Shown here: positions 1 through 64,000 of the stretch, piece after piece
How the letters are laid out: each line of letters starts with the position of its first letter
Numbering within the stretch: the stretch's first letter is position 1
Origin: Candidatus Omnitrophota bacterium
Lineage (GTDB): Bacteria > Omnitrophota > Gorgyraeia > JAFGHF01
Direction of reading: 5' to 3'
Length of the DNA: 64,000 nucleotides
Assembly: GCA_042571705.1 (NCBI GenBank)
Contig: JBHPFV010000005.1
Coordinates: forward strand, 4,628-68,627
Notes under the pieces: model-generated
Databases searched by the model: none
Seen by the model: only the letters and a program-made list of their open reading frames with translations
What the model was told of the DNA's origin: nothing
Translations under genes and position numbers: made by a program

Positions 1-2046
1 AGGCTCGTTCTTAATCTCACGATGGATAGCGACAAAGCCATCACCGCCAACTTTGATACATGGCAGCCTCCGATAGGTATCCCAGACCCCGGATGGGGGA
101 TTGATGACGATGTCAATAGTTACTATGGTGACGGAACCGGAGCCACCTACGACTACTCAGATGACGAAGTAGGAGCTGTAGCTTACAGACTGACTAGCAG
201 GAACGAGCCGTACACGCATTATATCGATCCTGACGATGGCAGTGCTACAGACACAGACAACCCTCATGGTACGGAGGCCGTACCACGTTTAACATATCCT
301 TCTAATATGAGAAACCTTCCTGCTGGCAGTGTGGTTGAGATTCACAGCGATCTTGGCTCTATGGATGGTTACACTGGTAAGATGGAAGGAGACGGAACCT
401 TAGCGGCACCAATCTTTATTCGAGGCACGGCCACCGATAAGCCGGTTTTAACCACTCTTGAAGACTATACTATGTGGCCTTCTGGTGATTACTATATTAT
501 TGAGAACATAGATTTTGACGGGGATCATGCAGCTTATCCTAAAAACCCCCAGTTTATATATCAAGATCAGAGAGGTTCTGGTGCAAAGACTCATTTGGCT
601 GTACGGGGTTGTGAGTTCCATAATACGATGGATGTACCATTGGTCGGCGGGTTTGTTATTAAAGTAGTAGGCACGCCGGGTGCTGAGACCCAAGTAGAGA
701 ATTTCGTCTTTTATAACAATAGCTTTCATCACCTTGGTGAAGGAAGAACGTTATCTCAAGATGAGGGTGGCAAAGATGTCAAGGGAATAGGGAGCTTCGG
801 AGGTGTAAAGCACGTATGGATTTTGAATAATGAGTTCTATGAGATGGCAGCCGCGGCTGCACAAACCATGTTTCAGGATGCAACATCAGATCATCCCGAG
901 TTTATCTATTTTGGCGATAATACCATTCATGATACCTTTGAGTCTGCTTTTTCCTGCAAGGATGGCAAGAATGTTATCATCTCGCAGAATGTAGCTTATA
1001 ATTATGGAACGGAGCATACAGGGGATTATGAGGATAATGCTCCCTTCACCTGTACTGGAGGAGGGGGTGAAACTGGGGAAGCGGCTGCAGGTAAACAAAA
1101 CATCTGGTATTTATTCAACACAGTTTATGATTGCACCACCGCTAAAGGTGCTTTTGCAAGTTATACGGCGGGGACAGCAGATTATCCTACCGAATTATAC
1201 TATATTGGCAACGTAATCTATGACGTTGTTAGTCCTGATGGAGATGCGGTAGGATTTTACGGTTACTGGCGTCGGGATATATATTGGATTGCCAATGTAT
1301 TATATAATGTTGACACGCCATTTTCATTCTCCCTCAGTGTACGTACTTACCACCCTTCAGATAGTATAGCGACATTTGTCAATAATATTATCGGAGACCT
1401 CCCAGCGACTAGCAAGCACGGTCAACATATGAGAATAAGTGGCAACGATGCTGCTCACGCCAGAGCAGTTTATAGCCACAATCTTTTTTATGAATCTAGT
1501 GGTGACGCCATAATTAACCGACGTCGCATGAATACAGATGGTACTCCCATATCTTTCACGGATTATACTATTGACGAGTGGGAGACCGCATTCTCTACTC
1601 AGGCTGTTGGGTTTATTGAAGCTGATCCTATGCATACTGATCCGGCCAATGGAGATTTCAGCTTACTGGCAGCTTCTGCAGCTATAGATGCCGGGACGTC
1701 ATCCGGCATCGTTCAGCAGGTGTTTGATAGATTTGAACAGCTTTACGGTATAGACATAAGGAAGGACATGGAAGGTATTTCACGGCCGCAAGGTGCTGGT
1801 TGGGATATTGGGGCTTATGAATATGGGGCCTCCGGATTTCTCTATGGCGATGTCTCTGAGAATGGCGCCATCTCAGCAACCGATGCGGCCATGGCTGCCC
1901 GCTATGCGGTCGGTTTAATTAGCTTAACTGCTGATCAAATTACCAAGGCCGATGTCTCAGGCAACGGCTCGATCTCAGCCGCGGATGCCGGCTGGATTGC
2001 CCGTAGGGCCGTGGATCCGAGTTTAGTGTTTCCGGTGGAGCCTTAG
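1..2046 (+). CDS. Secreted right-handed beta-helix (pectate-lyase fold) protein with C-terminal dockerin; 5' end cut by the window edge
   Basis: The frame is open from nt 1 (RLVLNLT precedes Met at 22). The '..TMDSDKAITANF' stretch resembles the end of an InlB-B-repeat-type module. Beta-helix repeat signatures are present (IIENIDFDG, VRGCEFHN, FYNNSFHH, ILNNEFYE). The last ~70 aa are two dockerin Ca-loops (DVSENGAISATDA, DVSGNGSISAADA). Confidence 0.75.
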   Translation, partial: RLVLNLTMDSDKAITANFDTWQPPIGIPDPGWGIDDDVNSYYGDGTGATYDYSDDEVGAVAYRLTSRNEPYTHYIDPDDGSATDTDNPHGTEAVPRLTYPSNMRNLPAGSVVEIHSDLGSMDGYTGKMEGDGTLAAPIFIRGTATDKPVLTTLEDYTMWPSGDYYIIENIDFDGDHAAYPKNPQFIYQDQRGSGAKTHLAVRGCEFHNTMDVPLVGGFVIKVVGTPGAETQVENFVFYNNSFHHLGEGRTLSQDEGGKDVKGIGSFGGVKHVWILNNEFYEMAAAAAQTMFQDATSDHPEFIYFGDNTIHDTFESAFSCKDGKNVIISQNVAYNYGTEHTGDYEDNAPFTCTGGGGETGEAAAGKQNIWYLFNTVYDCTTAKGAFASYTAGTADYPTELYYIGNVIYDVVSPDGDAVGFYGYWRRDIYWIANVLYNVDTPFSFSLSVRTYHPSDSIATFVNNIIGDLPATSKHGQHMRISGNDAAHARAVYSHNLFYESSGDAIINRRRMNTDGTPISFTDYTIDEWETAFSTQAVGFIEADPMHTDPANGDFSLLAASAAIDAGTSSGIVQQVFDRFEQLYGIDIRKDMEGISRPQGAGWDIGAYEYGASGFLYGDVSENGAISATDAAMAARYAVGLISLTADQITKADVSGNGSISAADAGWIARRAVDPSLVFPVEP

Positions 2047-2087
2047 GAGCGAAAAATGTAAAGCGAAAAGCGAAAAATGGGGCGAAA

Positions 2088-3983
2088 ATGAAAACCAAAA
2101 TCCAAGATACGAAACACATAGTCCTAACCATTCTCCTGATCATGGTCTGGTCCATTCTTGCCCAGGTTGCGGCTTGGGCAGCCACCTATTATGTGGATGC
2201 TACCAATGGTGATGACCGCAATGATGGACTTTCACCAGAAAATGCCTGGGAAACGATTAAAAAGGTTAATGACTTTAATTTTGCTGACGGAGATACCGTC
2301 CTTTTTAAAAGAGGAGAAACCTTCAGTGACGCAACCCTTACAGTAGATTATCTTCCAAATAATTTCACAATAGCTGATTACGGAGCCGGGGAGAAACCCT
2401 GGATTAATGGGAATGTCGTTAAACCGATTGATATTCGCCCTAGTGAAAAAAAGAATAATTTAATTATAAAGAATATTGATATCAGCGGGCAGGGGTGGGT
2501 GCCAACTATCACAGGAGGGTATAATACAGATTTTGGGGGCATTCATAATCTGTTGATTGACGGACTTTTTGGAGATGGCCATAAGGGATGGGTGACAGGA
2601 GACAGGATCAAACATCCTGTATGGCTACGGAGTAGTCTAACCGGAGTTATTGAAATTAAAAATTCTGAGTTATTTAACTGGGGACATAGAGAGATACGAA
2701 CTGCGGGGGATGAGACTGTTGTAATTAATCCAAGGATGATTCAGAATGCAGATAAAATTTTAATACATCACAATAAGATTTATAATATAGTTAGCGATGC
2801 TATACAGTCATTTTATGCTACCACCCCAACAGAAATTTATGAAAATGTGTTTTATAATTGCGGGGAAGAGGCAATTGATATTAAGGGAAGCGATAATTTC
2901 TATGTACACCATAATGAGTATTATAGGACACCTGATTTTACTGGTGATTGGGGATCTCCAGTTCATGATCAAACTCAGGCCTTTATGAATATCGGTAATA
3001 GTGCTGGAGAGAGCGGGTACCCAGATAGAATCTCAAAAAATGTAATTGTTGCGTATAATTATGTTCACAGTGGGGATATACGGGGAGTTAGGGCTCATGG
3101 GCATGAAAATGTGACTGTTTACGGAAACAGGTTTGAAAACATAAAAAGACCAGCCATCCATATACGGGGTCAAACTGATGTTAGCGTCTTTAATAATGTT
3201 ATAACTATAAATAATTTGATTCCTAGTACAGATGTTGATTCTGTTGGGGATCCTGTAATTCCAGAGTATGCAATGCATATTTATGGGCCAGGTAATGGTA
3301 AATATTTTAACAATGTAATACATGATGATTCTTCTCGTGTTGGTTATAGAGCAGCAGTTGTAATGAGGCGCGTAGACAATAATTTAGAGTTCAGGAATAA
3401 CATTGTCTATAACTTGAATGCAGAAGAGTATCCTTTGTTCTTTTTTGAAAATATTGGGGAGCCGGCAATTTCTAACAATATATTTTATAATGAAAACAGC
3501 GACAATAGGATATGGGCAAATGGAACTGTATATTCCTTGTCAGATCATGATTCCTGGGTTTCAGCAGGACATACAGGAGATATATTTTCTGCCCCAAGCT
3601 TTGTTAACGCTCCTGCTGATCTGCATTTGCAGGCAGGCAGCAGAGGAATTGATGAAGGAACTGATGTTGACTTAACAGAGGATTTTGAAGGAAAGCATAT
3701 TCCGCAAGATGGGGATAATAACGGAAGTGCAGAGCCTGATATTGGAGCTTATGAGTACAGTGCTGCTGCACAGCTTCTCTATGGCGATGTCTCGGAAAAC
3801 GGTGCCATCTCCGCTACCGATGCGGCGATGTGCGCCCGCTATGCCGTAGGCTTGATCACGCTGACGCCAGCGCAGATTACCGTCGCCGATGTCTCAGGCA
3901 ACGGCTCGATCTCAGCCGCGGATGCCGGCTGGATTGCCCGCAAGGCCGTGGATCCGAGCATCAGATTTCCAGTCGAGCCTTAG
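2088..3983 (+). CDS. Secreted right-handed parallel beta-helix repeat protein with C-terminal dockerin
   Basis: Signal peptide (LTILLIMVWSILAQVAAWA). N-cap YYVDATNGDDRNDG. Repeated beta-helix turns (IIKNIDISG, IHHNKIYN, VHHNEYY, VFNNVI, FRNNIVYN). The C-terminal dockerin is nearly identical to that of the upstream gene. Confidence 0.8.
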   Translation: MKTKIQDTKHIVLTILLIMVWSILAQVAAWAATYYVDATNGDDRNDGLSPENAWETIKKVNDFNFADGDTVLFKRGETFSDATLTVDYLPNNFTIADYGAGEKPWINGNVVKPIDIRPSEKKNNLIIKNIDISGQGWVPTITGGYNTDFGGIHNLLIDGLFGDGHKGWVTGDRIKHPVWLRSSLTGVIEIKNSELFNWGHREIRTAGDETVVINPRMIQNADKILIHHNKIYNIVSDAIQSFYATTPTEIYENVFYNCGEEAIDIKGSDNFYVHHNEYYRTPDFTGDWGSPVHDQTQAFMNIGNSAGESGYPDRISKNVIVAYNYVHSGDIRGVRAHGHENVTVYGNRFENIKRPAIHIRGQTDVSVFNNVITINNLIPSTDVDSVGDPVIPEYAMHIYGPGNGKYFNNVIHDDSSRVGYRAAVVMRRVDNNLEFRNNIVYNLNAEEYPLFFFENIGEPAISNNIFYNENSDNRIWANGTVYSLSDHDSWVSAGHTGDIFSAPSFVNAPADLHLQAGSRGIDEGTDVDLTEDFEGKHIPQDGDNNGSAEPDIGAYEYSAAAQLLYGDVSENGAISATDAAMCARYAVGLITLTPAQITVADVSGNGSISAADAGWIARKAVDPSIRFPVEP

Positions 3984-3992
3984 GAGCGAAAA

Positions 3993-6260
3993 ATGAGAAA
4001 CAATATAACCAGTCTTTCTATTCTGATTTTACTGTGGCTGATCCTGCCGCAAGGACCAGCCTGTGCAGAAGGTCCAACAGACTATGTCGCTTATTGGAAG
4101 CTGGATGAAACCAGCGGCAGTTTAGCTGCGGACGCCTCCGGCAATGGAATCAACGCGACCCTGCAAGGCAATGCGTCGTGGCTGCCTTCAGGCGGCAGGG
4201 TGGACGGGGCTTTGAGTCTGGACGGATCGGATGATTACGCACTCTCGAGCGACCACAGCATGCTGGACAGCGCGCATCTGACTGTGGCCGCGTGGATCTA
4301 CCACGACACAAACCAGGATGGCTGGCGCGTGATCGCTACCCGGCAGATGGGCACGGGCAACGCTGAGCACTACTTCCTTGGTCTTTGCAACAACGAATTG
4401 CGCTGGATGGTGCGGACCGAGAACGGTGTTTCGGGCCATACCACAGCCATGCCCACGATCTTCCCAGGCCAGTGGGTACACCTGGCCGGCACCTTTGACG
4501 GCCAGGCCGTGCGCGGCTACGTGAATGGTGTCGAGGTATTCAGCTACGCCCACAGTGGCAGCATCGCTGCGGACAGCAATGGCATTTGTATCGGTGCCGG
4601 CAACAACAGCGGCACTTGGGTTGAGTTTTTTGACGGCCGCATCGACGATCTGCGCATCTACAACTATGCCCTGACTGCCGCCGAGATTGCGGCTCTGACA
4701 CCCGTTGTTGTCAATGATCGAATACGTCCCTGGGCTGCAAATACCCGGTACTGGCAGTATAAGGGAGAGCCGGTACTGCTTTTAGGCGGAAGCAAGCAGG
4801 ACAATCTGTTCCAGATACCGGACCTGGAAGAGCACCTTGACCTGCTGGCAAGCGTCGGCGGCAACTACATCCGCAACACCATGAGCGACCGTGAGGAGGG
4901 CAATGTCTATCCTTACAGACAACTCCCAAGCGGACTATATGATCTCGATCAGTGGGAAGATGAGTACTGGGAGAGATTTGATACCATGCTTCGCCTTACC
5001 AATGAGCGAAACATCATAGTACAAATCGAGGTCTGGGATCGGTGGGATTTTGCCGATGGTCATTGGTTGGGGATCGAGAGCTGGGGGCCGCATCCGTACC
5101 GTCCCGCCAACAACGTCAATTATACGGAGGAAGAAACAGGGTTGGCGGAGAGCTATCCGAACATGAACTTACATCCCTTCTTTTTCACAGTCCCCGGCAT
5201 GGAGAACTACGAACCGCGATATGACCTCCTTCGTGGATACCAGGAGCGTTTCGTCGCAAAGATGCTCTCGTACAGCCTTCCCTACGGCAATGTTCTTTAT
5301 TGCATGAACAACGAGACCCCCGCTGAGGTAGCGTGGGGGCAGTACTGGATGGCATTTATCAAATCTCAGGCGGAACAGGCCGGCGTGGACGTCTGCGTGA
5401 CAGACATGTTCATTGACGTATACGATCCAGAAAACTCTGACAAGCTCAAGGTGATGCTGGACAACCCGCAGCTTTATGATTTTCTCGACGTCTCACAGGT
5501 CAATAACAGGAACTTCGGTGACACCCACTGGAATCGGTTGCATTGGATTGTCGAACAAGTTAATGTCCATCCGCGTCCCATCAATCACACCAAGATATAT
5601 TCTGATGGTGCACCCGATATATGGTGGGCAGGTACGCCGCAGGACGGAATCGAGCGATTCTGGCGAAATATCCTATGCGGATCGGCTTCGTCCAGGTTCC
5701 ATCGTCCGCCAGCTGCTGGAATCGGCCTTAACGAAACGGCGCAGGCCTGTATTCGGGCGGCAAGAAAGGCTGAAGGCCTGGTTCGTTTCTGGGATCTTAA
5801 GCCGCACATGGAATTGATCAGCGATCGTAGCGAAAACGAGGCTTACCTCGCCGCGAGCCCCGGAGAGGCATACGTTTTGTTTTTCTCTCTCGGGGGCAGC
5901 GTGCAATTGAATATGGCGGACGTTGCAGGGTCCATGACGCTGACATGGATCAATATAAGCTCCGGAGAATTTGGCGGAAGCAGTGACGTGGCCGGTGGCG
6001 GGGTCACGACGATTACCGCGCCAAGCGCATCGCCCTGGGTGGCCGTAATTATCAATTGCTACGGCGATGTTTCCGAAAACGGCTCGCTTTCAGCCTATGA
6101 CGCTTCCTTAGCTGCTCAATACGCGGTCGGCTTAATTACTTTAACTGCCAATCAAATTACTAAAGCCGATGTTACCGGAAACGGTTCAGTCTCGGCAACA
6201 GACGCCTCCTGGATTGCCCGCAAGGCGGTTGATGCCAGCGTGGTCTTTCCGGTCGAATAG
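3993..6260 (+). CDS. Secreted LamG-lectin domain + glycosidase-like (TIM-barrel-like) protein with C-terminal dockerin
   Basis: Signal peptide. LamG/concanavalin-like domain ending in FDGRIDDLRIYNYALTAAEIAAL. The central ~400 aa resemble a glycoside-hydrolase barrel, but this assignment is weak. C-terminal dockerin (DVSENGSLSAYDA, DVTGNGSVSATDA). Confidence 0.7.
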   Translation: MRNNITSLSILILLWLILPQGPACAEGPTDYVAYWKLDETSGSLAADASGNGINATLQGNASWLPSGGRVDGALSLDGSDDYALSSDHSMLDSAHLTVAAWIYHDTNQDGWRVIATRQMGTGNAEHYFLGLCNNELRWMVRTENGVSGHTTAMPTIFPGQWVHLAGTFDGQAVRGYVNGVEVFSYAHSGSIAADSNGICIGAGNNSGTWVEFFDGRIDDLRIYNYALTAAEIAALTPVVVNDRIRPWAANTRYWQYKGEPVLLLGGSKQDNLFQIPDLEEHLDLLASVGGNYIRNTMSDREEGNVYPYRQLPSGLYDLDQWEDEYWERFDTMLRLTNERNIIVQIEVWDRWDFADGHWLGIESWGPHPYRPANNVNYTEEETGLAESYPNMNLHPFFFTVPGMENYEPRYDLLRGYQERFVAKMLSYSLPYGNVLYCMNNETPAEVAWGQYWMAFIKSQAEQAGVDVCVTDMFIDVYDPENSDKLKVMLDNPQLYDFLDVSQVNNRNFGDTHWNRLHWIVEQVNVHPRPINHTKIYSDGAPDIWWAGTPQDGIERFWRNILCGSASSRFHRPPAAGIGLNETAQACIRAARKAEGLVRFWDLKPHMELISDRSENEAYLAASPGEAYVLFFSLGGSVQLNMADVAGSMTLTWINISSGEFGGSSDVAGGGVTTITAPSASPWVAVIINCYGDVSENGSLSAYDASLAAQYAVGLITLTANQITKADVTGNGSVSATDASWIARKAVDASVVFPVE

Positions 6261-6305
6261 TTTCTCTTGTCTTCCCCGCCAAATTATGCTAAAATTCCTA
6301 TTACT

Positions 6306-8768
6306 ATGACGGAGTCTGTCTATCCCTTTAAAAAAATTGAGGCTAAGTGGCAGAGGCATTGGCAGAAGATCGGCCTGTTTAAAATGGACCCTAAATCTGC
6401 TAAAGCTAAATACTACTGCCTGATGATGTTTCCTTACCCCTCGGCGGCCTTGCATGTCGGCCATGGCCGCAATTACATCATTGGTGATGTTGTGGCCCGG
6501 TTTATGATGATGAAGGGCTATAATGTGCTCACCCCCATGGGCTGGGATGCCTTTGGCCTGCCGGCAGAAAACGCCGCCATCAAAGACGGCGTCCATCCTA
6601 AGACCTCTACCCTTAAAAATATCGCCCAGATGAAGAAACAGCTCAATGCCTGGGGCACAGGTTACGATTGGGCTCGTGAAGTCACTTCCTGCCTTCCGGA
6701 TTATTATAAATGGACGCAGTGGATCTTCTTAAAGCTTTACCAGCAGGGCTTAGCATACAAGAAAAAGGCCGCGCTAAACTGGTGTCCTTCCTGCCAGACC
6801 ATTCTAGCAAATGAGCAGGTGATTGAAGGAAAATGCTGGCGATGCGAGAGCCAGGTAGGGGAGAAAGAGCTGGAACAATGGTTCTTTAAGATTACCGCCT
6901 ATGCCCAGCGGTTATTGGACGATTTGGCTAAGTTGAAAGAGTGGCCGGAGCGGGTGCGGATAATGCAGCAGAACTGGATTGGACGCAGCGAAGGCGTGAA
7001 AATAGATTTTCCTATTGTTGGTGAAGGCGGCCGCTCGTTAAGCTGTTTTACCACCCGCGTAGATACTATCTATGGGGCTACTTATATGGTCTTAGCCCCT
7101 GAGCATCCGGAGATCGAGGCATTAGTGGCCGATGCCCCTGACAAAGATGATATTGTTGCGTTTATTGAAAGGGCGCGGCAGCAAAATATTATGGCCCGGG
7201 CCGATGCCGAGATAGAAAAAGAAGGTATCTTTACCGGCAGACATGTGATTAACCCGGTCAATAACCGCCAGATCCCGCTTTGGATTGCCAATTATGTGTT
7301 GATGGAATATGGTTCCGGAGCGGTGATGGCTGTGCCGGCGCATGATCAGCGCGACTTTGAGTTTGCTAAAAAATATAATTTACCTGTCGAGGTAGTGATT
7401 GATAACCCTCAGCGGCCTTTAGATGCTCAAAGCATGCCCCAGGCCTATGTTGACGATGGCCTGATGGTCAATTCCCAGACCTTTAACGGCCTGGGCAACC
7501 GCGAAGCGATGGAAAAGATCGCCGATTTTATGGAACAAAAAAAGATCGGCCGGCGCACCATACATTATCGTCTGCGTGACTGGTTGATTTCGCGGCAGAG
7601 ATATTGGGGCGCGCCGATTCCGATTATCTATTGTGAAAAATGCGGCCAGGTCCCGGTTCCGGAAGATCAACTTCCGGTTTTACTGCCGGAGAAGGTCGAG
7701 TTTAAACCGCACGGGGAGTCGCCGCTGAAACAAGCCAAAAGTTTTGTCCGGACGAGCTGTCCCAAATGTAAAGCTGAGGCCACTCGTGAGACTGATACCA
7801 TGGATACATTTGTCGATTCCAGCTGGTATTATTTGCGCTACCTTTGCCCCCAAGACAAAACCCAGGCCTTTAATCGCGCACTGGTCAATAAATGGCTGCC
7901 TGTGGACCAATATATCGGCGGGGTGGAACACGCTATCTTACATCTTTTATATTCCCGCTTTATTACTAAGGTCTTTTTTGATTTGGGATTGATCGGTTTC
8001 GATGAGCCGTTCAAAAGGCTGTTCACCCAGGGAATGATTATCAAAAACGGGGCCAAGATGTCCAAATCTAAGGGTAACGTAGTTTCACCCGATCAGCTGA
8101 TTGCCAGATATGGGGCCGATACGCTCAGGTTGTATACTTTATTTATTGGTCCGCCGGAAAAAGATGCCGAATGGAATGATCGCGGCGTAGAAGGGTCCTG
8201 GCGGTTTCTGAATCGAGTCTGGAGGCTGGTAGAAAAAGTTAAAACGAAAAACGAAAAACTAAAAACTAAGGAAAGCCGGGCTCATGGCCAGTTAAACAGG
8301 AAGATACATTTAACAATTAAAAAGGTGACTGAAGATATTGAGCAGGAATTCCATTTTAATACCGCGATTTCCGCGGTGATGGAGCTGGTCAATGAGACCT
8401 ATAAGGCCCAGGAGCAAGGCCTAGATGTGGCGACCTTAAAACAGGCACAGGAAACAATAGTGATCTTGCTGACTCCTTTTGTGCCTCATCTGGCTGAAGA
8501 GCTGTGGCAGAGGCTAGGACACAAGCAGAGCCTGCATCAACTTTGCTGGCCTGATTATGACAAAGCCGCCCTGCAGGCCGCCGAGGCCCTGATTGTGGTT
8601 CAGGTCAATGGCCGGGTCCGGGCCAAAATTACTGTTGCCCACAATTTAGAACAAGAGAAATTAAAGCAGCTGATCCTGCAGGATCCAAAAGTTACCAAAT
8701 GGCTTAACGGTAAGCCGATCAAGAAGTTTTTAATTGTCCCTAATAAACTGGTCAGCCTGGTAATATGA
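6306..8768 (+). CDS. leuS: Leucyl-tRNA synthetase
   Basis: HIGH-type motif (HVGHGRNY), KMSKS (KMSKSKGN), CP1 editing region and Zn-type CxxC pairs. The ORF opens at 6267, but the conserved N-terminus (TESVYPFKKIEAKWQ) starts at Met 6306. Confidence 0.95.
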   Translation: MTESVYPFKKIEAKWQRHWQKIGLFKMDPKSAKAKYYCLMMFPYPSAALHVGHGRNYIIGDVVARFMMMKGYNVLTPMGWDAFGLPAENAAIKDGVHPKTSTLKNIAQMKKQLNAWGTGYDWAREVTSCLPDYYKWTQWIFLKLYQQGLAYKKKAALNWCPSCQTILANEQVIEGKCWRCESQVGEKELEQWFFKITAYAQRLLDDLAKLKEWPERVRIMQQNWIGRSEGVKIDFPIVGEGGRSLSCFTTRVDTIYGATYMVLAPEHPEIEALVADAPDKDDIVAFIERARQQNIMARADAEIEKEGIFTGRHVINPVNNRQIPLWIANYVLMEYGSGAVMAVPAHDQRDFEFAKKYNLPVEVVIDNPQRPLDAQSMPQAYVDDGLMVNSQTFNGLGNREAMEKIADFMEQKKIGRRTIHYRLRDWLISRQRYWGAPIPIIYCEKCGQVPVPEDQLPVLLPEKVEFKPHGESPLKQAKSFVRTSCPKCKAEATRETDTMDTFVDSSWYYLRYLCPQDKTQAFNRALVNKWLPVDQYIGGVEHAILHLLYSRFITKVFFDLGLIGFDEPFKRLFTQGMIIKNGAKMSKSKGNVVSPDQLIARYGADTLRLYTLFIGPPEKDAEWNDRGVEGSWRFLNRVWRLVEKVKTKNEKLKTKESRAHGQLNRKIHLTIKKVTEDIEQEFHFNTAISAVMELVNETYKAQEQGLDVATLKQAQETIVILLTPFVPHLAEELWQRLGHKQSLHQLCWPDYDKAALQAAEALIVVQVNGRVRAKITVAHNLEQEKLKQLILQDPKVTKWLNGKPIKKFLIVPNKLVSLVI

Positions 8769-9958
8769 AATCAATGCCGAAAAATTTATTTATTTTAGTA
8801 ATTACTATTTCGTTATGCTGGCCTGGGGCCTCGCAAGCGGATGAGGTGGGTTTGAGTAACGGCAATGTGCTTACGGGTATTGTGATTAAGGAAACAGAGG
8901 ACGCGGTGGGCCTGGAGGTATCTATAGGAGCGAGCATTACTTTCTCTAAGCAGGATGTAGCCTATATAAAAAGATGGGATCAGGAGCAAAATCAGGAGCT
9001 GACCGAGCTATGGCAGCGGGAAAGAGAAGAGCGTAGTCAGGCGGAGCTGGCGCGTCAGAAGTTTGAGGCCAGGCAAAAGGCCCGTGGCTTGGTTAAATAT
9101 CGCGGTAAGTGGATTGCCGAGACTGATAAGAAAAAAATGGAGACCAAAGAATATATCGATAGTGTGCTTAAGGCCAAGCTTGAGCGGGGTGAAATTGCCC
9201 AATCCACAGATAGCGGCCGCACTAAGGTGGCCCGGACTATTCTTACCAGAGGCAATTGGCATTATCGCACCACCGAACATTTTATTGTTTATTATGAGGA
9301 TTTAATGCAGTCTAAGATTGTCGCCGACCGCGCAGAGTATTATTATGAAAAGATTGCCTACGATTTAGATTATGACAAATCAATCTATTGGCCCCAGAAG
9401 TGCGAGGTATTTATTATTCCCAGCGAAGAGAAGTGGGAAGAGTATATGCGGGGGCTAGTGCGCAGGTTTGATCATATCGGCGGTTTTGTGCCCAGTACCG
9501 GAGAAAAAGAGATCTATCTGTGCACTTTAAGCCTACCGTATCTTTCGGTTACCTTTCCGCATGAACTGACGCACCTGATCTTTGCTGAGTTCGCCGGAGG
9601 CGCAGCCATCCCGCTTTGGTTGAATGAAGGCTTAGCGATTTATGAAAGCGGCTTAATCGGTTATGCCGATGAGATGCTGCGAGAAAAAGTCAAGCAGGCC
9701 GAGCACATGCCTTTGAAAGATATGCTGGAGAGCGAAGATTATCCTCAGAGCGAAGAAGGGATGAAGCTCTATTATGCCCAGGCTGAAAAAACAGTAGAGT
9801 TTCTAATTACCCAACATGGCCGCAAGAGGTTTTCCCGCCTTTGCCGATTGTTATTCGGCGGTCAGTCCTTTGCCAAGGCCTTGAATTTAGCTTACGGCGA
9901 CGTATATTACAACCAGGATGAATTTCAGCGGGCCTGGATCAAGTATATCTTGAAATAA
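8765..9958 (+). CDS. Secreted peptidase-MA-like (HExxH) domain protein
   Basis: Signal peptide. HELTH followed by WLNEGLAIYES, a gluzincin-like arrangement typical of peptidase MA-like domains. ATGA overlap with the leuS stop. Confidence 0.6.
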   Translation: MKSMPKNLFILVITISLCWPGASQADEVGLSNGNVLTGIVIKETEDAVGLEVSIGASITFSKQDVAYIKRWDQEQNQELTELWQREREERSQAELARQKFEARQKARGLVKYRGKWIAETDKKKMETKEYIDSVLKAKLERGEIAQSTDSGRTKVARTILTRGNWHYRTTEHFIVYYEDLMQSKIVADRAEYYYEKIAYDLDYDKSIYWPQKCEVFIIPSEEKWEEYMRGLVRRFDHIGGFVPSTGEKEIYLCTLSLPYLSVTFPHELTHLIFAEFAGGAAIPLWLNEGLAIYESGLIGYADEMLREKVKQAEHMPLKDMLESEDYPQSEEGMKLYYAQAEKTVEFLITQHGRKRFSRLCRLLFGGQSFAKALNLAYGDVYYNQDEFQRAWIKYILK

Positions 9959-9960
9959 AG

Positions 9961-10326
9961 ATGCTTAATTTAACTAAACAGGAAAAAATAATTCTCTTGT
10001 TTTTAACCGTCAGCTTTATTTGCGGGTCGGCCTTTAGCGCTTTCAAAAAAAGTCAAGCTAGCCCCAAACTTAGGATTCAGACCTACGAAATAGAAACGCT
10101 GGAAGACGCCGATAGATTCATCGAACAGCAGGCCCAGGTTAATATTAATAGTTTTGATATCAACGAACTTACCCGCTTGCCCGGCATCGGCAAGACCTTT
10201 GCCCAAAGGATTATCGACTACCATAAACTGAACGGCCCTTTCTATGGCAAAGAGGAATTAATGCGGGTTAAAGGCATCGGTGAGAAAAAGTTCGAAATAT
10301 TAAAAGATTCAGTTATCTTAGAATAA
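9961..10326 (+). CDS. comEA: ComEA-type helix-hairpin-helix DNA-binding competence protein
   Basis: N-terminal TM segment. Tandem HhH motifs (LTRLPGIGKTFAQRII, LMRVKGIGEKKFEIL). Confidence 0.85.
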   Translation: MLNLTKQEKIILLFLTVSFICGSAFSAFKKSQASPKLRIQTYEIETLEDADRFIEQQAQVNINSFDINELTRLPGIGKTFAQRIIDYHKLNGPFYGKEELMRVKGIGEKKFEILKDSVILE

Positions 10327-10338
10327 ATTTTTGAAAAA

Positions 10339-10680
10339 ATGCTCGGAATAGATATAATCAATATCGCGCGGATTAAAAGCATGTACCAGAAACACGGCCT
10401 GGCTTTCGTGGAGAAAATCCTGGATCAGCGGGAGATCAGCGATCTGCCTCTTAAGAAAAACAGCTATTTTTTTAAAAAGCTATGTTGTTATATTGCCTCT
10501 AAAGAGGCGATTTTTAAGGCCTGCTCAGAATATAAGCTAGAATGGAAGGAAATTTCCATCAGGGACATCTCCGCTGCCCCGAAAATTCAGATCAGCCGGC
10601 CAAATTTTAAAAAAAAGATCAAGCTGACATTTAGCGTTAGAAAGGACTTGGTCCTCTCGCAAGCCATAGTTACTGAATAA
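10339..10680 (+). CDS. acpS: Holo-ACP synthase (4'-phosphopantetheinyl transferase)
   Basis: GIDIINIARI N-terminus and the ASKEAIFKA motif. The size (~113 aa) is typical of AcpS. Confidence 0.85.
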   Translation: MLGIDIINIARIKSMYQKHGLAFVEKILDQREISDLPLKKNSYFFKKLCCYIASKEAIFKACSEYKLEWKEISIRDISAAPKIQISRPNFKKKIKLTFSVRKDLVLSQAIVTE

Positions 10681-11225
10681 TGAACATCGGACAAAAAATA
10701 AAAAATCTGCGGATTAGCCAGGACCTGACTCTCAAGGTGTTAGCCGGGAAGGCCGGGGTCACGATCAGCTTTCTCTCCCAATTAGAAAGAGGGTTGACCT
10801 CTCCTTCAATCAGTTCTTTGGAAAAGATTGCCCAGGCCCTGAATTTACAGGTAGTTAATTTCTTCCAGGATCAGGAAATCAAGGAGATAGTTTTCGTCAG
10901 AAAGGGCGCCGGGCGGAAAGTTAAATATAAAATGCGCCAGATTTTGGTTGAGGCCCTGGCTTCGGGGTTTTCCGACGTCAATATGCAGTCACAACTTTTT
11001 ACGCTGGGCGCGGGGGCCAACCTGACCAAAGATTTTATTCCCGCTTACGGAGAGAAGTTCGCCACGGTCATAAAAGGCAGCGCAAAATTATTTTTTGACG
11101 ATAAGGAGTTTGCCTTTAAGCAGGGTGACAGTATATATTACACCGCCACGCAGGCGCAGTGTAAGATAGTCAACATCGGAAGTGCTAAAGCCGAAATCCT
11201 TTTGATCTCTTTTGTGCGCGATTAG
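10680..11225 (+). CDS. XRE-family HTH + cupin domain transcriptional regulator
   Basis: N-terminal HTH_XRE (IKNLRISQDLTLKVLAGKAGVTISFLSQLERG). C-terminal cupin-like beta region. The start overlaps the acpS stop by 1 nt. Confidence 0.8.
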   Translation: MNIGQKIKNLRISQDLTLKVLAGKAGVTISFLSQLERGLTSPSISSLEKIAQALNLQVVNFFQDQEIKEIVFVRKGAGRKVKYKMRQILVEALASGFSDVNMQSQLFTLGAGANLTKDFIPAYGEKFATVIKGSAKLFFDDKEFAFKQGDSIYYTATQAQCKIVNIGSAKAEILLISFVRD

Positions 11226-11250
11226 CCAAAAAAGCCGGTTTGAACAAGGC

Positions 11251-11637
11251 ATGGGCATGGGCAAAAAAATATCGGAAAAGAGAAGGCAAAGCCGCCTGAA
11301 CGACAACGTTTTTCTTTCTTATCGGGTGCAGAAAAAACTGTTAGGAGAATTCAAGGCGGTGACGCGGAATATCAGCTCCGCTGGCTTGATGTTTGAGGCC
11401 GAAAAAGACTTTTATCCTGATCAGGACCTGACGCTGGAGATTTACCAGCCGGTTAATCGATTTAAGACATTAATTTATGTTATCCCGGCTACGGCCAGGG
11501 TAGTTTGGACAAATAAGATTAGACAGGGCTTTTTTGAATTAGGAGAAAATAGATACAGGATGGGGGTGGAATTTACTAAGATTAGCCCCCAGGATAAGGC
11601 AGTGATTATGCGTTATGTCCAAGAGCAAGGCGATTAA
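11251..11637 (+). CDS. PilZ domain protein (c-di-GMP receptor type)
   Basis: RxxxR (RRQSR) and N-x-S-x-x-G (NISSAG) PilZ motifs. The ORF opens at 11212, but Met 11251 lies past the upstream stop. Confidence 0.75.
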   Translation: MGMGKKISEKRRQSRLNDNVFLSYRVQKKLLGEFKAVTRNISSAGLMFEAEKDFYPDQDLTLEIYQPVNRFKTLIYVIPATARVVWTNKIRQGFFELGENRYRMGVEFTKISPQDKAVIMRYVQEQGD

Positions 11638-11677
11638 AGGATTTTTTTTGTTCGCTAATTTAAGCTACACTTAAATA

Positions 11678-11706
11678 TTTACAGTATAGCTTAAAAATGA
11701 TAGAAT
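11678..11706 (+). promoter_or_regulatory. Candidate sigma-70 promoter (TTTACA-17-TAGAAT) immediately upstream of the KS-like gene
   Basis: -35 tttaca at 11678-11683, 17-nt spacer, -10 tagaat at 11701-11706. The ATG lies only 6 nt downstream and has no Shine-Dalgarno. Confidence 0.4.
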
Positions 11707-11712
11707 ATAGAC

Positions 11713-12939
11713 ATGTGCGCTAAGGAAAATGTGATTTCAAGTATAGGCATTGTTGCCGCCAGCGGGGTCGGCAAAGAAGAGTTTTGGTCTGGCCTGGAAA
11801 GAGGCGAGGATTATCTGGCTGAGCTTAATTTAATCCCCGATGCAGATTTTCCGGTCAAAATGGCGGCCGAGGTCAAGGAGTTAGACGCCAAAGGCTTTTT
11901 AGGGCCCAAGGGGTTGCGTAATTTAGACCGCAGCGCGCTGTTTTTACTCATCGCCGCGCAGCAAGCCATTCAGGAGGCCGGATTGCAGATTGACCAGAAT
12001 AACTGCGAAAACATCGGGGTCTGCACAGGGACGACCTTTAGCCACTTATGGTCAATTTTCGCGTTTGATCAGGAGGTATCTGATCAGGGTGTAGAGCTAG
12101 CTAATCCGGCCCTTTTTCCTTCTAACGTAATGAATGCCGCCTCCTCTCATGTTTCTATACGCTACAATATACAGGGGTTCAATGCCACAATCAGCACCGG
12201 ATGCGCCTCAAGTATTGCCGCCCTGGACTATAGCGTTAATGCCTTAGAGACTAAAAGAGCCGAAGTTGCTTTGGCCGGCGCGGTAGAAACCTTAAATTTA
12301 CCCTTGCTATTGGGTTTTCATAAATTGGGATACATGGCCGGCCTAAAAGGCCAGCTGCTCAATTGCCCCTTTGATCGCCGCAGGAACGGTCCTGTTTTCG
12401 GGGAAGCGGCAGTGATGTTTTGCGTAGAGGACTCACGCCGGGCCCAGGAAAGAAATGTCCGGCCTTTGGCTAGAATACGCAGCGTAATTAATATTATGAA
12501 TCCTTTCGGTCAAGGCCTGGAGCAGGCGATTAAGCGCGCGCTGGATCAAGCCGGGGTGGGGCTGGATGATATCGACTATATTTCCAGCTGCGCTAATTCT
12601 TCGCAAGATTTAGATAAAACAGAGGTCGCGGCCTTAAAAGGTATCTTTGGCAACAAGCTAAAAAAAATACCTGTCAGTTCGATAAAATCAATGCTGGGGG
12701 AGACCTTATCCGCTTCGGCCGGTCTGCAAGTCGCTTCTTGCATCGGGGCGATGGAAAGGGGGATTATTCCTCCGACCATAAATTACCGGGAAGAGGATCC
12801 GGAATGTTTGATTGACTGCGTGCCGAATAAAGCCCAAAAAAAAGAAGTGGATTTAGCGTTAGTTATCGCTTCTGGGCTGGGAGGGTATAGCAGCGCCTGT
12901 ATTTTAGAAAAATACTCAGAGCAAAAAAAAGAGAGATGA
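11713..12939 (+). CDS. Beta-ketoacyl synthase-like protein with non-canonical catalytic residues (Cys present, both His replaced)
   Basis: KS fold with the active-site context TGCASSIAALDY. The position of the first catalytic His reads ISSCANSS. The second reads SIKSMLGETLSA (Glu). Confidence 0.8.
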   Translation: MCAKENVISSIGIVAASGVGKEEFWSGLERGEDYLAELNLIPDADFPVKMAAEVKELDAKGFLGPKGLRNLDRSALFLLIAAQQAIQEAGLQIDQNNCENIGVCTGTTFSHLWSIFAFDQEVSDQGVELANPALFPSNVMNAASSHVSIRYNIQGFNATISTGCASSIAALDYSVNALETKRAEVALAGAVETLNLPLLLGFHKLGYMAGLKGQLLNCPFDRRRNGPVFGEAAVMFCVEDSRRAQERNVRPLARIRSVINIMNPFGQGLEQAIKRALDQAGVGLDDIDYISSCANSSQDLDKTEVAALKGIFGNKLKKIPVSSIKSMLGETLSASAGLQVASCIGAMERGIIPPTINYREEDPECLIDCVPNKAQKKEVDLALVIASGLGGYSSACILEKYSEQKKER

Positions 12940-13691
12940 GCGAAACCGCAGAGTTTAAACAGCAGACTGTAATCATTACCGGAGGCTCATCCGGTATCGG
13001 CCGGGCCTTGTGCCTGGCCTTTGCCAAGCTGGGGGCCAATATAGTTTTTACATTTAACAAGAGCAAGGACAAGGCGCGGGAATTAAAACAAATAATCGCG
13101 GATCTTGGTGTCCCTTGTCTGGTTGTGCCCACGGAGATTAAAGACTATGGACAATGCCGCGAAGTCATCGAACAGGCGATAGCTCAATTTTCCAAAATCG
13201 ATATTTTAATCAATAACGCCGGGATAGTCAGGGACCGGGCCTTAATGATGATGCTGCAGGAAGACTGGCAAGAGGTGATCGATACAAATTTAGGCGGCGT
13301 ATTTAACATGAGCCGGGCGGCCATTACCACCTTTTTAAAGCAGCGCCAGGGATGTATTATCAATATCAGCTCAGTCAGCGGATTAATCGGCCTGCCTCGC
13401 CAGACCAATTACAGCGCGGCTAAGGCCGGGATCATTGGTTTTTCTAAAGCGCTGGCTAAGGAAGTCGCGGCTTATAATATCCGGGTCAATGTAGTCTGTC
13501 CGGGATATATCAAAACAAATATGGTTAGTTCGCTAAAAAAAGAATTACTCGATTCTCTGATTAATGCCATTCCTTTTAAACGTCTGGGAGATCCTGAGGA
13601 AGTGGCTGAGTTGTGCGTATATTTAAGCTCAACTCGAGCACGTTATATTACCGGGGAGGTGGTCAAGATAGATGGCGGATTAGCAATTTAA
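12936..13691 (+). CDS. 3-oxoacyl-ACP reductase (SDR, FabG-like)
   Basis: TGGSSGIGRA cofactor motif, NNAG, and the YSAAK catalytic motif. ATGA overlap with the upstream gene. Confidence 0.9.
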   Translation: MSETAEFKQQTVIITGGSSGIGRALCLAFAKLGANIVFTFNKSKDKARELKQIIADLGVPCLVVPTEIKDYGQCREVIEQAIAQFSKIDILINNAGIVRDRALMMMLQEDWQEVIDTNLGGVFNMSRAAITTFLKQRQGCIINISSVSGLIGLPRQTNYSAAKAGIIGFSKALAKEVAAYNIRVNVVCPGYIKTNMVSSLKKELLDSLINAIPFKRLGDPEEVAELCVYLSSTRARYITGEVVKIDGGLAI

Positions 13692-13712
13692 CTAAAGGTA
13701 AAGGAGGTCAAG

Positions 13713-13967
13713 ATGCCCAAACAATGCTTTGAGGAGATGGAGCAGGAAGTAAGAAAGATACTGGCCCAGGTTGCTGAGACTTCCGAGGAGGAAATTAGCG
13801 ATGACGCCGACCTGGCAAATGATTTAGGCGTCGACAGCATGATGGCGCTGGAGATTGTGGTGATGCTGGAAAAAAAATATAAGATTAAGATTCCGGAACA
13901 GCGAATACCGACCATTCGCTCGTTTCGTAATGTGCTGGAATTGCTGGAAGAACTACTGGAGCAATAA
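13713..13967 (+). CDS. Acyl carrier protein
   Basis: 84 aa, acidic, with the phosphopantetheine attachment context LGVDSMMALE. Preceded by an AGGAGG RBS. Confidence 0.85.
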   Translation: MPKQCFEEMEQEVRKILAQVAETSEEEISDDADLANDLGVDSMMALEIVVMLEKKYKIKIPEQRIPTIRSFRNVLELLEELLEQ

Positions 13968-13971
13968 TTAA

Positions 13972-14421
13972 ATGCAAAGTTTTGTAGATATGAATTGGCT
14001 AAGAGAAGTCTTGCCGCAAAAGTATCCCTTTTTCTTTATTGACCGGATATTAAGCGCCGACATCAAAGCCGGCCGCGTTGTTTGTTTGAAGAATATGACT
14101 ATCGATGAGTATTTTTTTAGAGGGCATTTTCCTGACCATCCGGTTGTGCCGGGGGCATTTATTATCGAGACCTTAGCCCAGGCCAGCATTGTATTATACG
14201 CGCTCTGCAAACCAAATTTGGCCCGGAAAAAGCCGGATTACTATTTAGGCAAAGTGGAAACTAAATTTCTCAGGCCGGTAAAACCGGGAGACCAGTTGAT
14301 TCTGGAGGTACGCAGCTTAAGGCTTTTGGATACAGCCGGGCTGGTCAGCGCCAAGGCCTTAGTAGATAATCAGCTTGCGGCCAGCGCCAAAATATCCTTT
14401 GGAGTTAAGCTAAAACAGTGA
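13972..14421 (+). CDS. 3-hydroxyacyl-ACP dehydratase (FabZ-like hot-dog fold)
   Basis: HFPDHPVVPGAFIIETLAQ catalytic His motif typical of FabZ. Confidence 0.85.
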   Translation: MQSFVDMNWLREVLPQKYPFFFIDRILSADIKAGRVVCLKNMTIDEYFFRGHFPDHPVVPGAFIIETLAQASIVLYALCKPNLARKKPDYYLGKVETKFLRPVKPGDQLILEVRSLRLLDTAGLVSAKALVDNQLAASAKISFGVKLKQ

Positions 14422-15614
14422 AAAATACTGTAGCGGTGATAGGTTTAGGAGTAGTTTCGGCGTTGGGTATCGGAATAGATAATTTTTGGCGCAACTTAAT
14501 TGCCGGCGAATCAGGCATCAGCAAAATTGATGCCTTTGACACCAGTAAGTATAGCCGGGAGTATGCCGGCGAAATAAAAAGATTCGACCCTGATCAGTTC
14601 ATGCCCGCGAAAACAAGCCGATTGTTAGGCCGGGCCGCGCAATTCGCGATCGCGGCCACAAAATTAGCGCTTGAGGATGCCTGTATCAGAACAGCAGAAT
14701 TAAAGAGCAGGAAAGTAGCCGTTATATTAGGAACAACTCTTCCGGAAGGTAATGCCCTGGATCACGTGTCCCGGCTATTGGTCCAGAAAGAAATAAGCAA
14801 GTTGTCCCCTAGAGACTTGCTCAGTATTTTCCCGCCGTCTATCCCGATGAATGTCAGCGCTCATTTAGGCATTGAATCGACCAACTTTTTAATCCCTTGC
14901 GCTTGCGCGGCGGGAAATTACGCTATTGGCTATGGGTTTGATTTATTACAGAGCGGGGCTGTTGATTTAGCGATAGTCGGGGGAGCCGAGGCCATTTCCC
15001 GGCTTACTTTCCAGGGATTTCATCGCTTAGCGGCCATGGCTCCGGAGAAATGTGCCCCTTTTGACCGGCATAGAAAGGGGATGCTGGTCGGAGAAGGAGC
15101 GGGCATATTAATCCTGGAACGCTCAGCTACCAAAAACTCATCGGCCTATGCCCAAATTTTAGGCTATGGACTTTCCTGCGACGCGCACCATATAGCCATT
15201 CCTAAGAAAGAAGGCCTGAAGAAGGCAATCACCAAGGCCTTGGGCAATGCCAAGATAACCGCAGGAGATCTAGATTATATTAATGCCCACGGTACCGGAA
15301 CGCTGGCGAACGATAAAACAGAATCCGCCGTCATAAAAGAACTATTTTCCGCCAGGCCTAAAAAGATACCGGTCAGTTCAATAAAATCAATGCTCGGACA
15401 TTGTATGGGCGCGGCCTCGAGCATCGAGGCGATTGCCTGCTGTATGGCGCTTAAAGAGCAGCTCATCCCGCCGACGATAAATTTTACCACTGCCGATCCA
15501 GAATGCGACATTGACTGCGTGCCCAACAAGGCGCGGCGGATCAAGCTAAAGACTGTTTTAAATAATAGCTTTGCCTTTGGAGGTAATAACTGTTGTGTTG
15601 TCTTCGCTAACTAG
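14418..15614 (+). CDS. Beta-ketoacyl-ACP synthase II-like (canonical Cys-His-His)
   Basis: Active-site Cys (PCACAAGNYA), INAHGTGT and SIKSMLGHCMGAAS motifs. The GTG start overlaps the upstream stop (GTGA). Confidence 0.9.
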   Translation: MKNTVAVIGLGVVSALGIGIDNFWRNLIAGESGISKIDAFDTSKYSREYAGEIKRFDPDQFMPAKTSRLLGRAAQFAIAATKLALEDACIRTAELKSRKVAVILGTTLPEGNALDHVSRLLVQKEISKLSPRDLLSIFPPSIPMNVSAHLGIESTNFLIPCACAAGNYAIGYGFDLLQSGAVDLAIVGGAEAISRLTFQGFHRLAAMAPEKCAPFDRHRKGMLVGEGAGILILERSATKNSSAYAQILGYGLSCDAHHIAIPKKEGLKKAITKALGNAKITAGDLDYINAHGTGTLANDKTESAVIKELFSARPKKIPVSSIKSMLGHCMGAASSIEAIACCMALKEQLIPPTINFTTADPECDIDCVPNKARRIKLKTVLNNSFAFGGNNCCVVFAN

Positions 15615-16698
15615 ATGTAAACGCTGCGGTTTACCAGAGACTTATCCGGGAATAAAATTTAACCGGGAGGGCAATTGCAATTATTGCGTTTATCATGATC
15701 TGTCCAAGGAACGCGAGCGGATAATTAAGTCAGAGCTAAAGGGTCAATTCAGGAAACTGATCAAAAAAATAAAACGCCAAAATCACAAATATGATTGTAT
15801 CGTGGCCTATAGCGGCGGAAAAGACAGCACCTTTCTTTTGCAGTTCCTGAAAAATGAGTTTGGCTTAAAGATCCTGGCCCACACCTTAGATAATGGATTT
15901 ATTTCCCGGGCTGCGTTAAAAAATATCAAGAGCATCACCAGCGTGTTGAACATCGATTATAAAATAACCAGGCCGCAATGGGGCGTATTAAAAAAGGTTT
16001 TCACTCAGGCCTTACTGAATAAATTTCCTTACCCAAAAGAAATTCTGGCCTTAGCCAGTCCGGTCTGCGCGGTATGTATCGGCATGGTGTTTGGCTCAAC
16101 GATAAATTTGGCCATGGAGTCAAAGATACCGCTGATGTTTATCGGCTTTACCCCGGGCCAGTACCCGACGATTAGCTTAGAGAACTTTCTCAAAGTGCAA
16201 TCCTGCATGTTCCTTTCCGATAAAGTCTATCGAGACGATCCGCTGGATATATTAAAAGTCCTGGCCGATCCGGTCAAAGAGCAATTTGGGCATCAGGTAG
16301 AGAAATATTACTTTAGCAGCCAGTATTTCTCAACAGGCCTGCCGGTGCCAAAAGTCCTTTTTCCTTTCCATGTTATTGTTGATTATGACGAAAAACAGAT
16401 CCTGCGGGAGATCGCGAAAATCGGCTGGGTCAAGCCCAAAGATACGGATAGTTGTTCCACGAATTGCTTGCTGAATACCGCCGGTAACTATGCCTGCGTC
16501 AAGCAACTGCGCTATCATCCGTATATTGGGGAATTAGCTCATTCAGTCCGGGAAGGTAAGATCAGCCGCCGCCAGGCCCTGGAAACGGCCAGGACCAAAA
16601 CAGATTCCTACGCGCTGAAGCGCTCATTGCGGGCGTTAGGGCTAAGTAAAAATGAGATTATTAGGCAAAATGAAAAATATCCCAAAAGAAAAAAATAA
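15571..16698 (+). CDS. PP-loop ATP pyrophosphatase, N-acetyl-sugar-amidotransferase-like
   Basis: N-terminal Zn-ribbon-like CKRCGLPETYPGIKFNREGNCNYC, then the PP-loop AYSGGKDS. The true start is probably GTG/TTG near 15595. Confidence 0.65.
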   Translation: MPLEVITVVLSSLTRCKRCGLPETYPGIKFNREGNCNYCVYHDLSKERERIIKSELKGQFRKLIKKIKRQNHKYDCIVAYSGGKDSTFLLQFLKNEFGLKILAHTLDNGFISRAALKNIKSITSVLNIDYKITRPQWGVLKKVFTQALLNKFPYPKEILALASPVCAVCIGMVFGSTINLAMESKIPLMFIGFTPGQYPTISLENFLKVQSCMFLSDKVYRDDPLDILKVLADPVKEQFGHQVEKYYFSSQYFSTGLPVPKVLFPFHVIVDYDEKQILREIAKIGWVKPKDTDSCSTNCLLNTAGNYACVKQLRYHPYIGELAHSVREGKISRRQALETARTKTDSYALKRSLRALGLSKNEIIRQNEKYPKRKK

Positions 16699-18286
16699 TG
16701 CCCCGGGAGCGGACTTAAATAGTTTTGAGCTCACCGTGCGAATCAGCGGGACTTTATTGGGTCAGCTCAACACCAGGCAGATTTTTCTCTCGCCTTATTC
16801 TCTGATCGCGCCGATGGCCCAAATTCTCGGCTTAAATACACCGGCGATGGGCAGCGGCAATTCACCGTATTCGATTACCTCCTTTATTTTTGACTGGCAG
16901 GATCAGGCCGAGTTGCTCAGGCAGGCCTTTAACATACCATTAAGCGAAAAAAGAAAGATTATCGACGAATTCTATGAAATGATCGCCCCGGTTTTATTGA
17001 GTCAGGAGCAGGAATACATCGAGCTCTTAGTCAACACCAAATATAAACGGGCATTAAGCGGTTCGGCAAAACAGACTCGGAGAATCAAGCAAATACTGAG
17101 GAAAAAATTTTCCATTTTTTCAGCTTTGATCAATCGGTATAGCTACAAAAAAGGGGATTATGGTTACATCGTCCATTACGGCTACCCCGAAGATTTATAT
17201 AGAGAACATGATTTTTTGCAAAAGTTGCCCCGGGCCCGGGCCCAACAATGGCGCGCTGGTTCATTTCCCATAGTCAACGAGATGGTGTTTAATAATTTTC
17301 CCGGTTCGGGCTTAAAGTCGAAGACTAAGGTCCAGGGCTGGGTAATCTTTATCGCTAACTATACAAAAGAGTTGTTGGAGGATAGCAGTTTAAGGAAAAA
17401 CAAGATTTTGCAGGCCGCCCGATTGGCCGAAAAATTAGGCGCCAAAATCGTCGGGATGGGCGGGTTAGTGGCCTCATTTGCCCAAGGCGGCCAGTGGCTA
17501 TCCAGGCAGTTAAAAGACGTTGGTTTTAGCACTGGCCACGCCTATACAATAGGGAATATTCTGGAAATGATCGACAACACTGTTGAAAAGGTGGGCCTTG
17601 AAATAAATGAGGCGACTATTGCCGTGCTTGGGGCCGCAGGTTCTATTGGCTCAGGATGCGTCAAGTTATTAGCCCCCAGGAAGCCAAAAAGCGTGATTTT
17701 GATCGATTTAAACAGTTTTAACGCCCAGCAAAACTTAGAGCTGCTCAATCGGACAATTAAACAAAAAAGTCCGGATACACGGGTGAAATTCTCCGCTAAA
17801 CTCAGCGATATGCGTACTGCGGATATAGTGATTGTGGCCACAAATTCACCAACTTCGCTGATCGCCGCGGAACACTTAAAGCCCGGGGCGATCTTGATTG
17901 ACGACTCCTTTCCGAAAAATGCTTCTCAAGAACTGCTGAGCCAACGCGATGATATCATTCTATTAGAAGGCGGGATCATGCAGCTACCGAAAGGGCTGGA
18001 TATCTTTTTTGCCAGAAATATGCCTGATTTAATGGATGCCCCCTTAACCCGGGTCATTAGCTGTAAACAGACCTACGGTTGTTTCGCGGAAATTCTAGTC
18101 TTGGCCTTGTTTGGTCATCGCGGCAACTATGGCTTAGGCTATTCCGACCCTGAATTAGCGGAAAAAATAATATCAAGATCCAGGGAAGCCGGTTTTTCGC
18201 TGGCGCCGGCGCAGTGCTTTGATCGGGCGGTTGAGGAAAAAAGATTCAGGCGGATCAGCCGGATAGTCAAACAAAGGCAACGCTGA
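16652..18286 (+). CDS. Long-chain acyl-ACP reductase (cyanobacterial AAR / COG5322-type) homologue with ~200-aa N-terminal extension
   Basis: The C-terminal ~340 aa are colinear with AAR as I recall it: GMGGLVAS, ATIAVLGAAGSIGSG (Rossmann), AILIDDSFPKN, and TYGCFAEILVLALFG (position of the catalytic Cys). The start is uncertain (16652 or 16670). Confidence 0.65.
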   Translation: MRLLGKMKNIPKEKNNAPGADLNSFELTVRISGTLLGQLNTRQIFLSPYSLIAPMAQILGLNTPAMGSGNSPYSITSFIFDWQDQAELLRQAFNIPLSEKRKIIDEFYEMIAPVLLSQEQEYIELLVNTKYKRALSGSAKQTRRIKQILRKKFSIFSALINRYSYKKGDYGYIVHYGYPEDLYREHDFLQKLPRARAQQWRAGSFPIVNEMVFNNFPGSGLKSKTKVQGWVIFIANYTKELLEDSSLRKNKILQAARLAEKLGAKIVGMGGLVASFAQGGQWLSRQLKDVGFSTGHAYTIGNILEMIDNTVEKVGLEINEATIAVLGAAGSIGSGCVKLLAPRKPKSVILIDLNSFNAQQNLELLNRTIKQKSPDTRVKFSAKLSDMRTADIVIVATNSPTSLIAAEHLKPGAILIDDSFPKNASQELLSQRDDIILLEGGIMQLPKGLDIFFARNMPDLMDAPLTRVISCKQTYGCFAEILVLALFGHRGNYGLGYSDPELAEKIISRSREAGFSLAPAQCFDRAVEEKRFRRISRIVKQRQR

Positions 18287-18882
18287 TGATGGATGTCTTA
18301 GAACTAATCAAATCCAGGCGGACTATACGCAGATATCAGGATAAACCGGTTCCCCAGGTAATGGTCAAAAAAATTATTGAAGCCGGGATTTGGGGCCCGT
18401 CTTTGTTGGCCCCGGGTTTCCAGCCCTGGGTATTCATTCCGCTGGTGGATCAGGCGTTGATCAAAAGAATTAGCGGTATTATGCTGGAGCGGTCAAAAAG
18501 CGCCGGGGTCCTGGGCAGAAGGATTTTGACTTTGAGCGCGGAGACAATAGCCAACGCCAAAACAGTAATCGCGGTTTACAATTGTTCCTGCCTGGCTAAA
18601 TTTACGGAAAAAATTACAAAACCGTATGTAAAATACGCTAAGGCCGCTGAACTATCCGCGATATCCGCCGCTATTCAAAATATGGTGCTGACCGCGGAAA
18701 GTTTCGGAATAGGCTCCAGCTGGCACGACACACCGCTGTTTTGCGAAAAAGGCATTAACCAATTACTTAATACAGACAATAAGTTAGTCGCGGTTTTAAC
18801 TTTTGGCTATCCTGCCGAAACCGGCCAGCGCGCTCGCCGTAAACCGCTGGCTGAAGCAGTGCATTATCAGAAATTTGCCTAA
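18286..18882 (+). CDS. Nitroreductase-family (FMN) oxidoreductase
   Basis: RRTIRRYQDKPV N-terminal signature with typical size and topology. The ATG overlaps the upstream TGA by 1 nt. Confidence 0.75.
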   Translation: MMDVLELIKSRRTIRRYQDKPVPQVMVKKIIEAGIWGPSLLAPGFQPWVFIPLVDQALIKRISGIMLERSKSAGVLGRRILTLSAETIANAKTVIAVYNCSCLAKFTEKITKPYVKYAKAAELSAISAAIQNMVLTAESFGIGSSWHDTPLFCEKGINQLLNTDNKLVAVLTFGYPAETGQRARRKPLAEAVHYQKFA

Positions 18883-18883
18883 G

Positions 18884-20314
18884 ATGAAAAAATATGACGC
18901 GATAATTATTGGTTCCGGAATCGGGGGCTTAAGCTGCGGTTGTTATTTAACCAAGTATGGCGCCAAGGTCTTGATCGTTGAGCAACACTCTCAGGCCGGG
19001 GGCTACTGTTCCTCATTTTCCAGGGCCGGTTATCGATTTGATGTCGGAGTGCATTATTTGGGCGGTCTGAAGAGGACTTTCCTGAAAAATATCTTTGATG
19101 AATTAGAGCTGACCGGGACGATTCAGTTTAAACAGTTCGATCCCACGGATAAAATTACTCTGCCTGACCGCAGCACTTACATCAGGGCCAAGCTCTCAGA
19201 AACTAAATCTGAGTTTAAAAACAGTTTTCCCAAAGAAGCAGCTAACATTGAACGGTTCTTTAGTTTTATTACCCGCAAAGACCTGTTTCAGATCTATAAG
19301 AAAATCAAGCGCTTAAATTTCCAACAGATTCTAGATGAGTTTTTCACGGACTATAAATTAAAAGCGGCGTTAGAGATAATGCTCTGTAATTTCGGGCTTG
19401 CGGCCAGCCAGGCTGCCGCCTTGACCGGTGTAATTTTGTATCGGGACTATATCTTGGATGGAGGGTATTATCCTGAAGGCGGTATGCAAGGACTTAGCCA
19501 GGCCTTCGTGAATAGATTCAAGAGCCATGGAGGCGAGCTGGTCTTAAATAAAAAGGTCGAGCGGATATTAGTCCAAAATAAAAAGGCCAGGGGGGTAATG
19601 CTCAATGACGGTGAGCTGCTCAAGGCCGATGCGGTAATATCTAATGCCGACGCCACCCAGACCATTAAGCAGTTGTTAGCGGATGATGATTGCAAAGAAG
19701 CCAAAATTGTCGATCGCTTGCGGGTTTCGCCCTCGCTTTTTGTCCTCTATATTGGCACTGACCAAGACTTAGGCCGGTTTACAAATGAAACCTGCAATAT
19801 TTGGAGCGCCGATACTTATCGCTTCGGCCGGTTTATCGCTCAGTTAGATAAGTGTCTCAACAGGCCCAGTCCGCCTTTTTTGATGATTAGTTTTCCTTCC
19901 GCGCATAGGCATGGCTCCAACCTCAAGCGTAAAAACACAATTCAGTGTTTTTCAATAGTGCCGTTTAAATCGTCGCAGTTCTGGAATGATTACCGCGCTG
20001 AATTAACCGAAAGGTTAATTTCTCGAACGGCGAAGCTCCTGCCGGATTTAGAGAATCATATAAAAGTAAAAGTAACCGCGACCCCGCTTACTTTTCACAG
20101 GTATTCTCTTAATCGTGAAGGGGCCGGTTTCGGCTGGGCCTCAACTCCGGAGCAGGTGCGCTCTACGCTTTTTCCGCCAAAAAGTTCGATTGCCCGATTG
20201 TTTTTTACCGGTCATTGGTGTACAATAGGTAGTGGCCAGGGCGGAGTGCCCAAAGCGATTTTTTCGGGGAGAAAAACCGCGCGAATAGTTTTAAGCACGT
20301 TAGGGCAAATGTAA
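18884..20314 (+). CDS. FAD-dependent oxidoreductase of the phytoene desaturase (CrtI/RetSat-like) family
   Basis: KYDAIIIGSGIGGLSCG dinucleotide-binding motif followed by EQHSQAGGYC. The length is ~476 aa. The ORF opens at 18803, but Met 18884 follows the upstream stop. Confidence 0.8.
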   Translation: MKKYDAIIIGSGIGGLSCGCYLTKYGAKVLIVEQHSQAGGYCSSFSRAGYRFDVGVHYLGGLKRTFLKNIFDELELTGTIQFKQFDPTDKITLPDRSTYIRAKLSETKSEFKNSFPKEAANIERFFSFITRKDLFQIYKKIKRLNFQQILDEFFTDYKLKAALEIMLCNFGLAASQAAALTGVILYRDYILDGGYYPEGGMQGLSQAFVNRFKSHGGELVLNKKVERILVQNKKARGVMLNDGELLKADAVISNADATQTIKQLLADDDCKEAKIVDRLRVSPSLFVLYIGTDQDLGRFTNETCNIWSADTYRFGRFIAQLDKCLNRPSPPFLMISFPSAHRHGSNLKRKNTIQCFSIVPFKSSQFWNDYRAELTERLISRTAKLLPDLENHIKVKVTATPLTFHRYSLNREGAGFGWASTPEQVRSTLFPPKSSIARLFFTGHWCTIGSGQGGVPKAIFSGRKTARIVLSTLGQM

Positions 20315-20330
20315 AAATTATGAGGAAAAG

Positions 20331-22493
20331 ATGAATGTATTCGCTGTTTCCAGCGCTATCGTTTTCTGCACCAATATTGTCATCGCGCTATTTGTATTCT
20401 TTAAGAGAAAAGGGCAGAGGGCCAGTAAGGTCTTGGGCTGCTTCTGTTTCGTAGTTACCTTATGGGGCCTGGGCGGCTATATCTTCTCCACCGCGGCCAC
20501 CAAAGCGCAGGCCTATCTTGGTTGGCAAATCGGCTATATTTGCTGTATCCTCTCCAGTCCGATGTATTTTCACTTTGTCTATTTATTCCTTGATTTAAAG
20601 GAGAAATTTTACAAACATATTTTAACAATCGCGTATATCATGTCGGCGATTTTTCTGGCGCTGACACTTTGCTCCAAAGAATTATTTTTGGGCGATTTAA
20701 AATTTGTATTTAATCAATTCTATTGGACCAGCTGGGGGCCGGTCTGGCTAATCTATCACATCAGTTTTAATTGGATATTGTTGTCCTATGCTTTTTTCTT
20801 ATTGGTCAAGGCTTATCTTCCCTCTACGGGCATTGTGCGTAATCAATTAAAGTATTTCCTGTTGGGTTCGATTATGGGCTGGATCGGCGCCCACGGTGAC
20901 TACCAGGTCGCTTTTAATAAATACGTTTATCCATATTTCAATTTCTTGATTGCCTTTTACCCCGGATTGTGGGCTTACGCTATTATCAAATACCGTTTAA
21001 TGGATGTTCGCGTGGCGGTGACCCGGGCCGGATTGGTTATCGCTCTGTATACAGTTGTCTTAGGCGTTCCGTTTTACATCGGCTACCGCAGCCAAGACTG
21101 GTTTTTATCTACCGTCTTAGGCCTGTTTTTGGCTACCAGCGGTCCGCTGGCTTACCGTTTTTTGCAGAAAAGGGCTGAGGATTTATTGCTCCTCAAGCAG
21201 CGCCGCTATCAAAGGATTCTGGTTAAGGCCTCAAGATTAGTAGTCAAAGAATACCAGCTGGAGAAGCTGTTAAGATGGATTGTCCACGTGGTCAAGAAGA
21301 CCGTGGGGAGTACTTACGCGGCGGTATTTCTTTATGAAAGACAAAATAACATCTTTTGCCTGCGGACCAAAAGAGGAAACGGCCAAATCCCTGACGAATT
21401 AGCTTTCTCCTGCGACCACCCGTTTATTGATTATATGGCCCAGCAAAAAGAGCCCTTTTTCTATGAGGAATTGCCGCTATCGATCAGGATGTCTTTAAAT
21501 ATTCCGTTCGAGATAAATATCATTATTCCTTCTTTTATTGAAGACCAGCAATTGGGATTTCTTATTTTAGGTGAGAAAATAAATCAGCAATTTTATTCAT
21601 CAGACGATATAAATATTTTCAAGATGTTTGCCCGTCAGGCCGGGTTGGCAATTGAAAATGCCCAGTTTTACAGCCAATTACAGGCCGAAACGGATGTATT
21701 AAAACAGACAATTCAGCGCTTGCGTGATACTCAAGATGAACTGATTCAAACAGAAAAGCTGAACGCTGTGGGCCAATTGGCCAGCGGCGTGGCCCATGAG
21801 GTCAGAAATCCGCTGGGGATCATCATCCAGGGAGTTGACTTGCTGGAAGCGGAAATAGCCGAGCCTAAAAAACAAAATAAAGCGGAAATGACTAAAACTC
21901 TGCAGATGTTAAAAGATAGCGTACGCCGGGCTAATAGAATCGTCAGCTCACTGATTGATTTTTCTAAAGCTAGGAAATTGGAGTTAGGTCCGGAAGACAT
22001 CAATGCTGTCTTAGATAGCGCTTTAACTTTGGTAAAGTTTAAATTTAAGAACATCGAGCTGGTTAAAAAGTTTAAAAAGGATATCCCTAAAGTCCTGATT
22101 GACAAGCATAAAATTGAACAGGTATTTGTCAATGCCTTCTTAAACGCGGTCCAGGCCATGCCTGAAGGCGGAAAACTCACGATTCGCGTCAACGCTTATG
22201 ATAAAATGTTGGCAAGTATTGGTAAGGGCGTAGGCAGAAGAGGCAGCGATTATTTTAAATGCGGCGAACAAGCTGTGGTAGTGGAAATTGAGGATAGCGG
22301 CAGCGGCATTTCTGAGGAAAATTTAAAAATGATCTATGATCCGTTTTTTACCACTAAAGGCCCCAGCGGGGGCACAGGTTTAGGATTATACGTCAGCCAG
22401 AATATAATTAATATGCACAAGGGCCTGATCAATCTGGAAAGTCGGCTCGGCAAAGGCACAAAAGTAAGCGTTACCTTAAAAGTAGCGCAGTAG
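20331..22493 (+). CDS. Membrane sensor histidine kinase (multi-TM N-terminus, GAF-like, HisKA, HATPase)
   Basis: About 7 TM segments. H-box GVAHEVRNPL. N/G boxes (NAVQAM, DSGSGI, GTGLGL). Confidence 0.9.
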   Translation: MNVFAVSSAIVFCTNIVIALFVFFKRKGQRASKVLGCFCFVVTLWGLGGYIFSTAATKAQAYLGWQIGYICCILSSPMYFHFVYLFLDLKEKFYKHILTIAYIMSAIFLALTLCSKELFLGDLKFVFNQFYWTSWGPVWLIYHISFNWILLSYAFFLLVKAYLPSTGIVRNQLKYFLLGSIMGWIGAHGDYQVAFNKYVYPYFNFLIAFYPGLWAYAIIKYRLMDVRVAVTRAGLVIALYTVVLGVPFYIGYRSQDWFLSTVLGLFLATSGPLAYRFLQKRAEDLLLLKQRRYQRILVKASRLVVKEYQLEKLLRWIVHVVKKTVGSTYAAVFLYERQNNIFCLRTKRGNGQIPDELAFSCDHPFIDYMAQQKEPFFYEELPLSIRMSLNIPFEINIIIPSFIEDQQLGFLILGEKINQQFYSSDDINIFKMFARQAGLAIENAQFYSQLQAETDVLKQTIQRLRDTQDELIQTEKLNAVGQLASGVAHEVRNPLGIIIQGVDLLEAEIAEPKKQNKAEMTKTLQMLKDSVRRANRIVSSLIDFSKARKLELGPEDINAVLDSALTLVKFKFKNIELVKKFKKDIPKVLIDKHKIEQVFVNAFLNAVQAMPEGGKLTIRVNAYDKMLASIGKGVGRRGSDYFKCGEQAVVVEIEDSGSGISEENLKMIYDPFFTTKGPSGGTGLGLYVSQNIINMHKGLINLESRLGKGTKVSVTLKVAQ

Positions 22494-22501
22494 CCCAAGA
22501 A

Positions 22502-22930
22502 ATGGTGGCTCAGATGAAGAAAAAGAAGGTCATGATTGTCGACGATGAGCAGGATTTTCTGTATCTGACTAAGCTCAATTTAGAAAGAACCGGGCAATAC
22601 AGTGTTTTGACCTTATTAAGCGCGCAAGATATTGTCGCGCAGGTGCATTCCTTTAAACCTGATATTATATTACTGGATATCCTGATGCCCAGAATTGGCG
22701 GGATGGAGGTCTGTAAGATATTAAATAATGACCCCGTTGGCCAGAAGGTGCCGATCGTTATCCTTTCTGCCTTAGACAAAGACATCGATAAGCTTCAGGC
22801 CTATCAGGCCGGGGTGATAGATTTTCTGGTCAAACCCATAGAAAAGGCCGAGCTGATTGCCAGGGTAGAAAAAGCCCTAAGCTTAAATGAAATGGAGTCC
22901 GCAGATGAAGAAGAAAATATTGATTATTGA
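22502..22930 (+). CDS. Response regulator, receiver domain only
   Basis: MIVDDE, phospho-acceptor context ILLDILMP, and LVKP. No output domain. Confidence 0.85.
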   Translation: MVAQMKKKKVMIVDDEQDFLYLTKLNLERTGQYSVLTLLSAQDIVAQVHSFKPDIILLDILMPRIGGMEVCKILNNDPVGQKVPIVILSALDKDIDKLQAYQAGVIDFLVKPIEKAELIARVEKALSLNEMESADEEENIDY

Positions 22931-23279
22931 TGACGAAGAAGCTTTTACAAAATTAGTCAAATTAAATCTTGAACGCACTGAAAAATATCAAGTCAAAACG
23001 GAAAAACAAGGCTCGCGGGGCTTAGCTGCCGTGAAGAGATTTAAGCCAGACTTGATATTACTGGATGTATTGATGCCGGAGGTTGGAGGCGGTACAGTGT
23101 TTGCGCAAATAAAGGAAGACGAAAGCCTCAAAGATATTCCAGTGGTATTTTTGACTGCGGCTGCAAGAAAAGAAGAAGTAAGTTCTAGAGGCGGCGCCAT
23201 AGGCGGTCACCCGTTTATCGCCAAGCCTGTAAGTAAAAAAAAACTTATTGCTTGCATTGAACAGAACATCCGTAGCTGA
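22905..23279 (+). CDS. Response regulator, receiver domain only
   Basis: KILIIDDEE, LILLDVLMP, IAKP. The ORF opens at 22887; Met 22905 gives the canonical N-terminus. Confidence 0.85.
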   Translation: MKKKILIIDDEEAFTKLVKLNLERTEKYQVKTEKQGSRGLAAVKRFKPDLILLDVLMPEVGGGTVFAQIKEDESLKDIPVVFLTAAARKEEVSSRGGAIGGHPFIAKPVSKKKLIACIEQNIRS

Positions 23280-23299
23280 TACTTATCATTTGACTAAAG

Positions 23300-23413
23300 T
23301 TGAAAAATAACCCCCTGGGCCTGATTTGCCTTTTATTTTGTTTAGGGATATGGGCAGCTAAATATGTTCATCTCCCTTTATTTTTTGTAGTTTGGGGTGC
23401 AGGATTAAGTTAG
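23300..23413 (+). pseudogene. Orphan duplicate of the comEC 5' end (37 codons, then stop)
   Basis: It translates to LKNNPLGLICLLFCLGIWAAKYVHLPLFFVVWGAGLS*, against the ComEC N-terminus MKNNPLATICFLFCLGIWAAKLAHIPLFFVIVSCGL. A 30-nt core is identical (ttattttgtttagggatatgggcagctaaa). Confidence 0.75.
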
Positions 23414-23461
23414 GTAAAGATTTGTGTTTGTTTATTCAGGATCTTGTTATATAATAAAACC

Positions 23462-24016
23462 ATGGATTTTTTATTGGTTTTTAAATTTTTAATAACCACT
23501 CTTAAACAGCACAAAATAGATTTCGCCATTATCGGTGGATTTGCCCTCCAGGCCGCAGGCATCACCAGGGCAACACGGGATATAGATTTAGCTGTCTTGA
23601 GTAAAGATGTCCCGGATATAAAAGCTATTATGCTTAAGCACGGCTATGAGCTTATTCATGAGAGTGAAGATATATTGAATTTTGTAGGAAAGAAATTTGA
23701 ATTAGGCAGAGTAGACTTCTTACTCGCCCATAGGAAGTATGCGTTGTCGATGCTTCAGAGAGCTAAGGAAGAGTTGGTTCTTGGTGGAAAATTTAAAATT
23801 AAAGTAGTCAGAATAGAAGATTTGATAGGTCTTAAACTACAGGCAAGTGCCAATGACCCTAAGCGCCTACGTCAAGACATGGCCGATATAGTGCAGCTTA
23901 TTGACGAGAATCGTTCTAAACTTGATATGAACCTGGTGAGGGAATATTTTCAGATTTTCGATAGGACGCAAGACTTAAATGATATTATTAAGGAGATCAA
24001 TGATGTTAAGCAATAA
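23462..24016 (+). CDS. Minimal nucleotidyltransferase-fold protein (AbiEii/MNT-like family)
   Basis: IDFAIIGGFALQAAGITRATRDIDLAV is the G-x-motif plus DxD of small NTases. IEDLIGLKLQA...DMADIVQL forms the C-terminal helix. The family name is recalled from memory. Confidence 0.55.
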   Translation: MDFLLVFKFLITTLKQHKIDFAIIGGFALQAAGITRATRDIDLAVLSKDVPDIKAIMLKHGYELIHESEDILNFVGKKFELGRVDFLLAHRKYALSMLQRAKEELVLGGKFKIKVVRIEDLIGLKLQASANDPKRLRQDMADIVQLIDENRSKLDMNLVREYFQIFDRTQDLNDIIKEINDVKQ

Positions 24017-24206
24017 AGAAAAAAAAGAAATGCTTGAAGATGCAAACAACACAGAGAGAAGAGCGCAATTCAGGTTTGGGAAGAGCAAGAACCGAGGCTT
24101 AGATTCAATCGATGAGTATCTCCTATTTTTAAATAGTGTCCAAAGAGTCTTTGCCCCGATTAAAATCTTTAAGCAGCCGGCGCCTACAGAAAAGAATAGG
24201 CTTTGA
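24000..24206 (+). CDS. Small hypothetical protein overlapping the NTase gene 3' end
   Basis: A 68-codon ORF (MMLSNKEKKEMLEDANN...) overlaps the upstream gene by 17 nt. No recognisable motif. Confidence 0.35.
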   Translation: MMLSNKEKKEMLEDANNTERRAQFRFGKSKNRGLDSIDEYLLFLNSVQRVFAPIKIFKQPAPTEKNRL

Positions 24207-24226
24207 TAAGTTTTATTAGATAAGTT

Positions 24227-26614
24227 TTGAAGAATAACCCCTTAGCTACAATCTGCTTTTTATTTTGTTTAGGGATATGGGCAGCTAAACTTGCCCATAT
24301 CCCTTTGTTTTTTGTAATTGTGAGTTGTGGTTTATTTTTAGTCGCTGCCTTAGCGAGTTTACAGAAAAAGGTTTTGTTCTCAATTTCTCTGAGTCTAGCC
24401 GTATTGCTTGCCGGATCCCTGCATCTTAGCAATAGCCAAATCTATCCTGCCAACCATATCTCTAATTTTGTCTCAAACAAAGGACAAGAGGTTTCTCTCA
24501 TAGGCCGGGTAGCCAGCAATCCTGAAACTTCCCAAACCTTTTATCATTCCCAAAAGAGCAGCTTTACCTTGCGGGTTAATGCCTTGAAGGTTGAGGATAA
24601 GTGGCAACCAATAGCGGGTCTGGTAAAGGCAACTTTATATGGGCAAAGAAGAGTTGCCTATGGGGATCAGTTGCTTTTGGAAGGCTCTTTGGCCAGGCCC
24701 CCGGGATTGCGTAATCCCGGTGGATTTAATTATCGTGAATATCTAGCCAACCACAACATCTTTGGCCTGCTTAAGGTGAAAGAGAAAGATACCTTTCAGG
24801 TAATTTCTTCTAAAAAAGACTCATCAGTTGTTAGGCATATTTTTAAATTTAAACAGAAATTACACAGCATTATCTATCGGCACCTTGAGCCTGAGCAAGC
24901 TGCGCTATTGTCCGCTATTCTATTAGGAGAGCGCTCGGAACTTTCCCAAGATATAAAAGACTTATTCATTTCAACGGGCACTATTCATATCTTAGCCATC
25001 AGTGGTTTGCACGTCGGCCTAATCGCGTTTATTATAATCATGCTTTTGCGAGCCCTACGCCTGAAGCTGAGCGTGGCCTATCTTTTGACTATTTTCTGCT
25101 TAGTTATTTACGCCGGCTTAAGCGGCATGCGCCCTGCGGTGACCAGGGCCACGATTATGGTCAGCGTGGTTTTATGCGGTTTGTTGATCAATAGGGAAAC
25201 AAAGATATATAATTCTTTGGGCCTGGCCGCCCTGATAATTTTAGTCGCCAATCCGCGGATGCTTTTTGACGTCGGGTTTCAACTCTCCTTTTTAAGTGTG
25301 ATCTCAATTGCCTATTTTAGCCCGCGGATAGTAAAGTTCTTTCCGGAACAGCAAGGCTGGCGGCGCTATCTGGCGCAGGCATTTTCAGTATCTTTAGCGG
25401 CCTGGCTAGGCCTGGCGCCGCTAATTGCTTATTATTTTAATATCGTCACGCCGGTAGCTATCCTGGCCAATCTGATTATTATTCCTTTGCTTTTACTGGT
25501 GGTAGCCACAGGCTTTACTCTTTTGGTCTCAGCCCAGATCAGCGGTTTTTTGGCAGGAATTTTTGCGAATAGTTGCTGGCTTAGTTTAACCGGGTTGACT
25601 AAAGCGGCCTTTCTTTTTTCTCGGATGCCGTTAAGTTCCTTTTATTTGCCTAAACCGGGGGCGCTATTTGGTTTAAGCTATTATACGCTGTTATTATTGA
25701 TTTTTAATTATCAGCGGCTCAACCTTTCTAAAGGTAAGCTGGCGATTGTGTTAGCTGTAACAGCAAACTTTTTAGTTTGGCCGCCGTTATTTAAACCGGC
25801 TTCGGATAATTTAAGCGTCACCTTCCTGGATGTCGGCCATGGGGACGCTATTTTTATCGAGCTCCCCGGTACCGGCGGTAATATTTTAGTTGATGGCGGG
25901 CCGGGTCAAGAAAATGATGCCGGCCGCCGGGTAATCTTGCCATTTTTGAGGAATAGAGGGATCAATCAGATCGATGTCGTTATACTGACGCATCCGGATG
26001 ACGACCATCTCGGTGGGCTGGCGAGCGTATTAAAAAATATAAACGTAAGTCATGCCTTTGATAACGGGATGACCAAGCGCTCCAGCGTTTTTAAGGCTTA
26101 TCAAGCCGCAGTCAAGCAACGGGCGGTGAATTACCAGATCCTCAAACAGGGTGATCAGATTAGCGGATTTAGCAAAGTTGGGTTGTTTGTACTGCATCCG
26201 CCTGAGCCGCTTTTAAGCGGCACGGACAAGGATATTAATAATAATTCTTTGGTCTTAAAGCTTGTCTATAAAGATATCAGTTTGCTTCTTTGTGGAGATA
26301 TCCAGTGCCAAGCCATCCCGTATCTTTTGGCCTTAAGCCCGATGTTGCCGGCAGCGATAATAAAAATACCGCATCACGGCAGCGATGAAGGGCAAATTGA
26401 ACGTAGTTTCCTTGATCAGGTAGCGGCGCGATTTGCGGTAATCAGCGCCGATAGGAACGCGCGTTTCGGCTTTCCCAGGCCGCGGATAGTGGAGCAATTG
26501 GTCAATACAGGGGCGCAAGTATTCAATACCGGGGAACACGGTGCGGTGACTGTGGTTACGGATGGGCGGGATATTTGGATCGAGACCATGACTGATGCCG
26601 AAGCGGGAATTTGA
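24227..26614 (+). CDS. comEC: DNA internalisation competence protein ComEC/Rec2
   Basis: N-terminal TM/OB region, a polytopic competence domain, and a C-terminal metallo-beta-lactamase domain (FLDVGHGDAIFI, HPDDDHLGG, PHHGS). TTG start. Confidence 0.9.
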   Translation: MKNNPLATICFLFCLGIWAAKLAHIPLFFVIVSCGLFLVAALASLQKKVLFSISLSLAVLLAGSLHLSNSQIYPANHISNFVSNKGQEVSLIGRVASNPETSQTFYHSQKSSFTLRVNALKVEDKWQPIAGLVKATLYGQRRVAYGDQLLLEGSLARPPGLRNPGGFNYREYLANHNIFGLLKVKEKDTFQVISSKKDSSVVRHIFKFKQKLHSIIYRHLEPEQAALLSAILLGERSELSQDIKDLFISTGTIHILAISGLHVGLIAFIIIMLLRALRLKLSVAYLLTIFCLVIYAGLSGMRPAVTRATIMVSVVLCGLLINRETKIYNSLGLAALIILVANPRMLFDVGFQLSFLSVISIAYFSPRIVKFFPEQQGWRRYLAQAFSVSLAAWLGLAPLIAYYFNIVTPVAILANLIIIPLLLLVVATGFTLLVSAQISGFLAGIFANSCWLSLTGLTKAAFLFSRMPLSSFYLPKPGALFGLSYYTLLLLIFNYQRLNLSKGKLAIVLAVTANFLVWPPLFKPASDNLSVTFLDVGHGDAIFIELPGTGGNILVDGGPGQENDAGRRVILPFLRNRGINQIDVVILTHPDDDHLGGLASVLKNINVSHAFDNGMTKRSSVFKAYQAAVKQRAVNYQILKQGDQISGFSKVGLFVLHPPEPLLSGTDKDINNNSLVLKLVYKDISLLLCGDIQCQAIPYLLALSPMLPAAIIKIPHHGSDEGQIERSFLDQVAARFAVISADRNARFGFPRPRIVEQLVNTGAQVFNTGEHGAVTVVTDGRDIWIETMTDAEAGI

Positions 26615-26748
26615 TGCAGTAGAAATGTGTTGCAGCAGGTTTTTATTTAAGGTAAAATATCGCTATTCGTCAAGGATAAGATTTCGTTAAAGAGACGAAA
26701 AATATGCAATTGTCAGCAGCAAAAAAACAAAATTTCTGGGTACAATAG

Positions 26749-28440
26749 ATGAAATCCCTTTGTAGGCAACTGCATTGGATAGCAAACTTCACTTTGCTGA
26801 TTGTAGCTTTAGTTGTTTATATCACACCTGGCTATTGCTATGATCAAAGTAGGCCTTTTTCTAGGTTTATTCAAGAGACGAAACAGAAAAAAAATCATTA
26901 TCTCAATGTGCTCAACCTTGGCGACGACGCGTTATTAGCGCGGATCCACCTTATTCGCTATGCGCAAAAATCAATTAATATTCAGACTTTTCACTGGGAT
27001 ATTGATGAAACCAGCAGATACTTTATCTACGAGCTTATCGAAGCCGCTAAACGAGGCGTTCAGGTTAAGATTATCGTTGATTGCAATACCTTGCCGAAGG
27101 CGCCTAAACTATATGCCTTCATAGCAGCTGCCCATCCGAACTTTAGGATAAAAGTATACAATCCGTTAACAGAGAAAATTCGAAATCCAAAAGCGATTTT
27201 GGCGATAGAGGCCTTGATGGATTTTCGCAGCGTCAATCAAAGGATGCACAACAAATTGTTTATTATCGATGGTGAGATTGGCATTACCGGTGGACGTAAT
27301 TATGCAAATGACTACTATGACCGTGGAAAGCAGCGCAATTTTAGAGACTGTGATCTGCTGATCATTGGACCGGTAGTAAATCAAATGACAAATTCTTTTT
27401 TAGAATACTGGGAGCATCCATTGGTTGTTGATAGCCGAGACATGCTTGATGTGCGCAAGCTCATTGACAATAAGGATTATCCCGAATATAAGGATAGAGA
27501 CAGTTTTCAGCTTAGGAATTCTTTTGATGATATTGATCGCTGCGCTCTGGATGAAGAATGCATTAAGTCCAAATTCATCGACCATCATTATATGGTTAAG
27601 CAAATAGATTTTTTTGCGGATCAACCAGGAAAGATTGAAAAATTAGGGAAAGATAAAGTCTCGCGAACAACATATGAGCTATCTAAACTCATCCAATCAG
27701 CAAAAAAATCAATTGTAATGCAGACGCCGTATCTTGTTATCGGTAGGGAAAATAATAAGTTTTATAAGAATTTAAGAAAGGATAATCCAGATATCGAAAT
27801 CCTCGTCTCAAGCAATTCTTTGGCCGCGGCCGATCATACGCACGCTTACGCGTTTTCTTACAAAAATAAAAAGAAATATATTAAAAATTTCCGATGGCAA
27901 ATATTTGAGTTAAAACCTAGCCCTAAGGACGCCGACAAAATGATTTCTCCGGTTACTGGAGATTCCAGATCTGAAGATTATCATGTCTGTATTCACGCAA
28001 AAAGCTATGTTGTGGACCAGGAAAAAGTCTGGGTTGGTTCATTTAACCTTGATCCTCGCTCAGCTAATTTAAATACAGAAGTTGGAGTTATTATTTATGA
28101 TGCCCAAGTGGCGCAGGTTATTGAACAAGATATTCGCCGCGATATGGCCAATCACAATAGCTGGACAATAGCAAAAAGACGAAACGTGCCGATCGGCTCT
28201 TTTGTCGGCGAGGCCCTGGGAACCGTTGTCGACTCTGTACCGATTGTTAAAGTCTGGCCTTTTACGTATTCAGGCAGTTACGAATTAAGGGAAGGAAAAG
28301 AAGCTGTTTCAATTTTCCACGACGATTTTTATAATCATTATAAATACGTTGGTCCCTTTCCCGGAGTTCAAGGAACAGGAAAAGAAATCGAAGCCCGCCT
28401 GTTGAAGGCTTTTTTCGGGCCGATCGAACCGCTTATTTGA
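26749..28440 (+). CDS. Phospholipase D / cardiolipin-synthase-like protein (two HKD motifs)
   Basis: HNKLFIIDGEIGITGGRN and HAKSYVVDQEKVWVGSFNLDPRS. N-terminal anchor. Confidence 0.85.
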   Translation: MKSLCRQLHWIANFTLLIVALVVYITPGYCYDQSRPFSRFIQETKQKKNHYLNVLNLGDDALLARIHLIRYAQKSINIQTFHWDIDETSRYFIYELIEAAKRGVQVKIIVDCNTLPKAPKLYAFIAAAHPNFRIKVYNPLTEKIRNPKAILAIEALMDFRSVNQRMHNKLFIIDGEIGITGGRNYANDYYDRGKQRNFRDCDLLIIGPVVNQMTNSFLEYWEHPLVVDSRDMLDVRKLIDNKDYPEYKDRDSFQLRNSFDDIDRCALDEECIKSKFIDHHYMVKQIDFFADQPGKIEKLGKDKVSRTTYELSKLIQSAKKSIVMQTPYLVIGRENNKFYKNLRKDNPDIEILVSSNSLAAADHTHAYAFSYKNKKKYIKNFRWQIFELKPSPKDADKMISPVTGDSRSEDYHVCIHAKSYVVDQEKVWVGSFNLDPRSANLNTEVGVIIYDAQVAQVIEQDIRRDMANHNSWTIAKRRNVPIGSFVGEALGTVVDSVPIVKVWPFTYSGSYELREGKEAVSIFHDDFYNHYKYVGPFPGVQGTGKEIEARLLKAFFGPIEPLI

Positions 28441-28529
28441 TAGAGGTAGGATAGGCTCTGGGGGCACCCTTACGATTTGATTTTGGCGAAGAATAGTTTA
28501 AACTGAAAACGGAGAAAGGGGAAGCAATA

Positions 28530-29321
28530 ATGGTCAAGCAAATATTTATTTGTTTGTCGGTTTTGTTTGTAGTTGTGTTATGCGTTAATCCGCCATGCTA
28601 CGCCAGATATTATAGTGATCAATGGGAGGTGGAGAGCACCGATGATTTTTCAGGTTTGATTTTAGGCATGGGCGCTCTTTATAGCACCAGTCCCTATGAA
28701 GGCGTTGATGATCAGGTCTGGCCGGTACCGATTATCTTAGGCCGCTACCAACGATTCTATGCTGATGGCGCCTCAGTCGGATATGTTTTTCATGAAATGA
28801 ATCAGCCGAAAGTGGACTTCTCAGCAGTGCTGGCACCGCGATTAATGGGTTATGATTCTGAAGACAGCGATACCTTAGCCGGGATGGAGGATCGCGATTG
28901 GAGCTTAGACGGAGGCTTAAGGGCCAGATACACCAATGAATATTTCCGTTTAACCGCAACCGGTCTGATTGACTTAGCCGGCAACCACGAAGGCTTTGAA
29001 TTTAGTACCTATATTTCCAAGACCTTCTTCGATGGTTTCTTAACCCCGAGATTTGGCATTAAGGTGCAAAGCGAGGACCTGGTTGATTATTATTACGGAG
29101 TTCCGGCCAGCGAAGCCACAGCCACGCGCCTCGAATATATCGGTGATACTACGGTTAATATCGTCGCCGGAGTTGTCTTGGCCGCTCCGCTGCCATGGGA
29201 AAATTGGGTTGCCGTGGCAACTTTTCAATATGAACATTTAGGTTCTGAAATCGAAGACAGCCCGATTGTTGATGAAGACGGCATCTTTACTTACACTGGT
29301 GGTGTAGCCTACAAATTTTAA
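28530..29321 (+). CDS. Outer-membrane beta-barrel protein, MipA/OmpV-like
   Basis: Signal peptide, amphipathic beta-strand periodicity, and a C-terminal YKF. The SPYEGVDDQVWPVPII region resembles MipA family proteins (from memory). Confidence 0.55.
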   Translation: MVKQIFICLSVLFVVVLCVNPPCYARYYSDQWEVESTDDFSGLILGMGALYSTSPYEGVDDQVWPVPIILGRYQRFYADGASVGYVFHEMNQPKVDFSAVLAPRLMGYDSEDSDTLAGMEDRDWSLDGGLRARYTNEYFRLTATGLIDLAGNHEGFEFSTYISKTFFDGFLTPRFGIKVQSEDLVDYYYGVPASEATATRLEYIGDTTVNIVAGVVLAAPLPWENWVAVATFQYEHLGSEIEDSPIVDEDGIFTYTGGVAYKF

Positions 29322-29343
29322 TACAATAAATAAGCTATTTCTA

Positions 29344-29997
29344 TTGAAATTTTTTTATATTTCTATAATATTACTCATCTGTTTCACTGATCTGCGTTTT
29401 GCCTTTGGCGAAGACGATTTCCAATATTGGAATACAGAAAACGCGTCTTGGCAACTAGCTGATAATTGGAAAATACAATTGGAAGCGGAATTCCGCTTTG
29501 GCGATGACGCTTGTGATTTCTATTATCAACATTCAGACTCAGGAGCAACATTTTCCGGCCTGGCGGAATGGTTAGATATTGGATTCAATTACCGCCAGAT
29601 ATTTGAGGAAAAAAACAGCGATTGGAAATATGAAAACAGGCCGCACCTGAATGCTACAGTTAAATTTAATTTAGGAGGGTTAAAACTTAGCAATCGAGGT
29701 AGATTGGCATATAGAAACAGAGAAGATGCCGATAACTTTTGGCAATACAGAAACAAGCTGACCCTTAAATTTCCTAATAAACTCAGCAAATTGGATATTC
29801 AGCCCTATCTCGCTGATGAGATCTTTGTTAGCTTTGATGATCAAGAGCTCAACCGAAACCGGCTTTATGTAGGGTTCTATTTAAAATTATTAAAGAGTTT
29901 AAAAGGGGAAATATTTTATCTCTGGCAGCGCAGCAAAAGCAGCGGAAAATGGACCAATGCTAACATACTGGGTACAAAACTAAAATTCTCTTTTTAA
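29344..29997 (+). CDS. Outer-membrane beta-barrel protein (DUF2490-like)
   Basis: Signal peptide, an FQYWNTE start to the mature part, alternating strands, and a terminal F. TTG start. The family is recalled from memory. Confidence 0.5.
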   Translation: MKFFYISIILLICFTDLRFAFGEDDFQYWNTENASWQLADNWKIQLEAEFRFGDDACDFYYQHSDSGATFSGLAEWLDIGFNYRQIFEEKNSDWKYENRPHLNATVKFNLGGLKLSNRGRLAYRNREDADNFWQYRNKLTLKFPNKLSKLDIQPYLADEIFVSFDDQELNRNRLYVGFYLKLLKSLKGEIFYLWQRSKSSGKWTNANILGTKLKFSF

Positions 29998-30007
29998 ATA
30001 TTAGCAA

Positions 30008-30072
30008 TAAATAAGCCGTTGTAACTAGCATCATTACAACGGCTTTTTTATTTTGGTGCCGAAGCGGGGATT
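30008..30072. repeat. Copy 1 of the terminator hairpin + 19-nt tRNA-Leu 3'-end repeat (distal island boundary)
   Basis: aagccgttgtaa..ttacaacggctt hairpin, then tggtgccgaagcggggatt (30054-30072). This is identical to nt 46984-47002 of the intact tRNA gene. Confidence 0.85.
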
Positions 30073-30132
30073 AATCAGTTAATCGTCCTAATTTTGCAAA
30101 GAAGAAATAATGTAAGATTTTAAAACAAGTGC

Positions 30133-30161
30133 TTGACATGTTTCGTTACATATGATATACT
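30133..30161 (+). promoter_or_regulatory. Sigma-70 promoter TTGACA-17-TATACT for the TA operon
   Basis: ttgaca at 30133-30138, 17-nt spacer, tatact at 30156-30161. Confidence 0.6.
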
Positions 30162-30193
30162 TGTAATAGTCTAAGAAGTGGGGGAGGAGTAAA

Positions 30194-30991
30194 ATGGCAG
30201 ATACATTTTATAAAAAATTAGGTATGCGGATTAAAGCCTTAAGAGAGCAAGCTGGATACTCACAGGAGAAATTAGCTGATTTGCTTAAAATAAGCAGGGT
30301 TTCTCTATCGCAGATTGAAACTGGAGATAGAAGGTTAAGCGCCGAGGAAGTAGCGGAGCTATCAAAAGTATTCAACGTTACTTCAGATATTTTACTCGAC
30401 TTAAAAAAGGATATAAAAGTGGTTTTAGAAAAAACAAAGAAACCTACAAAAGTAAGGCCAGAGGTTCGGATTAACGTGCCGCAAAAGAACTTAGATAAGT
30501 TTAAAGAAGTTTTACTCTATATTCTTAATCAAGTGGGCTCAAAGCCAAATATTGGTGAGTCTGTGCTATATAAGCTACTTTATTTTATCGATTTTAATTA
30601 TTACGAGAAATATGAAGAACAGCTTATCGGCGCCACCTACATAAAAAATAATTATGGCCCCACTCCTAAAGAATTTATAAAGATAATTGATGAAATGGAA
30701 GCCCAAAAGGAAATAATTAAAGTGGAGGATAAGTATTTTCAGTATCCCCAGCGAAAGTATCTTCCTTTAGAGACGCCTGATTTATCTAAATTGAAAGCTA
30801 GCGAATTAAAAATGATTGATGATGTATTGGAAAAGCTTTCTGATATGAATGCTGCGCGGATAAGTGAATACTCGCATAACGACGTTCCTTGGCTTACCAC
30901 AGAAGACGGTGAAATAATAGATTACGAATCTGTTTTTTACCGCACCCCGGAATACTCCTTGAGGTCTTACAGTGAAAAAGATATTCAATGA
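30194..30991 (+). CDS. XRE-HTH + DUF4065 (Panacea/SocA-like) antitoxin-type protein
   Basis: N-terminal HTH_XRE (IKALREQAGYSQEKLADLLKISRVSLSQIETG). The C-terminal part (VLYKLLYFIDFNYYEKYEEQLIGATYIKNNYGPTP) is typical of DUF4065. Confidence 0.75.
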   Translation: MADTFYKKLGMRIKALREQAGYSQEKLADLLKISRVSLSQIETGDRRLSAEEVAELSKVFNVTSDILLDLKKDIKVVLEKTKKPTKVRPEVRINVPQKNLDKFKEVLLYILNQVGSKPNIGESVLYKLLYFIDFNYYEKYEEQLIGATYIKNNYGPTPKEFIKIIDEMEAQKEIIKVEDKYFQYPQRKYLPLETPDLSKLKASELKMIDDVLEKLSDMNAARISEYSHNDVPWLTTEDGEIIDYESVFYRTPEYSLRSYSEKDIQ

Positions 30992-31346
30992 AATCAAGGC
31001 CCTCCCGGAATTCGACAAGGATTTAAAAAAACTTAAAAAGTTTAAAACGCTTAAAGAAGATTTAGATATATTTACCGAGAAACAACTTCAGCTTTTTCAT
31101 AAATTAGGCATAGATAATAAGGGAATAGTCCAAATATCAAATCTTGGTATTGAATGTCCAAATATTTATAAAGCAAGAAAGTTTGCTTGTAGATCTTTGA
31201 AAGGCAGAGGATCCGCAAGTGGCATTAGGGTAATTTACGCCTATTTTGAAGATAAAGATCGCGTAGAATTTATTGAGATATACTATAAAGGCGATAAGGA
31301 GAGCGAAGATAGAGGAAGAATTTTAAGGCATTACGGCAAAAAATAG
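30972..31346 (+). CDS. RelE/ParE-superfamily toxin-like protein
   Basis: 124 aa. The GTG start overlaps the upstream gene by 20 nt. GIRVIYAYFEDKDRVEFIEIYYKGDKE matches the conserved RelE/HigB-type beta-sheet core. Confidence 0.6.
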   Translation: MKKIFNEIKALPEFDKDLKKLKKFKTLKEDLDIFTEKQLQLFHKLGIDNKGIVQISNLGIECPNIYKARKFACRSLKGRGSASGIRVIYAYFEDKDRVEFIEIYYKGDKESEDRGRILRHYGKK

Positions 31347-31387
31347 TTTTAAGATATAAGGCGATTGAGATAGTATATCCGTAGGAA

Positions 31388-31450
31388 AAATAGCCGTTGT
31401 AAGTATCATCACTACAACGGCTTGTTATTTCTGGTGCCGAAGCGGGGATT
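31388..31450. repeat. Copy 2 of the hairpin + 19-nt tRNA-Leu 3'-end repeat
   Basis: agccgttgtaagtatcatcactacaacggct, then tggtgccgaagcggggatt (31432-31450). Confidence 0.85.
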
Positions 31451-31506
31451 TGATTGTGGGTGAGTTTTGTTTGGTTGTGTGAAGCTGTGGCTGGGTGTGG
31501 ATATTT

Positions 31507-31537
31507 GCGTAACTTTATAATTTATATAAGGTTACGC
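31507..31537. repeat. Island-arm inverted repeat (gcgtaac..gttacgc)
   Basis: The hairpin sits 75 nt after the tRNA-fragment start. The same element with the same spacing is at 41244-41274. Confidence 0.6.
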
Positions 31538-31591
31538 CTTTTTGTTTGCCTTTATCTGTTTGGAAAGCTTTAGCCTATTTAGGCATGAATG

Positions 31592-31612
31592 TGGCACAAA
31601 TCTGGCACAGAC
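31592..31612. repeat. 21-nt direct repeat TGGCACAAATCTGGCACAGAC (copy 1 of 4)
   Basis: Exact or near-exact copies at 41101, 41329 and 46915, all in the same orientation. Confidence 0.8.
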
Positions 31613-31655
31613 CCTTTCCCATCACAAGGTTTCAACGTAAAAAAGCAAAAAATCC

Positions 31656-31684
31656 TTGACATAGCTTTTATTAAGTGCTATTAT
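31656..31684 (+). promoter_or_regulatory. Sigma-70 promoter TTGACA-17-TATTAT upstream of nikR
   Basis: ttgaca at 31656-31661, tattat at 31679-31684. Preceded by an A-tract. Confidence 0.55.
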
Positions 31685-31713
31685 TTTAAGAAACGTAATA
31701 CCAAGGATAATAT

Positions 31714-32130
31714 ATGTCAGAGTTATTTAGATTTGGAATTTCATTAGAAAAAGAGCTACTAGAAAAATTTGATCATCTTATTAGAGAAGAGAATTATACT
31801 AACCGCTCTGAGGCTTTTCGAGATTTAATCCGTCAGGAGCTAGTAAAGAAGCAGTGGCAGGAAGGTAAAGAGATTGCCGGAGCCATTACTATTATTTACA
31901 ATCACCACAAAAGAGAACTTCTTAACAAAATTATTGATCTCCAACACGACTTTCAAAAAGCGATCATATCCACACAACATATCCATTTGGATCATAATAA
32001 TTGCTTGGAGATAATCGCGATCAAGGGTAACCCAAAAGAAACACAAAAGTTATTCAATACCTTAAAATCTATCAAAGGCATAAAACACGCTGCTCTATCT
32101 ATGACAACGACCGGCAGTAAAATACCTTAA
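31714..32130 (+). CDS. nikR: Nickel-responsive regulator NikR (ribbon-helix-helix + metal-binding ACT-like domain)
   Basis: RFGISLEKELLEKFD...NRSEAFRDLIR RHH domain. C-terminal IIYNHH...HIHLDHNNCLE His/Cys metal-site motifs. Confidence 0.85.
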   Translation: MSELFRFGISLEKELLEKFDHLIREENYTNRSEAFRDLIRQELVKKQWQEGKEIAGAITIIYNHHKRELLNKIIDLQHDFQKAIISTQHIHLDHNNCLEIIAIKGNPKETQKLFNTLKSIKGIKHAALSMTTTGSKIP

Positions 32131-32224
32131 TCTATGGGGTATTATTTTTTTTCTTTGCAAGTAGCACGATTTCGATAATAGTAATATTAACATATTTACA
32201 GCTTCGCAAAGAAGGAAATGAATC

Positions 32225-32980
32225 GTGGGGAAAATTTTAAATTTAATCTTATTTTTGATAATTGCTTTTCCAATAATTGTACCTTCTATTGCCTATGCAG
32301 CAAGGCCTTTATCTACTGATGATGCAGGTACAGTAGAAGAAAGACACATTGAAATTGAAAGTGGCTTTGAATATGTTAATCAAACAGACGAAGAGAATAG
32401 TTTGAATTTAGTGTTAAAATACGGCATTATCAAAAATTTGGATTTGGGCACAGAGCTACCCTATAAATTTATCAATCTTAGTGGAAGCGCTGATGTTGAC
32501 GGCATAGGAGATATAAAAGTTACTACTAAATATCGTTTTTTAGAAGAGACAAAAAAAATTCCTGCTTTGGCTTTTAGTTTTAGCGTTAAAACCAAAACAG
32601 GCAGCGAAGCCAAGGGCATCGGTTCTGGGGAGGTGGATTATATTTTAAACGGGATAATTACTAAAACAATAGATAAGTTCATTAACCATTTAAATTTAGG
32701 TTATACGTTTGTCGGTGAACCTGAGGAGGGAAACCCTGACGATATTTTTTCTTATAGTTTAGCCTTAGAATATCCCATGTATGAGAGGTTAAGTATAGTA
32801 GGAGAGATTGCTGGTGAGACTACCTTTGAGGGAGATTTTGATGACAATCCCTGCAGTGGATTACTGGGGCTAAATTATGCCCTCAACGAAATGACTTCCT
32901 TCGATTTTGGAATGGGATTTAAGATATCAGACGCTAGCCCTGATTACAAAATTATTACAGGTTTGACATTTGGCTTTTAA
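32225..32980 (+). CDS. Outer-membrane beta-barrel transporter-like protein (MetA-pathway/'transporter' OMP family-like)
   Basis: Signal peptide (AYAARPLSTDDAGT..), alternating strands, and a terminal F. GTG start. The family is recalled from memory. Confidence 0.5.
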   Translation: MGKILNLILFLIIAFPIIVPSIAYAARPLSTDDAGTVEERHIEIESGFEYVNQTDEENSLNLVLKYGIIKNLDLGTELPYKFINLSGSADVDGIGDIKVTTKYRFLEETKKIPALAFSFSVKTKTGSEAKGIGSGEVDYILNGIITKTIDKFINHLNLGYTFVGEPEEGNPDDIFSYSLALEYPMYERLSIVGEIAGETTFEGDFDDNPCSGLLGLNYALNEMTSFDFGMGFKISDASPDYKIITGLTFGF

Positions 32981-33005
32981 ATAAAAGGAGAGGAGGGAAG
33001 GTAAA

Positions 33006-33302
33006 ATGTGTTATACTGCACCATTAATAGGAGCTATAGTTACAACTGTGGCTTGGAAAAAGACAAAAGATGTAAAAGTCTGGTGGCTAAACTTAATGTT
33101 CTACGGAGGTGCATTATTTGGAGTAATAGACCATTTTTGGAATGGCGAGTTATTCCTTATTTCCGAAAACATAATTAGCGATTTGCTATTGGGTGTAACT
33201 ATTACAGCTATTATCCTCGTATCATGGGGAGCAGCAGTTATATGGAGCAAGGTAAACCCTACTTTAGCTAATTATGTGAACCTTAAGAGCCAATCCATCT
33301 AA
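33006..33302 (+). CDS. Small integral membrane protein, unknown function
   Basis: 98 aa with three hydrophobic segments. Preceded by GGAGAGGAGGGAAGG. Confidence 0.5.
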   Translation: MCYTAPLIGAIVTTVAWKKTKDVKVWWLNLMFYGGALFGVIDHFWNGELFLISENIISDLLLGVTITAIILVSWGAAVIWSKVNPTLANYVNLKSQSI

Positions 33303-33325
33303 CCCTTTTTGTTTGAAAAAAAGAC

Positions 33326-33354
33326 TTGACAGGGGCTAAGCTATGGAGTATACT
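33326..33354 (+). promoter_or_regulatory. Sigma-70 promoter TTGACA-17-TATACT upstream of the Fur-family gene
   Basis: ttgaca at 33326-33331, tatact at 33349-33354. Preceded by an A-tract. Confidence 0.6.
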
Positions 33355-33389
33355 TGATAATGGAAACCAGTATCAATAGGAGATGAGTG

Positions 33390-33863
33390 ATGCCTCAACG
33401 AGATGGAACAGGACCACCTTGGTGGCACGGAAGGTTTAGGGGATGCGGCTATAGAATGACTGTGCCTAGGCAGGCCATATTAGATGTATTAAGCAAAACA
33501 TCTAAGCATCTGAGTGCTGAGGATGCATATATGGTTGTCCATAAGAACTATCCCAATGTAGGGCTTACGACCGTCTATCGTACTTTAGAATTATTAGTTC
33601 AGGTAGGCCTGGTTTTTAAGTTCGATTTCGGTGATGGGAGAGCACGATATGAGCTGTCAGAAGGGCCAAAAGGAGTTAGGCATCACCACCATTTAGTCTG
33701 TACAGATTGTGGCAGGGTTATTGATTATACAGATTTTATAGATGAAGAAGTAGAATTACTTAATCAAACGGAAAAAGGGCTTTCTAAAAAGTTTAATTTC
33801 AAAATCACTAATCATCTTATCCAATTTTATGGATTATGTGATAAATGCAAAAGTGAGAAATGA
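33390..33863 (+). CDS. fur: Fur-family metalloregulator with an N-terminal MPxxDGTGP (DUF5320-like) extension
   Basis: Winged-helix region (RQAILDVL...TVYRTLELL), HHHHLVCTDCG and CDKC Zn/metal sites. The N-terminus is MPQRDGTGPPWWHGRFRGCG. An AGGAGA RBS lies 8 nt before ATG 33390. Confidence 0.8.
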   Translation: MPQRDGTGPPWWHGRFRGCGYRMTVPRQAILDVLSKTSKHLSAEDAYMVVHKNYPNVGLTTVYRTLELLVQVGLVFKFDFGDGRARYELSEGPKGVRHHHHLVCTDCGRVIDYTDFIDEEVELLNQTEKGLSKKFNFKITNHLIQFYGLCDKCKSEK

Positions 33864-33889
33864 GATTTATATTTTTTTTCACTGTAAAT

Positions 33890-33908
33890 GAAAATGATTA
33901 TCATTAAC
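33890..33908. promoter_or_regulatory. Fur box upstream of the DUF5320 gene
   Basis: gaaaatgattatcattaac matches the classical GATAATGATAATCATTATC consensus at 16 of 19 positions. The core palindrome is aatgat-t-atcatt. Confidence 0.65.
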
Positions 33909-33930
33909 AAACAGGAAGGAGGTGTTTAAG

Positions 33931-34233
33931 ATGCCAGGTTTTGACGGAACCGGTCCCATGGGAATGGGTCCTATAACAGGCGGAGGAAGAGGTTTTTGTG
34001 CCGTGCCTATGAAAGATTGGCGGAGGCCCTTTGGTGGTAGATTCTTTGGTAGAGGCAGAGGCCGAGGCTGGAGACGTGGTTGGTTTGGTTATGGAAGCCC
34101 TAATGCTTCAGAGTTTACGCCGCAACAAGAAGCGGAGATGCTCAAAAAAGAAGCTAAGGCTATGCAGGATGAGATAAACTCCATACACATACGTATAAGT
34201 GAATTGGAATCCGCAGAGAAAAAGACTAAATAA
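33931..34233 (+). CDS. DUF5320-like protein (Gly-rich N-terminus, coiled-coil C-terminus)
   Basis: MPGFDGTGPMGMGPITGGGRGFC, RG-rich middle, C-terminal coiled coil (EAEMLKKEAKAMQDEINSIHIRISELE). A GGAGG RBS precedes ATG 33931. Confidence 0.7.
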   Translation: MPGFDGTGPMGMGPITGGGRGFCAVPMKDWRRPFGGRFFGRGRGRGWRRGWFGYGSPNASEFTPQQEAEMLKKEAKAMQDEINSIHIRISELESAEKKTK

Positions 34234-34262
34234 AAAGCACTTAATAACAAAGGAGTCTATTT

Positions 34263-34661
34263 ATGAGAGTGGCGATATCCACGGATGGGGATTTTGTATC
34301 TGCTCATTTTGGCAGATGTCCGTCATTTACTATTGTCGATATTGAGAATGATAAAGTTACGAAGAGAGAAGTCATAGACAATCCTGGGCATCAACCAGGA
34401 TTTATACCGCAATTCTTGCATGAAAGAGATGTCAATTGTATTGTTGCCGGTGGCATGGGAATGAGGGCAACAGGACTTTTCAACGAACTTAGGATTCAGG
34501 CAGTTGTAGGAGTAAGCGGAAATATTGATGAAGTAATAGAGAAACTTCAAAAAGGAACTTTAGAAGGTGGCGAGAGTCTATGTAAACCTGGTGCAGGAAA
34601 AGGATATGGTTTAGATAAGACTGAATGCGATCATCCTAAACAGGATAAATGTGATCATTGA
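34263..34661 (+). CDS. NifX/NifB-C-terminal-like (dinitrogenase FeMo-cofactor-binding fold) protein
   Basis: MRVAISTDG..VSAHFGRCPSFTIVDIE...VNCIVAGGMG is the typical motif series of this family. Confidence 0.8.
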   Translation: MRVAISTDGDFVSAHFGRCPSFTIVDIENDKVTKREVIDNPGHQPGFIPQFLHERDVNCIVAGGMGMRATGLFNELRIQAVVGVSGNIDEVIEKLQKGTLEGGESLCKPGAGKGYGLDKTECDHPKQDKCDH

Positions 34662-34679
34662 TTGAGAGGTGGTGAGAAC

Positions 34680-35054
34680 ATGAAGATTTGCATAACTTCA
34701 CAAGGAGACAATTTGGATTCACAGGTTGACCCACGCTTTGGAAGATGCCAGTATTTTATCATTACAGATACCCAGACTTCTGGATTAGAGGTAATTCAAA
34801 ATCCGAATATTGATTCCATGGGGGGCGCAGGTATTCAATCAGGGCAACTTGTGGCAACTAAAGGAGCCAAAGTAGTTTTAACTGGCAACGTAGGTCCAAA
34901 CGCCTTTCAGACTTTACAAGCAGCAGGGATCGATGTAATTACCGGAGTATCCGGTATCGTTAAAGATGTAACAAAGAAGTACAAAAAAGGCGAATTTAAG
35001 CCAACCCAAGGCCCAAGTGTCAATTCTAAATTTGGTATGCCAACGAAGAAATAG
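34680..35054 (+). CDS. NifX/NifB-C-terminal-like protein (second copy)
   Basis: MKICITSQGDNLDSQVDPRFGRCQYFIITD...VVLTGNVGPNAFQ. A GAGGTGGTGAG RBS precedes ATG 34680. Confidence 0.8.
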   Translation: MKICITSQGDNLDSQVDPRFGRCQYFIITDTQTSGLEVIQNPNIDSMGGAGIQSGQLVATKGAKVVLTGNVGPNAFQTLQAAGIDVITGVSGIVKDVTKKYKKGEFKPTQGPSVNSKFGMPTKK

Positions 35055-35066
35055 GGAGAACTTAAA

Positions 35067-35240
35067 ATGGCAGTTAGGGTGAATAAAATTAAATGCGATG
35101 GTTGTGGGGCATGCGCTGATGTTTGTCCTGCAAATGCTATTGAAATTAAACAAAGCAAGGTTGTTGTAAGTGATGAGTGCGTGGAATGTGGTGCATGTGT
35201 AGATGAATGTCCAAACGAAGCGATATCGCTTCCAAAATAG
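35067..35240 (+). CDS. 2x[4Fe-4S] ferredoxin (57 aa; absent from the supplied ORF track)
   Basis: It translates to MAVRVNKIKCDGCGACADVCPANAIEIKQSKVVVSDECVECGACVDECPNEAISLPK*, with two CxxCxxCxxxCP motifs. Preceded by a GGGAGAA RBS. Confidence 0.85.
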   Translation: MAVRVNKIKCDGCGACADVCPANAIEIKQSKVVVSDECVECGACVDECPNEAISLPK

Positions 35241-35252
35241 AAGGTGAGTGAA

Positions 35253-35468
35253 ATGCCGAGAGGAGATGGAACAGGACAAGGCCCGGGGACAGGTAAAGGT
35301 ATGGGAAGAGGTGGCGGTAGAGGCAGAATGGGTGGAAAGCGTCCAGGGTCAGGTCCTGGCGGAAGTTGCATCTGTCCAAGTTGTGGTTCGAAGATTCCTC
35401 ATCAGGCTGGGGCGCCGTGTGCTTCTTCAAGTTGCCCCAAATGCGGAAATCAGATGGTGCGGGAGTAA
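35253..35468 (+). CDS. DUF5320-like Gly/Arg-rich protein with C-terminal zinc ribbon
   Basis: MPRGDGTGQGPGTGKGMGRGGGRGR N-terminus. CICPSCG...CPKCG C-terminus. Confidence 0.65.
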   Translation: MPRGDGTGQGPGTGKGMGRGGGRGRMGGKRPGSGPGGSCICPSCGSKIPHQAGAPCASSSCPKCGNQMVRE

Positions 35469-35471
35469 TTA

Positions 35472-36083
35472 TTGAAAGAGAAACTATTAGAAAATCATAA
35501 AAGATATTTAGATAGAATAAATTTCTACAAGAAGTTTAGCTATGATGTTGAAGAAGAGAGAAAATTCATCTTAGAAAAGTCATACCCTCTCTATGGAGAC
35601 ATAGTAGAAGTAGGAACGGGCAAGGGGTATTTCACTGTTGAACTTGCTAAAGAAGGATATAACTTTACCAGTATAGACATTTCAGATGATGAACAGGAAT
35701 TCGCCAGATTTAATATAAAATATTTCGGCTTTGAAAAGCTTGTAGATTTTAGAATAGAGAACGCAGAGCACCTAAGTTTTGACAATTCCAGCTTCGATAT
35801 AATATTTTCTATCAACACAATTCACCATCTTACCAATCCGGTTAAAGTAATAGAGGAGCTGATAAGGATAGCTACCCTTGAAGGAAAGATAATTTTAAGT
35901 GATTTTACTGAAGACGGCTTAAAAATTATAGATAAAGTTCATGCAGCCGAAGGAAGAGTACACAAAGCGGGGCGGACAAACTTATCAGAGGTAGGTAATT
36001 ATTTAGAACGGAGAGGATTTAGTATCCAAAAGCACAAAAGCAGATTTCAAAAAATTCTTATCGCTTATCGCCAAATTATATAA
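35472..36083 (+). CDS. Class I SAM-dependent methyltransferase
   Basis: Motif I IVEVGTGKGYFTVELA, acidic loop SIDISD, and FDIIFSINTIHH. TTG start. Confidence 0.75.
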   Translation: MKEKLLENHKRYLDRINFYKKFSYDVEEERKFILEKSYPLYGDIVEVGTGKGYFTVELAKEGYNFTSIDISDDEQEFARFNIKYFGFEKLVDFRIENAEHLSFDNSSFDIIFSINTIHHLTNPVKVIEELIRIATLEGKIILSDFTEDGLKIIDKVHAAEGRVHKAGRTNLSEVGNYLERRGFSIQKHKSRFQKILIAYRQII

Positions 36084-36088
36084 TAGTT

Positions 36089-36934
36089 ATGATTATTTCA
36101 ATTGCCAGTGGAAAAGGTGGAACAGGAAAGACTACAATAGCCACCAGTCTTGCTCTCTCCATAAATAGTGGTGTTCAATTTTTAGACTGTGATGTTGAAG
36201 AACCCAACGCCCATATTTTCTTAAGACCAAAGATTCAGCAAAGTAAGGCGGTATCTGTTCCCGTACCTAAAATAGATGAATCTAAGTGCACTTTCTGCGG
36301 CAGGTGTGCGGAAGTTTGCGCCTATAATGCCCTTGCCGTGCTCAAGAATAAGGTGCTAACTTTTCCACATTTGTGCCACGGCTGTGGAGGTTGCAATCTT
36401 CTTTGTCCCCAAAAAGCAATCACGGAAGTTAATAAGGAAATAGGTGTTGTAGAAATTGGCAATTCAGCTAACTTGCAATTCATACATGGAAGATTAAATA
36501 TTGGCGAAGTAATGTCACCGCCTTTAATCAGAGCAGTTAAAGAGTACATTAATCCAACCCGGAGCGTAATTGTTGATGCTCCTCCGGGCACTTCTTGTCC
36601 TGTTATAGAGACAGTTAAAGGCAGTGATTTTTGTATGCTGGTTACCGAACCAACTCCTTTTGGTTTAAACGATTTGATATTAGCGGTTGAAGTTTTGAGA
36701 AAATTGAATATTTCCTTTGGAGTTATAGTAAATAGGTCTGGTATCGGAGACAATAGCCTGGGTCATTACTGCAAGAAAGAGAATATTCCTGTACTAATGC
36801 GGATCCCTTTTAGAAAAGAAATAGCTTTTGCCTATTCAAAAGGAATTCCTATTGTGAGTGAATTCCCAAAGTATAAGCAGGAATTTGTAAAGTTATATAA
36901 AGAAATCACGGAAAGAATAAGATGGAGCAAATAG
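36089..36934 (+). CDS. MinD/ParA-type P-loop ATPase with inserted 2x[4Fe-4S] ferredoxin domain
   Basis: Deviant Walker A SGKGGTGKTT. CTFCGRCAEVCAY and CHGCGGCNLLCP clusters. Confidence 0.85.
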   Translation: MIISIASGKGGTGKTTIATSLALSINSGVQFLDCDVEEPNAHIFLRPKIQQSKAVSVPVPKIDESKCTFCGRCAEVCAYNALAVLKNKVLTFPHLCHGCGGCNLLCPQKAITEVNKEIGVVEIGNSANLQFIHGRLNIGEVMSPPLIRAVKEYINPTRSVIVDAPPGTSCPVIETVKGSDFCMLVTEPTPFGLNDLILAVEVLRKLNISFGVIVNRSGIGDNSLGHYCKKENIPVLMRIPFRKEIAFAYSKGIPIVSEFPKYKQEFVKLYKEITERIRWSK

Positions 36935-37764
36935 TAGTAATCAGCGGAAAGGGTGGTACAGGTAAGACAGTGCTGACTGCATCATTTGCCGTCTTAGCGA
37001 AAAATGCAGTCTTTGCGGACTGTGACGTAGATGCAGCTGACCTGCACTTATTATTAAAGCCAGAAATAAAGGAAAAACATGAATTCAGGAGTGGGAGGAC
37101 TGCGAAGATTGATAAAAAGCTTTGCCAAGAATGCGGTAAATGCATAGCTGCCTGCCGTTTTGATGCGGTAAATAAAGATTTCACAGTAGATTCTATCTCC
37201 TGTGAAGGTTGTGGTGTCTGCAATCTTGTTTGTCCAGCGGAAGCTATCAGGATGGAAGAAAACTTATCCGGAGAGTGGTATATATCAGAAACAAAGTACG
37301 GCCCTATGGTACATGCAAAGCTCGGTATTGCCGAAGAAAATTCCGGCAAACTTGTAACGCTAGTACGACAAAATGCAAAGAAAATCGCAGAAAGAGGGAA
37401 TAAGGACTATGTTATTGTTGATGGGCCTCCCGGAATCGGCTGTCCAGTGATTGCTTCATTAGCAAATGTAGATTTAGCCTTGATAGTTACCGAACCCACG
37501 CTTTCCGGTATTCATGATATGAAAAGGGTTGCCGATGTTACTAAGCACTTTGGTGTTAATGCAAAGGTGGTCATAAATAAGTACGATATTAACTTGAAGA
37601 ACACACAGGATATTAGAAAAATTTGCCAGAATAGAAATGTAGAGATTTTGGCCGAACTACCTTTTTCAGAAGATGTTATCAAGTCGTTAGTAGACGAGGT
37701 TCCTGTTGTTACGTATAATAATGCAATAACCAATGAGATTATTGAGTTATGGCAGAAGATTTGA
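36922..37764 (+). CDS. MinD/ParA-type P-loop ATPase with inserted 2x[4Fe-4S] ferredoxin domain (paralogue)
   Basis: SGKGGTGKTV. CQECGKCIAACRF and CEGCGVCNLVCP. Overlaps the upstream gene by 13 nt. Confidence 0.85.
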   Translation: MEQIVVISGKGGTGKTVLTASFAVLAKNAVFADCDVDAADLHLLLKPEIKEKHEFRSGRTAKIDKKLCQECGKCIAACRFDAVNKDFTVDSISCEGCGVCNLVCPAEAIRMEENLSGEWYISETKYGPMVHAKLGIAEENSGKLVTLVRQNAKKIAERGNKDYVIVDGPPGIGCPVIASLANVDLALIVTEPTLSGIHDMKRVADVTKHFGVNAKVVINKYDINLKNTQDIRKICQNRNVEILAELPFSEDVIKSLVDEVPVVTYNNAITNEIIELWQKI

Positions 37765-38129
37765 CTTATTACCCAAAGCAAATCGTAACACTTGCTAAGA
37801 GCCCAAAACATTTTGGAAGAATGAACGACCCCACTAGTAGCGCATGTATTAAGGGTCCCTGTGGGGATGAAATGGAGTTTTATCTTACTATCAAGGACAA
37901 ATTCATCGAAGATGCAACATTCTACACTAAAGGTTGCATTGCAACAATAGTATGTGGTTCTATGACCGCACAGTTAGCAGCAGGAAAGTCTGTTAATCAG
38001 GCTCTAGGGCTTTCTCCAAGAAAGGTAATTGAAGCCTTGAATGGTTTGCCGGAAGATAATTGCCACTGTTCCATTTTAGCTGTCAGCGCTCTTTATAGAG
38101 CTATTGCAGACTATTTGCTTAAGAAATAA
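37749..38129 (+). CDS. IscU/NifU-N-terminal-like Fe-S cluster scaffold protein
   Basis: The three conserved Cys contexts are present: GPCGDEMEF, KGCIATIVCGS, NCHCSILAVSAL. Confidence 0.75.
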   Translation: MAEDLTYYPKQIVTLAKSPKHFGRMNDPTSSACIKGPCGDEMEFYLTIKDKFIEDATFYTKGCIATIVCGSMTAQLAAGKSVNQALGLSPRKVIEALNGLPEDNCHCSILAVSALYRAIADYLLKK

Positions 38130-38142
38130 AAGGTTATGAAGG

Positions 38143-38853
38143 ATGCAAATAAGAGTACTTTTTGATAGCGTTGCTATGGATAACAGGTTTTTAACGGGAT
38201 GGGGTGTTTCATATTTAATTGATGGAAAAGTTCTATTTGATACAGGTGAGAAATCAAGTTCATTGTTTAGGAATATGCAAACTATGGGCGTGAGGATTTC
38301 TGATATAAAAGTGGTTGTTATTTCTCATGACCATTGGGATCACAGAGGTGGTTTATGGGGGATTTTGAAAGAAAATCCCAAGCTAAAAGTTTGTGCTTGC
38401 CCTAATTTTAGCAGAAGATTTAAGAATAGGGTTAAATCTTCTGGTGGTCAACTAATCGAAGCCGATCAATTTACTCAAGTTTACAAAGATATTTATAGCA
38501 CTGGAGAGGTAGAAGGAAGATATGTCGGTAAATACATGCCAGAACAAGCCCTAGTTTTAAGAACAAAAAAAGGTATATCGGTCCTTACAGGTTGTGCTCA
38601 TCCCGGAATAATAAGGATTATTGAAAATGTAAAACGAAGTATATCTGGCAATATTTATCTTGTTATGGGCGGTTTTCATCTGATGGGTAAACATAAAAAG
38701 ACAATCACACCTATTGTGGATAAATTTCGGCAGTTGAAAATAAAGAAAGTTGCGCCCAGACATTGCACCGGCAAAAATGCTGCAGAGTTATTTAAAGAAA
38801 AATATGGTGGCGATTTTATTGAGGTAAAAGTCGGACAAACAATAGAAATATGA
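38143..38853 (+). CDS. Metallo-beta-lactamase-fold protein
   Basis: ISHDHWDHRGG (HxHxDH), a later GCAHPG, and a final HCTG. Confidence 0.75.
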   Translation: MQIRVLFDSVAMDNRFLTGWGVSYLIDGKVLFDTGEKSSSLFRNMQTMGVRISDIKVVVISHDHWDHRGGLWGILKENPKLKVCACPNFSRRFKNRVKSSGGQLIEADQFTQVYKDIYSTGEVEGRYVGKYMPEQALVLRTKKGISVLTGCAHPGIIRIIENVKRSISGNIYLVMGGFHLMGKHKKTITPIVDKFRQLKIKKVAPRHCTGKNAAELFKEKYGGDFIEVKVGQTIEI

Positions 38854-38913
38854 TTTGGCACCTTCTTAAGAGCTGGTACAACTGATGGGGGCCGGTCACT
38901 AGAAAGGAGAAAA

Positions 38914-40071
38914 ATGGATAACAGGTCTTGGTTCTCGCAAATCGCTTTTAAACAACGGATTTGGCTGTTTTCAACCTTAGCAGGAATGCTTGCGATTATA
39001 GCTTTTGGGATTTTGTTAAGCCCACCGAGCAAGTCAAAGGAATCAATCGATTTCAACATTAATATGTCTATTCAGGATATTGCTCCCAAACTTGGAGTTA
39101 CAGGTAAAGGCCTTGCCAGGGAACTTGAACTGCCACTCGACGCTTCTAAGAAAAAACCAGTCCGGACGTTAGGTGTGACATACGAAGAACTTGATCATGC
39201 CATTGAACACATTCTATCCCATCATGATTCTGTGCTTAAATATTATGTTTATGCAGCACTGGTTCTCTTGGGACTTGTATTTCTTGTGAGACTAGGGCGT
39301 CCAGATAATTCTGATAGTAAGAACCGCCGTGTCTGGTACCCAAAAACCCCATATATTGTTGCTCTCTTGTTTTCTGTAATAGTAGCTGGATTCATTCTTG
39401 GCAAGTCACCTAATCCCATGGAAGGGACGGTCAAAATATTTAAATCCATGGTGGGGCTTTATCCTGATCCAATGGTCAAAGTAATCGCCTTTGTCTTCTT
39501 CATTATATTGGCCATTGTTGGAAATAAAATTATTTGTGGCTGGGCGTGTCCTTTTGGTGCTTTGCAGGAACTTATCTACAGCATACCAATTTTACGAAAA
39601 ATCAAAAAAATGAAACTCCCATTTGTATTCACAAACGCAATCCGCGCATGTCTTTTTTTTGCCATGCTTCTTTTTCTGTTTGGAATCATTGGAGGGCGCA
39701 AGGGATTTGTGATTTATCACTACGTTAACCCTTTTAACCTATTTAATCTTGATTTCGAGACATTCAGTATTCTGCTGACAGTAACCGTTGCCTTGTTGAT
39801 ATCATTTATTATCTACCGTCCATTTTGTCAATTTATTTGCCCTTTTGGCCTTGTTTCTTGGATAACTGAGCGATTCAGCATTTTTCGTATTCGAATTAAC
39901 AAGGAGAAGTGCACCCAATGCGGTGCCTGTATGAAGGCATGTCCCCTAGAAGCTGCAAAAGGCCGGGTTAACAGAAAAAGATTACCAGCAGATTGTTTTA
40001 GCTGTGCGCGTTGTTTGAATGTTTGTCCAGTTGATGCCATTCAATATGCACCTTCCTTAAAAAAGGCATAA
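38914..40071 (+). CDS. Integral-membrane polyferredoxin (NapH/MauN/NosR-like 4Fe-4S binding protein)
   Basis: Multiple TM segments with the membrane Cys motifs CGWACPFGALQE and CQFICPFG. C-terminal CTQCGACMKACP and CFSCARCLNVCP. Confidence 0.8.
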   Translation: MDNRSWFSQIAFKQRIWLFSTLAGMLAIIAFGILLSPPSKSKESIDFNINMSIQDIAPKLGVTGKGLARELELPLDASKKKPVRTLGVTYEELDHAIEHILSHHDSVLKYYVYAALVLLGLVFLVRLGRPDNSDSKNRRVWYPKTPYIVALLFSVIVAGFILGKSPNPMEGTVKIFKSMVGLYPDPMVKVIAFVFFIILAIVGNKIICGWACPFGALQELIYSIPILRKIKKMKLPFVFTNAIRACLFFAMLLFLFGIIGGRKGFVIYHYVNPFNLFNLDFETFSILLTVTVALLISFIIYRPFCQFICPFGLVSWITERFSIFRIRINKEKCTQCGACMKACPLEAAKGRVNRKRLPADCFSCARCLNVCPVDAIQYAPSLKKA

Positions 40072-40192
40072 CAAAGCGTTGTAATTGGACTTATTTGTTC
40101 TTATCTATGGGATTTACCTTCCAGCTCAACAATCTTAGGATTATATAGCCCGTTTTTATATTACCAACAGGAATAAAGACTATATTAACAAA

Positions 40193-40942
40193 ATGGTGAA
40201 AAAGTTTATTTATTCAGGAATAATTGTAGGCCTGGCAATCATTTTGAGCTCTTGCGCTAGAGCGCCAATTAGACCTATAGCATATCCACCCAAAGAGGCA
40301 CCTATTTTAAGGAAAGATGTCATTCATACAGTAGCCCCAGGAGAGACGGTTTGGCGTATAGCTAAGATGTATGATATTGAAACCAAAGATATCATGCGGG
40401 CGAACACTCTAAAAAAGGCAAAAGAGCTAAAAATGGGCCAACGTCTTTTTATACCAGATGCTGCGCCACTCAAAGCAGTCATTTCCCTTTACCGCTCTAA
40501 GAAATGGAAATACATCATTATTCACCACAGCGCAACCGATGAAGGATGTGCGTTGCATTTCCATTTTGCGCATCATTCAAGGGGATTTAAAAAAGGATTG
40601 GGTTACCACTTTGTTATTGATAATGGAACGCGGGGAAAAGAGGATGGACATATTGAAGTTTCACCTCGTTGGTTAAAACAACTGGATGGCGCGCACTGCA
40701 AGGCTTCAGGAATGAATAACAAGGGAATAGGCATTTGTCTTGTGGGCAATTTCAATAAAGAACAAGTTCCTAAAAAACAGATGGATTCATTACTATATTT
40801 GGTGAATTGCCTGAGAAAACACTATAGAGTTCCTCTAAAAAACATAATGGGACATGACCAGGTTTTCGGGGCAAAAACAGAATGTCCGGGTAAGAATTTC
40901 CCTTTAGATAAATTTAAAGAACAACTTGGAGCATCAAATTGA
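40193..40942 (+). CDS. Lipoprotein: LysM + N-acetylmuramoyl-L-alanine amidase (Amidase_2/PGRP type)
   Basis: Lipobox ILSSC. LysM (HTVAPGETVWRIAKMYDIETKDIMRANTL). Amidase_2 motifs (IIIHHSAT, GYHFVIDNG, GHDQV..ECPG). Confidence 0.8.
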   Translation: MVKKFIYSGIIVGLAIILSSCARAPIRPIAYPPKEAPILRKDVIHTVAPGETVWRIAKMYDIETKDIMRANTLKKAKELKMGQRLFIPDAAPLKAVISLYRSKKWKYIIIHHSATDEGCALHFHFAHHSRGFKKGLGYHFVIDNGTRGKEDGHIEVSPRWLKQLDGAHCKASGMNNKGIGICLVGNFNKEQVPKKQMDSLLYLVNCLRKHYRVPLKNIMGHDQVFGAKTECPGKNFPLDKFKEQLGASN

Positions 40943-40980
40943 GGGAATACAAATGGGTAAAAAAATAATACCCTAACAGA

Positions 40981-41066
40981 TTAAGGTATTTTACTGCCTG
41001 TCGTTGTCATAGATAGAGCAGCGTGTTTTATGCCTTTGATGGATTTTAAGATATTCAATAGCTTTT
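40981..41066 (-). pseudogene. Inverted 3' fragment of a nikR gene
   Basis: The reverse complement of 40958-41066 is near-identical to nikR 32045-32152. It encodes ..LLNILKSIKGIKHAALSMTTTGSKIP*, including the stop and downstream hairpin. Confidence 0.8.
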
Positions 41067-41100
41067 TTGAAAAGTGCCGTTGAAAAATTAGATTTTTAAC

Positions 41101-41186
41101 TGGCACAAATCCGGCACAGACAAAAAAGAGTCGTTGTAACCCCAATAGTTACAACGACACATATTTTCTGGTGCCGAAGCGGGGAT
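41101..41186. repeat. 21-nt DR (copy 2) + terminator-like hairpin + 18-nt tRNA-Leu 3'-end copy (boundary between islets B and A)
   Basis: tggcacaaatccggcacagac, then gtcgttgtaac..gttacaacgac, then tggtgccgaagcggggat (41169-41186). Confidence 0.85.
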
Positions 41187-41243
41187 CTGATTAAAGGGGA
41201 GTTTCAGTTGTTTGTATTGACTTACTTAAAATTGCATATGGTT

Positions 41244-41274
41244 GTGTAACTGCATTATAAATATAAAGTTACGC
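41244..41274. repeat. Island-arm inverted repeat (gtgtaac..gttacgc), second copy
   Basis: Lies 75 nt after the tRNA-fragment start, as in islet B. Confidence 0.6.
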
Positions 41275-41328
41275 CCTTTCATCTGGTTTTGTCTAGCCCT
41301 ATTAAATCAGGCTATTTTAACATAGATA

Positions 41329-41349
41329 TGGCACAAATTTGACACAAGA
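41329..41349. repeat. 21-nt direct repeat, degenerate copy 3 (tggcacaaatttgacacaaga)
   Basis: Lies 160 nt after the tRNA-fragment start. Copy 1 sits exactly as far from its own tRNA fragment. Confidence 0.65.
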
Positions 41350-41594
41350 AGGGCAGACATTTCCCAATTTGTAACATATTTAATTACAAATAGTTACATA
41401 ATTTGTTAATAGTTACAAAAGTTGCATTTTAGGCCTTGCTTTTTTCCATTTATATGGCATACTTGTACTAAGATAGACGCGAAAAAAGGCAAATGCCGGG
41501 TAACCGGCAGACTCCGCCACAAGGAAGGCGGATTATCTTGTATTGGATTAGACCCTGCGCCTAGAGGAATTGCGCAGGTCTATTCTTCTGAATT

Positions 41595-41639
41595 AGAGGC
41601 GGCCAGGATAAGCAAAGCTACAGGCGCCTCTTTTTTATT
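41595..41639 (+). terminator. Intrinsic-terminator-like hairpin + T-run inside the leader of the giant ORF (possible attenuator)
   Basis: agaggcggcc..aggcgcctc followed by ttttttatt, 44 nt before ATG 41683. Preceded by several stable hairpins. Confidence 0.4.
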
Positions 41640-41682
41640 GCGCAGCTGAGCTACCGATGTCTTATAACCGGTAGCCATTTTT

Positions 41683-44600
41683 ATGCGCAAGAGAAGTCCC
41701 AAAAGAAGACAAGATGCCTCCTGGATCTGGCTATGCAGCCTGCTAGCCATATTCTTTATCTTTATTATAGTCAGCTATGGCAGGGGTAGCCTAAGAGCAA
41801 ACGGTTCTTACCAAAAGACTGTCTCTCAAGTAGCCGAAAGCATTAAACTCACCCCCTACACTCCACCTACCCTAAAAAGCCTAATCGTCCATCCTGAATC
41901 CACTGATAACTACTTTGACTTTATCCTGGACACCCAGGAAGAACCTGTTGAAGATGAGGATAGCTTAGAGCCTATAGCCAAGGAACTAATCGACTACTTC
42001 TTCTTAGGTATCACCCTGCCAAGTGATGATCTCTGGGTTAACCTTAACTCAGTCCGGCAAAATGCCATCACCAGCCCCAGACTTGCCTTAACAGACATAG
42101 GAAAGGTACTTTTAGAGGCAGATTTAACCCTGAAGAAGGACTGCTGTAGGTTTACTGATCCTAGAACCAAGACCGGTAAAGAATACTGGGGTAAACTACA
42201 AGCCAGGCTTAATGAAGCAAACCTAAGTACCTCTCAACTACCCATAGGCAATAGGTTCTGGATCATACCAGAGGAAGCTGTTGTAGAGGAAAACTCTGAT
42301 AATCATACAGTCACCATAGTCAAATCCAAGCTAAAAGTTTGCCTACAACAAGAATACCTTGAACTACAAAACAACCAAGTAACCCTCTTATCTGACCAAA
42401 ATCAACACCCCCAAGCAAGATTAGCCCAGGATATTGCCGACTTTACCATGAAAGAGGTAATACTACCAGCTATTCAAGAAGAGGTAAACTATGGCAAAGC
42501 TTATGCCAAATTAAGACAAGTTTATAACTCCCTGATCTTAGCTGAATACTACAAGCAGAAATACCACCATGGCCAGGGACTATACCCCAAACTCATCAAC
42601 AGAGCCCATATCCAAGGCTTAGAGTCAAATGAACCTTGGAACACCCAAGACTTCTATCAGGCCTATGTCAAATCCGCTCAAGAAGGCGAATATAAGCTTA
42701 CTCAACAAGAATATGACCCCTACCTTGCTTCAATGGTCCAGAAATACTACTTCTATGGGGGTGTGTTGATTAGCAAACTAAGGGATGTTTTGCAGAGAAG
42801 GGTAAAAGATTCAAGTTCTGCAATGCAAAAACAAGCTGAGGCCTTAAGGATAGAAATTGATAAAGATGCGGAAGGACGCTACTGGTATGTTCGAAACTAC
42901 ACCCAACCGCAAAGCCCATGGAAGACCATTATAAAGATTTTCAGAGGAAAGAAGCCAAAAGATCAGGTAGAATTTGCAGGCAGGCCTATCGAGTCCTCCG
43001 AAAAGTATAGGCTAAAGCAAATATTAGAAAAATTTGAAAGTGAGTCAAATGTTGTACCATCTTATGATGAATCGAGTTATGTCTCTATTTTGTCGGATGA
43101 GCTATGTCATAATGTAGGCTGGGATAGTTTTATCGCTTCTCATTTAGATAATAATTTTTTAATACGTGAATCCGCTTTCAAGAACGATAACCTGTTAACA
43201 ATCACCTTATTATTGCCTAATCAATTTAGGTGGGAACATTCTCTAGATTCATTACGTGCACTTAATGAAAAACTTATGACATTTGGGCTTTATGTTGATA
43301 GTAAGGGAACCCTATATGAGATAGAAGATAAGGGGTTGGTGGATACGGATCAGGGAGCAGTAGAAGTCCTTTATGTACATCTTATTGATAAATATCCCGA
43401 TGGGGAAAAGAGAAGCGGAGGATTTAGCTCCCACAGTGATAATCGAATAGTTATATGTAGAGATGCAATAAAAAGACAGGTTACAGAGATCAAGCAGGTT
43501 TTAAATAGCATGACCTCCGTAGATATAAGTAAAGGTGCAAAATTAGTAGGTATCGCACTATTGAAAAAGGGACTCGGATCTTCTGATTTCAAAGAATGCT
43601 GCAGATTGGTTGAACAAGGCATACTTCTTCATGAGGTTAAGCATGAAGTTTGCAGGCGCATGTTAGGAGGGCAGGCAAAAGTTAAATGGCCAGTTTTGGA
43701 CGAAGAATTTGCAGAACTGTACACAATTAGAAATGCAGAAGAACCTTTTCATATTCTTGCCAACCTTGTTGGCAAAATTGCAGTACAGCAAGAACTTACG
43801 GAAGAAGAAGCTAGAGAACGACAAGCAGCAGTTAATGTTTTGATCCGGCTGTCAAAGCTTCGAAATATGGATGTTTTTCCTTGGCTATCTTTTATGGTAG
43901 AAAGAGGGACTAAAGAAGACTTAAATGATGCAGCTAGAGTAGCCTATGTAGACTCGGAAGAAGTATGGATAGAACAATATGCCAAACTTGGCCATCAATT
44001 CGGCGGGCCCAGTGGAGGGCTCCACGCTGGGGAAGTAGAGCCGGCGATTCGAAGAATTCTAAAAGCAGATCCAGGATTAGCTGATAAATCTGCGGAAGAA
44101 CTCCTTGAGCATCTTAAACAACACCATGAAGGAATATTTGATGCTGTGGATAAAGCAAAGAGGATAGAGCAAGTTCAAAACATATTAGATATAAAGAGAA
44201 ATTCGTTGCGGCAATTTCAATATTTGACAGAGAAAGACGAAAATTGGCCGTTAATATTGACATTTTTTCAAGATCTTGGTGTGCAGCAAAATTATAACAT
44301 TGCCCATGTCGGTGTACATGCTCAAAGTAATATGGCAATTGCTGCTGCCTATTTAGAAGCACATTATACAGGATATGAGTTAGATCTCGAGAACTTTAGT
44401 AGGAACCAAGAGTATATAAGCCAATTGCTCAATACTCCTCAGGTAGCTAAAGAATTGCCTGGGACGATCAAGTATCTTCAGGGAGAGTTCTCTTCAGGGG
44501 AAAAGTCTCAATCTAAATCTTTTGGCCAGCGAAGCCAGGATGTTGTTTTAATAATAAGTGGCGCTTTAAGTGATCCTTATTATCCTGTATCTGACCCGGA

Positions 44601-46821
44601 GGAAGTTTTTATTGAGTCATTGCGTGTAATTAAGTCTGGCGGAAGGCTTGCTGTAGGAACTTATGGATGGTTATCAGAATTAAAGACCGCAGAGGAAGTG
44701 ATGCGTAGGGTATTGGCCAGGCCTGAATGGAAAGGTGTCCAATTAACGGAAGAATGGGCAGTAGATTATAAAGAAAGTTTACATTTCAGAGCAAGAATAT
44801 ATAAAGTTATCTTCCCGGAAGACACCTTTTTAAGACAGAAGAACCCAGCCGGTGTTGACTTTAGAGGAATAGAATCAAAAGGAGAAAGCAAGGCGGACTT
44901 CGGCCAGGATAGGTCTGCCGGTATAGGTGGGCGCTCCGAACCAAGTGAAGTAAAATCTAAACAAGCAATAACTGCTGTTATCAAGACCGATCAGGGAGAA
45001 ATAGATGTTACTCGAGCAGCTATGGAGGGTATTCAAAATTTTGCTCGAGCGCAATTTATAACTTTGGCCAGGGATATTACTTCTCTGTGTAAAATTACAA
45101 AGAAAGAGCATGAAGATGGAAAAACATTATATGCAATCGTGATTTCACATCCCCTAGATGTAAGCATATACACAGAACTTATTATTGATGATTCAGATTA
45201 CAGATTTTTTAAAGGTCGCAGGATTATGCGCGGAGCAGAGTACCCTATACCCAGAGAAGAAATAGAAGAGGAAGCAGTAGATCATAATACAAGAAAAATA
45301 AACATAGTTGCCCCAGGAGTGCTGGAAGCTATACAGACAGAAATCACATTCTCCGTTGCCGAAGGTGTTCCTGTATTGCTGGTTACAGAACAGAAAAGAA
45401 GGATAAACAGGGAACTCCACGGCGCAGCAATTATAAAAAAGGATATCGATAGCGGCAGAAATAGATTAGAAAAAATTACCCCCAAAACACAGGGGCAAAT
45501 CTTTAGCGTCAGCGCGTTTGCAAAGGAAGGTCAATCTCCCGAAGAGGCAAAAGAAAAAAGCGATAACTTTCTTAAGTCATTCATGATGGTGTTATCTGAA
45601 AAACATATACTTTCCAAAGCTTATTTATCATTAGAAGATGGAGAGGTACAACTTGTTGTACAAACAAGTCTGCCTAAAATATTTAAACTTTCACACTTCT
45701 CAGTTTATCATAAATTGTCGGAACTGCTAACAGACGAGGCAGTTGTTGATTTGTTCGGTCGTCAATATTTAAATAAGCGAGAGGAGATCACGGATGACAA
45801 TATAACAGGGAAGCTTAAACAGGTGCAAATAATTGATATAAAACGTGTTGGCTATTGGGGCACTTTTGCGACCCCATATTACACTGGGTATTCTAGAGAA
45901 TCGATATTTAGGGAAGACAGTAGAGCGTATACAAAAGATGACCAAGATTTTGTGGCTTTTCTGCATATGCATCCAAAAGGTTCCGGGCCTGAATATTTTT
46001 ATAAACTACGACCCTTATGGAATGATGAGGTCATTGGAGATTTTATCAAAAATAATTATGCTGATATTTCATCTATCCCCTCGTCTGGTGACCTCAGGGG
46101 ATGGTATGAGGAAATCGATGAGCAAATGATGGCTACTCCTACAGGCGGATTATTCTTCCCAATGAGGGGGATTGTTTACCATAGATTAGTCGTGCATGGT
46201 AGCGGAGATGATTTGGACGCTGACGCTGAAGATAAAGCATCCTTTATGTTTTATCAGATTCCAGAAACAACCAAGAAACGGGAGGAATGGTTAACACTCA
46301 TAAAAAGATATGACCAATTACTAGGCCGCAAAGATGATATAGGTAGTTACAGACAGACTATTCAAAGAGTTATTGAATTGTGCAGGAAATATCAAGTAAA
46401 ACCTGAAGTTCTGAAACAGGATAAATTGCTCGATAATCAATTCGAAGGCGATATAGACGAGATATCTCCTGAAGTATTTGCTAGGGTATGGGACCAAGGG
46501 ATAGGAATCAATATTAAGGAAATCCTACAAAAATGCGATATCCGTTGGCCAGCAGGAGAAAGATTATCTGCAGGACAAGAAGGTCTTAGTGAAGTAGTTA
46601 TGGATGCAGATGAGAGTGGCGGATATATAATTTGCAATGGCAGAAGGTCACATTTTGAGAAAGTGCCTGGCCAGTCTTATTATGTTATTTCTGGCGCAGG
46701 CTCGATTTCAGAAATACAGCTTTTGGAAAGTCTTGAAAAATTTAAACAAGATAATGAGACAGATAATACTGATTTCGGAGGTGTCGACTTTAGAAAAATA
46801 GAGATTAAAAAGGAAGAATGA
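41683..46821 (+). CDS. Giant (1712 aa) N-terminally membrane-anchored multidomain protein of unknown function
   Basis: Uninterrupted 5.1-kb ORF. TM anchor (WIWLCSLLAIFFIFIIVSY). HEVKH at aa 650-654. Methyltransferase-fold-like segment at aa ~870-1000. HMH...SSGD segment at aa 1428-1470. No family that I can name. Confidence 0.85.
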   Translation: MRKRSPKRRQDASWIWLCSLLAIFFIFIIVSYGRGSLRANGSYQKTVSQVAESIKLTPYTPPTLKSLIVHPESTDNYFDFILDTQEEPVEDEDSLEPIAKELIDYFFLGITLPSDDLWVNLNSVRQNAITSPRLALTDIGKVLLEADLTLKKDCCRFTDPRTKTGKEYWGKLQARLNEANLSTSQLPIGNRFWIIPEEAVVEENSDNHTVTIVKSKLKVCLQQEYLELQNNQVTLLSDQNQHPQARLAQDIADFTMKEVILPAIQEEVNYGKAYAKLRQVYNSLILAEYYKQKYHHGQGLYPKLINRAHIQGLESNEPWNTQDFYQAYVKSAQEGEYKLTQQEYDPYLASMVQKYYFYGGVLISKLRDVLQRRVKDSSSAMQKQAEALRIEIDKDAEGRYWYVRNYTQPQSPWKTIIKIFRGKKPKDQVEFAGRPIESSEKYRLKQILEKFESESNVVPSYDESSYVSILSDELCHNVGWDSFIASHLDNNFLIRESAFKNDNLLTITLLLPNQFRWEHSLDSLRALNEKLMTFGLYVDSKGTLYEIEDKGLVDTDQGAVEVLYVHLIDKYPDGEKRSGGFSSHSDNRIVICRDAIKRQVTEIKQVLNSMTSVDISKGAKLVGIALLKKGLGSSDFKECCRLVEQGILLHEVKHEVCRRMLGGQAKVKWPVLDEEFAELYTIRNAEEPFHILANLVGKIAVQQELTEEEARERQAAVNVLIRLSKLRNMDVFPWLSFMVERGTKEDLNDAARVAYVDSEEVWIEQYAKLGHQFGGPSGGLHAGEVEPAIRRILKADPGLADKSAEELLEHLKQHHEGIFDAVDKAKRIEQVQNILDIKRNSLRQFQYLTEKDENWPLILTFFQDLGVQQNYNIAHVGVHAQSNMAIAAAYLEAHYTGYELDLENFSRNQEYISQLLNTPQVAKELPGTIKYLQGEFSSGEKSQSKSFGQRSQDVVLIISGALSDPYYPVSDPEEVFIESLRVIKSGGRLAVGTYGWLSELKTAEEVMRRVLARPEWKGVQLTEEWAVDYKESLHFRARIYKVIFPEDTFLRQKNPAGVDFRGIESKGESKADFGQDRSAGIGGRSEPSEVKSKQAITAVIKTDQGEIDVTRAAMEGIQNFARAQFITLARDITSLCKITKKEHEDGKTLYAIVISHPLDVSIYTELIIDDSDYRFFKGRRIMRGAEYPIPREEIEEEAVDHNTRKINIVAPGVLEAIQTEITFSVAEGVPVLLVTEQKRRINRELHGAAIIKKDIDSGRNRLEKITPKTQGQIFSVSAFAKEGQSPEEAKEKSDNFLKSFMMVLSEKHILSKAYLSLEDGEVQLVVQTSLPKIFKLSHFSVYHKLSELLTDEAVVDLFGRQYLNKREEITDDNITGKLKQVQIIDIKRVGYWGTFATPYYTGYSRESIFREDSRAYTKDDQDFVAFLHMHPKGSGPEYFYKLRPLWNDEVIGDFIKNNYADISSIPSSGDLRGWYEEIDEQMMATPTGGLFFPMRGIVYHRLVVHGSGDDLDADAEDKASFMFYQIPETTKKREEWLTLIKRYDQLLGRKDDIGSYRQTIQRVIELCRKYQVKPEVLKQDKLLDNQFEGDIDEISPEVFARVWDQGIGINIKEILQKCDIRWPAGERLSAGQEGLSEVVMDADESGGYIICNGRRSHFEKVPGQSYYVISGAGSISEIQLLESLEKFKQDNETDNTDFGGVDFRKIEIKKEE

Positions 46822-46914
46822 GGCGGGCCCAAACGCCCAAGGCCCTGATTGCCTTCAGAGGCCTCGCGTCTATCTTGATGGGTCCGCTTCGTCTCCTTTT
46901 AGTTGTTTTCTAAC

Positions 46915-46935
46915 TGGCACAAATCTGGCACAGAC
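46915..46935. repeat. 21-nt direct repeat TGGCACAAATCTGGCACAGAC (copy 4)
   Basis: Identical to copy 1. Lies 69 nt from the tRNA 3' end. Confidence 0.8.
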
Positions 46936-46943
46936 ATAAAATA

Positions 46944-46974
46944 AGCCGTTGTAAGTATCATCATTACAACGGCT
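46944..46974 (-). terminator. Rho-independent terminator of tRNA-Leu
   Basis: On the minus strand: aagccgttgtaa-loop-ttacaacggctt followed by a T-rich run, directly after the tRNA CCA end. Confidence 0.7.
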
Positions 46975-46983
46975 TTGTTATTT

Positions 46984-47070
46984 TGGTGCCGAAGCGGGGA
47001 TTCGAACCCCGACGAGATTGCTCTCACAACGCCCTGAACGTTGCGTGTCTGCCAGTTTCACCACTTCGGC
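46984..47070 (-). tRNA. tRNA-Leu(CAG), type II (long variable arm), CCA encoded
   Basis: The minus strand reads GCCGAAGTGGTGAAACTGGCAGACACGCAACGTTCAGGGCGTTGTGAGAGCAATCTCGTCGGGGTTCGAATCCCCGCTTCGGCACCA. Acceptor GCCGAAG/CTTCGGC. Anticodon stem CAACG/CGTTG with loop TTCAGGG. T-arm CGGGG-TTCGAAT-CCCCG. Confidence 0.9.
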
Positions 47071-47694
47071 CTAATTTAGAAATTGTTCAATTAATTTACG
47101 TTTACGCTGAAGACAGGGAATATTTTTGTTGTAGTAGATTGCATTTAATAGAGTTATTGATGCTGTTTTAGCATATCTGAGTTCATAAGCCCCAGAAACT
47201 TTTCCTATGAATCCGTCAACTCGAAATAAGCTTTTAATGCGCGATTTTAACCATTTAAGATGTTTTAGGCTGCCTGAGAAAAAACGCGTGTATAGTCGTT
47301 GACTATTAGGATATACTGCATCTTGAAAAACAGAGAGGCTTCCGTCTCCATCAATATACCCTCGTAAGTAATCACTCAAGTATTCGTCTGGTATAGATAA
47401 CTTAGATATAGTCTTGCTCTTCTTTGGGGTCAATCCTATCTGCTGAAGCCACCTATATAAATTTACATTCCCAAATTGGACAAAATAGTACTTTTTGGTT
47501 TTTGTGTATCCACTTGCCTTTAAACTTATCCTATTGTTTATTCCTAGGCAACGCTTGAAGGTATTAATTTGTTCTATGTCTTTAGATACCAATACCATAT
47601 GTCTACCGTCAGATGATAGATTACCATCTGTTGCCAATAGCCCGACCGCATAAGCTAGGTCATGTCTCCAAATTATTTCTGTTTTATTCCTCAT
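47071..47694 (-). CDS. Free-standing double-motif LAGLIDADG homing-endonuclease-family protein
   Basis: Motif 1 LAYAVGLLATDGNL and motif 2 YLRGYIDGDGSL, about 100 aa apart. The stop codon (47071-47073) directly abuts the tRNA 5' end (47070). Confidence 0.85.
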   Translation of the reverse strand: MRNKTEIIWRHDLAYAVGLLATDGNLSSDGRHMVLVSKDIEQINTFKRCLGINNRISLKASGYTKTKKYYFVQFGNVNLYRWLQQIGLTPKKSKTISKLSIPDEYLSDYLRGYIDGDGSLSVFQDAVYPNSQRLYTRFFSGSLKHLKWLKSRIKSLFRVDGFIGKVSGAYELRYAKTASITLLNAIYYNKNIPCLQRKRKLIEQFLN

Positions 47695-47704
47695 GGGTAT
47701 AATT

Positions 47705-47733
47705 AGTATATAGGAAAATTGCTAGAGTGTCAA
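47705..47733 (-). promoter_or_regulatory. Sigma-70 promoter TTGACA-17-TATACT for the LAGLIDADG gene
   Basis: On the minus strand: ttgaca (47733-47728), 17-nt spacer, tatact (47710-47705). Confidence 0.6.
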
Positions 47734-47794
47734 CAGTTTACGGTCCTAATCCTTGATTTTTCCTCTTCGCTGTGCTATATTAAGAGTCTGTGAA

Positions 47795-48250
47795 ATGGAC
47801 GAAAAGATACTGGCCCAAAATAAGGCTGCCCAGCGGGATTACCACATTCTCGAGATCTATGAGGCAGGGATTGAGCTCAAAGGCACAGAGGTTAAGTCGC
47901 TCAGAGCCGCTCAGGCTAATCTGAAAGATAGCTTTGCCAGGATTAGGGACTCGGAGGTCTTTTTGTTCAATATGCATATTAGCCCCTATGAATTTGGCAA
48001 TCTCGCTAATGTTGAGCCCAAGCGAGAACGCCGGCTTTTGTTACATAAAGCTCAGATTAGGAGATTACTAGGCCAGACTACTGTTAAGGGGTATGCGCTG
48101 GTCCCCTTGAAGGCTTACCTGAAGAAGGGCAGGGTCAAGATCGAATTGGCCCTGGTTAAAGGCAAGCGCTTATATGATAAGCGCCAGGATATTAAAAGAC
48201 GCGAAGATGCTCGTGAGGTACAACGGGCTTTACGTTTTAAAAACCGTTAA
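47795..48250 (+). CDS. smpB: SsrA-binding protein SmpB
   Basis: AQNKAAQRDYHILEIYEAGIELKGTEVKSLR and RERRLLLHK motifs. The ORF opens at 47753; Met 47795 gives the canonical N-terminus. Confidence 0.9.
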   Translation: MDEKILAQNKAAQRDYHILEIYEAGIELKGTEVKSLRAAQANLKDSFARIRDSEVFLFNMHISPYEFGNLANVEPKRERRLLLHKAQIRRLLGQTTVKGYALVPLKAYLKKGRVKIELALVKGKRLYDKRQDIKRREDAREVQRALRFKNR

Positions 48251-48267
48251 CCAGATAGCTAAAAAAC

Positions 48268-48651
48268 GGGGGTGACAGGCTTCGATCTGGATTGATCGAG
48301 GTGAGAGTGGCATGTGGAGGTTGTCAGGTGGCCTCCTTAAAAACCTGGCACGTTACAAACGCAAACTCAAACAGAGTTGCACGCGCCAGCCTTCCTGCTG
48401 GCGTGCTAGTTCCAGTCCTCAGCTAAAAAGCTGAGGCCTCCATTAGTCTTGCCTACGGGGCTAAATGGAGCATAAGTAGGATAGCCGGGTAGCTTTAGCT
48501 TTTGGGGTACTTGGCGAATTTTAAAAAGCTTTTCTTTTCCTGATCCCGCTTACCGGAGCTGGGAAAGAGAACTTAAAAAGGTAAGCTAAACATGTAGAGG
48601 CTCCTGCTGCGATGTCCAGGGACGCGAGTTCGATTCTCGCCACCTCCACCA
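48268..48651 (+). ncRNA. ssrA: tmRNA (SsrA)
   Basis: The 5' GGGGGTGAC pairs with the 3' ..CACCTCCACCA, giving a G3:U pair. tRNA-like T-arm GCGAGTTCGATTCTCGC. Located immediately after smpB. The candidate tag ORF is 48361-48426 (ANSNRVARASLPAGVLVPVLS*) with its stop in a hairpin loop, but the frame is not certain. Confidence 0.9.
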
Positions 48652-48681
48652 TCTTGACCAATTCGCACTTTTTCTCTTCAC

Positions 48682-48718
48682 CATTGCGAGAAGCTAGCAA
48701 AGCGAGCGACGAAGTATC
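48682..48718. repeat. Short palindromic dispersed repeat (cattgcgag..gcgagcgacgaag type)
   Basis: cattgcgagaagctagcaaagcgagcgacgaagtatc. Related copies in the opposite orientation lie at 61268-61311 and 61447-61484. Confidence 0.6.
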
Positions 48719-48866
48719 TGTAATTTAGAGATCTAAATCCTTTGGCCACTATATACAATAGTGGTCCTTTTTTTGTCTTTTGGGCAAGTTAAAATTGGCT
48801 TATAATGTACGTAACATATTGAAATACAATGAGATGAGGTTAATTGTTAAAATTTTAAAAAAATAC

Positions 48867-48895
48867 TTGACAAGTTAATAGTTGAGTGGTAAACT
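48867..48895 (+). promoter_or_regulatory. Sigma-70 promoter TTGACA-17-TAAACT upstream of the MarR gene
   Basis: ttgaca at 48867-48872, taaact at 48890-48895. Preceded by an A-tract. Confidence 0.55.
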
Positions 48896-48919
48896 ATATT
48901 GTAGGGAGGTAAGGTGACG

Positions 48920-49402
48920 ATGAGCATATTTAGAGAATTAGGTATTCGCTCCGGTAAAGACAGGTTAAACGAGGAAGTAGTATATAATATTGCACGTTCT
49001 TATGTATACGTTGAACAGGCTATTTCTAATTTCCTTACTAAATATAATTTAAGTTCTGCTAAGTTTAATATCCTTCTTATGGCCAAACATAGAGGGGAGG
49101 ATAAAGGTTTACCACAGCGTGAAATTTCAAGATTGCTTTTAGTGACTACTTCTAACATAACTCGTATGGTTGATAAGCTTGAAAAAGAGAGCTATGTTGA
49201 GCGTTTAGCTAAAGAAGGTGACAGAAGAGTTAATTTAATTAAGATTACGGAAAAAGGCGCAACTCTATTGGACGAAATCTGGCCGCATTATAAAGTAATG
49301 GTTGATAAGCTTGTTGCTTCTCCATTATCTGCTCAGGATAAGCTGACAATAATTAGCTTATTAGAGAAGTTCAAATGTGAGAACACGGAGAATAAATCGT
49401 GA
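48920..49402 (+). CDS. MarR-family transcriptional regulator
   Basis: Winged HTH (LPQREISRLLLVTTSNITRMVDKLEKESYVERLAKEGDRRVNLIKITEKG). A GGGAGG RBS lies 10 nt before ATG 48920; the ORF opens at GTG 48914. Confidence 0.85.
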   Translation: MSIFRELGIRSGKDRLNEEVVYNIARSYVYVEQAISNFLTKYNLSSAKFNILLMAKHRGEDKGLPQREISRLLLVTTSNITRMVDKLEKESYVERLAKEGDRRVNLIKITEKGATLLDEIWPHYKVMVDKLVASPLSAQDKLTIISLLEKFKCENTENKS

Positions 49403-52400
49403 GAAGATCACTTAGCCAAAGAGGCTTTAAGGCACTTTTGGCAACACAGTTTTTAGGCGCTTTTAATGATAACGCGTTTAAATTAATAGTTTCTCTTTTT
49501 GCAGTCAATTTGTTTGTTCAACAACGCGGAGGCACAGAGTATCTTTCACTTCCGGCAGCTATTTTTATACTCCCATTTTTGCTCTTTTCAACCTATGCGG
49601 GATTTGTTGCAGATAGAGTGTCCAAGCATAAGATTATTATTTGGACAAAAGTCCTTGAATTAATAGTTATGGTGCTTGGGTTTGCAGCATTAAGCGTAGG
49701 AAATATATGGGCAATACTCGTTGTTCTCTTTTTAATGGGGCTGCAGAGTACTTTTTTTGGTCCTGCTAAATACGGAATTCTTCCTGAAATGCTCGATGAT
49801 GAAGACTTATCCGAGGGTAATGGCGCTATCCAATTATGGACTTATGTGGCCATTATATCTGGTATGGCCTTTGGAGGATATATTTTTTACGTAACAAAAA
49901 ACAATCTTGGCCGTGCCGCATTATTCTTTATTGCAATCTCAATTTTAGGGATCATCACTAGCTTTTTTGTGACCAGAGTGCGTTCGTCTGGTTCGCGAAG
50001 GCGATTTGAATGGAATTTCCCTGCAGAGATTCTAAAGAATATTAAGAGAATCGCTTTGGTTAAAGCAATCTGGCTTTCAATAGTTGGGCTTGTGTATTTT
50101 GGTTTACTTGCTTCTATTTTTCAATTGAATATCCTGATTTATGCACAGAAAATCATGCGGGTCAATGAGCTTTATACAGGGTTTCTTTTAACTTTATTGG
50201 CGTTGGGCGTTGGTGTTGGCAGTATTGTTGCCGGTAAAATCTCAGCGAAAAAGGTGGAATTTGGATTTGTACCTTTAGGTTCGCTTGGTTTGAGTTTATT
50301 CTCAATATTACTGGGCTTTACTTATTCTTCCTATGCTATTACAGCAATTTGCCTTTTTATTTTTGGCGTTAGCGCAGGGTTCTATATCGTCCCATTAAAT
50401 ACATATATCCAACAGCAAAGTCCACAGGACAGGCGCGGGCAAGTATTGGCAACATTAAATTTTCTTTCTTTCCTGGCCGTTCTTATGGGTACTGGGATCA
50501 TTTTTGTGCTTCGAGAATGGATAGAACTAAATGCGGCTAGGATATTTTTTGTTTCGGGGATTTGCTCTATTTTGGTTACAGCGTATATCTTTCGTGTCCA
50601 GCCTATTGCTTTTATACGTTTATTGAATTGGTTTTTTACTCATTCGTTTTATAAGATGAAAGTTGTTGGTACAGAAAACGTACCCAGAGAAGGCGGGGCG
50701 TTATTGGTATGTAATCACGTATCATTTATTGACCCTTTGCTTATTCAGGGCTCTCTGCAGCGTCCTATTCGTTTTCTGATCTGGAGAGCAGTATTTAAGT
50801 TGCGCGCATTTAATTCTATTTGCAGAATCATGAAAGTAATCCCGATCTCTTTCACGGACCAGGCAAAGACAATAGCAGAGTCTTTAGAAGAGGCGCGCAG
50901 GGCAATTAAACAAGGGGAATTAGTATGTATCTTTGCAGAAGGCCACCTTACCCGCACCGGGAATATGCTCAGTTTTAATCGAGGATTTGAGCATATTATG
51001 AAGGGAATAGAAGCGCCAATAATACCTATGTATATCGATCGTATGTGGGGAAGTATTTTTAGTTTTAAAGACGGAAGGCCTTTCTGGAAAATGCCAAAAA
51101 CGATACCCTATCCATTAACGTTGTGTTTTGGTAAGCCAATGGCTTCTGATTCAGAAGTACATCAGGTCAGGACATCTGTCCTGGAGTTGTCATCCGAAGC
51201 CTTTAAGCTAAGAGGTAGAGATCAGGAAAAATTGCATATTGCATTCGTTAATGAAGCAAAGAAACATCCTTTTAAATTCTGCATAGCTGATTCGACTAAA
51301 ATGAATTTGAATTACTTGCAGGCACTTGCGAGTGTTATGGTTATATCCAAAAAATTATTTCCATCAAGTAGCAAGTACCAGATAGGCGAAATGATTGGAA
51401 TTTTACTGCCGGCTTCATGTATTGCATCATTGACTAATGGGGCAACCTTATTTGCGGGTAAAATACCAGTTAATCTTAATTTTACTGCTTCAAAAGAGAG
51501 TATTGATTCCTCCATTAAACAATGCCAGATAAAGACAATTATTACATCTAGAAAGTTCCTTGAGAGATTAAAATGGGATATACAAGATAACATGGTTTTC
51601 GTAGAAGACCTGAAAACTAATATTTCTTCTTTTGATAAGATTACATCATTTCTGGCCGCACTACTGCTACCTAGGTGGGCAATACGAGCCTTATATATCA
51701 GAGGAGACAAACACAATATTAATGATGTGGCAACAGTAATTTTCTCAAGTGGGAGTACAGGAGAACCTAAAGGAATAATGCTTTCGCATGGGAATATTTT
51801 TTCAAATATAGAAGGATTCTATCAAGTTATGCATTTGGAGCCCGACGATATTATAGTTGGGGTGTTACCGTTCTTTCATTCATTTGGTTTTACAGCAACA
51901 TTATGTCTGCCCCCGGGATGCGGAATAGGAGCAGTCTATCATAATAATCCCTTAGATGCGGCAACAATCGGGAAGATAATACAGAAGTTTAAGGCTACTA
52001 TTTTGCTAGGCACGCCTACATTCTTTTCAGCGTATATTAAGAAATGCAGCGCAGAGCAATTTAAAAGTGTCCGCTATGCGCTTGCCGGAGCCGAAAAACT
52101 AAAACAAAATATTGCCGATGCCTTTAGCAAAAAATTTGGCATTATTCCCTTTGAAGGATATGGCGCTACTGAACTATCTCCAATTGTTTCTTTAGGGATT
52201 TCTGATCAAATCAATGAAGATGAGCGTTTAACTCAACCCGGATACAAACCTGGAAAAGTCGGTCAGCCTATTCCTGGGGTGGCGGCAAAGATAGTTGATC
52301 CCGATACTTTTAAGCTGCTACCTTATAATGAAGAGGGATTGTTGCTGATAAAGGGACCGAATGTTATGCTTGGATATTTGAATCAGCCAGAAAAGACAAA

Positions 52401-52833
52401 GGAAGTGATTAAGGATGGCTGGTATATAACAGGAGATATTGCCACAATGGATGAAGACGGCTTTATTCAAATTACAGATAGGCTCAGCAGATTTAGTAAG
52501 ATTGGCGGAGAAATGGTGCCACATATCAAGATTGAGGAAGAGATTACTAATATTTTAGGCGCAGTGGAAACCTTGTGCGCTGTGACATCAGTTCCGGATG
52601 AAAAGAAGGGAGAACGGCTTGTTGTTCTTTATAAAGGAGATATAGATATTGAAAAATTGTGGGAGCAGTTGAATGCAAGTCAGATCCCTAAATTATGGAT
52701 TCCCAAGAAAGATAGTTTTTATAAAATTGAGAATATTCCTCTTTTAGGAAGCGGCAAACTAGATCTCAAGAGAGTTAAACGGATGGCTCAAAATTTAGCA
52801 AAAGATGTTAGTGAATCAGGAAAGCGAGAGTAA
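49399..52833 (+). CDS. Triple fusion: MFS lysophospholipid transporter (LplT-like) + PlsC-type acyltransferase + acyl-ACP synthetase (Aas-like AMP-ligase)
   Basis: 12-TM MFS N-terminus (FLGAFNDNAFKL). HxxxxD acyltransferase motif (NHVSFID). AMP-binding motifs (FSSGSTGEPKG, GYGATE, GDIATMDEDG). The GTG start overlaps the MarR stop (GTGA). Confidence 0.85.
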   Translation: MRRSLSQRGFKALLATQFLGAFNDNAFKLIVSLFAVNLFVQQRGGTEYLSLPAAIFILPFLLFSTYAGFVADRVSKHKIIIWTKVLELIVMVLGFAALSVGNIWAILVVLFLMGLQSTFFGPAKYGILPEMLDDEDLSEGNGAIQLWTYVAIISGMAFGGYIFYVTKNNLGRAALFFIAISILGIITSFFVTRVRSSGSRRRFEWNFPAEILKNIKRIALVKAIWLSIVGLVYFGLLASIFQLNILIYAQKIMRVNELYTGFLLTLLALGVGVGSIVAGKISAKKVEFGFVPLGSLGLSLFSILLGFTYSSYAITAICLFIFGVSAGFYIVPLNTYIQQQSPQDRRGQVLATLNFLSFLAVLMGTGIIFVLREWIELNAARIFFVSGICSILVTAYIFRVQPIAFIRLLNWFFTHSFYKMKVVGTENVPREGGALLVCNHVSFIDPLLIQGSLQRPIRFLIWRAVFKLRAFNSICRIMKVIPISFTDQAKTIAESLEEARRAIKQGELVCIFAEGHLTRTGNMLSFNRGFEHIMKGIEAPIIPMYIDRMWGSIFSFKDGRPFWKMPKTIPYPLTLCFGKPMASDSEVHQVRTSVLELSSEAFKLRGRDQEKLHIAFVNEAKKHPFKFCIADSTKMNLNYLQALASVMVISKKLFPSSSKYQIGEMIGILLPASCIASLTNGATLFAGKIPVNLNFTASKESIDSSIKQCQIKTIITSRKFLERLKWDIQDNMVFVEDLKTNISSFDKITSFLAALLLPRWAIRALYIRGDKHNINDVATVIFSSGSTGEPKGIMLSHGNIFSNIEGFYQVMHLEPDDIIVGVLPFFHSFGFTATLCLPPGCGIGAVYHNNPLDAATIGKIIQKFKATILLGTPTFFSAYIKKCSAEQFKSVRYALAGAEKLKQNIADAFSKKFGIIPFEGYGATELSPIVSLGISDQINEDERLTQPGYKPGKVGQPIPGVAAKIVDPDTFKLLPYNEEGLLLIKGPNVMLGYLNQPEKTKEVIKDGWYITGDIATMDEDGFIQITDRLSRFSKIGGEMVPHIKIEEEITNILGAVETLCAVTSVPDEKKGERLVVLYKGDIDIEKLWEQLNASQIPKLWIPKKDSFYKIENIPLLGSGKLDLKRVKRMAQNLAKDVSESGKRE

Positions 52834-52842
52834 GGAGAAACA

Positions 52843-53595
52843 ATGCAGCAAATAGCTTCAAGTAGATTGTACACAAAAGACAAGGTTACGCTTGCCTATG
52901 AACATGCGCAGCATGGACATCGGTCTATAATCATTGTCTGCCCGGGATTCTTTAATAGCAAAAAGAATAGATGGATGCGCAAAAGTAGAGAATTGCTTTC
53001 TAGAGAGCATGACACAATGATTTTTGATTTTCGTGGACATGGCGAAAGCGGCGGAAAATTCTCCTGGTCGGCAAAGGAGCATCGCGATGTCGAGGCAATC
53101 CTTGATTATCTCAAGCCCTATAATTATCGCTCCACAGGTATTCTTGCCTATTCTTTAGGTGCAGCAGCGTCAATTAACGCAGTAGCCAGGAGAAAAAGTG
53201 TCCAGAGTATGATTTTAGTTAGTTGTCCATATAGTTTCTGGAAGATAAATTATCACTTTTGGGAACCGGAAATGCTTTCCGACCTTAAAGATAATTTTGA
53301 GTGCGATTGGGAAGGTAAGGGGGCCCGAGCGGGCAGTTTATTAAACCCTAAAAGAAAGCCGATTAATGAAATCAAAAAAATAAAGGATATTCCTGTTTTC
53401 TTTATACATGGTAAGCGGGACTGGATTATCAAGGATTATCATTCACAGAGGTTATATGAAGCTGCCCAGGGCGTTAAAAAGATTGAATTAATAGAAGATG
53501 GTCTGCATGCCGAACGACTGATTCAACAACATCCAGAAAAGATGAAGACTTTAATTCTTGATTGGTTTAAAAGTACCTTAAAAAAGGAGGTCTGA
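52843..53595 (+). CDS. Alpha/beta-hydrolase fold protein
   Basis: DFRGHGESGG, nucleophile elbow AYSLGAA, and late D/H (GKRDW, GLHAE). Confidence 0.75.
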   Translation: MQQIASSRLYTKDKVTLAYEHAQHGHRSIIIVCPGFFNSKKNRWMRKSRELLSREHDTMIFDFRGHGESGGKFSWSAKEHRDVEAILDYLKPYNYRSTGILAYSLGAAASINAVARRKSVQSMILVSCPYSFWKINYHFWEPEMLSDLKDNFECDWEGKGARAGSLLNPKRKPINEIKKIKDIPVFFIHGKRDWIIKDYHSQRLYEAAQGVKKIELIEDGLHAERLIQQHPEKMKTLILDWFKSTLKKEV

Positions 53596-53596
53596 C

Positions 53597-54328
53597 ATGA
53601 GGTGGCTACTAATATCTGCGATTCAATTATTGTTTACTCTTTTTCTATATGCTGTTGGTATTATCATTATTGGTCTGGCTGTTTTTCCTGGCGTATTACT
53701 AGTGTTTAATGTCTGGAAGACTGCCGCAGTTTATCAGCCAGCGATAAGGATTTTGTTTCTATGTTTATCCATGACAGCGGCGTATTTTGTTTATGGAATT
53801 AGTCTAATTCTTCTTGTTGGTATCGTCAGGATTGTTTTTAGGCTATCTCTTCGGGAGGGAGAATACCCCTTACATTCACTCGGCGCCTTTAGATGGGCCT
53901 TAATTAATTCACTTGTATTAGTTGTTTCTAATACGTTTATGGATTTTATTTTACTCACCCCATTTATTAATATTTTTTATCGCTTAATGGGGGCTAAGCT
54001 TGGCAAGAATGTGCAGATAAACACTAAATTTTGTGCGGATCTTTCGCTGCTTGAAATTGGCGATGGTGCTGTTATCGGAGGACATGCTACAGTGATTGGG
54101 CATTCGTTTGAGCGCAGCAGAATAATCTTGAAAAAGGTAAAAATTGGCAAAAGCTCTATTATTGGCCTGAATTCAGTTATTTTACCCGGAGCAGACATAG
54201 GAGATGGTGCGCTTATTGCCGCAGGTGCTGTATTGGCCAAAAATACGGTAGTTGAGCCACGCAACGTTTATTTTGGGGTTCCGGCCACATCGCTTAAAGA
54301 AAGACATAAGCATAAGCGTGAAGAGTAA
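53597..54328 (+). CDS. Membrane-anchored left-handed beta-helix (hexapeptide repeat) acyltransferase-like protein
   Basis: Four TM segments, then hexapeptide repeats (IGDGAVIGGHATVIG, IGKSSIIGLNSVILPGADIGDGALIAAGAVL). Confidence 0.7.
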   Translation: MRWLLISAIQLLFTLFLYAVGIIIIGLAVFPGVLLVFNVWKTAAVYQPAIRILFLCLSMTAAYFVYGISLILLVGIVRIVFRLSLREGEYPLHSLGAFRWALINSLVLVVSNTFMDFILLTPFINIFYRLMGAKLGKNVQINTKFCADLSLLEIGDGAVIGGHATVIGHSFERSRIILKKVKIGKSSIIGLNSVILPGADIGDGALIAAGAVLAKNTVVEPRNVYFGVPATSLKERHKHKREE

Positions 54329-54344
54329 TAAAGAGAAAGTTGCG

Positions 54345-56066
54345 ATGAAAAAACTTACAGTTACCCTGACGACAATAAAAGAGCGCGATTCTATTTATCG
54401 ATTACGGCACGACGTTTATGCAAATGAACTTAATCAACATTCTCCAAATGTAGACGGCAGATTAAGCGATAAGCTGGATGAGGCCAATGTTTATTTCACG
54501 GCGAAAGCGGATGGCAAGGTAGCTGGGTTTATCAGCATTACACCGCCAGCGAGTCGAAGTTATTCTATAGATAAATATTTCTCAAGAGACACCTTGCCTT
54601 TTGACTTTAACAATGGATTGTATGAAGTTAGGCTTTTGACTGTGGTTAATCCTTTCAGAGGCAGTATAACTGCAGGTCTTTTGATGTATGCTGCATTCCG
54701 ATGGATAGAAGAAAACGGAGGCACTAGAATAGTCGCGATCGGGCGGCGAGAAGTCTTGGACCTATATTTAAAAGTAGGGCTAAAATCTCTTGGTCAACAG
54801 GTTAAAGCCGGCGCTGTTACTTATGAGCTTTTGAGTGAGACAACAGATAATATTATAAGGAAGTATTTAAGCAAATATAAGAACCAATTAGAGAAACTGA
54901 GGGAAAAAGTCAATTGGCAGCTTGAGATCCCATTTTATGGTCAAGACTCCTGTTATCACGGCGGTACCTTCTTTAAGGCTGTTGGTGAAGAGTTTGACAA
55001 TCTTGATAGGAGGAATAATATTATCAATGCTGATGTGCTTGACGCTTGGTATCCCCCTTCTCCAAAAGTAATTAGGGCTTTACAGCAACATCTCCCGTGG
55101 CTTTTGTATACATCTCCTCCAACAAATTGCGAAGGGATGCTGAGGACAATTGCGCGTGTGCGTAATATTGACCCTGGATGTATTTTGCCAGGAGCAGGCT
55201 CTTCCGACTTGATTTTTTTGGCCTTGCGGCAATGGCTTAATCTTTATTCAAAGGTTCTCATCCTGGACCCAACCTATGGAGAATATGCGCACATACTTGA
55301 AAAGATCATAGGTTGTGAAGTTGATCGCTTTGCCCTTTCGCGTAATAAGGGATATGTACTCGATTCTATGCAGCTAAAGGAAAAACTTAATGCTAATTGT
55401 TACGATATGGTTATAATTGTTAATCCAAATAGTCCTACTGGACATTATGTCCCTAGGGAAGAGCTGGAAAGTGTTTTTAGACATGTTTCTCCAAAGACGC
55501 TTGTTTGGGTAGATGAAACATATGTTGAATATGTTGGACCTGGTAATTCTCTTGAATATTTTGCTTCTCAAAGAGATAATGTAATTGTTTGTAAATCGAT
55601 GTCTAAGGTTTACGCACTTAGCGGGTTACGTGCCGCTTATATCTGTACTTCAGCTAAATTAATTAGAGCCTTAAAGAGAATCACTCCGCCTTGGGCTGTT
55701 AGCCTTCCAGCCCAAATAGCGGCAGTTAAAGCCCTGCAGGACCCTGGATATTATATGGGGAGGTATAAAGATACACATCTCCTGAGAAATGAATTAGCTG
55801 TGCAACTCAAGAGTTTAGATGGTTTGGATATTGTTCCTGGCGTGGCGAATTTTCTCCTTTGTCATTTACCTGAAGATGGGCCAGATGCCGCAACAATTCT
55901 AAATAGATGTCAAAAATATGGCCTATACCTGCGTGATGTGACTGCAATGGGAACATCGATTGGTAGACATGCCTTTCGTATCGCCGTTAAAGACAAAGAC
56001 ACAAACAGGCGAATGATAGGAATTCTAGGGAAAGTTTTACAAAAAGAGGCAATGATAGAAAATTAG
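54345..56066 (+). CDS. Fusion: GNAT-like N-acyltransferase (N-acyl amino acid synthase/OlsB-like) + class I/II PLP aminotransferase (HisC/CobD-like)
   Basis: The N-terminal ~190 aa contain YRLRHDVYANELNQH and FRWIEENGGTRIVAIG. The C-terminal part contains NPNSPTG and SMSKVYALSGLRAAY (PLP lysine context). The ORF opens at 54252; Met 54345 follows the upstream stop. Confidence 0.7.
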   Translation: MKKLTVTLTTIKERDSIYRLRHDVYANELNQHSPNVDGRLSDKLDEANVYFTAKADGKVAGFISITPPASRSYSIDKYFSRDTLPFDFNNGLYEVRLLTVVNPFRGSITAGLLMYAAFRWIEENGGTRIVAIGRREVLDLYLKVGLKSLGQQVKAGAVTYELLSETTDNIIRKYLSKYKNQLEKLREKVNWQLEIPFYGQDSCYHGGTFFKAVGEEFDNLDRRNNIINADVLDAWYPPSPKVIRALQQHLPWLLYTSPPTNCEGMLRTIARVRNIDPGCILPGAGSSDLIFLALRQWLNLYSKVLILDPTYGEYAHILEKIIGCEVDRFALSRNKGYVLDSMQLKEKLNANCYDMVIIVNPNSPTGHYVPREELESVFRHVSPKTLVWVDETYVEYVGPGNSLEYFASQRDNVIVCKSMSKVYALSGLRAAYICTSAKLIRALKRITPPWAVSLPAQIAAVKALQDPGYYMGRYKDTHLLRNELAVQLKSLDGLDIVPGVANFLLCHLPEDGPDAATILNRCQKYGLYLRDVTAMGTSIGRHAFRIAVKDKDTNRRMIGILGKVLQKEAMIEN

Positions 56067-56076
56067 GAACTAAAAG

Positions 56077-57348
56077 ATGATAACAAGACTCGTAAGGAAT
56101 ATGCTTTCCGACCAAAGGGATGATTATGTTTTTTACGCATCCGATGATAAAGCCTTGTTTGTTGATCCCAAAAAGGAGTTCGGGTTATACATTCACATCC
56201 CTTTCTGCAAAAGCATGTGTCCTTATTGTCCATACAACAAGGTTTTTTACAAAAAGGAATTGGCTACTCAATTCAAAGACGCCATTGTAAATGAGATTAA
56301 AAGATATAACGCGAAATTAGGACAAAGGCAATTCTATTCACTATATGTTGGGGGAGGAACACCGACATTACTTATCGATGAATTAAAAGATATTGTTAAT
56401 GAATTAAAGAGGTTATTTATATTAGATGGGCCGCTCGCAGTTGAAACAGTACCAAGTGATATTACAGATAACAAGGTTAGGAAACTAAAGGAAATAGGTT
56501 TTGATTATATAAGTCTTGGTGTTCAAAGTTTCAATGATAAATATCTTTCTCTTATTGGGCGTAATCATAATGCTGACGAAACAAAGAAAGCCATCGAGCT
56601 TATTAGTCAGCATAGGTTTAAGTTGTTCAACATTGATCTGATTTTCGCATTTCCAGAACAAAATTTGAAAGAGCTACAATCAGACCTAATAGAATGTTTA
56701 TCCTTCAATCCAGACCAGATTACTTGTTATCCTTTATTTACCTTTCCTTATACGGCTGTCGGAAAATATCTCAAAATAAAAAAATTAAAAATGCCTCCTA
56801 TAAAACAACGAAAAGCGATGTATTATCTAATAAGTGATTTCTTTAAGAAAAATTCATATTATCAATCGTCAGTCTGGGGATTTAATAGGATAAAAAAGGA
56901 ATCGTATTCTTCTGTCACAAGAGACTACTATATTGGATTGGGAGCAGGGGCCGCCTCATATACAGGTGAATACTTTTATTTTAATACTTTCTCTTTGAAA
57001 GAATACATGAAAACCTTAAACCAGAAGTTACCTATTGCCTTAAAAATGAATGTGAGTGATAGAATGAGTCGGCTTTTTTGGTTATATTGGCGATTTTATG
57101 AAACGCGTATTCCGTTTGATAAATATAAACAAGAATTTCAGAGCGATATAAAAAAAGATTTCGGTTTCATTTTCAAGTTAATTGAACGCATGAATTGGGC
57201 AGATAAAAATGGCCCGAGCGAATTAAAACTCAACAAGATAGGTTGCCATTGGATACATTTAATACAGAATCAGTATGCATTAAACTATGTAAATAAAATA
57301 TGGCCTATTTGCCAGAAAATACCATGGCCCCAAAAGATTCCACTATGA
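56077..57348 (+). CDS. HemN-like radical SAM enzyme (HemW / class C methyltransferase-type)
   Basis: HIPFCKSMCPYCPY (CxxxCxxC), YVGGGTP, GVQSF. Confidence 0.8.
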   Translation: MITRLVRNMLSDQRDDYVFYASDDKALFVDPKKEFGLYIHIPFCKSMCPYCPYNKVFYKKELATQFKDAIVNEIKRYNAKLGQRQFYSLYVGGGTPTLLIDELKDIVNELKRLFILDGPLAVETVPSDITDNKVRKLKEIGFDYISLGVQSFNDKYLSLIGRNHNADETKKAIELISQHRFKLFNIDLIFAFPEQNLKELQSDLIECLSFNPDQITCYPLFTFPYTAVGKYLKIKKLKMPPIKQRKAMYYLISDFFKKNSYYQSSVWGFNRIKKESYSSVTRDYYIGLGAGAASYTGEYFYFNTFSLKEYMKTLNQKLPIALKMNVSDRMSRLFWLYWRFYETRIPFDKYKQEFQSDIKKDFGFIFKLIERMNWADKNGPSELKLNKIGCHWIHLIQNQYALNYVNKIWPICQKIPWPQKIPL

Positions 57349-58253
57349 GTAAAAATTTATTACATAAGACATGTTATTATTTATGGTGGACTTATCAATG
57401 TAAGTTTCACAAGAGGAAAATCCCTCTAACAAGCTCCTTAATACTTACTGATAAATGTAACTTGAAATGTCAACATTGTACAGTTGCTAATCTGGGGTAC
57501 GCAGAGTCAAGCTACAAAGACGTCATAAAAGATATTAGGACATTATACAATATGGGATCTCGTATGCTTGTAATAACGGGCGGAGAGCCGTTCTTATGGG
57601 AGGATGGAGAATATAGGCTTAATAATGTGGTTAGAGAGGCAAAACGATTAGGTTTCTTTCGAATAGTCGTGTGTACTAACGGAACGTTTGAATTGAAGTC
57701 AGACGCAGATTATCTTTGGGTTAGCCTTGATGGATTTCCCAAAGAACACAATACGATTAGAGGCGATGTATATGGGGATGTAATACATAATATATCCCAA
57801 AGCAACCACGAAGGCATTTATATAAACTTTACAATAAGCAAGGTTAACCTTATGGATTTAGAAGATTCTGCGGATGTTGTTTTGAATTGTAGGGATATTC
57901 GAGGAGTGTTGTTTCACCTGTGTACGCCATATATTGGCTCTGATGAGACCATAATGCTGGATGAGGAGGAAAGGAATATAGCAATTAACAAACTACAACG
58001 AATCAAAAAAAGACATCCAACGAAAGTATCTAATACATTTGATGGCATTAACCTACTAAAGAGTAATAGATGGGAAAGGCCAATATGGGCAAGTATTGTT
58101 ATCAATCAAGGAAAGATAAGCCCTTGCTGTTGTAGAAAAGGTATATATGATAGCGATGTGTGTTTGAAATGCGGTTGTTCGCCTGCAGTTGAAACATTAG
58201 TATTGCAAAGGCTGAAACCTTTAGCAATAATTGAGAATTTGAGATTTTTGTAG
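57345..58253 (+). CDS. Radical SAM enzyme with Cys-rich C-terminal auxiliary-cluster-like region
   Basis: LTDKCNLKCQHCTV (CxxxCxxC), ITGGEPF, and a C-terminal PCCCRKG...CLKCGC. ATGA overlap with the upstream gene. Confidence 0.8.
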   Translation: MSKNLLHKTCYYLWWTYQCKFHKRKIPLTSSLILTDKCNLKCQHCTVANLGYAESSYKDVIKDIRTLYNMGSRMLVITGGEPFLWEDGEYRLNNVVREAKRLGFFRIVVCTNGTFELKSDADYLWVSLDGFPKEHNTIRGDVYGDVIHNISQSNHEGIYINFTISKVNLMDLEDSADVVLNCRDIRGVLFHLCTPYIGSDETIMLDEEERNIAINKLQRIKKRHPTKVSNTFDGINLLKSNRWERPIWASIVINQGKISPCCCRKGIYDSDVCLKCGCSPAVETLVLQRLKPLAIIENLRFL

Positions 58254-58293
58254 ATACTCTTATCTTTTGGGATGCCGGGGAAAGGGGATACTT

Positions 58294-58467
58294 CTATTTT
58301 TTGCGCACTGCCTTAGCAACGGTTTTGTGGTCAATTCCTAAGATCTTGCCTATCTTGGTATAGGATAAGCCCAAAAGGTGTAATTTGATTGCTTTTTGGG
58401 CTAATTTTTGGTATAAATAAGGGTACTTTACTGGAAGGATCTTAATGTGAGCCTGGATCTCAGCCAT
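58294..58467 (-). CDS. Small HTH protein or recombinase/transposase-type HTH remnant
   Basis: MAEIQAHIKILPVKYPYLYQKLAQKAIKLHLLGLSYTKIGKILGIDHKTVAKAVRKK*. Most of it lies in a 128-nt repeat that recurs at 61495-61621. Confidence 0.4.
   Translation of the reverse strand: MAEIQAHIKILPVKYPYLYQKLAQKAIKLHLLGLSYTKIGKILGIDHKTVAKAVRKK
58303..58430. repeat. Direct repeat A (~128 nt) encoding the HTH segment on the minus strand
   Basis: Aligns with 61495-61621. The last ~50 nt are almost identical (aaaaggtgtaatt..ttgctttttgggctaattt.tggtataaataagggtacttta). Confidence 0.8.
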
Positions 58468-58864
58468 AGTTCGAATTGGTTGTGACCGGGTCCACCAAAA
58501 TTTTGCGACAAAGCAAAAATTTGGTGGAGGTCTGAACGAGCGTTGCGAGCCGACAAGGCGAGCAGCGAGTGAAGACACCACATCCTTAACAATTAGAGAA
58601 GAACAATGGATGCCCCTGCTAAAAGTATGTTGGGCACCACCACCTTATCAAACGTTGAAAAAGGGGACACTTCTTTTTTTGCCGACATTTTCACTTTGCA
58701 AAAATAGGGACTGTCCTTTTTTTGAACAGTAGCAAAAAAAGACGGTTCTATTTTAAAGTAATTAAGGGTTGTGTCCCTAGAATCCAAAATTTGCACGGAA
58801 CTACGTATCATATTGTTATCAACATCGGCCAGCCCGGGGAGGGTAGATTCAATTGTTCCAGAAT

Positions 58865-61057
58865 ATGTTTTCTAACAAGTCAGACAAGAATAATTTAAAT
58901 CGAAAAATGATGTTGCGTCTTTTCGCAATAAGTTTTGGGTCTCTTTTTTGGGAGATTCTGCTAATTAGATGGATTCCCTCAGAACTTCCTTTTCTCGCTT
59001 TTTTCCGTTCGCTTGTTCTCCTGGCCTGTTTCTTAGGTTTAGGCATAGGTTGTATTGCCTATAAGCGCATTAAACTTGGAAATGGATCACCTGTGATATT
59101 ATTTCTTACGGGTATATTTATTATTAGCCTTATTATCTCAGCCGGAGGATCTAATCTTAGATCAAGAGGTTTTGGTAATAAGGTAGGAATATTTCAGCAA
59201 GAGGCAAAAAATGTAGCAGCCCAAAGAGACAAACCTAATCTAGTTGATTTTACAATTGAATTTGAAGGAGATAAAAGTGGTGGTAAATTAGTCATTATAT
59301 GCACTTTTATTTTGGTAAGCCTGACTTTTATTCCTATGGGGATTATGTTAGCCCGTTGTTTTAGTAATTTAAGTCCTATACCAGCTTATCTAATCAATGT
59401 TTTGGGAGCGCTTATTGGAACTTTAACTTTTATAGGAGCATCAGTCACGATGCTCTCACCTCCTTATTGGTTTTTAGTTGGTTTAGCCGCATGCTGGTTT
59501 ATTCTTCCCCGTACCCATAAATGGCAAGCTATTTTTTTTACGCTGTCAATTTTACTTCTTGGGGTTATTTTCTATCAGAACCGTCATCCCAATGTTATTT
59601 GGTCTCCTTACCAACGAGTAGAATACCGTCTTAAATATACTAATTTAGAAAAATTCCCATCTATTTCCCGCAAAAAAGCACTTGTTGAAGGCCCGATATA
59701 TGTTAATTATGATTTTCATCAGTGCATGGTGGATTACGGTTTTACGAACAACAGAGAAATACTGATAGAGGTATTAAAATCTTTTCATAAAAATATTGAT
59801 CGTTCATTTTCTTTGCCAGGTGATTTATATATAACTTACCATCTGCCATACTTTTTTTGTAAACCCCAAAATGTGTTAATTATTGCTTCAGGAGCTGGCA
59901 ATGAAGCTGCTGCTGCATTACGAGAAGACGTTGAACAAATAGATGCCGTTGAAATTGACCCTGCTATTATAGAAATAGGACGGAAATTTCACCCGGAACA
60001 ACCATATAGAGATTCACGTGTAAATATTATTTGTGATGATGCCCGCGCCTTTCTTAATCGCACAGATAAGAAGTATGACTTAATAGTTATGAATCAAGTT
60101 GATTCACATTCCCAGTTCGCATCCAGTGCTAATTTGCGACTTGACAGTTATATCTATACAGTTGAATTCTTTGAACAGGTGCGCCGCCACCTTAGTCCGA
60201 ATGGTATTTTTGCTATGGAATTTAGCGGGTTTCACTGGCATAATTTGCAATGGTCGCGTGAACGAATGAAGGAAATCCTCTGGCGGGTATTTGGTTATAC
60301 ATGTACACAGCAAGTATTTCGTGGCGGTGGAGGACCAATGTTCCTAATTACCCCTGCGGCTCGACCAGGCCCGGTTTCATATAATAACAATATTTATGTT
60401 AGCACAGACAACTGGCCCCAGTTTTACTTGCGCGGGCCAATAATTCCAAAAGCATATGTGCGTCTAATTGCATATGTATTGCTGATAACGGTAATAGGTG
60501 TTTTTATCGGCAATCCCAAAAGTCTCGCGCGGATTGATACTCATTTTATGTTTTTAGGGGCAGCATTTATGATGTTTGAGATTAAAAGCATATCAGAACT
60601 TTCGCTATTGTTTGGTTCGACATGGTTGATTAATTCTCTGGTGATTATAACAATCCTGCTTGCAATTGCCGCAGCCAACCTTGTTATATTAAAATTTAAA
60701 AAAATACCTTACTCAATATGTTACGTTGTAATATTCATTTCACTTATCCTGGAAATAATATTTCCTGCCAATAGGTTTTTAAGCTTTAGCTTTATCTATC
60801 GATTAATGGTGTCTTTTCTTTATGTTGCGGTTCCTATTTTTGGTGCCGGTTTAGTATTTGCTACATCCTTTCGCCGAGCAATTCAGCCTCCTCTAGCTCT
60901 TGGATGGAATATTCTTGGGGCAATAATAGGAGGATTAGGTGAATATCTTAGTCTTATAACAGGTATTAGAGTTCTTGGTTTTTACATACTTGGGCTGTAT
61001 GTTTTATCCCTTATTACCTTATCACGGTCTCACCTCAAAATCAACAATCTTACTTGA
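58865..61057 (+). CDS. Polytopic membrane protein with spermidine-synthase-like (aminopropyl/methyltransferase fold) domain
   Basis: N- and C-terminal multi-TM regions flank VLIIASGAGNEAAAAL..IDAVEIDPAIIEIGRKF..YDLIVMNQVDS. The ORF opens at TTG 58853. Confidence 0.75.
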   Translation: MFSNKSDKNNLNRKMMLRLFAISFGSLFWEILLIRWIPSELPFLAFFRSLVLLACFLGLGIGCIAYKRIKLGNGSPVILFLTGIFIISLIISAGGSNLRSRGFGNKVGIFQQEAKNVAAQRDKPNLVDFTIEFEGDKSGGKLVIICTFILVSLTFIPMGIMLARCFSNLSPIPAYLINVLGALIGTLTFIGASVTMLSPPYWFLVGLAACWFILPRTHKWQAIFFTLSILLLGVIFYQNRHPNVIWSPYQRVEYRLKYTNLEKFPSISRKKALVEGPIYVNYDFHQCMVDYGFTNNREILIEVLKSFHKNIDRSFSLPGDLYITYHLPYFFCKPQNVLIIASGAGNEAAAALREDVEQIDAVEIDPAIIEIGRKFHPEQPYRDSRVNIICDDARAFLNRTDKKYDLIVMNQVDSHSQFASSANLRLDSYIYTVEFFEQVRRHLSPNGIFAMEFSGFHWHNLQWSRERMKEILWRVFGYTCTQQVFRGGGGPMFLITPAARPGPVSYNNNIYVSTDNWPQFYLRGPIIPKAYVRLIAYVLLITVIGVFIGNPKSLARIDTHFMFLGAAFMMFEIKSISELSLLFGSTWLINSLVIITILLAIAAANLVILKFKKIPYSICYVVIFISLILEIIFPANRFLSFSFIYRLMVSFLYVAVPIFGAGLVFATSFRRAIQPPLALGWNILGAIIGGLGEYLSLITGIRVLGFYILGLYVLSLITLSRSHLKINNLT

Positions 61058-61161
61058 TCTTTTATCCAGAAAGCAGCTCAATATTCAATTAAATAATTCA
61101 TTAGTTTCTTCCGCGTAAAGCCAGTTGCGAAACTCGTCCAGTTGGGGGGCACAATAGTTAA

Positions 61162-61422
61162 TTATCCAATAGTGCTTTCTTTAACATAAACCTCAAAAAC
61201 ATCCTTCTTGAGCCTTATCCCAGATATCTGTGACTTAGGGTTCCATGTCTTAATATTATCATTTTGAGATTGCTTCGCACAGGCACCTTCGGTGGCTAGG
61301 CTCGCAATGACGTGAGGGGCGGTTACGAGTATGGCCTTTTTTGTTTCGTGCAGGATGCGGACTTGGGTCCAGATAATGCGTTCTTTAGGATATAATAGTG
61401 AGCAATAATTGAATGGCCACAT
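61162..61422 (-). CDS. Hypothetical small protein with an in-frame short-repeat insertion (doubtful)
   Basis: 86-codon ORF. The central ..HVIASLATEGACAKQSQ.. is encoded by the dispersed palindromic repeat at 61268-61311. Confidence 0.3.
   Translation of the reverse strand: MWPFNYCSLLYPKERIIWTQVRILHETKKAILVTAPHVIASLATEGACAKQSQNDNIKTWNPKSQISGIRLKKDVFEVYVKESTIG
61268..61311. repeat. Short palindromic dispersed repeat copy
   Basis: gattgcttcgcacaggcaccttcggtggctaggctcgcaatgac, with ends gattgcttcg / ctcgcaatg. Confidence 0.55.
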
Positions 61423-61446
61423 AGTTAGTTCCTCCTTTCGTGTTTA

Positions 61447-61484
61447 GATTGCTTCGTCGCTCGCTTTGCTCGCTCCTCGCAATG
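61447..61484. repeat. Short palindromic dispersed repeat copy
   Basis: gattgcttcgtcgctcgctttgctcgctcctcgcaatg. This is the reverse-complement relative of 48682-48718. Confidence 0.6.
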
Positions 61485-61494
61485 ACGGAGGCGG

Positions 61495-61621
61495 CGAACT
61501 GCTTTGGCGGCGGTTTTGTGTTCGATTCCTAGGATTTTACCGATCTTGATATACGAGAGGCCTAAAAGGTGTAATTCGGTTGCTTTTTGGGCTAATTTCT
61601 GGTATAAATAAGGGTACTTTA
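61495..61621. repeat. Direct repeat B (~127 nt), 5'-truncated HTH remnant; also supplies a possible outward promoter
   Basis: Aligns with 58303-58430. On the + strand, ttgctt-17-tataaa (-10 at 61603-61608) sits 30 nt before the amidase ATG. Confidence 0.75.
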
Positions 61622-61637
61622 GAGGAATTTTAATAAA

Positions 61638-62735
61638 ATGAAAAGGACAGTTTTCCTACATACTATATGCTACATACTAACTGCTGCCTTTTTAGCTGGG
61701 TGCGCGACTACAACTACCTCGGCTGGCGCCGGGCTAAAGAAGACGGTGACGATTGAAGGCAAAAGATATGCCTTTGCCGAAGAGCTGGCTGAGCTTTACA
61801 ATGTGGATTATTATTGGGATCCGATTGCTAAAAAGGTAGTATTTAGCCAAAACGGAAAGCAAGCCAAGATGATGGTTGGCTCAAGAACAGTGCTCCTTGG
61901 CCAGAAGGTAGTCACGATAGATAAAGAGGTTGAATTTTACCAGGGTTCACCCGTAATCCCGCAATCTTTTGCCCAAAGGGCCCTGGCTGCGTTCTTGAAA
62001 GAACAGGGCCGGCGACCTACTCTGAGCGCAGGTTCGGTTTTAGGCGCGCCGATTAGAAGGGTAATTATTGATCCCGGCCATGGCGGTAAAGACCCCGGGG
62101 CTGTGGGCCGCGGCGGTCAATACGAAAAGGATATTGTTTTAAGCATAGCTAAAAAGCTTAAACGGCGGTTAAGCAGCATGGGCATTGCGGCTACTTTAAC
62201 CAGGAGTGACGATAGATTCCTCACGCTGGGCCAGCGCAGCCGCATCGCCAACAAGGAAAATGCCGATTTCTTTATCAGCGTTCATGCCAATGCTTCGCGC
62301 TCCCGCTGGGTCTCCGGTGTTGAGGTCTATTATCTTTCCGAAGCCATTGATGATGACTTGCGCTCTACGCAAGCCGCGAAAAAATATAATTTAAATTTGA
62401 AAGAAGACTACAGCGGCAAATACACCGAGGCCATTCTCTGGGATTTGACCTACCAACAGAACAGGAACAATTCAATTGATTTGGCCGGCCTGGTCTGTCG
62501 TTCATTAAGCCGGAATTTATCTCAGCGCAACAGGGGCAATAAGCCGGCCCGGTTTTATGTCTTAAAAGGGACCAATATCCCGGCCATCCTGATTGAGGTT
62601 GGTTTTATTAGTAATGCCCGCGAAGAAAAAAAATTAAAGGGTGCCGCCTACCAGGATAAAATTGCTCAAGCTATTGCCGGCGGGATCAGCCAGTACAACA
62701 GCAAATTTTCCCAGAAGCGTTACACTCGTTATTAA
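61638..62735 (+). CDS. Lipoprotein N-acetylmuramoyl-L-alanine amidase (Amidase_3, AmiC-like) with N-terminal stalk domain
   Basis: Lipobox FLAGC. IIDPGHGGKDPGAVG, FISVHAN, and ILIEVGFISN motifs. Confidence 0.85.
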   Translation: MKRTVFLHTICYILTAAFLAGCATTTTSAGAGLKKTVTIEGKRYAFAEELAELYNVDYYWDPIAKKVVFSQNGKQAKMMVGSRTVLLGQKVVTIDKEVEFYQGSPVIPQSFAQRALAAFLKEQGRRPTLSAGSVLGAPIRRVIIDPGHGGKDPGAVGRGGQYEKDIVLSIAKKLKRRLSSMGIAATLTRSDDRFLTLGQRSRIANKENADFFISVHANASRSRWVSGVEVYYLSEAIDDDLRSTQAAKKYNLNLKEDYSGKYTEAILWDLTYQQNRNNSIDLAGLVCRSLSRNLSQRNRGNKPARFYVLKGTNIPAILIEVGFISNAREEKKLKGAAYQDKIAQAIAGGISQYNSKFSQKRYTRY

Positions 62736-62740
62736 AAACC

Positions 62741-63541
62741 ATGAAAAAGGCGCAAAGACCAATAGGCATTTTTGATTCAGGGATCGGCGGCTTAACCGTA
62801 GTCCGTGAGGTAATCAAGGCCTTGCCGGATGAGGACATTATTTATTTTGGCGATACCGCGCGCTTACCTTACGGAAATAAGTCTCCCGAAACTGTAATCA
62901 AGTTTTCCCTGGAAAACACCAAGTTTTTACTTAAGTTTGGCGTTAAATTCATTATCGTCGCCTGTAATACATCTTCCAGCACCGCCTTGGCTACCTTAAG
63001 AAGGAGATTCCAGATCCCTTTTTTGGGCGTGATTGGCCCGGCAGTAAAGACGGCCGGTAAAATTTCCCAAAATGGTCGGATTGGCATTATCGGTACCAGG
63101 GCTACGGTCTCCAGTAATTGTTATCCCAACGCGATTAAACGCGCTAACCCAGCTTACCGCTCTTTTTTGCAGGCTTGTCCTTTATTTGTGCCTTTGGCCG
63201 AAGAGGGCTGGTTGAATGGCTCAGTAACCAGCCAGGTAGCCAGGCAGTATTTACAGCCCTTGCAGAAAAAAAATATCGATACATTAATTTTAGGTTGCAC
63301 GCACTATCCTTTATTGAAAAAAGTGATTAGTAAAGTGATTGGCCGGCAGGTAAAATTTGTCGATTCGGCAACTGAGACCGCCTTGGAGGCAAAAAGGATT
63401 TTAGGCAAAAACGGGCTGTTGCGCAATCAAGGCCACTTAAAAGGCGAATGTAAATTCTTTGTCTCTGATGAACCGGCGGTATTTAAAAAGGTCGGAAAAA
63501 GGTTTTTAGGCAAAACTATCAAAACCGTGAAGAAGGTTTAG
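62741..63541 (+). CDS. murI: Glutamate racemase
   Basis: IGIFDSGIGGLTV, VACNTSS, and LGCTHYP catalytic Cys motifs. Confidence 0.9.
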   Translation: MKKAQRPIGIFDSGIGGLTVVREVIKALPDEDIIYFGDTARLPYGNKSPETVIKFSLENTKFLLKFGVKFIIVACNTSSSTALATLRRRFQIPFLGVIGPAVKTAGKISQNGRIGIIGTRATVSSNCYPNAIKRANPAYRSFLQACPLFVPLAEEGWLNGSVTSQVARQYLQPLQKKNIDTLILGCTHYPLLKKVISKVIGRQVKFVDSATETALEAKRILGKNGLLRNQGHLKGECKFFVSDEPAVFKKVGKRFLGKTIKTVKKV

Positions 63542-63543
63542 CT

Positions 63544-63924
63544 ATGTACGAAATCAAGGTCCTGGCCTATTTCAACGCGGCGCATAATCTGCGCGGCTAT
63601 CAAGGCCGCTGCGAAAAGCTCCACGGCCATAATTGGCAGGTGGAGGCGCTGATTGGTGCAAATGAGCTAAATCACCTGGGCATGGTTTGCGATTTTAAAG
63701 AAATAAAGAAAAAGTTAACCTGGGTGTTAAAGGACTTAGATCACGGTTATTTGAATAAGCTCGATTTTTTTAAAAAGAAAAATCCTACTTCCGAAAGAAT
63801 TGCCGAGTTCATTTATTTTCGTCTGAAAAAACAAATAAAAGACCGCAGCCTTTGCTTAAACAAAGTCTCGGTTTGGGAAACTAAAGATTCTTGCGCCAGC
63901 TTTACCTTGGACGAAGATGCCTAA
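63544..63924 (+). CDS. queD: 6-carboxy-5,6,7,8-tetrahydropterin synthase
   Basis: AAHNLRGYQGRCEKLHGHNWQVE motif. About 125 aa. Confidence 0.85.
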   Translation: MYEIKVLAYFNAAHNLRGYQGRCEKLHGHNWQVEALIGANELNHLGMVCDFKEIKKKLTWVLKDLDHGYLNKLDFFKKKNPTSERIAEFIYFRLKKQIKDRSLCLNKVSVWETKDSCASFTLDEDA

Positions 63925-64000
63925 GCGAGCGATTGTGCTTCTATCCGGGGGAATTGATTCGGCGACCTGTCTGTATCTAGCTAAAAAGCAGGGCGCCAGG
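63917..64000 (+). CDS. queC: 7-cyano-7-deazaguanine synthase, 5' part only (runs off the window)
   Basis: MPKRAIVLLSGGIDSATCLYLAKKQGAR has the PP-loop SGGxDS. Overlaps the queD end by 8 nt. Confidence 0.8.
   Translation, partial: MPKRAIVLLSGGIDSATCLYLAKKQGAR

Follow-up and report, generated by a model that had tools for sequence, protein, structure and literature searches.

A 64,000-nt stretch of DNA from a Candidatus Omnitrophota bacterium (GCA_042571705.1, contig JBHPFV010000005.1, positions 4,628 to 68,627, forward strand; here called the window) carries a real, strongly conserved Fe-S-handling gene set of anaerobic bacteria, and the core of this cluster at 33.3 to 38.9 kb belongs to the ORP ("orange protein") operons of strict anaerobes. 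We give about even odds (0.5) to the fuller reading that the core is an ORP-type operon under its own Fur-family repressor, whose products work as a machine for buffering and delivering Fe-S; iron-responsive buffering and delivery of Fe-S species is the most likely function of the cluster. New here are two conserved Fur boxes, an N-terminal MPxxDGTGP motif, and fusions of NifX-like proteins to DUF5320 and to a Cys-rich module.

Gene content and conservation of the core

All 15 genes listed in an earlier note on this DNA were found at 31714 to 40071 on the plus strand, with domains as described there (ORFs, Pfam, and NCBIfam). Homologues place the starts of the fur, DUF5320, ZnR74, and NifX2 genes at internal ATGs (33390, 33931, 35253, and 34680) of ORFs that begin at 33387, 33922, 35244, and 34662, respectively. 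The fur gene (33390 to 33863) is followed by genes for a DUF5320 protein (33931 to 34233; PF17253, 2e-22), two Nitro_FeMo-Co proteins, NifX1 (34263 to 34661; PF02579, 3e-22) and NifX2 (34680 to 35054; PF02579, 1.5e-24), a 57-aa 2x[4Fe-4S] ferredoxin (35067 to 35240; Fer4, 1.9e-16), a 74-aa Gly/Arg-rich Cys protein, ZnR74 (35253 to 35468), and an accessory class I SAM-dependent methyltransferase (35472 to 36083; Methyltransf families). Two MinD/ParA-type ATPases (CbiA/ParA) with 2x[4Fe-4S] Fer4 inserts come next, MinD1 (36089 to 36934) and its paralogue MinD2 (36922 to 37764; 31% identical), whose start overlaps the MinD1 stop codon, and then an IscU/NifU_N-type scaffold (37749 to 38129; NifU_N, 5e-25), an MBL-fold metalloprotein (38143 to 38853; Lactamase_B), and a NapH/NosR-type membrane polyferredoxin (38914 to 40071; Fer4_5 and Fer4).

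Conservation was surveyed in 84 related loci, with ORFs called in six frames and genes recognized by homology to proteins of the window. The survey is biased: MinD1 has at least 583 matches, in as many species genomes, at 59% identity or more, and the best 80 of them were covered. The recurring order is Fur-DUF5320-NifX-NifX-small Cys protein-MinD-MinD, joined by IscU, MBL, and methyltransferase genes, and its carriers belong to Omnitrophota, Planctomycetia, Clostridia, Thermodesulfovibrionales, Elusimicrobia, Aminicenantes, Dehalococcoidia, WOR-3, and others. Where at least 4 kb of sequence precedes the first ATPase gene (49 loci), the two NifX proteins are present in 44 (NifX2) and 34 (NifX1), DUF5320 in 41, the Cys-rich protein in 37, Fur in 30, the methyltransferase in 16, and the 57-aa ferredoxin, which is infrequent, in 8. 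Where the downstream sequence is at least 4 kb long (55 loci), the second ATPase is present in 54, IscU in 25, and the MBL protein in 21. Frequencies of 3/49 for nikR, 2/49 each for an outer-membrane (OM) barrel and a small membrane protein, and 2/55 for the polyferredoxin (locus L003 being one of the two) put these four rare accessories outside the conserved set. The comparative neighborhood analysis that the earlier note had called for thus finds an adjacency that is not by chance, and its statement that a NifX-like/MinD-ferredoxin/DUF5320 core recurs in anaerobes is borne out by 84 loci from many phyla. The same core can no longer be called uncharacterized, for it is the ORP operon studied in Desulfovibrio (PMC6345978, PMC8359166), and the uptake-like, scaffold, and redox genes described as extending it are indeed there, but the uptake-like and redox ones are rare in the survey.

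Both NifX-like proteins resemble components of the Desulfovibrio system. NifX1 matches the C-terminal domain of the NCBIfam MrpORP model (1e-26), shares 38 to 39% identity with the Di-Nase domains of both Dde_3202 and a Thermodesulfobium protein (sequences from the PMC6345978 supplement), and is a stand-alone copy of this MrpORP "Di-Nase" domain, with conserved H15, C19, H43, and C107. NifX2 is basic (pI 9.4) with one conserved Cys and is an ORP/Orp8 homologue of the ORP/Orp8/MTH1175 type, its best PDB match being Desulfovibrio gigas ORP (2WFB, E 3.7e-22). The Desulfovibrio proteins have been described as forming a physical complex, with ORP carrying a Mo-Cu cluster, MrpORP carrying Fe-S clusters, and Orp3 and Orp4 receiving Fe-S by transfer (PMC6345978, PMC8359166); the physiological role of the complex is termed unclear by its authors (PMC8359166). 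The small-protein/ATPase/ATPase and small-protein/NifX/NifX successions here resemble orp5-orp4-orp3 and orp7-orp8-orp9, respectively (PMC8359166), a likeness drawn for Orp3/4, Orp5, and Orp7 from architecture and gene order, not sequence. MinD1 and MinD2 each have a deviant Walker A motif and eight ferredoxin cysteines, matching Orp3 and Orp4 by published description (PMC6345978), and two further invariant cysteines, C34 and C170/C174 (in MinD1, C34 in DCDV and C170 in SCPV). In contrast to Desulfovibrio, both the Mrp/NBP35 P-loop half of MrpORP and the OrpR/sigma-54 control are missing here, which counts against the ORP-type reading. Candidate ligand residues are intact in IscU (C38, C63, H106, and C107), NifX1, ZnR74, MinD1, and MinD2; the MBL-fold protein has an HxHxDH motif with conserved C151 and C208, and its best PDB matches are 7DCK (3.6e-38) and TM1679.

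DUF5320 consists of an N-terminal MPGFDGTGP...C motif, a Gly/Arg/aromatic cationic stretch, and a coiled-coil-like C-terminal segment, as seen from family alignment and composition. ZnR74 has a Gly/Arg-rich N-terminal half with an MPRGDGTG motif and then a Cys-rich ribbon, in which C42, C44, C47, H53, C59, C64, and C67 are each at least 98% conserved; its family has 1431 clusters (50% identity, E<=1e-3) and is nameless, no Pfam or NCBIfam model scoring above cut-off. The MPxxDGTGP motif is common to DUF5320 and the Cys-rich protein, and less securely found in Fur, so that the label "DUF5320-like" once given to ZnR74 fits its N-terminal motif and fails for the remainder. Domain fusions join these families: an ORP-like protein with a (GMGRG)n and coiled-coil tail occurs in ~22 loci, this tail being DUF5320 above the Pfam cut-off in 8 of 9 tested proteins, and PF02579 is fused to the ZnR74 module in L010, P0276, P0332, P0357, and P0372. 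Such fusions have the architecture of the thioferrate store IssA. Residues 1 to 57 of DUF5320 hold 18 Gly, 10 Arg/Lys, 10 aromatics, and 1 Cys (pI 11.9), and the published IssA tail of 70 aa holds 15 Gly, 7 cationic residues, 14 aromatics, and 1 Cys (pI 10.7) (PMC5524996), the comparison with the Pyrococcus furiosus tail being one of published composition, not sequence. In Methanococcus voltae, IssA-like Mvol_0689 and Mvol_0693 flank the CbiA-family Fe-S-motif proteins Mvol_0691 and Mvol_0692, a cluster likened to this one by annotation and gene order only, and all four are up 2.3- to 5-fold alongside FeoA/FeoB/DtxR (PMC8516115 supplement).

Fur regulator and its putative operators

The regulator (FUR, PF01475, 5.5e-32 over residues 21 to 148) is closest to the Bacillus-type Fur model of NCBIfam, at a score below the model's cut-off, and has a 20-residue N-terminal extension (MPQRDGTGPPWWHGRFRGCGYR) that is kept in 33 of 46 operon Furs. 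Upstream of the gene lies P2, a predicted sigma-70-type promoter (33326 to 33354, plus strand; TTGACA-17-TATACT, 11/12 consensus), and a TTGACA...TATAxT layout is also seen upstream of fur in most related loci. A putative Fur box, O1 (GATAATGGAAACCAGTATC; 33356 to 33374, no strand assigned), immediately follows the -10 hexamer of P2 and matches the classical box at 15/19 positions; an equivalent site scores at least 14/19 in 36 of the 45 related loci compared, whereas random 200-nt windows reach that score in ~2% of cases. Between fur and DUF5320, the putative box O2 (33890 to 33908, no strand assigned; core AATGATTATCATT) reaches 17/19 on the minus strand and is the only site in the 64 kb with three or fewer mismatches from GATAATGATAATCATTATC. 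Of 52 regions upstream of related DUF5320 genes, 24 have an O2 match of at least 14/19 (~2% background), mostly 37 to 50 nt before the start codon. Such matches tend to accompany a neighboring fur gene (Fisher p=0.004), although at this threshold 17 of 34 loci with adjacent fur have no match. The cluster of L001 follows a fur-feoB-feoA/dtxR-permease block, ~1.2 kb downstream of it.

Two conserved putative operators thus lend direct sequence support to Fur control of the cluster. The claim that it is placed under two metal regulators stands for Fur and falls for NikR, because nikR has its own predicted promoter, heads a separate three-gene module, is linked to the core in just 3/49 loci, and has an operator match at chance level.

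Proposed working and alternative readings

In the presence of its metal signal, most likely Fe2+, Fur would bind both O1, over the start region of the fur promoter, and O2, just upstream of DUF5320, and loss of the signal would allow expression of the entire gene set. The products would together make up an Fe-S buffering and delivery machine, in which the basic, ORP-like NifX2 and the MrpORP-Di-Nase-like NifX1, with its His/Cys ligands, would hold Fe-S species, while DUF5320 and ZnR74, cationic and Gly/Arg/aromatic, may be detached IssA-like tails that wrap or stabilize anionic Fe-S species. MinD1 and MinD2 are predicted to form a heterodimer with ferredoxin inserts, which could load or unload the NifX and tail carriers using ATP and low-potential electrons; IscU would be the scaffold that accepts or donates, and the MBL protein, methyltransferase, ferredoxin, and polyferredoxin would be accessory. 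Would such a machine serve storage? IssA is induced by abundant Fe and S and a classical Fur operon by Fe shortage, so storage and Fur repression sit awkwardly together, and mobilization or assimilation may better match a Fur-repressed operon.

The closest solved relative of NifX2 raises the question of the metal, since ORP as isolated carries a Mo-Cu-S cluster, [S2MoS2CuS2MoS2]3- (PMC6345978), and not Fe-S, which counts against the Fe-S reading. It is conceivable, if unlikely, that the cluster handles a heterometal sulfide (Mo/W-Cu or Ni-containing) bound by the NifX-fold proteins as in ORP, sequestering thiomolybdate-copper species, for example, or maturing a Ni/Fe-S enzyme; nikR at the head of the islet and, among 113 flanking genes, the "heavy-metal chelation" families DUF364 and DUF4213 (4 and 3) and CDF cation-efflux proteins (3) would be in keeping with this. 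[quoted passage not shown] The 64-kb window has no Mo/W/Ni transporter, CODH, or hydrogenase genes, and the 25 Pfam families most often seen in the flanking genes include none either. Slightly less probable again is that MinD1 and MinD2 are an ATP-dependent low-potential electron-delivery module, NifH- or activase-like, that reductively activates or repairs some partner enzyme, with the NifX-like and Gly/Arg-rich proteins as adaptors. Their deviant Walker A motifs, eight ferredoxin cysteines, and extra invariant C34 and C170/C174 give a layout like that of SIMIBI-class cluster-bridging ATPases, such as NifH and Nbp35; a dedicated ferredoxin lies in the cluster, here with a membrane polyferredoxin, and radical SAM is the commonest flanking family (9/113). 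Yet the operon has no conserved candidate substrate enzyme, ferredoxin and polyferredoxin are infrequent (8/49 and 2/55), the partners kept across loci are NifX-fold proteins, which bind clusters, and IscU, and Fur-type control points to metal homeostasis.

Improbable, too, is the role first suggested for the Orp proteins of Desulfovibrio, namely that the cluster acts through its MinD-like ATPases in cell division or polar positioning. In NCBIfam and the PDB, the ATPase family closest to MinD1 and MinD2 is MinD, and OrpR inactivation causes morphological defects in Desulfovibrio vulgaris, MrpORP localizes at one cell pole, and Orp3 and Orp4 have predicted amphipathic C-terminal helices (PMC6345978, PMC8359166), but this phenotype is indirect and its authors term the role unclear (PMC8359166), the ATPases are conserved together with Fur, NifX-fold proteins, and IscU, and no division genes are conserved beside the cluster in related loci. 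Highly improbable is that the cluster is left over from, or assists, the maturation of a nitrogenase-type cofactor (FeMo-co), which the NifX/NifB-C-like proteins might suggest: PF02579 is the NifX/NafY/NifB C-terminal domain and TIGR02663 (nifX) gives a very weak match (E 0.0098), but the closest relatives of NifX2 and NifX1 are ORP/MTH1175 and MrpORP/PH0822, not NifX or NafY. No nif (nifHDKENB), hydrogenase, or CODH genes were found in the 64-kb window, which contradicts a nitrogenase reading for the window and agrees with the earlier note as to nitrogenase, and none are among the 25 commonest flanking families in related genomes. The key genes kept their family assignments, and in the related genomes the cluster is contiguous neither with nitrogenase nor with another known maturation pathway.

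The nikR module and islet B

Upstream of fur, a predicted sigma-70-type promoter, P1 (31656 to 31684, plus strand; TTGACA-17-TATTAT, TG-extended, 11/12 consensus), precedes nikR (31714 to 32130; RHH and NikR_C nickel-binding domains; NikR_C, 7e-30; NF003381, 9e-54, 181 bits with a cut-off of 105). The OM beta-barrel gene (32225 to 32980; Phenol_MetA_deg, PF13557, 2.6e-14) follows, the ORF at its position in L001 being nonhomologous, and then a gene for a 98-aa protein (33006 to 33302) with three hydrophobic segments, no Pfam or NCBIfam match, and homologues only in L003 and L056 among the surveyed loci. These three plus-strand genes appear to be an independently promoted module merely linked to the cluster here.

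Three islets are inserted in tandem at the tRNA-Leu 3' end, and the whole 9.7 kb lies within one of them. Islet B is bounded by plus-strand repeats, compared in a junction alignment, at 31386 to 31449 and 41123 to 41186, each a hairpin plus an 18-mer identical to the tRNA-Leu(CAG) 3' end; the left border belongs to direct-repeat family D1, and the 18-mer (TGGTGCCGAAGCGGGGAT) has 4 exact copies against 0 expected. The intact tRNA-Leu(CAG) is at 46984 to 47070 on the minus strand, its 3' end and terminator hairpin being the repeated border unit. The islet described earlier has these bounding repeats; mobility itself is inferred, and 30.0 to 47.0 kb contains no integrase or transposase. A nikR 3'-end pseudogene fragment, an inverted 111-bp copy (40959 to 41069, minus strand; inverted repeat I1), is 87% complementary to 32042 to 32152, and the minus-strand ORF 40981 to 41145 terminates in the NikR C-terminus. 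A LysM and Amidase_2 cell-wall amidase (40193 to 40942, plus strand) is a passenger within the islet; L006 and L017 also have one downstream of the cluster.

Gene content, conservation and ORP-type identity of the cluster

ORF calling and searches of Pfam and NCBIfam place 15 co-directional genes in the cluster (31656-40071, + strand), and they are exactly the genes that an earlier note on this DNA had listed. In order, they encode NikR, a Phenol_MetA_deg-type outer-membrane (OM) barrel, a 98-aa hydrophobic protein, Fur, DUF5320, two PF02579 (Nitro_FeMo-Co) proteins termed NifX1 and NifX2, a 57-aa 2x[4Fe-4S] ferredoxin, a 74-aa Gly/Arg-rich Cys protein of an unnamed family (ZnR74), a SAM methyltransferase, two adjacent ATPases with ferredoxin inserts (MinD1 and MinD2), an IscU-type scaffold, an MBL-fold protein, and a NapH-like membrane polyferredoxin. 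Homologues put the starts of four genes at internal ATGs (fur at 33390, DUF5320 at 33931, NifX2 at 34680, and ZnR74 at 35253). The gene pairs NifX1/NifX2, MinD1/MinD2, and MinD2/IscU overlap or abut, which fits one transcription unit from fur onward.

MinD1 is unusually conserved across phyla, with relatives in at least 583 species genomes, the best 80 of which are 59 to 78% identical. Its carriers include Omnitrophota, Planctomycetia, Clostridia, Thermodesulfovibrionales, Elusimicrobia, Aminicenantes, Dehalococcoidia, Zixibacteria, WOR-3, and Spirochaetes, among others, and such high identity between phyla fits either horizontal spread or strong constraint. We searched six-frame translations of 84 related loci, a sample skewed to close MinD1 relatives, using the proteins of the window as queries. 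Among the 49 loci with at least 4 kb upstream of MinD1, NifX2 was found in 44, DUF5320 in 41, ZnR74 in 37, NifX1 in 34, Fur in 30, the methyltransferase in 16, the ferredoxin in 8, nikR in 3, and the OM barrel and the small membrane protein in 2 each. Downstream (55 loci with at least 4 kb), MinD2 occurs in 54 loci, IscU in 25, the MBL protein in 21, and the polyferredoxin in 2. These counts define a conserved unit, Fur-DUF5320-NifX-NifX-ZnR74-MinD-MinD, with IscU, the MBL protein, and the methyltransferase as frequent accessories; the uptake-like and membrane-redox extensions, once taken as part of the system, turn out to be rare add-ons. The same order appears in the precomputed annotations of three long contigs, and one locus (L003) reproduces the complete arrangement of the window from nikR to the polyferredoxin. 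In another (L001), a fur-feoB-feoA/dtxR-permease block precedes the cluster by ~1.2 kb, a gap that holds two unannotated ORFs, and the L001 ORFs upstream of fur have no homology to the OM barrel or the small membrane protein.

The core has a published counterpart in the ORP system of anaerobic Desulfovibrio. The best PDB match of NifX2 (PF02579, 1.5e-24 in Pfam) is 2WFB, the ORP of D. gigas (E of 3.7e-22), followed by MTH1175. For NifX1, the NCBIfam match is to the C-terminal "Di-Nase" part of the MrpORP model NF041136 (1e-26, at 94 bits against a cutoff of 450), and over its full length the protein is 38 to 39% identical to the Di-Nase domains of Dde_3202 and a Thermodesulfobium homologue (sequences printed in the PMC6345978 supplement). 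NifX1 and these domains have HFGxC, HxPGxxP, and C-terminal Cys features in common, and H15, C19, H43, and C107 of NifX1 are essentially invariant in 52 homologues. MinD1 and MinD2 are paralogues (31% identical), both with a deviant Walker A motif, eight conserved ferredoxin cysteines, and two more invariant cysteines in DCDV and (S/G)CPV motifs. They fit, by description rather than by sequence, the published Desulfovibrio proteins Orp3 and Orp4, which are MinD-like with two [4Fe-4S] motifs (PMC6345978). Gene order also agrees: ZnR74-(methyltransferase)-MinD1-MinD2 parallels orp5-orp4-orp3, and DUF5320-NifX1-NifX2 parallels orp7-orp8-orp9 (PMC8359166). In both systems a small Cys-rich protein is encoded directly upstream of the ATPases, ZnR74 here and orp5 in Desulfovibrio. 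With its six Cys and one His, all conserved at 98% or more, ZnR74 is a plausible equivalent of Orp5, though it is only by gene position that ZnR74 would correspond to Orp5 and DUF5320 to Orp7. Orp5 (Dde_3197) was reportedly described by Maiti et al. in 2016 as a small multi-cysteine protein that binds [2Fe-2S].

Compared with the ORP systems of D. vulgaris Hildenborough and D. alaskensis G20 (Orp3, Orp4, Orp5, Orp8, and Orp9/MrpORP), the present cluster is a single co-directional operon instead of two divergent ones, and it has a Fur-family repressor and two Fur boxes where Desulfovibrio uses sigma-54 and the redox-sensing OrpR; no enhancer-binding-protein gene was found in the islet that carries it (Pfam, NCBIfam). 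The Mrp/NBP35 P-loop half of MrpORP, with its CXXC motif, is absent, its Di-Nase half being the stand-alone NifX1, and no Mrp/NBP35 gene lies within the cluster. IscU, the MBL protein, the methyltransferase, the ferredoxin, and the polyferredoxin are extras relative to Desulfovibrio. Both operon types occur in anaerobes only. In Desulfovibrio, the Orp proteins associate physically in a complex, a Mo-Cu-S cluster is found on ORP, and MrpORP has Fe-S clusters on both domains and passes Fe-S to Orp3/Orp4 (PMC6345978, PMC8359166); the physiological role of the complex was called unclear (PMC8359166). The neighborhood, which had been taken as uncharacterized, thus belongs to a named operon type with some biochemistry, and the cluster is an ORP operon set apart by its Fur-type control and by its accessory genes for scaffold and redox proteins. 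A literature search returned nothing on this operon variant, and the papers mentioning DUF5320 were unrelated.

Predicted Fur control of the operon

Sigma-70-like promoters, each agreeing with the consensus at 11 of 12 positions, lie upstream of nikR (31656-31684) and of fur (33326-33354). Directly after the -10 hexamer of the fur promoter lies a predicted Fur box, O1 (GATAATGGAAACCAGTATC, 33356-33374), which matches the classical 19-bp box (GATAATGATAATCATTATC) at 15 of 19 positions and by its location suggests autoregulation. A second box, O2 (33890-33908), between the fur stop codon and the DUF5320 start, matches at 17 of 19 positions; no other site in the 64 kb comes as close as three mismatches to the classical box. 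O1 and O2 are kept in position and sequence across phyla. At least 14 of 19 positions match in 36 of 45 loci for O1 and in 24 of 52 for O2, against a background of ~2% of random 200-nt windows (binomial p of ~1e-52 and ~1e-26, respectively, values that assume independent loci, which related loci are not). O2 also accompanies an adjacent fur gene, being found in 17 of 34 loci with one versus 1 of 15 without (Fisher p = 0.004). The Fur protein (PF01475, 5.5e-32) shares the DNA-binding and dimerization domain and the HHHH and CxxC...CxxC motifs with classical Furs but scores below every NCBIfam equivalog cutoff for Fur, PerR, and Zur. From these sequence features we infer an autoregulated, Fur-type operon that is most likely iron-responsive.

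The NikR protein is a clear family member (NF003381, 181 bits). The H. pylori-type operator pattern, the one NikR-box type scanned, matches at 31679 with two mismatches, which is not above chance (10 matches in the window versus 4.2 expected). Between 29 and 49 kb, a search of Rfam revealed neither riboswitches nor other regulatory RNAs. The overall interpretation in the earlier note is borne out in part: its observation of the genes stands, and of the two metal regulators it invoked Fur is supported, but control of the core by NikR is not, with rare linkage and no significant operator of the H. pylori type; nor does the label "uncharacterized" hold.

Shared N-terminal motif, domain fusions and possible function

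The family alignment of DUF5320 shows an N-terminal motif, MPGFDGTGPMGMGPMTGGGRGFCA, with an invariant Cys, then a variable cationic Gly/Arg/aromatic-rich stretch and a C-terminal amphipathic, coiled-coil-like segment. ZnR74 has this motif at its start as well, followed by (GRG)n and, at its end, a Cys-rich ribbon. A profile made from the DUF5320 motif, 26 residues long, detects ZnR74 (11 matches at E<=1e-3) and reaches the operon Fur only at an E of 0.055, so the likeness of Fur is limited to a short MPxxDGTGP motif; the likeness between these two is backed by a 25-nt stretch of DNA that recurs, at 84% identity, at the starts of fur and ZnR74. Fur carries the motif in a 20-residue N-terminal extension, MPQRDGTGPPWWHGRFRGCGYR (MPxRDGTGPPWWHGRFRGCGYR), the first nine residues of which match the DUF5320/ZnR74 start. 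This extension is kept in 33 of 46 operon Furs and is lacking in the ordinary Furs encoded elsewhere in the same loci. Among 12,696 ORFs, a regular expression for the start motif retrieved 52 DUF5320, 40 ZnR74, and 12 Fur proteins; the other 11 matches were all DUF5320-like, with no unrelated ORF. The ZnR74 family comprises 1431 clusters at 50% identity with E<=1e-3, and all ten sampled representatives are annotated "hypothetical protein." Two clostridial-type loci (L042 and L066) encode more variants with the motif, one a Gly/Arg/aromatic tail without the coiled-coil segment and another with a membrane anchor. The proteins that bear the motif appear to form a modular family.

In ~22 loci, an ORP-like NifX2 carries a C-terminal (GMGRG)n repeat followed by a DUF5320-type C-terminal segment, and eight of nine such fusions tested match both PF02579 and PF17253 above the curated cutoff (Pfam). 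PF02579 is likewise fused to the ZnR74 module in L010 and in four database proteins (P0276, P0332, P0357, and P0372). A word-index search for DUF5320 fusions returned stand-alone proteins only, the fusions coming from the related loci. Such independent fusions to the NifX-fold domain indicate that each of the two small proteins acts jointly with it. Larger combinations also exist: two metagenomic proteins, P0242 (985 aa) and P0244 (1430 aa), carry several copies each of the PF02579 domain and the ZnR74 module alongside two PDZ domains, and in P0257 (189 aa) the "putative Fe-S cluster" domain PF04060 is combined with a ZnR74 module and an N-motif of the DUF5320 type.

This architecture resembles IssA, the thioferrate iron-sulfur store of Pyrococcus furiosus, in which a PF02579 domain bears a Gly-rich, cationic, single-Cys tail (PMC5524996). 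The globular domain (IPR003731/PF02579) is common to IssA and the NifX proteins here, a Gly/Arg/aromatic cationic single-Cys sequence accompanies it in both, and the fused ORP-like proteins of the ~22 loci reproduce the domain-plus-tail layout. Residues 1-57 of DUF5320 have 18 Gly, 10 cationic (Arg/Lys), and 10 aromatic residues, a single Cys, and a pI of 11.9; the 70-aa IssA tail has 15 Gly, 7 cationic, and 14 aromatic residues, also one Cys, and a pI of 10.7 (PMC5524996). In contrast to IssA, the tail-like parts are separate proteins here (DUF5320 and ZnR74), and the N-terminal motif and coiled-coil-like C terminus of DUF5320 are not described for IssA. The IssA clade is defined by a pI of at least 9, fewer than 5 Cys, and at least 20% Gly in the C-terminal 40 residues (PMC5524996 supplement). 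By these measures NifX2 (pI of 9.4, 2 Cys, 5 Gly in 40, or 12.5%) falls only under the looser "IssX" definition and NifX1 (pI of 5.5, 5 Cys) is outside the IssA clade, while fused relatives in other loci do have Gly-rich cationic tails. Control also differs, IssA being induced by excess Fe and S and this operon apparently Fur-repressed. In Methanococcus voltae, the IssA-like Mvol_0689 and Mvol_0693 flank Mvol_0691 and Mvol_0692, CbiA-family proteins with Fe-S motifs, and on pyrite all four increase 2.3- to 5-fold in parallel with FeoA, FeoB, and DtxR (PMC8516115 supplement). Judging by annotation and gene order, the M. voltae set looks like the same kind of cluster, with iron acquisition induced alongside.

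Iron-sulfur storage, traffic, and sensing in strict anaerobes are poorly understood; since 2011 the role of the widespread ORP system has been an open question, as has that of the non-nitrogenase NifX-fold proteins, which number in the thousands. We give a probability of roughly one-half to the reading that the cluster is an iron-responsive Fe-S buffering and delivery machine. NifX-fold proteins would hold Fe-S species with DUF5320 and ZnR74 as cationic helper tails; the MinD-ferredoxin pair would couple ATP and low-potential electrons to loading or unloading; and IscU would be the exchange partner. Storage fits awkwardly because IssA answers Fe/S excess and classical Fur operons answer shortage, and FeS mobilization or assimilation may fit better. 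The lack of MrpORP's Mrp half and of OrpR/sigma-54 control are further weak points of the proposal.

MinD1 and MinD2 share the deviant Walker A P-loop with SIMIBI ATPases (Mrp/NBP35/ApbC, NifH, and CooC) and have weak NCBIfam matches to MrpORP and ApbC, and their conserved cysteines outside the ferredoxin insert make a cluster or metal site plausible, as in SIMIBI ATPases. They differ from Mrp/NBP35 in missing the CXXC motif and in the 2x[4Fe-4S] ferredoxin domain inserted after the P-loop, an architecture for which a PDB search found no solved structure. That such ATPases belong to an ATP-dependent reductase or activase module is improbable. Their closest families by sequence are MinD/CbiA, and a cell-division role, as first proposed in Desulfovibrio, seems very unlikely. 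The IscU-like protein retains the canonical Cys, Cys, His-Cys set (C38, C63, H106, and C107), with TIGR03419 NifU_clost as its best match (4e-27, below the model cutoff). It falls under the equivalog cutoffs of both IscU and NifU, and the isc-operon companions of such a scaffold (cysteine desulfurase, chaperones, ferredoxin) are missing beside it.

Against plain Fe-S chemistry stands the Mo-Cu-S that ORP carries as isolated (PMC6345978), and heterometal (Mo/W-Cu or Ni) sulfide handling is a doubtful alternative. Nitrogenase-type maturation is barely credible: the NifX fold would invite it, but the TIGR02663 nifX score is 16 bits against a cutoff of 112, and, as the earlier note had it for the region, nitrogenase genes are absent from the 64-kb window, which contains no nif, hydrogenase, or CODH genes. 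Nor are nitrogenase, hydrogenase, or CODH among the 25 commonest Pfam families of 113 genes flanking related clusters. The commonest of these families are radical SAM proteins, pyridine-nucleotide-disulphide oxidoreductases, methyltransferases, DUF364/DUF4213, CDF cation-efflux transporters, DUF134, ABC transporters, FeoB, and Mrp.

Should the Fe-S buffering and delivery reading be correct, ORP-type operons would belong to iron homeostasis and not to cell division, and two "hypothetical" protein families would gain a role. The locus and its relatives offer several handles: the conserved Fur-type switch and its two operators, from which iron-responsive expression is predicted; fusions that tie DUF5320 and the large unnamed ZnR74 family (at least 1431 clusters) to the NifX-fold domain; and an architecture linking the ORP system with the IssA thioferrate store. 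A tentative extension, which we rate as rather unlikely, combines DUF5320 and ZnR74 as detachable IssA-type tails with a Fur that reads the loading of the Fe-S store. Because it has the same N-terminal MPxxDGTGP...C peptide as the tails, the operon Fur may sense the loading of the store or of its carriers, besides or instead of free Fe2+, a mode of sensing that, if true, would be new to the Fur family. If DUF5320 and ZnR74 are such tails, ORP-type operons would be a widespread bacterial counterpart of archaeal thioferrate-like Fe-S storage and assimilation. The operon's SAM methyltransferase may also have the Gly-Arg repeats as its substrate. The two Fur operators, the shared N-motif, and the PF02579-DUF5320 and PF02579-ZnR74 fusions provide three testable leads.

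Tandem islets at tRNA-Leu

The tRNA-Leu(CAG) gene lies at 46984-47070 (- strand), and its last 18 nt plus a downstream hairpin are repeated at 30054, 31432, and 41169, giving four exact copies of the 18-mer in the window versus none expected. These 3'-end repeats define three tandem islets: A (~30.07-31.43 kb) with an HTH/SocA-Panacea antitoxin gene and a partner gene, B (~31.45-41.17 kb) with the ORP-type cluster, and C (~41.19-46.98 kb) with a 1712-aa orphan protein. The left ends of islets B and C have ~170 nt in common. A further sequence, TGGCACAAATCTGGCACA, occurs in four copies on the + strand versus none expected (31592-31609, 41101-41118, 41329-41346, and 46915-46932), which bracket the cargo of islets B and C; it resembles a sigma-54 -24/-12 element (TGGCAC-N5-TGGCA) and may be a promoter or a recombination site, and none was found in the 84 related loci. 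No ORF of 30.0-47.0 kb has an integrase or transposase domain (Pfam, NCBIfam). A 207-aa ORF (47071-47694, - strand) abuts the 5' end of tRNA-Leu(CAG) and may be a homing-endonuclease-like gene (LAGLIDADG_3, 28.1 bits versus a cutoff of 22.5); this sole candidate nuclease lies outside the islets. The surroundings of the cluster differ among relatives, and G+C content does not set the islet apart from downstream DNA. That the cluster is portable, as first suggested, is plausible.

Several smaller features accompany the islets. At the right end of islet B, 40959-41069 (- strand) is a 111-bp inverted copy of the nikR 3' end (32042-32152, + strand), 87% complementary, with a 54-aa ORF ending in the NikR C terminus; these arms flank 8.8 kb and could mediate inversion. 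In one related locus (L006), an intact nikR follows an amidase gene downstream of the cluster. A GCGTAAC-N17-GTTACGC palindrome recurs ~60 nt in from the left end of both islet B and islet C (31507-31537 and 41246-41274) and may be a structure of the element ends; the islet B copy precedes a T-run and so looks like a terminator. The pair in islet A (30194-31346, + strand), an HTH_3 and SocA/Panacea antitoxin-type gene with an overlapping 124-aa ORF without a family, looks like a toxin-antitoxin pair. The 1712-aa ORF (41683-46821, + strand), sole cargo of islet C, has no match in Pfam or NCBIfam.

Sites of the SmpB, tmRNA, and tRNA type are typical insertion hot spots of genomic islands, and SmpB and tmRNA genes (47753-48651, + strand) adjoin tRNA-Leu and the islet array. 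We know of no cellulosomes described for Omnitrophota; at the other end of the window, three consecutive large proteins (22-6260, + strand) each have a C-terminal dockerin type I domain, one with a beta-helix region as well and one with Laminin_G_3.

Follow-up and report, generated by a model that had tools for sequence, protein, structure and literature searches.

Short flexible peptides at the N-termini of partner proteins are the characteristic means by which MinD/ParA-type ATPases are controlled. ParB, ParG, MinE, PomX and McdB are partners of ParA/MinD proteins that carry such N-terminal peptides; ParG is a transcriptional repressor with a tail of this kind, and McdB is a disordered protein with a coiled coil. 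To our knowledge, no function has been established either for DUF5320 (approximately 7,500 clusters at 50% identity) or for the ORP-type gene clusters of anaerobes.

The orange-protein (ORP) complex of Desulfovibrio vulgaris is composed of Orp3, Orp4, Orp5, Orp8 and Orp9, and its regulation involves sigma-54 together with OrpR (PMC6345978). In the ORP papers covered here, neither DVU2107 nor any tag is described. Within the Fur family, Campylobacter Fur (PDB 6d57 and 4ets) is a known member with an N-terminal extension.

We analysed a 64,000-nucleotide stretch of DNA from Candidatus Omnitrophota (the window), which contains a gene cluster that resembles the ORP complex and is headed by a dedicated Fur-family regulator. 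Common to this cluster and the ORP complex are two MinD-like ATPases with two [4Fe-4S] motifs and proteins with Nitro_FeMo-Co domains, and both are systems of anaerobes. The window cluster differs, however, in having a Fur-family repressor and a sigma-70-type promoter rather than sigma-54 and OrpR, and in lacking an equivalog of MrpORP (Orp9): the NF041136 MrpORP model reached 94 bits against a cutoff of 450, with the match confined to the NifX-like domain. Beyond the Orp3/4/5/8/9 set, it has a DUF5320 protein, a zinc-ribbon protein that carries the tag, a methyltransferase, IscU and a metallo-beta-lactamase (MBL)-fold protein. The regulator itself resembles other members of the Fur family in its winged-helix and dimerisation domains, its HHHH motif and two CxxC pairs, and in the AT-rich palindromic boxes, including a classical 7-1-7 box, that lie over promoters. 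It departs from them in having, instead of the first half of helix α1, a disordered MPxxDGTGP tail that is followed by an invariant WWHGRFRGCGYR, and in being the dedicated neighbour of an ORP-like cluster, with 78–91% identity across several phyla.

Results

Organization of the gene cluster

The features of the locus, all on the + strand, are as follows.

33326..33354, +, fur promoter of the sigma-70 type, TTGACA and TATACT separated by 17 nt (11 of 12 consensus positions)
33355..33375, +, predicted Fur-box-like operator, TGATAATGGAAACCAGTATCA; inverted repeat that follows the -10 hexamer and precedes the fur RBS
33390..33863, +, Fur-family repressor, 157 aa, with HHHH metal-site motif and two CxxC pairs
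33390..33416, +, Fur tail MPQRDGTGP (residues 1–9), a DUF5320-like 9-mer
33417..33455, +, PWWHGRFRGCGYR, subfamily-specific segment equivalent to Fur helix α1
33883..33909, +, predicted Fur box(es) before the DUF5320 operon, overlapping a weak promoter-like site
33931..34233, +, DUF5320 protein, 100 aa: tag, Arg/Gly/aromatic-rich disordered linker, C-terminal helix
33931..34002, +, full tag on the DUF5320 protein, MPGFDGTGPMGMGPITGGGRGFCA (residues 1–24)
34263..34661, +, NifX-like protein 1, Nitro_FeMo-Co domain, Orp5/Orp8-like (Pfam 79.1 bits)
34680..35054, +, NifX-like protein 2, Nitro_FeMo-Co domain (Pfam 86.7 bits); position conserved
35067..35240, +, 2x[4Fe-4S] ferredoxin, 57 aa (Pfam Fer4, E 1.9e-16)
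35253..35468, +, 71-aa protein; tag and Gly/Arg-rich linker followed by a Cys-rich zinc ribbon at the C-terminus
35472..36083, +, class I SAM-dependent methyltransferase, 203 aa (Pfam Methyltransf_31/_11/_25)
36089..36934, +, MinD/ParA-type ATPase copy 1 with inserted 2x[4Fe-4S] motifs, Orp3/Orp4-like (Pfam CbiA, ParA and Fer4)
36922..37764, +, MinD/ParA-type ATPase copy 2 with ferredoxin motifs (Pfam CbiA/ParA and Fer4; synteny); gene overlaps that of copy 1
37749..38129, +, IscU/NifU_N-like scaffold protein (Pfam NifU_N, 88.4 bits)
38143..38853, +, metallo-beta-lactamase-fold protein (Pfam Lactamase_B, E 1.2e-8)

Most of 80 loci, which represent more than 12 phyla, share the gene order Fur, DUF5320, NifX, NifX, (Fdx), zinc-ribbon, (MTase), MinD, MinD, (NifU), MBL. 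In most related loci the gene for NifX-like protein 1 comes next after that for DUF5320, and the MBL-fold gene, also conserved in position, is the usual end of the cluster. The ferredoxin gene occurs in only a subset of related loci and the methyltransferase gene in about 40%, mostly from Omnitrophota; compared with solved structures, the methyltransferase gave only generic small-molecule methyltransferase matches. The deviant Walker A motif GKGGTGKT is present in both MinD/ParA-type ATPases, and the zinc-ribbon gene adjoins or overlaps the first ATPase gene. Some loci have Fur and DUF5320 genes paired with no NifX or MinD gene nearby.

The Fur-family assignment of the regulator is supported by a Pfam FUR (PF01475) match of 110.9 bits (cutoff 23.1) over residues 20–147, by its best solved relative, the Bacillus-type Fur 9ire (E 4.5e-31), and by a canonical Fur fold in the AlphaFold2 model (mean pLDDT 77). 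Homologue searches returned 2,961 proteins, and the 120 listed are 78–91% identical to the window protein. In homologue alignments the zinc-site and regulatory residues C104, C107, C150 and H98–H101 are invariant, and C153 is at least 90% conserved. No NCBIfam equivalog model for a subtype (Fur, Zur, PerR, Irr or others) reached its cutoff, the top match being the Bacillus Fur equivalog at 132 bits against 220.

Three neighbouring proteins share one N-terminal peptide

Three neighbours in the cluster, the Fur-type repressor among them, share one short flexible start peptide. The N-termini of Fur (MPQRDGTGPPWWHGRFRGCG...), the DUF5320 protein (MPGFDGTGPMGMGPITGGGRGFC...) and the 71-aa protein (MPRGDGTGQGPGTGKGMGRGGG...) are exactly as quoted in the sequence-only reading of this DNA, which had noted that the same MP-x-x-DGTG motif opens all three. 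A six-frame translation of the 64-kb window contained three matches to MP..DG[TS]G, every one of them at the start of an ORF, all on one strand and inside 1.9 kb. By chance, 0.001 matches would be expected (analytic estimate), and 300 shuffles gave none. Met-Pro stands at the start of 93/109 close Fur homologues, 117/120 DUF5320 homologues and 119/120 homologues of the 71-aa protein. MPxxDGTGP is the sole part common to all three proteins and contains neither Cys nor His.

The same reading took the motif for the hallmark of DUF5320 proteins, which is borne out by its presence in 118/120 DUF5320 homologues and by the Pfam DUF5320 (PF17253) score of the window DUF5320 protein (80.8 bits, cutoff 27, model positions 1–99). 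Its point that a fusion of the motif to a Fur-type regulator is not known to have been described is also supported, in that a literature search for DUF5320 and DGTGP returned irrelevant papers only.

The start codon of fur is genuine

A short motif, and an internal Met at residue 23 of the window Fur, could suggest an artefact: a wrongly assigned fur start, low-complexity sequence that matches by chance, or conservation of a nucleotide element instead of a peptide. We regard this explanation as having a negligible chance of being right. The ATG at 33390 is preceded by a strong RBS, AGGAG (33378–33382), at a distance of 7 nt, and by an in-frame TGA at 33384. The case that would have undone the shared start, namely homologues that begin at the internal Met with no conservation of the upstream codons, is not what the homologues show: the upstream residues are kept, and 66/109 close homologues have Leu, Ile, Phe or Val in place of the internal Met (position 23). 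Synonymous codons vary at conserved Fur residues, and therefore selection acts on the protein and not on the DNA; this variation rules out a nucleotide-level element. The number of matches in the window, three against the 0.001 expected, likewise argues against coincidence.

The full tag of DUF5320 and of the zinc-ribbon protein

MP-x-x-DGTG is the front part of a segment of about 24 residues, MPG[FG]DGTGPxGxGPMTGRGxG[FY]C, which corresponds to positions 1 to ~24 of the Pfam DUF5320 model, is Gly/Pro-rich and is predicted to be disordered. The whole segment is found on the DUF5320 protein and on the 71-aa protein; Fur has only its first nine residues. MPG[FG]DGTGPxGxGPMTG..G[FY]C was present in 118/120 DUF5320 homologues, with G8, P9, G13, G17 and G21 invariant, C23 in 117/118, and usually no basic residue among the first nine positions. 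The window DUF5320 protein is 100% identical to an NCBI protein whose source is Candidatus Omnitrophota, and its gene has the RBS AAGGAGGTG (33916–33924), with 8 nt from the GGAGG core to the ATG at 33931. In the AlphaFold2 model, residues 1–60 have a pLDDT of about 50 and no secondary structure, and residues 64–99 form a helix. Searches of solved structures for relatives of the DUF5320 protein, and for relatives of the 71-aa protein, found none.

The DUF5320 protein and the 71-aa protein have one architecture, in which the tag is followed by an Arg/Gly-rich linker and a C-terminal module. In the 71-aa protein this module is a zinc ribbon (CxCPxCG...H...PC...CPxCG) instead of a helix, and the approximately 40 residues after the tag contain no Cys. 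At least 1,468 homologues were found, with a typical length of 74 aa; among the 120 listed, 106 have MP..DGTGP and about one-third have a precomputed PF17253 match, with NCBI naming some of them DUF5320. The window protein, in which three residues (PxG) are missing after DGTG, gave no match in a Pfam scan at E ≤ 0.01. An HMM of the DUF5320 N-terminus matched the 71-aa-protein family at E values from 3e-8 to 1e-2.

A profile of the tag was searched against 1.84 billion representatives (50% identity clusters) and matched 7,494 proteins; the best 150 included only small proteins of DUF5320 type, and all 149 of the best matches that were scanned were DUF5320-only. Fur-type 9-mers score below the detection limit of this search, which consequently cannot count partial tags of the Fur kind. 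Of 190 tag cores in the best-scoring DUF5320 proteins, 178 open with Met-Pro, and those at internal positions are mostly preceded by an in-frame Shine-Dalgarno sequence. A position at the extreme N-terminus therefore appears to be obligatory. Loci of the Chloroflexi type contain a fusion in which DUF5320 profile positions 25–99 are joined to a NifX-like domain that stands where the tag would be (52.6 and 43.1 bits). Because separate tagged proteins are encoded in these loci as well, the fusion gives no ground for picking out the tag as the part that binds NifX.

A short tail stands in for the beginning of Fur helix α1

Instead of the first half of helix α1, this Fur has a disordered tail of 8–9 residues that copies the first unit of the tag (MPxx-DGTGP). 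Residues 1–8 are disordered in the AlphaFold2 model (pLDDT < 50), residues 10–17 form a helix, and R17 aligns to residue 13 of 9ire. The N-terminus is only about 4 residues longer than that of Bacillus-type Fur, indicating that the tail substitutes for the beginning of the helix and is not an addition to it. The length is fixed, with exactly 24 residues before and at the anchor Thr in 109/120 close homologues.

Among 109 close homologues the tail consensus is MP[RG][GR][DN]G[TM]GP (D/N 79%, G 72%, T/M 82%, G8 95%, P9 88%), with Asp in 44 and Asn in 43 at position 5; the exact motif is present in 32/109 and a relaxed motif in 54/109. The DGTGP state is found in members from Omnitrophota and Nitrospirota. 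Across the wider subfamily, sampled by 78 species representatives, only six have the relaxed motif MP..[DN]G[TMSCA]GP, and across 39 species-level fur genes both position 5 (D 7, R 6, H 4, F 4) and position 7 (T 7, R 7, M 5) are mixed. Positions 3–7 are the least conserved stretch in an otherwise 80–90% conserved protein. As judged from these alignments, DGTGP on Fur is the consensus in the closest clade only. The state of the tail showed no apparent correlation with the presence of the zinc-ribbon protein or of the methyltransferase.

Immediately downstream, WWHGRFRGCGYR is nearly invariant across the subfamily: W11, G18, G20 and R22 are invariant, W12, G14, F16 and Y21 reach at least 90% conservation, and the stretch from W11 to T24 is near-invariant while its synonymous codons vary freely. 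C19 is present in 93/109 and H13 in 89/109 close homologues; many homologues have Y, R, A, G or H where C19 would be.

The sequence-only reading spoke of a fusion of the DUF5320 hallmark motif to a Fur-type regulator. The tail and its start codon are real, but Fur contains no DUF5320 domain, and only its first nine residues match. The DUF5320 protein is a full member of PF17253 and Fur a non-member by score: the DUF5320 N-terminal HMM gave 10–14 bits on Fur (E 0.02–0.4 against 8,010 ORFs). This score is fully accounted for by the 9-mer, and RFRGCGYRMT aligns to the ordinary helix α1 region of Fur; a longer homology to the tag through GR..G.C.GY was accordingly rejected. No Pfam DUF5320 match was present on the window Fur or on any of the 120 homologues listed.

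Predicted operators precede fur and the DUF5320 gene

Only two Fur-box-type sites occur in the 64-kb window, at 33355–33375 and 33883–33909, compared with 0.13 expected by chance. Most of 39 loci, drawn from many phyla, show this layout of promoter, operator and RBS before fur, and the operator consensus TGATAATGGAAACCATTTTCA occupies the same position before fur in other phyla. The half-sites of the operator at fur, TGATAAT-N7-ATTTTCA, stand 6 bp further apart than those of the classical box. We infer that fur may be autoregulated through this operator at its own promoter and RBS. The site before the DUF5320 gene contains a classical 7-1-7 palindrome, TGAAAATGATTATCA (33889–33903), within the matched site AATGAAAATGATTATCATT (33887–33905), and overlaps a promoter-like site with TTTTCA at 33876, a 17-nt spacer and TATCAT ending at 33904; it too is kept before DUF5320 genes in many loci. 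On sequence evidence, the palindromic AT-rich boxes are predicted operators of the cluster promoters, and fur and the DUF5320 gene have the same operator type and the same RBS context.

Discussion

We tentatively propose that the tag is a putative docking motif for a partner shared within the cluster and that in the closest clade the Fur tail contacts the same partner, a reading to which we give somewhat less than an even chance. The tag would serve as a short linear docking motif for the NifX-like carrier or for the MinD/ParA-type Fe-S ATPases, and the Fur tail would bring the repressor to the partner of the tagged proteins. The state of the assembly machinery could then feed back on transcription, besides metal sensing at the HHHH and Cys sites of Fur. 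Any function of the tail on Fur, if real, would be confined to the closest clade.

Several observations favour docking. The motif is far beyond chance and its start codons are verified, the tag is disordered in the models of Fur (residues 1–8) and DUF5320 (residues 1–60), and all 149 scanned proteins among the best tag-profile matches are small and DUF5320-only, with the tag at what looks like an obligatory N-terminal position. The conserved gene order, the NifX–DUF5320 fusions, the zinc-ribbon gene placed at a MinD gene, the deviant Walker A motifs, the conserved operators at only two sites and the tail consensus in close Fur homologues also count in its favour. By analogy, the tag may be likened to the peptides of ParA/MinD partners in being a short flexible extreme N-terminus on a small protein whose gene lies beside deviant-Walker-A ATPases. 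There is no sequence similarity to those peptides, however, and residues 1–9 of the tag are Gly/Pro-rich and usually lack a basic residue, unlike classical ParA-activating peptides. Loci with Fur and DUF5320 but without NifX or MinD nearby also speak against docking. For Fur in particular, positions 3–7 are variable, similarity to DUF5320 ends after residue 9, and many members of the subfamily clearly work without the motif. That the tag represents a new class of docking or activation peptide, acting on Orp3/4-type ATPases or NifX carriers, by which the machinery would directly control Fur, we consider unlikely.

A somewhat less probable alternative is that the disordered, Gly/Pro/Arg-rich Fur tail has no tag function on Fur and is either a relic of evolution or a look-alike under weak constraint. 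Its resemblance to the tag would then reflect ancestry or drift shared with the first codons of its neighbours, for instance by an ancient duplication or recombination at the 5' end, and the functional N-terminal feature would be WWHGRFRGCGYR, which may strengthen DNA binding or dimer geometry. The poor conservation of positions 3–7, the mixed states of positions 5 and 7 in the 39 species-level genes, the rarity of the relaxed motif among species representatives and the low HMM score would all be expected of such a tail, as would the near-invariance of W11 to T24 and the similar operator and RBS contexts of fur and DUF5320. On the other hand, the modal state of the close clade at every tail position is the DUF5320 state in spite of synonymous variation, the tail length is fixed, and DGTGP is found in both Omnitrophota and Nitrospirota.

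Two further explanations assign the tag another role on all three proteins. It is quite unlikely, in our judgement, that the tag is itself a ligand loop for a metal or metal-sulfur cluster, with all three proteins sensing or carrying one species. Candidate ligands would be the free N-terminal Pro after removal of Met, Asp5, Thr7 and conserved Cys and His residues: C23 of DUF5320, C19 and H13 of Fur, and the Cys-rich ribbon of the 71-aa protein. The conservation of C23 in DUF5320 tags and of C19 and H13 in close Fur homologues fits this idea, as does the fact that all other proteins of the cluster are metal or cluster proteins and that the homologous ORP proteins of D. vulgaris bind Fe-S or Mo-Cu-S clusters (PMC6345978). 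Nevertheless, the common MPxxDGTGP is free of Cys and His, the 71-aa protein has its long Cys-free stretch just after the tag, C19 of Fur is often replaced, and the AlphaFold2 predictions contain no folded site. Still more improbable is a signal for processing, modification or turnover that would co-regulate the abundance of the three proteins, such as an N-terminal degron, a timer based on a deamidation-prone Asn/Asp-Gly, or a substrate site for the SAM methyltransferase at the N-terminal Pro or at Arg residues of the RG-rich linkers. The obligatory-looking Met-Pro position, the RG-rich linkers, the near-equal use of Asp and Asn before Gly at Fur position 5, and a class I methyltransferase within the cluster in many loci would suit such a signal; yet many loci have all of the tagged proteins without the methyltransferase, that enzyme resembles only generic small-molecule methyltransferases of solved structure, and the cluster has no conserved gene for a protease or an adaptor.

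Were the tail neutral on Fur, its likeness to the tag would be a mere annotation curiosity. The regulator belongs to a separate Fur subfamily, very highly conserved and marked by the signature WWHGRFRGCGYR, that serves a metallocluster operon as its dedicated repressor. This bears on the homeostasis of iron and Fe-S clusters in phyla that include Omnitrophota, Nitrospirota, WOR-3 and Atribacterota. For the tag, the apparently obligate N-terminal disordered peptide, its recurrence on differently built small proteins and, in short form, on the Fur-type repressor, and its replacement by a NifX domain offer experimental handles. If control of the regulator by the assembly machinery is real, a Fur-family regulator would be subject to protein-protein feedback in addition to metal sensing, in a system that extends over more than 12 anaerobic phyla, mostly uncultured.

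An N-terminal motif shared by three proteins of the cluster

The three N-termini quoted in the sequence-only reading are present in the sequence, on the following proteins of the cluster:

33390-33863, + strand, Fur-family protein, N-terminus MPQRDGTGPPWWHGRFRGCG
33931-34233, + strand, DUF5320 protein, N-terminus MPGFDGTGPMGMGPITGGGRGFC
35253-35468, + strand, 71-aa zinc-ribbon protein, N-terminus MPRGDGTGQGPGTGKGMGRGGG

A six-frame scan of the 64 kb for MP..DG[TS]G returned exactly three matches, all at ORF starts on the + strand; the number expected in the window was 0.001, and none arose in 300 shuffles.

The motif had been taken for the hallmark of DUF5320 proteins, and homologue alignment bore this out: 118 of the 120 DUF5320 homologues listed open with the full segment, MPG[FG]DGTGPxGxGPMTG[GR][GA][RA]G[FY]C, in which G8, P9, G13, G17 and G21 never vary and C23 is kept in 117/118. 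A tag profile of 30 columns from the DUF5320 N-terminus, searched against 1.84 billion representative proteins, matched 7,494 at E ≤ 1e-3. All 149 of the best matches scanned were small (42-288 aa), with Pfam DUF5320 as their sole Pfam match. Among 190 tag cores in the best-matching proteins, 133 lie at residue 1 and 57 are internal; 45 of the internal cores start with Met-Pro, and 35 are preceded by a Shine-Dalgarno (SD)-like tripeptide, for example 'KEV' (AAGGAGGTG read in frame). Proteins with internal tags look like tandem cistrons read as a single ORF, and the residue-1 cores, together with the Met-Pro and SD context of the internal ones, tie the tag to translation start. Many database proteins (P0361-P0407, e.g. 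P0363, P0384 and P0397) carry two tags. Their first part is a unit of ~45-80 aa, composed of the tag and 'C.L...GFAG..G.PV', which adds a fourth kind to the tagged units; it is in frame with a second Met-Pro tag that is preceded by a translated Shine-Dalgarno 'KEV..', so that these proteins look like tandem tagged cistrons with no stop codon between them. In an AlphaFold2 model of the DUF5320 protein (69 homologues), residues 1-60 are unstructured (pLDDT ~50) and a single helix spans residues 64-99; no related protein with a solved structure was found.

At least 1,468 proteins make up the family of the 71-aa protein, with a typical length of 74 aa and the consensus MPRGDGTGPxGQGPGTGRGxGRGGGRGRMGGNRPGAGPxGxCxCPxCGxxxPHQxGxPCxxxxCPKCGxxMxRE. 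MP..DGTGP is present in 106 of its 120 listed homologues, about one-third of homologues carry a precomputed PF17253 match, and the DUF5320 N-terminal HMM, run on 8,010 ORFs, matches the family with E values from 3e-8 to 1e-2. The protein is of paralogous design, with a zinc ribbon behind the tag and an RG-rich linker. Three residues are missing after DGTG in the window copy, hence the 'GTGQ' of the sequence-only reading.

The Fur N-terminus is real, and its likeness to the tag is short

The fur ATG at 33390 is preceded at 7 nt by AGGAG, and a TGA in frame at 33384 excludes an earlier start, the adjacent GTG excepted. A homologue search returned 2,961 proteins, of which 120 were listed, with identities of 78-91% across Omnitrophota, Nitrospirota and WOR-3. 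By the sequence-only reading, homologues that start at the internal Met, with the upstream codons unconserved, would have shown the resemblance to be coincidental. Instead, exactly 24 residues precede and include the conserved Thr in 109/120 listed homologues, 93 of these 109 start with MP, and the internal Met is replaced by Leu, Ile, Phe or Val in 66/109, so that the longer version of Fur is genuine. Codon choice varies synonymously at conserved residues (four codons for G20, four for R22, three for T24); it is thus the peptide that is under selection, and a conserved RNA or DNA element was rejected. The adjacent DUF5320 protein shows only 40-60% identity over a comparable set of top database matches; the contrast with Fur suggests that the regulator is either exceptionally constrained or has recently spread by horizontal transfer.

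Fur had been described as a fusion with the DUF5320 motif. Its nine N-terminal residues do match the tag, but no resemblance extends beyond them, and Pfam DUF5320 was found neither on the window Fur nor on its listed homologues. The DUF5320 N-terminal HMM scored Fur at 10-14 bits (E 0.018-0.4; 8,010 ORFs). These were the best non-family matches among ORFs of any size, with unrelated ORFs at E ≥ 1.8; one tagged 48-aa ORF outscored Fur (E 2e-3). Residue 13 of the closest solved Fur, 9ire (Bacillus-type), aligns with residue 17 of the window Fur, so that the N-terminus is ~4 residues longer than usual, no more, and RFRGCGYRMT matches the ordinary end of helix α1. An AlphaFold2 model (96 homologues) has residues 1-8 disordered (pLDDT below 50), residues 10-17 (PWWHGRFR) helical and the remainder canonical Fur.

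The 109 close homologues give a tail consensus of MP[RG][GR][DN]G[TM]GPP (P2 85%, D5 40%, N5 39%, G6 72%, T7 54%, M7 28%, G8 95%, P9 88%), with exact MP..DGTGP in 32/109 and a relaxed form in 54/109. Position 5 holds Asp in 44 of these homologues and Asn in 43, usually followed by Gly (72%); in flexible peptides, deamidation and isoaspartate formation occur most readily at Asn-Gly and Asp-Gly. Among 78 species representatives of the Fur subfamily in GTDB, only six have the relaxed MP..[DN]G[TMSCA]GP. Variability within the protein peaks at positions 3-7, while W11, W12, G14, F16, G18, G20, Y21, R22 and T24 are near-invariant. Motif sharing by Fur is, on this distribution, real in this lineage, yet it does not define the subfamily.

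Promoters and operator-like sites

The following elements precede the first two tagged genes:

TTGACA at 33326, TATACT ending 33354, + strand, sigma-70-type fur promoter, 17-nt spacer, 11/12 consensus positions
33355-33375, + strand, fur operator-like site TGATAATGGAAACCAGTATCA, directly after the promoter and followed by the RBS
33887-33905, + strand, operator-like site AATGAAAATGATTATCATT, 5' of the DUF5320 gene

Within AATGAAAATGATTATCATT lies a Fur box of the classical 7-1-7 type, TGAAAATGATTATCA; AATGAAAATGATTATCATT also overlaps a weak promoter-like sequence. These are the only two operator-like sites in the window (0.13 expected), and equivalent promoter and operator elements occupy the same places in many related loci. 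We infer that Fur would autoregulate and repress the ORP-like operon. The operators differ in geometry (TGATAAT-N7-ATTTTCA-like at fur, classical 7-1-7 TGAAAAT-G-ATTATCA at the DUF5320 gene), and both geometries are conserved across phyla.

The cluster and its spread

Downstream lie genes for two NifX-like proteins (Nitro_FeMo-Co), a 2x[4Fe-4S] ferredoxin, the zinc-ribbon protein with its tag, a class I methyltransferase, two MinD/ParA ATPases that contain inserted ferredoxin motifs and a deviant Walker A (GKGGTGKT), an IscU-like protein and an MBL-fold protein. In the Desulfovibrio vulgaris orange-protein complex, the MinD proteins Orp3/4 each bear two [4Fe-4S] motifs, and Orp5/8 resemble NifX (PMC6345978). 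The window cluster matches this MinD and NifX-like core but has another regulator; no MrpORP equivalog was found in the window.

A Fur-alignment scan of one genome per species gave 80 loci, whose hosts include Omnitrophota, Thermodesulfovibrionales, Planctomycetota, Spirochaetota, Atribacterota, WOR-3, Calditrichota, Lentisphaerota, Elusimicrobiota, Clostridia, Syntrophales and Aminicenantes, among others. Most keep the order Fur, DUF5320, NifX, NifX, (Fdx), zinc-ribbon protein, (MTase), MinD, MinD, (NifU), MBL. The small class I SAM methyltransferase recurs in many lineages (window 35472-36083; related loci L001:12362-12952, L004:11472-12110, L087:7559-8170), adjoins proteins with RG-rich linkers and N-terminal Pro, and gave only generic matches to solved structures.

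A Cys-rich CGGC-domain protein lies immediately 5' of fur in L001 (6320-6763, WOR-3) and L003 (7612-7980, Nitrospirota), the latter having a fully tagged Fur without an adjoining ORP-like cluster. Directly upstream in the window (31714-33302) are the nickel regulator NikR (31714-32130), a Phenol_MetA_deg-type outer-membrane beta-barrel protein (32225-32980) and a 98-aa membrane protein (33006-33302). In L016, L024 and L048, too, this Fur is preceded by NikR or by the small membrane protein. An HTH plus SocA/Panacea-domain antitoxin-like gene (30194-30991) is overlapped by a 124-aa ORF without Pfam match (30972-31346), probably a toxin-antitoxin pair unrelated to the tag. A 385-aa membrane polyferredoxin (38914-40071; Fer4_5 and Fer4 motifs) follows the MBL-fold gene and may belong to its unit.

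Chloroflexi-type loci and possible partners

In two Chloroflexi-type loci, L085 and L086, a DUF134 regulator heads the cluster in place of Fur. Both contain natural fusions without the N-terminal tag:

L085:5161-5742, NifX-like (Nitro_FeMo-Co) domain fused to DUF5320 model positions 25-99 (52.6 bits)
L086:5142-5735, the same fusion, DUF5320 model positions 14-99 (43.1 bits)

The NifX domain thus occupies the tag's place. Such fusions are Rosetta-stone evidence suggesting that DUF5320 and NifX-like carriers work together. In both loci the zinc-ribbon protein gene adjoins or overlaps that of the first MinD ATPase, and it directly precedes this ATPase gene in many Fur-headed loci. The L085 and L086 arrangements tie DUF5320 physically to NifX-like carriers and the zinc-ribbon protein to the ATPases. 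Both loci still encode separate tagged proteins and are therefore silent on which partner reads the tag. Their DUF134 regulators (L085:3944-4417, L086:3255-3728) end in Arg/Gly/aromatic tails (...GRGCGRRFRGGRRW and ...GWGRGRGRGFRRGRWR) reminiscent of Fur WWHGRFRGCGYR and of DUF5320 linkers; RG/aromatic tails thus occur on two unrelated regulator families of these clusters.

Possible roles of the tag

On the best-supported reading, the tag, a disordered peptide fixed N-terminally on proteins with varied C-terminal modules within one conserved cluster, would be a short linear motif through which these proteins dock onto a common partner. On Fur, the tail would be this motif in minimal form and might link the repressor with the partner; we consider a functional docking role for this tail quite possible, if tentative. 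For ParA/MinD ATPases, control by flexible N-terminal peptides of partner proteins (ParB, ParG, MinE, PomX, McdB) is classical, a parallel that is analogy only. That the Fur tail is instead a weakly constrained relic seems unlikely, although it deserves serious weight. Direct ligation of a metal or cluster by the tag is improbable, a processing, modification or degron signal rather more so, and an artefact barely conceivable.

The sequence-only reading knew of no description of Fur with a DUF5320-type motif; a literature search likewise found none of the tag, of this Fur subfamily, or of Fur control of ORP-like clusters. In the finding, an uncharacterised peptide family links a Fur-family repressor with an ORP-like cluster, each of a known kind.
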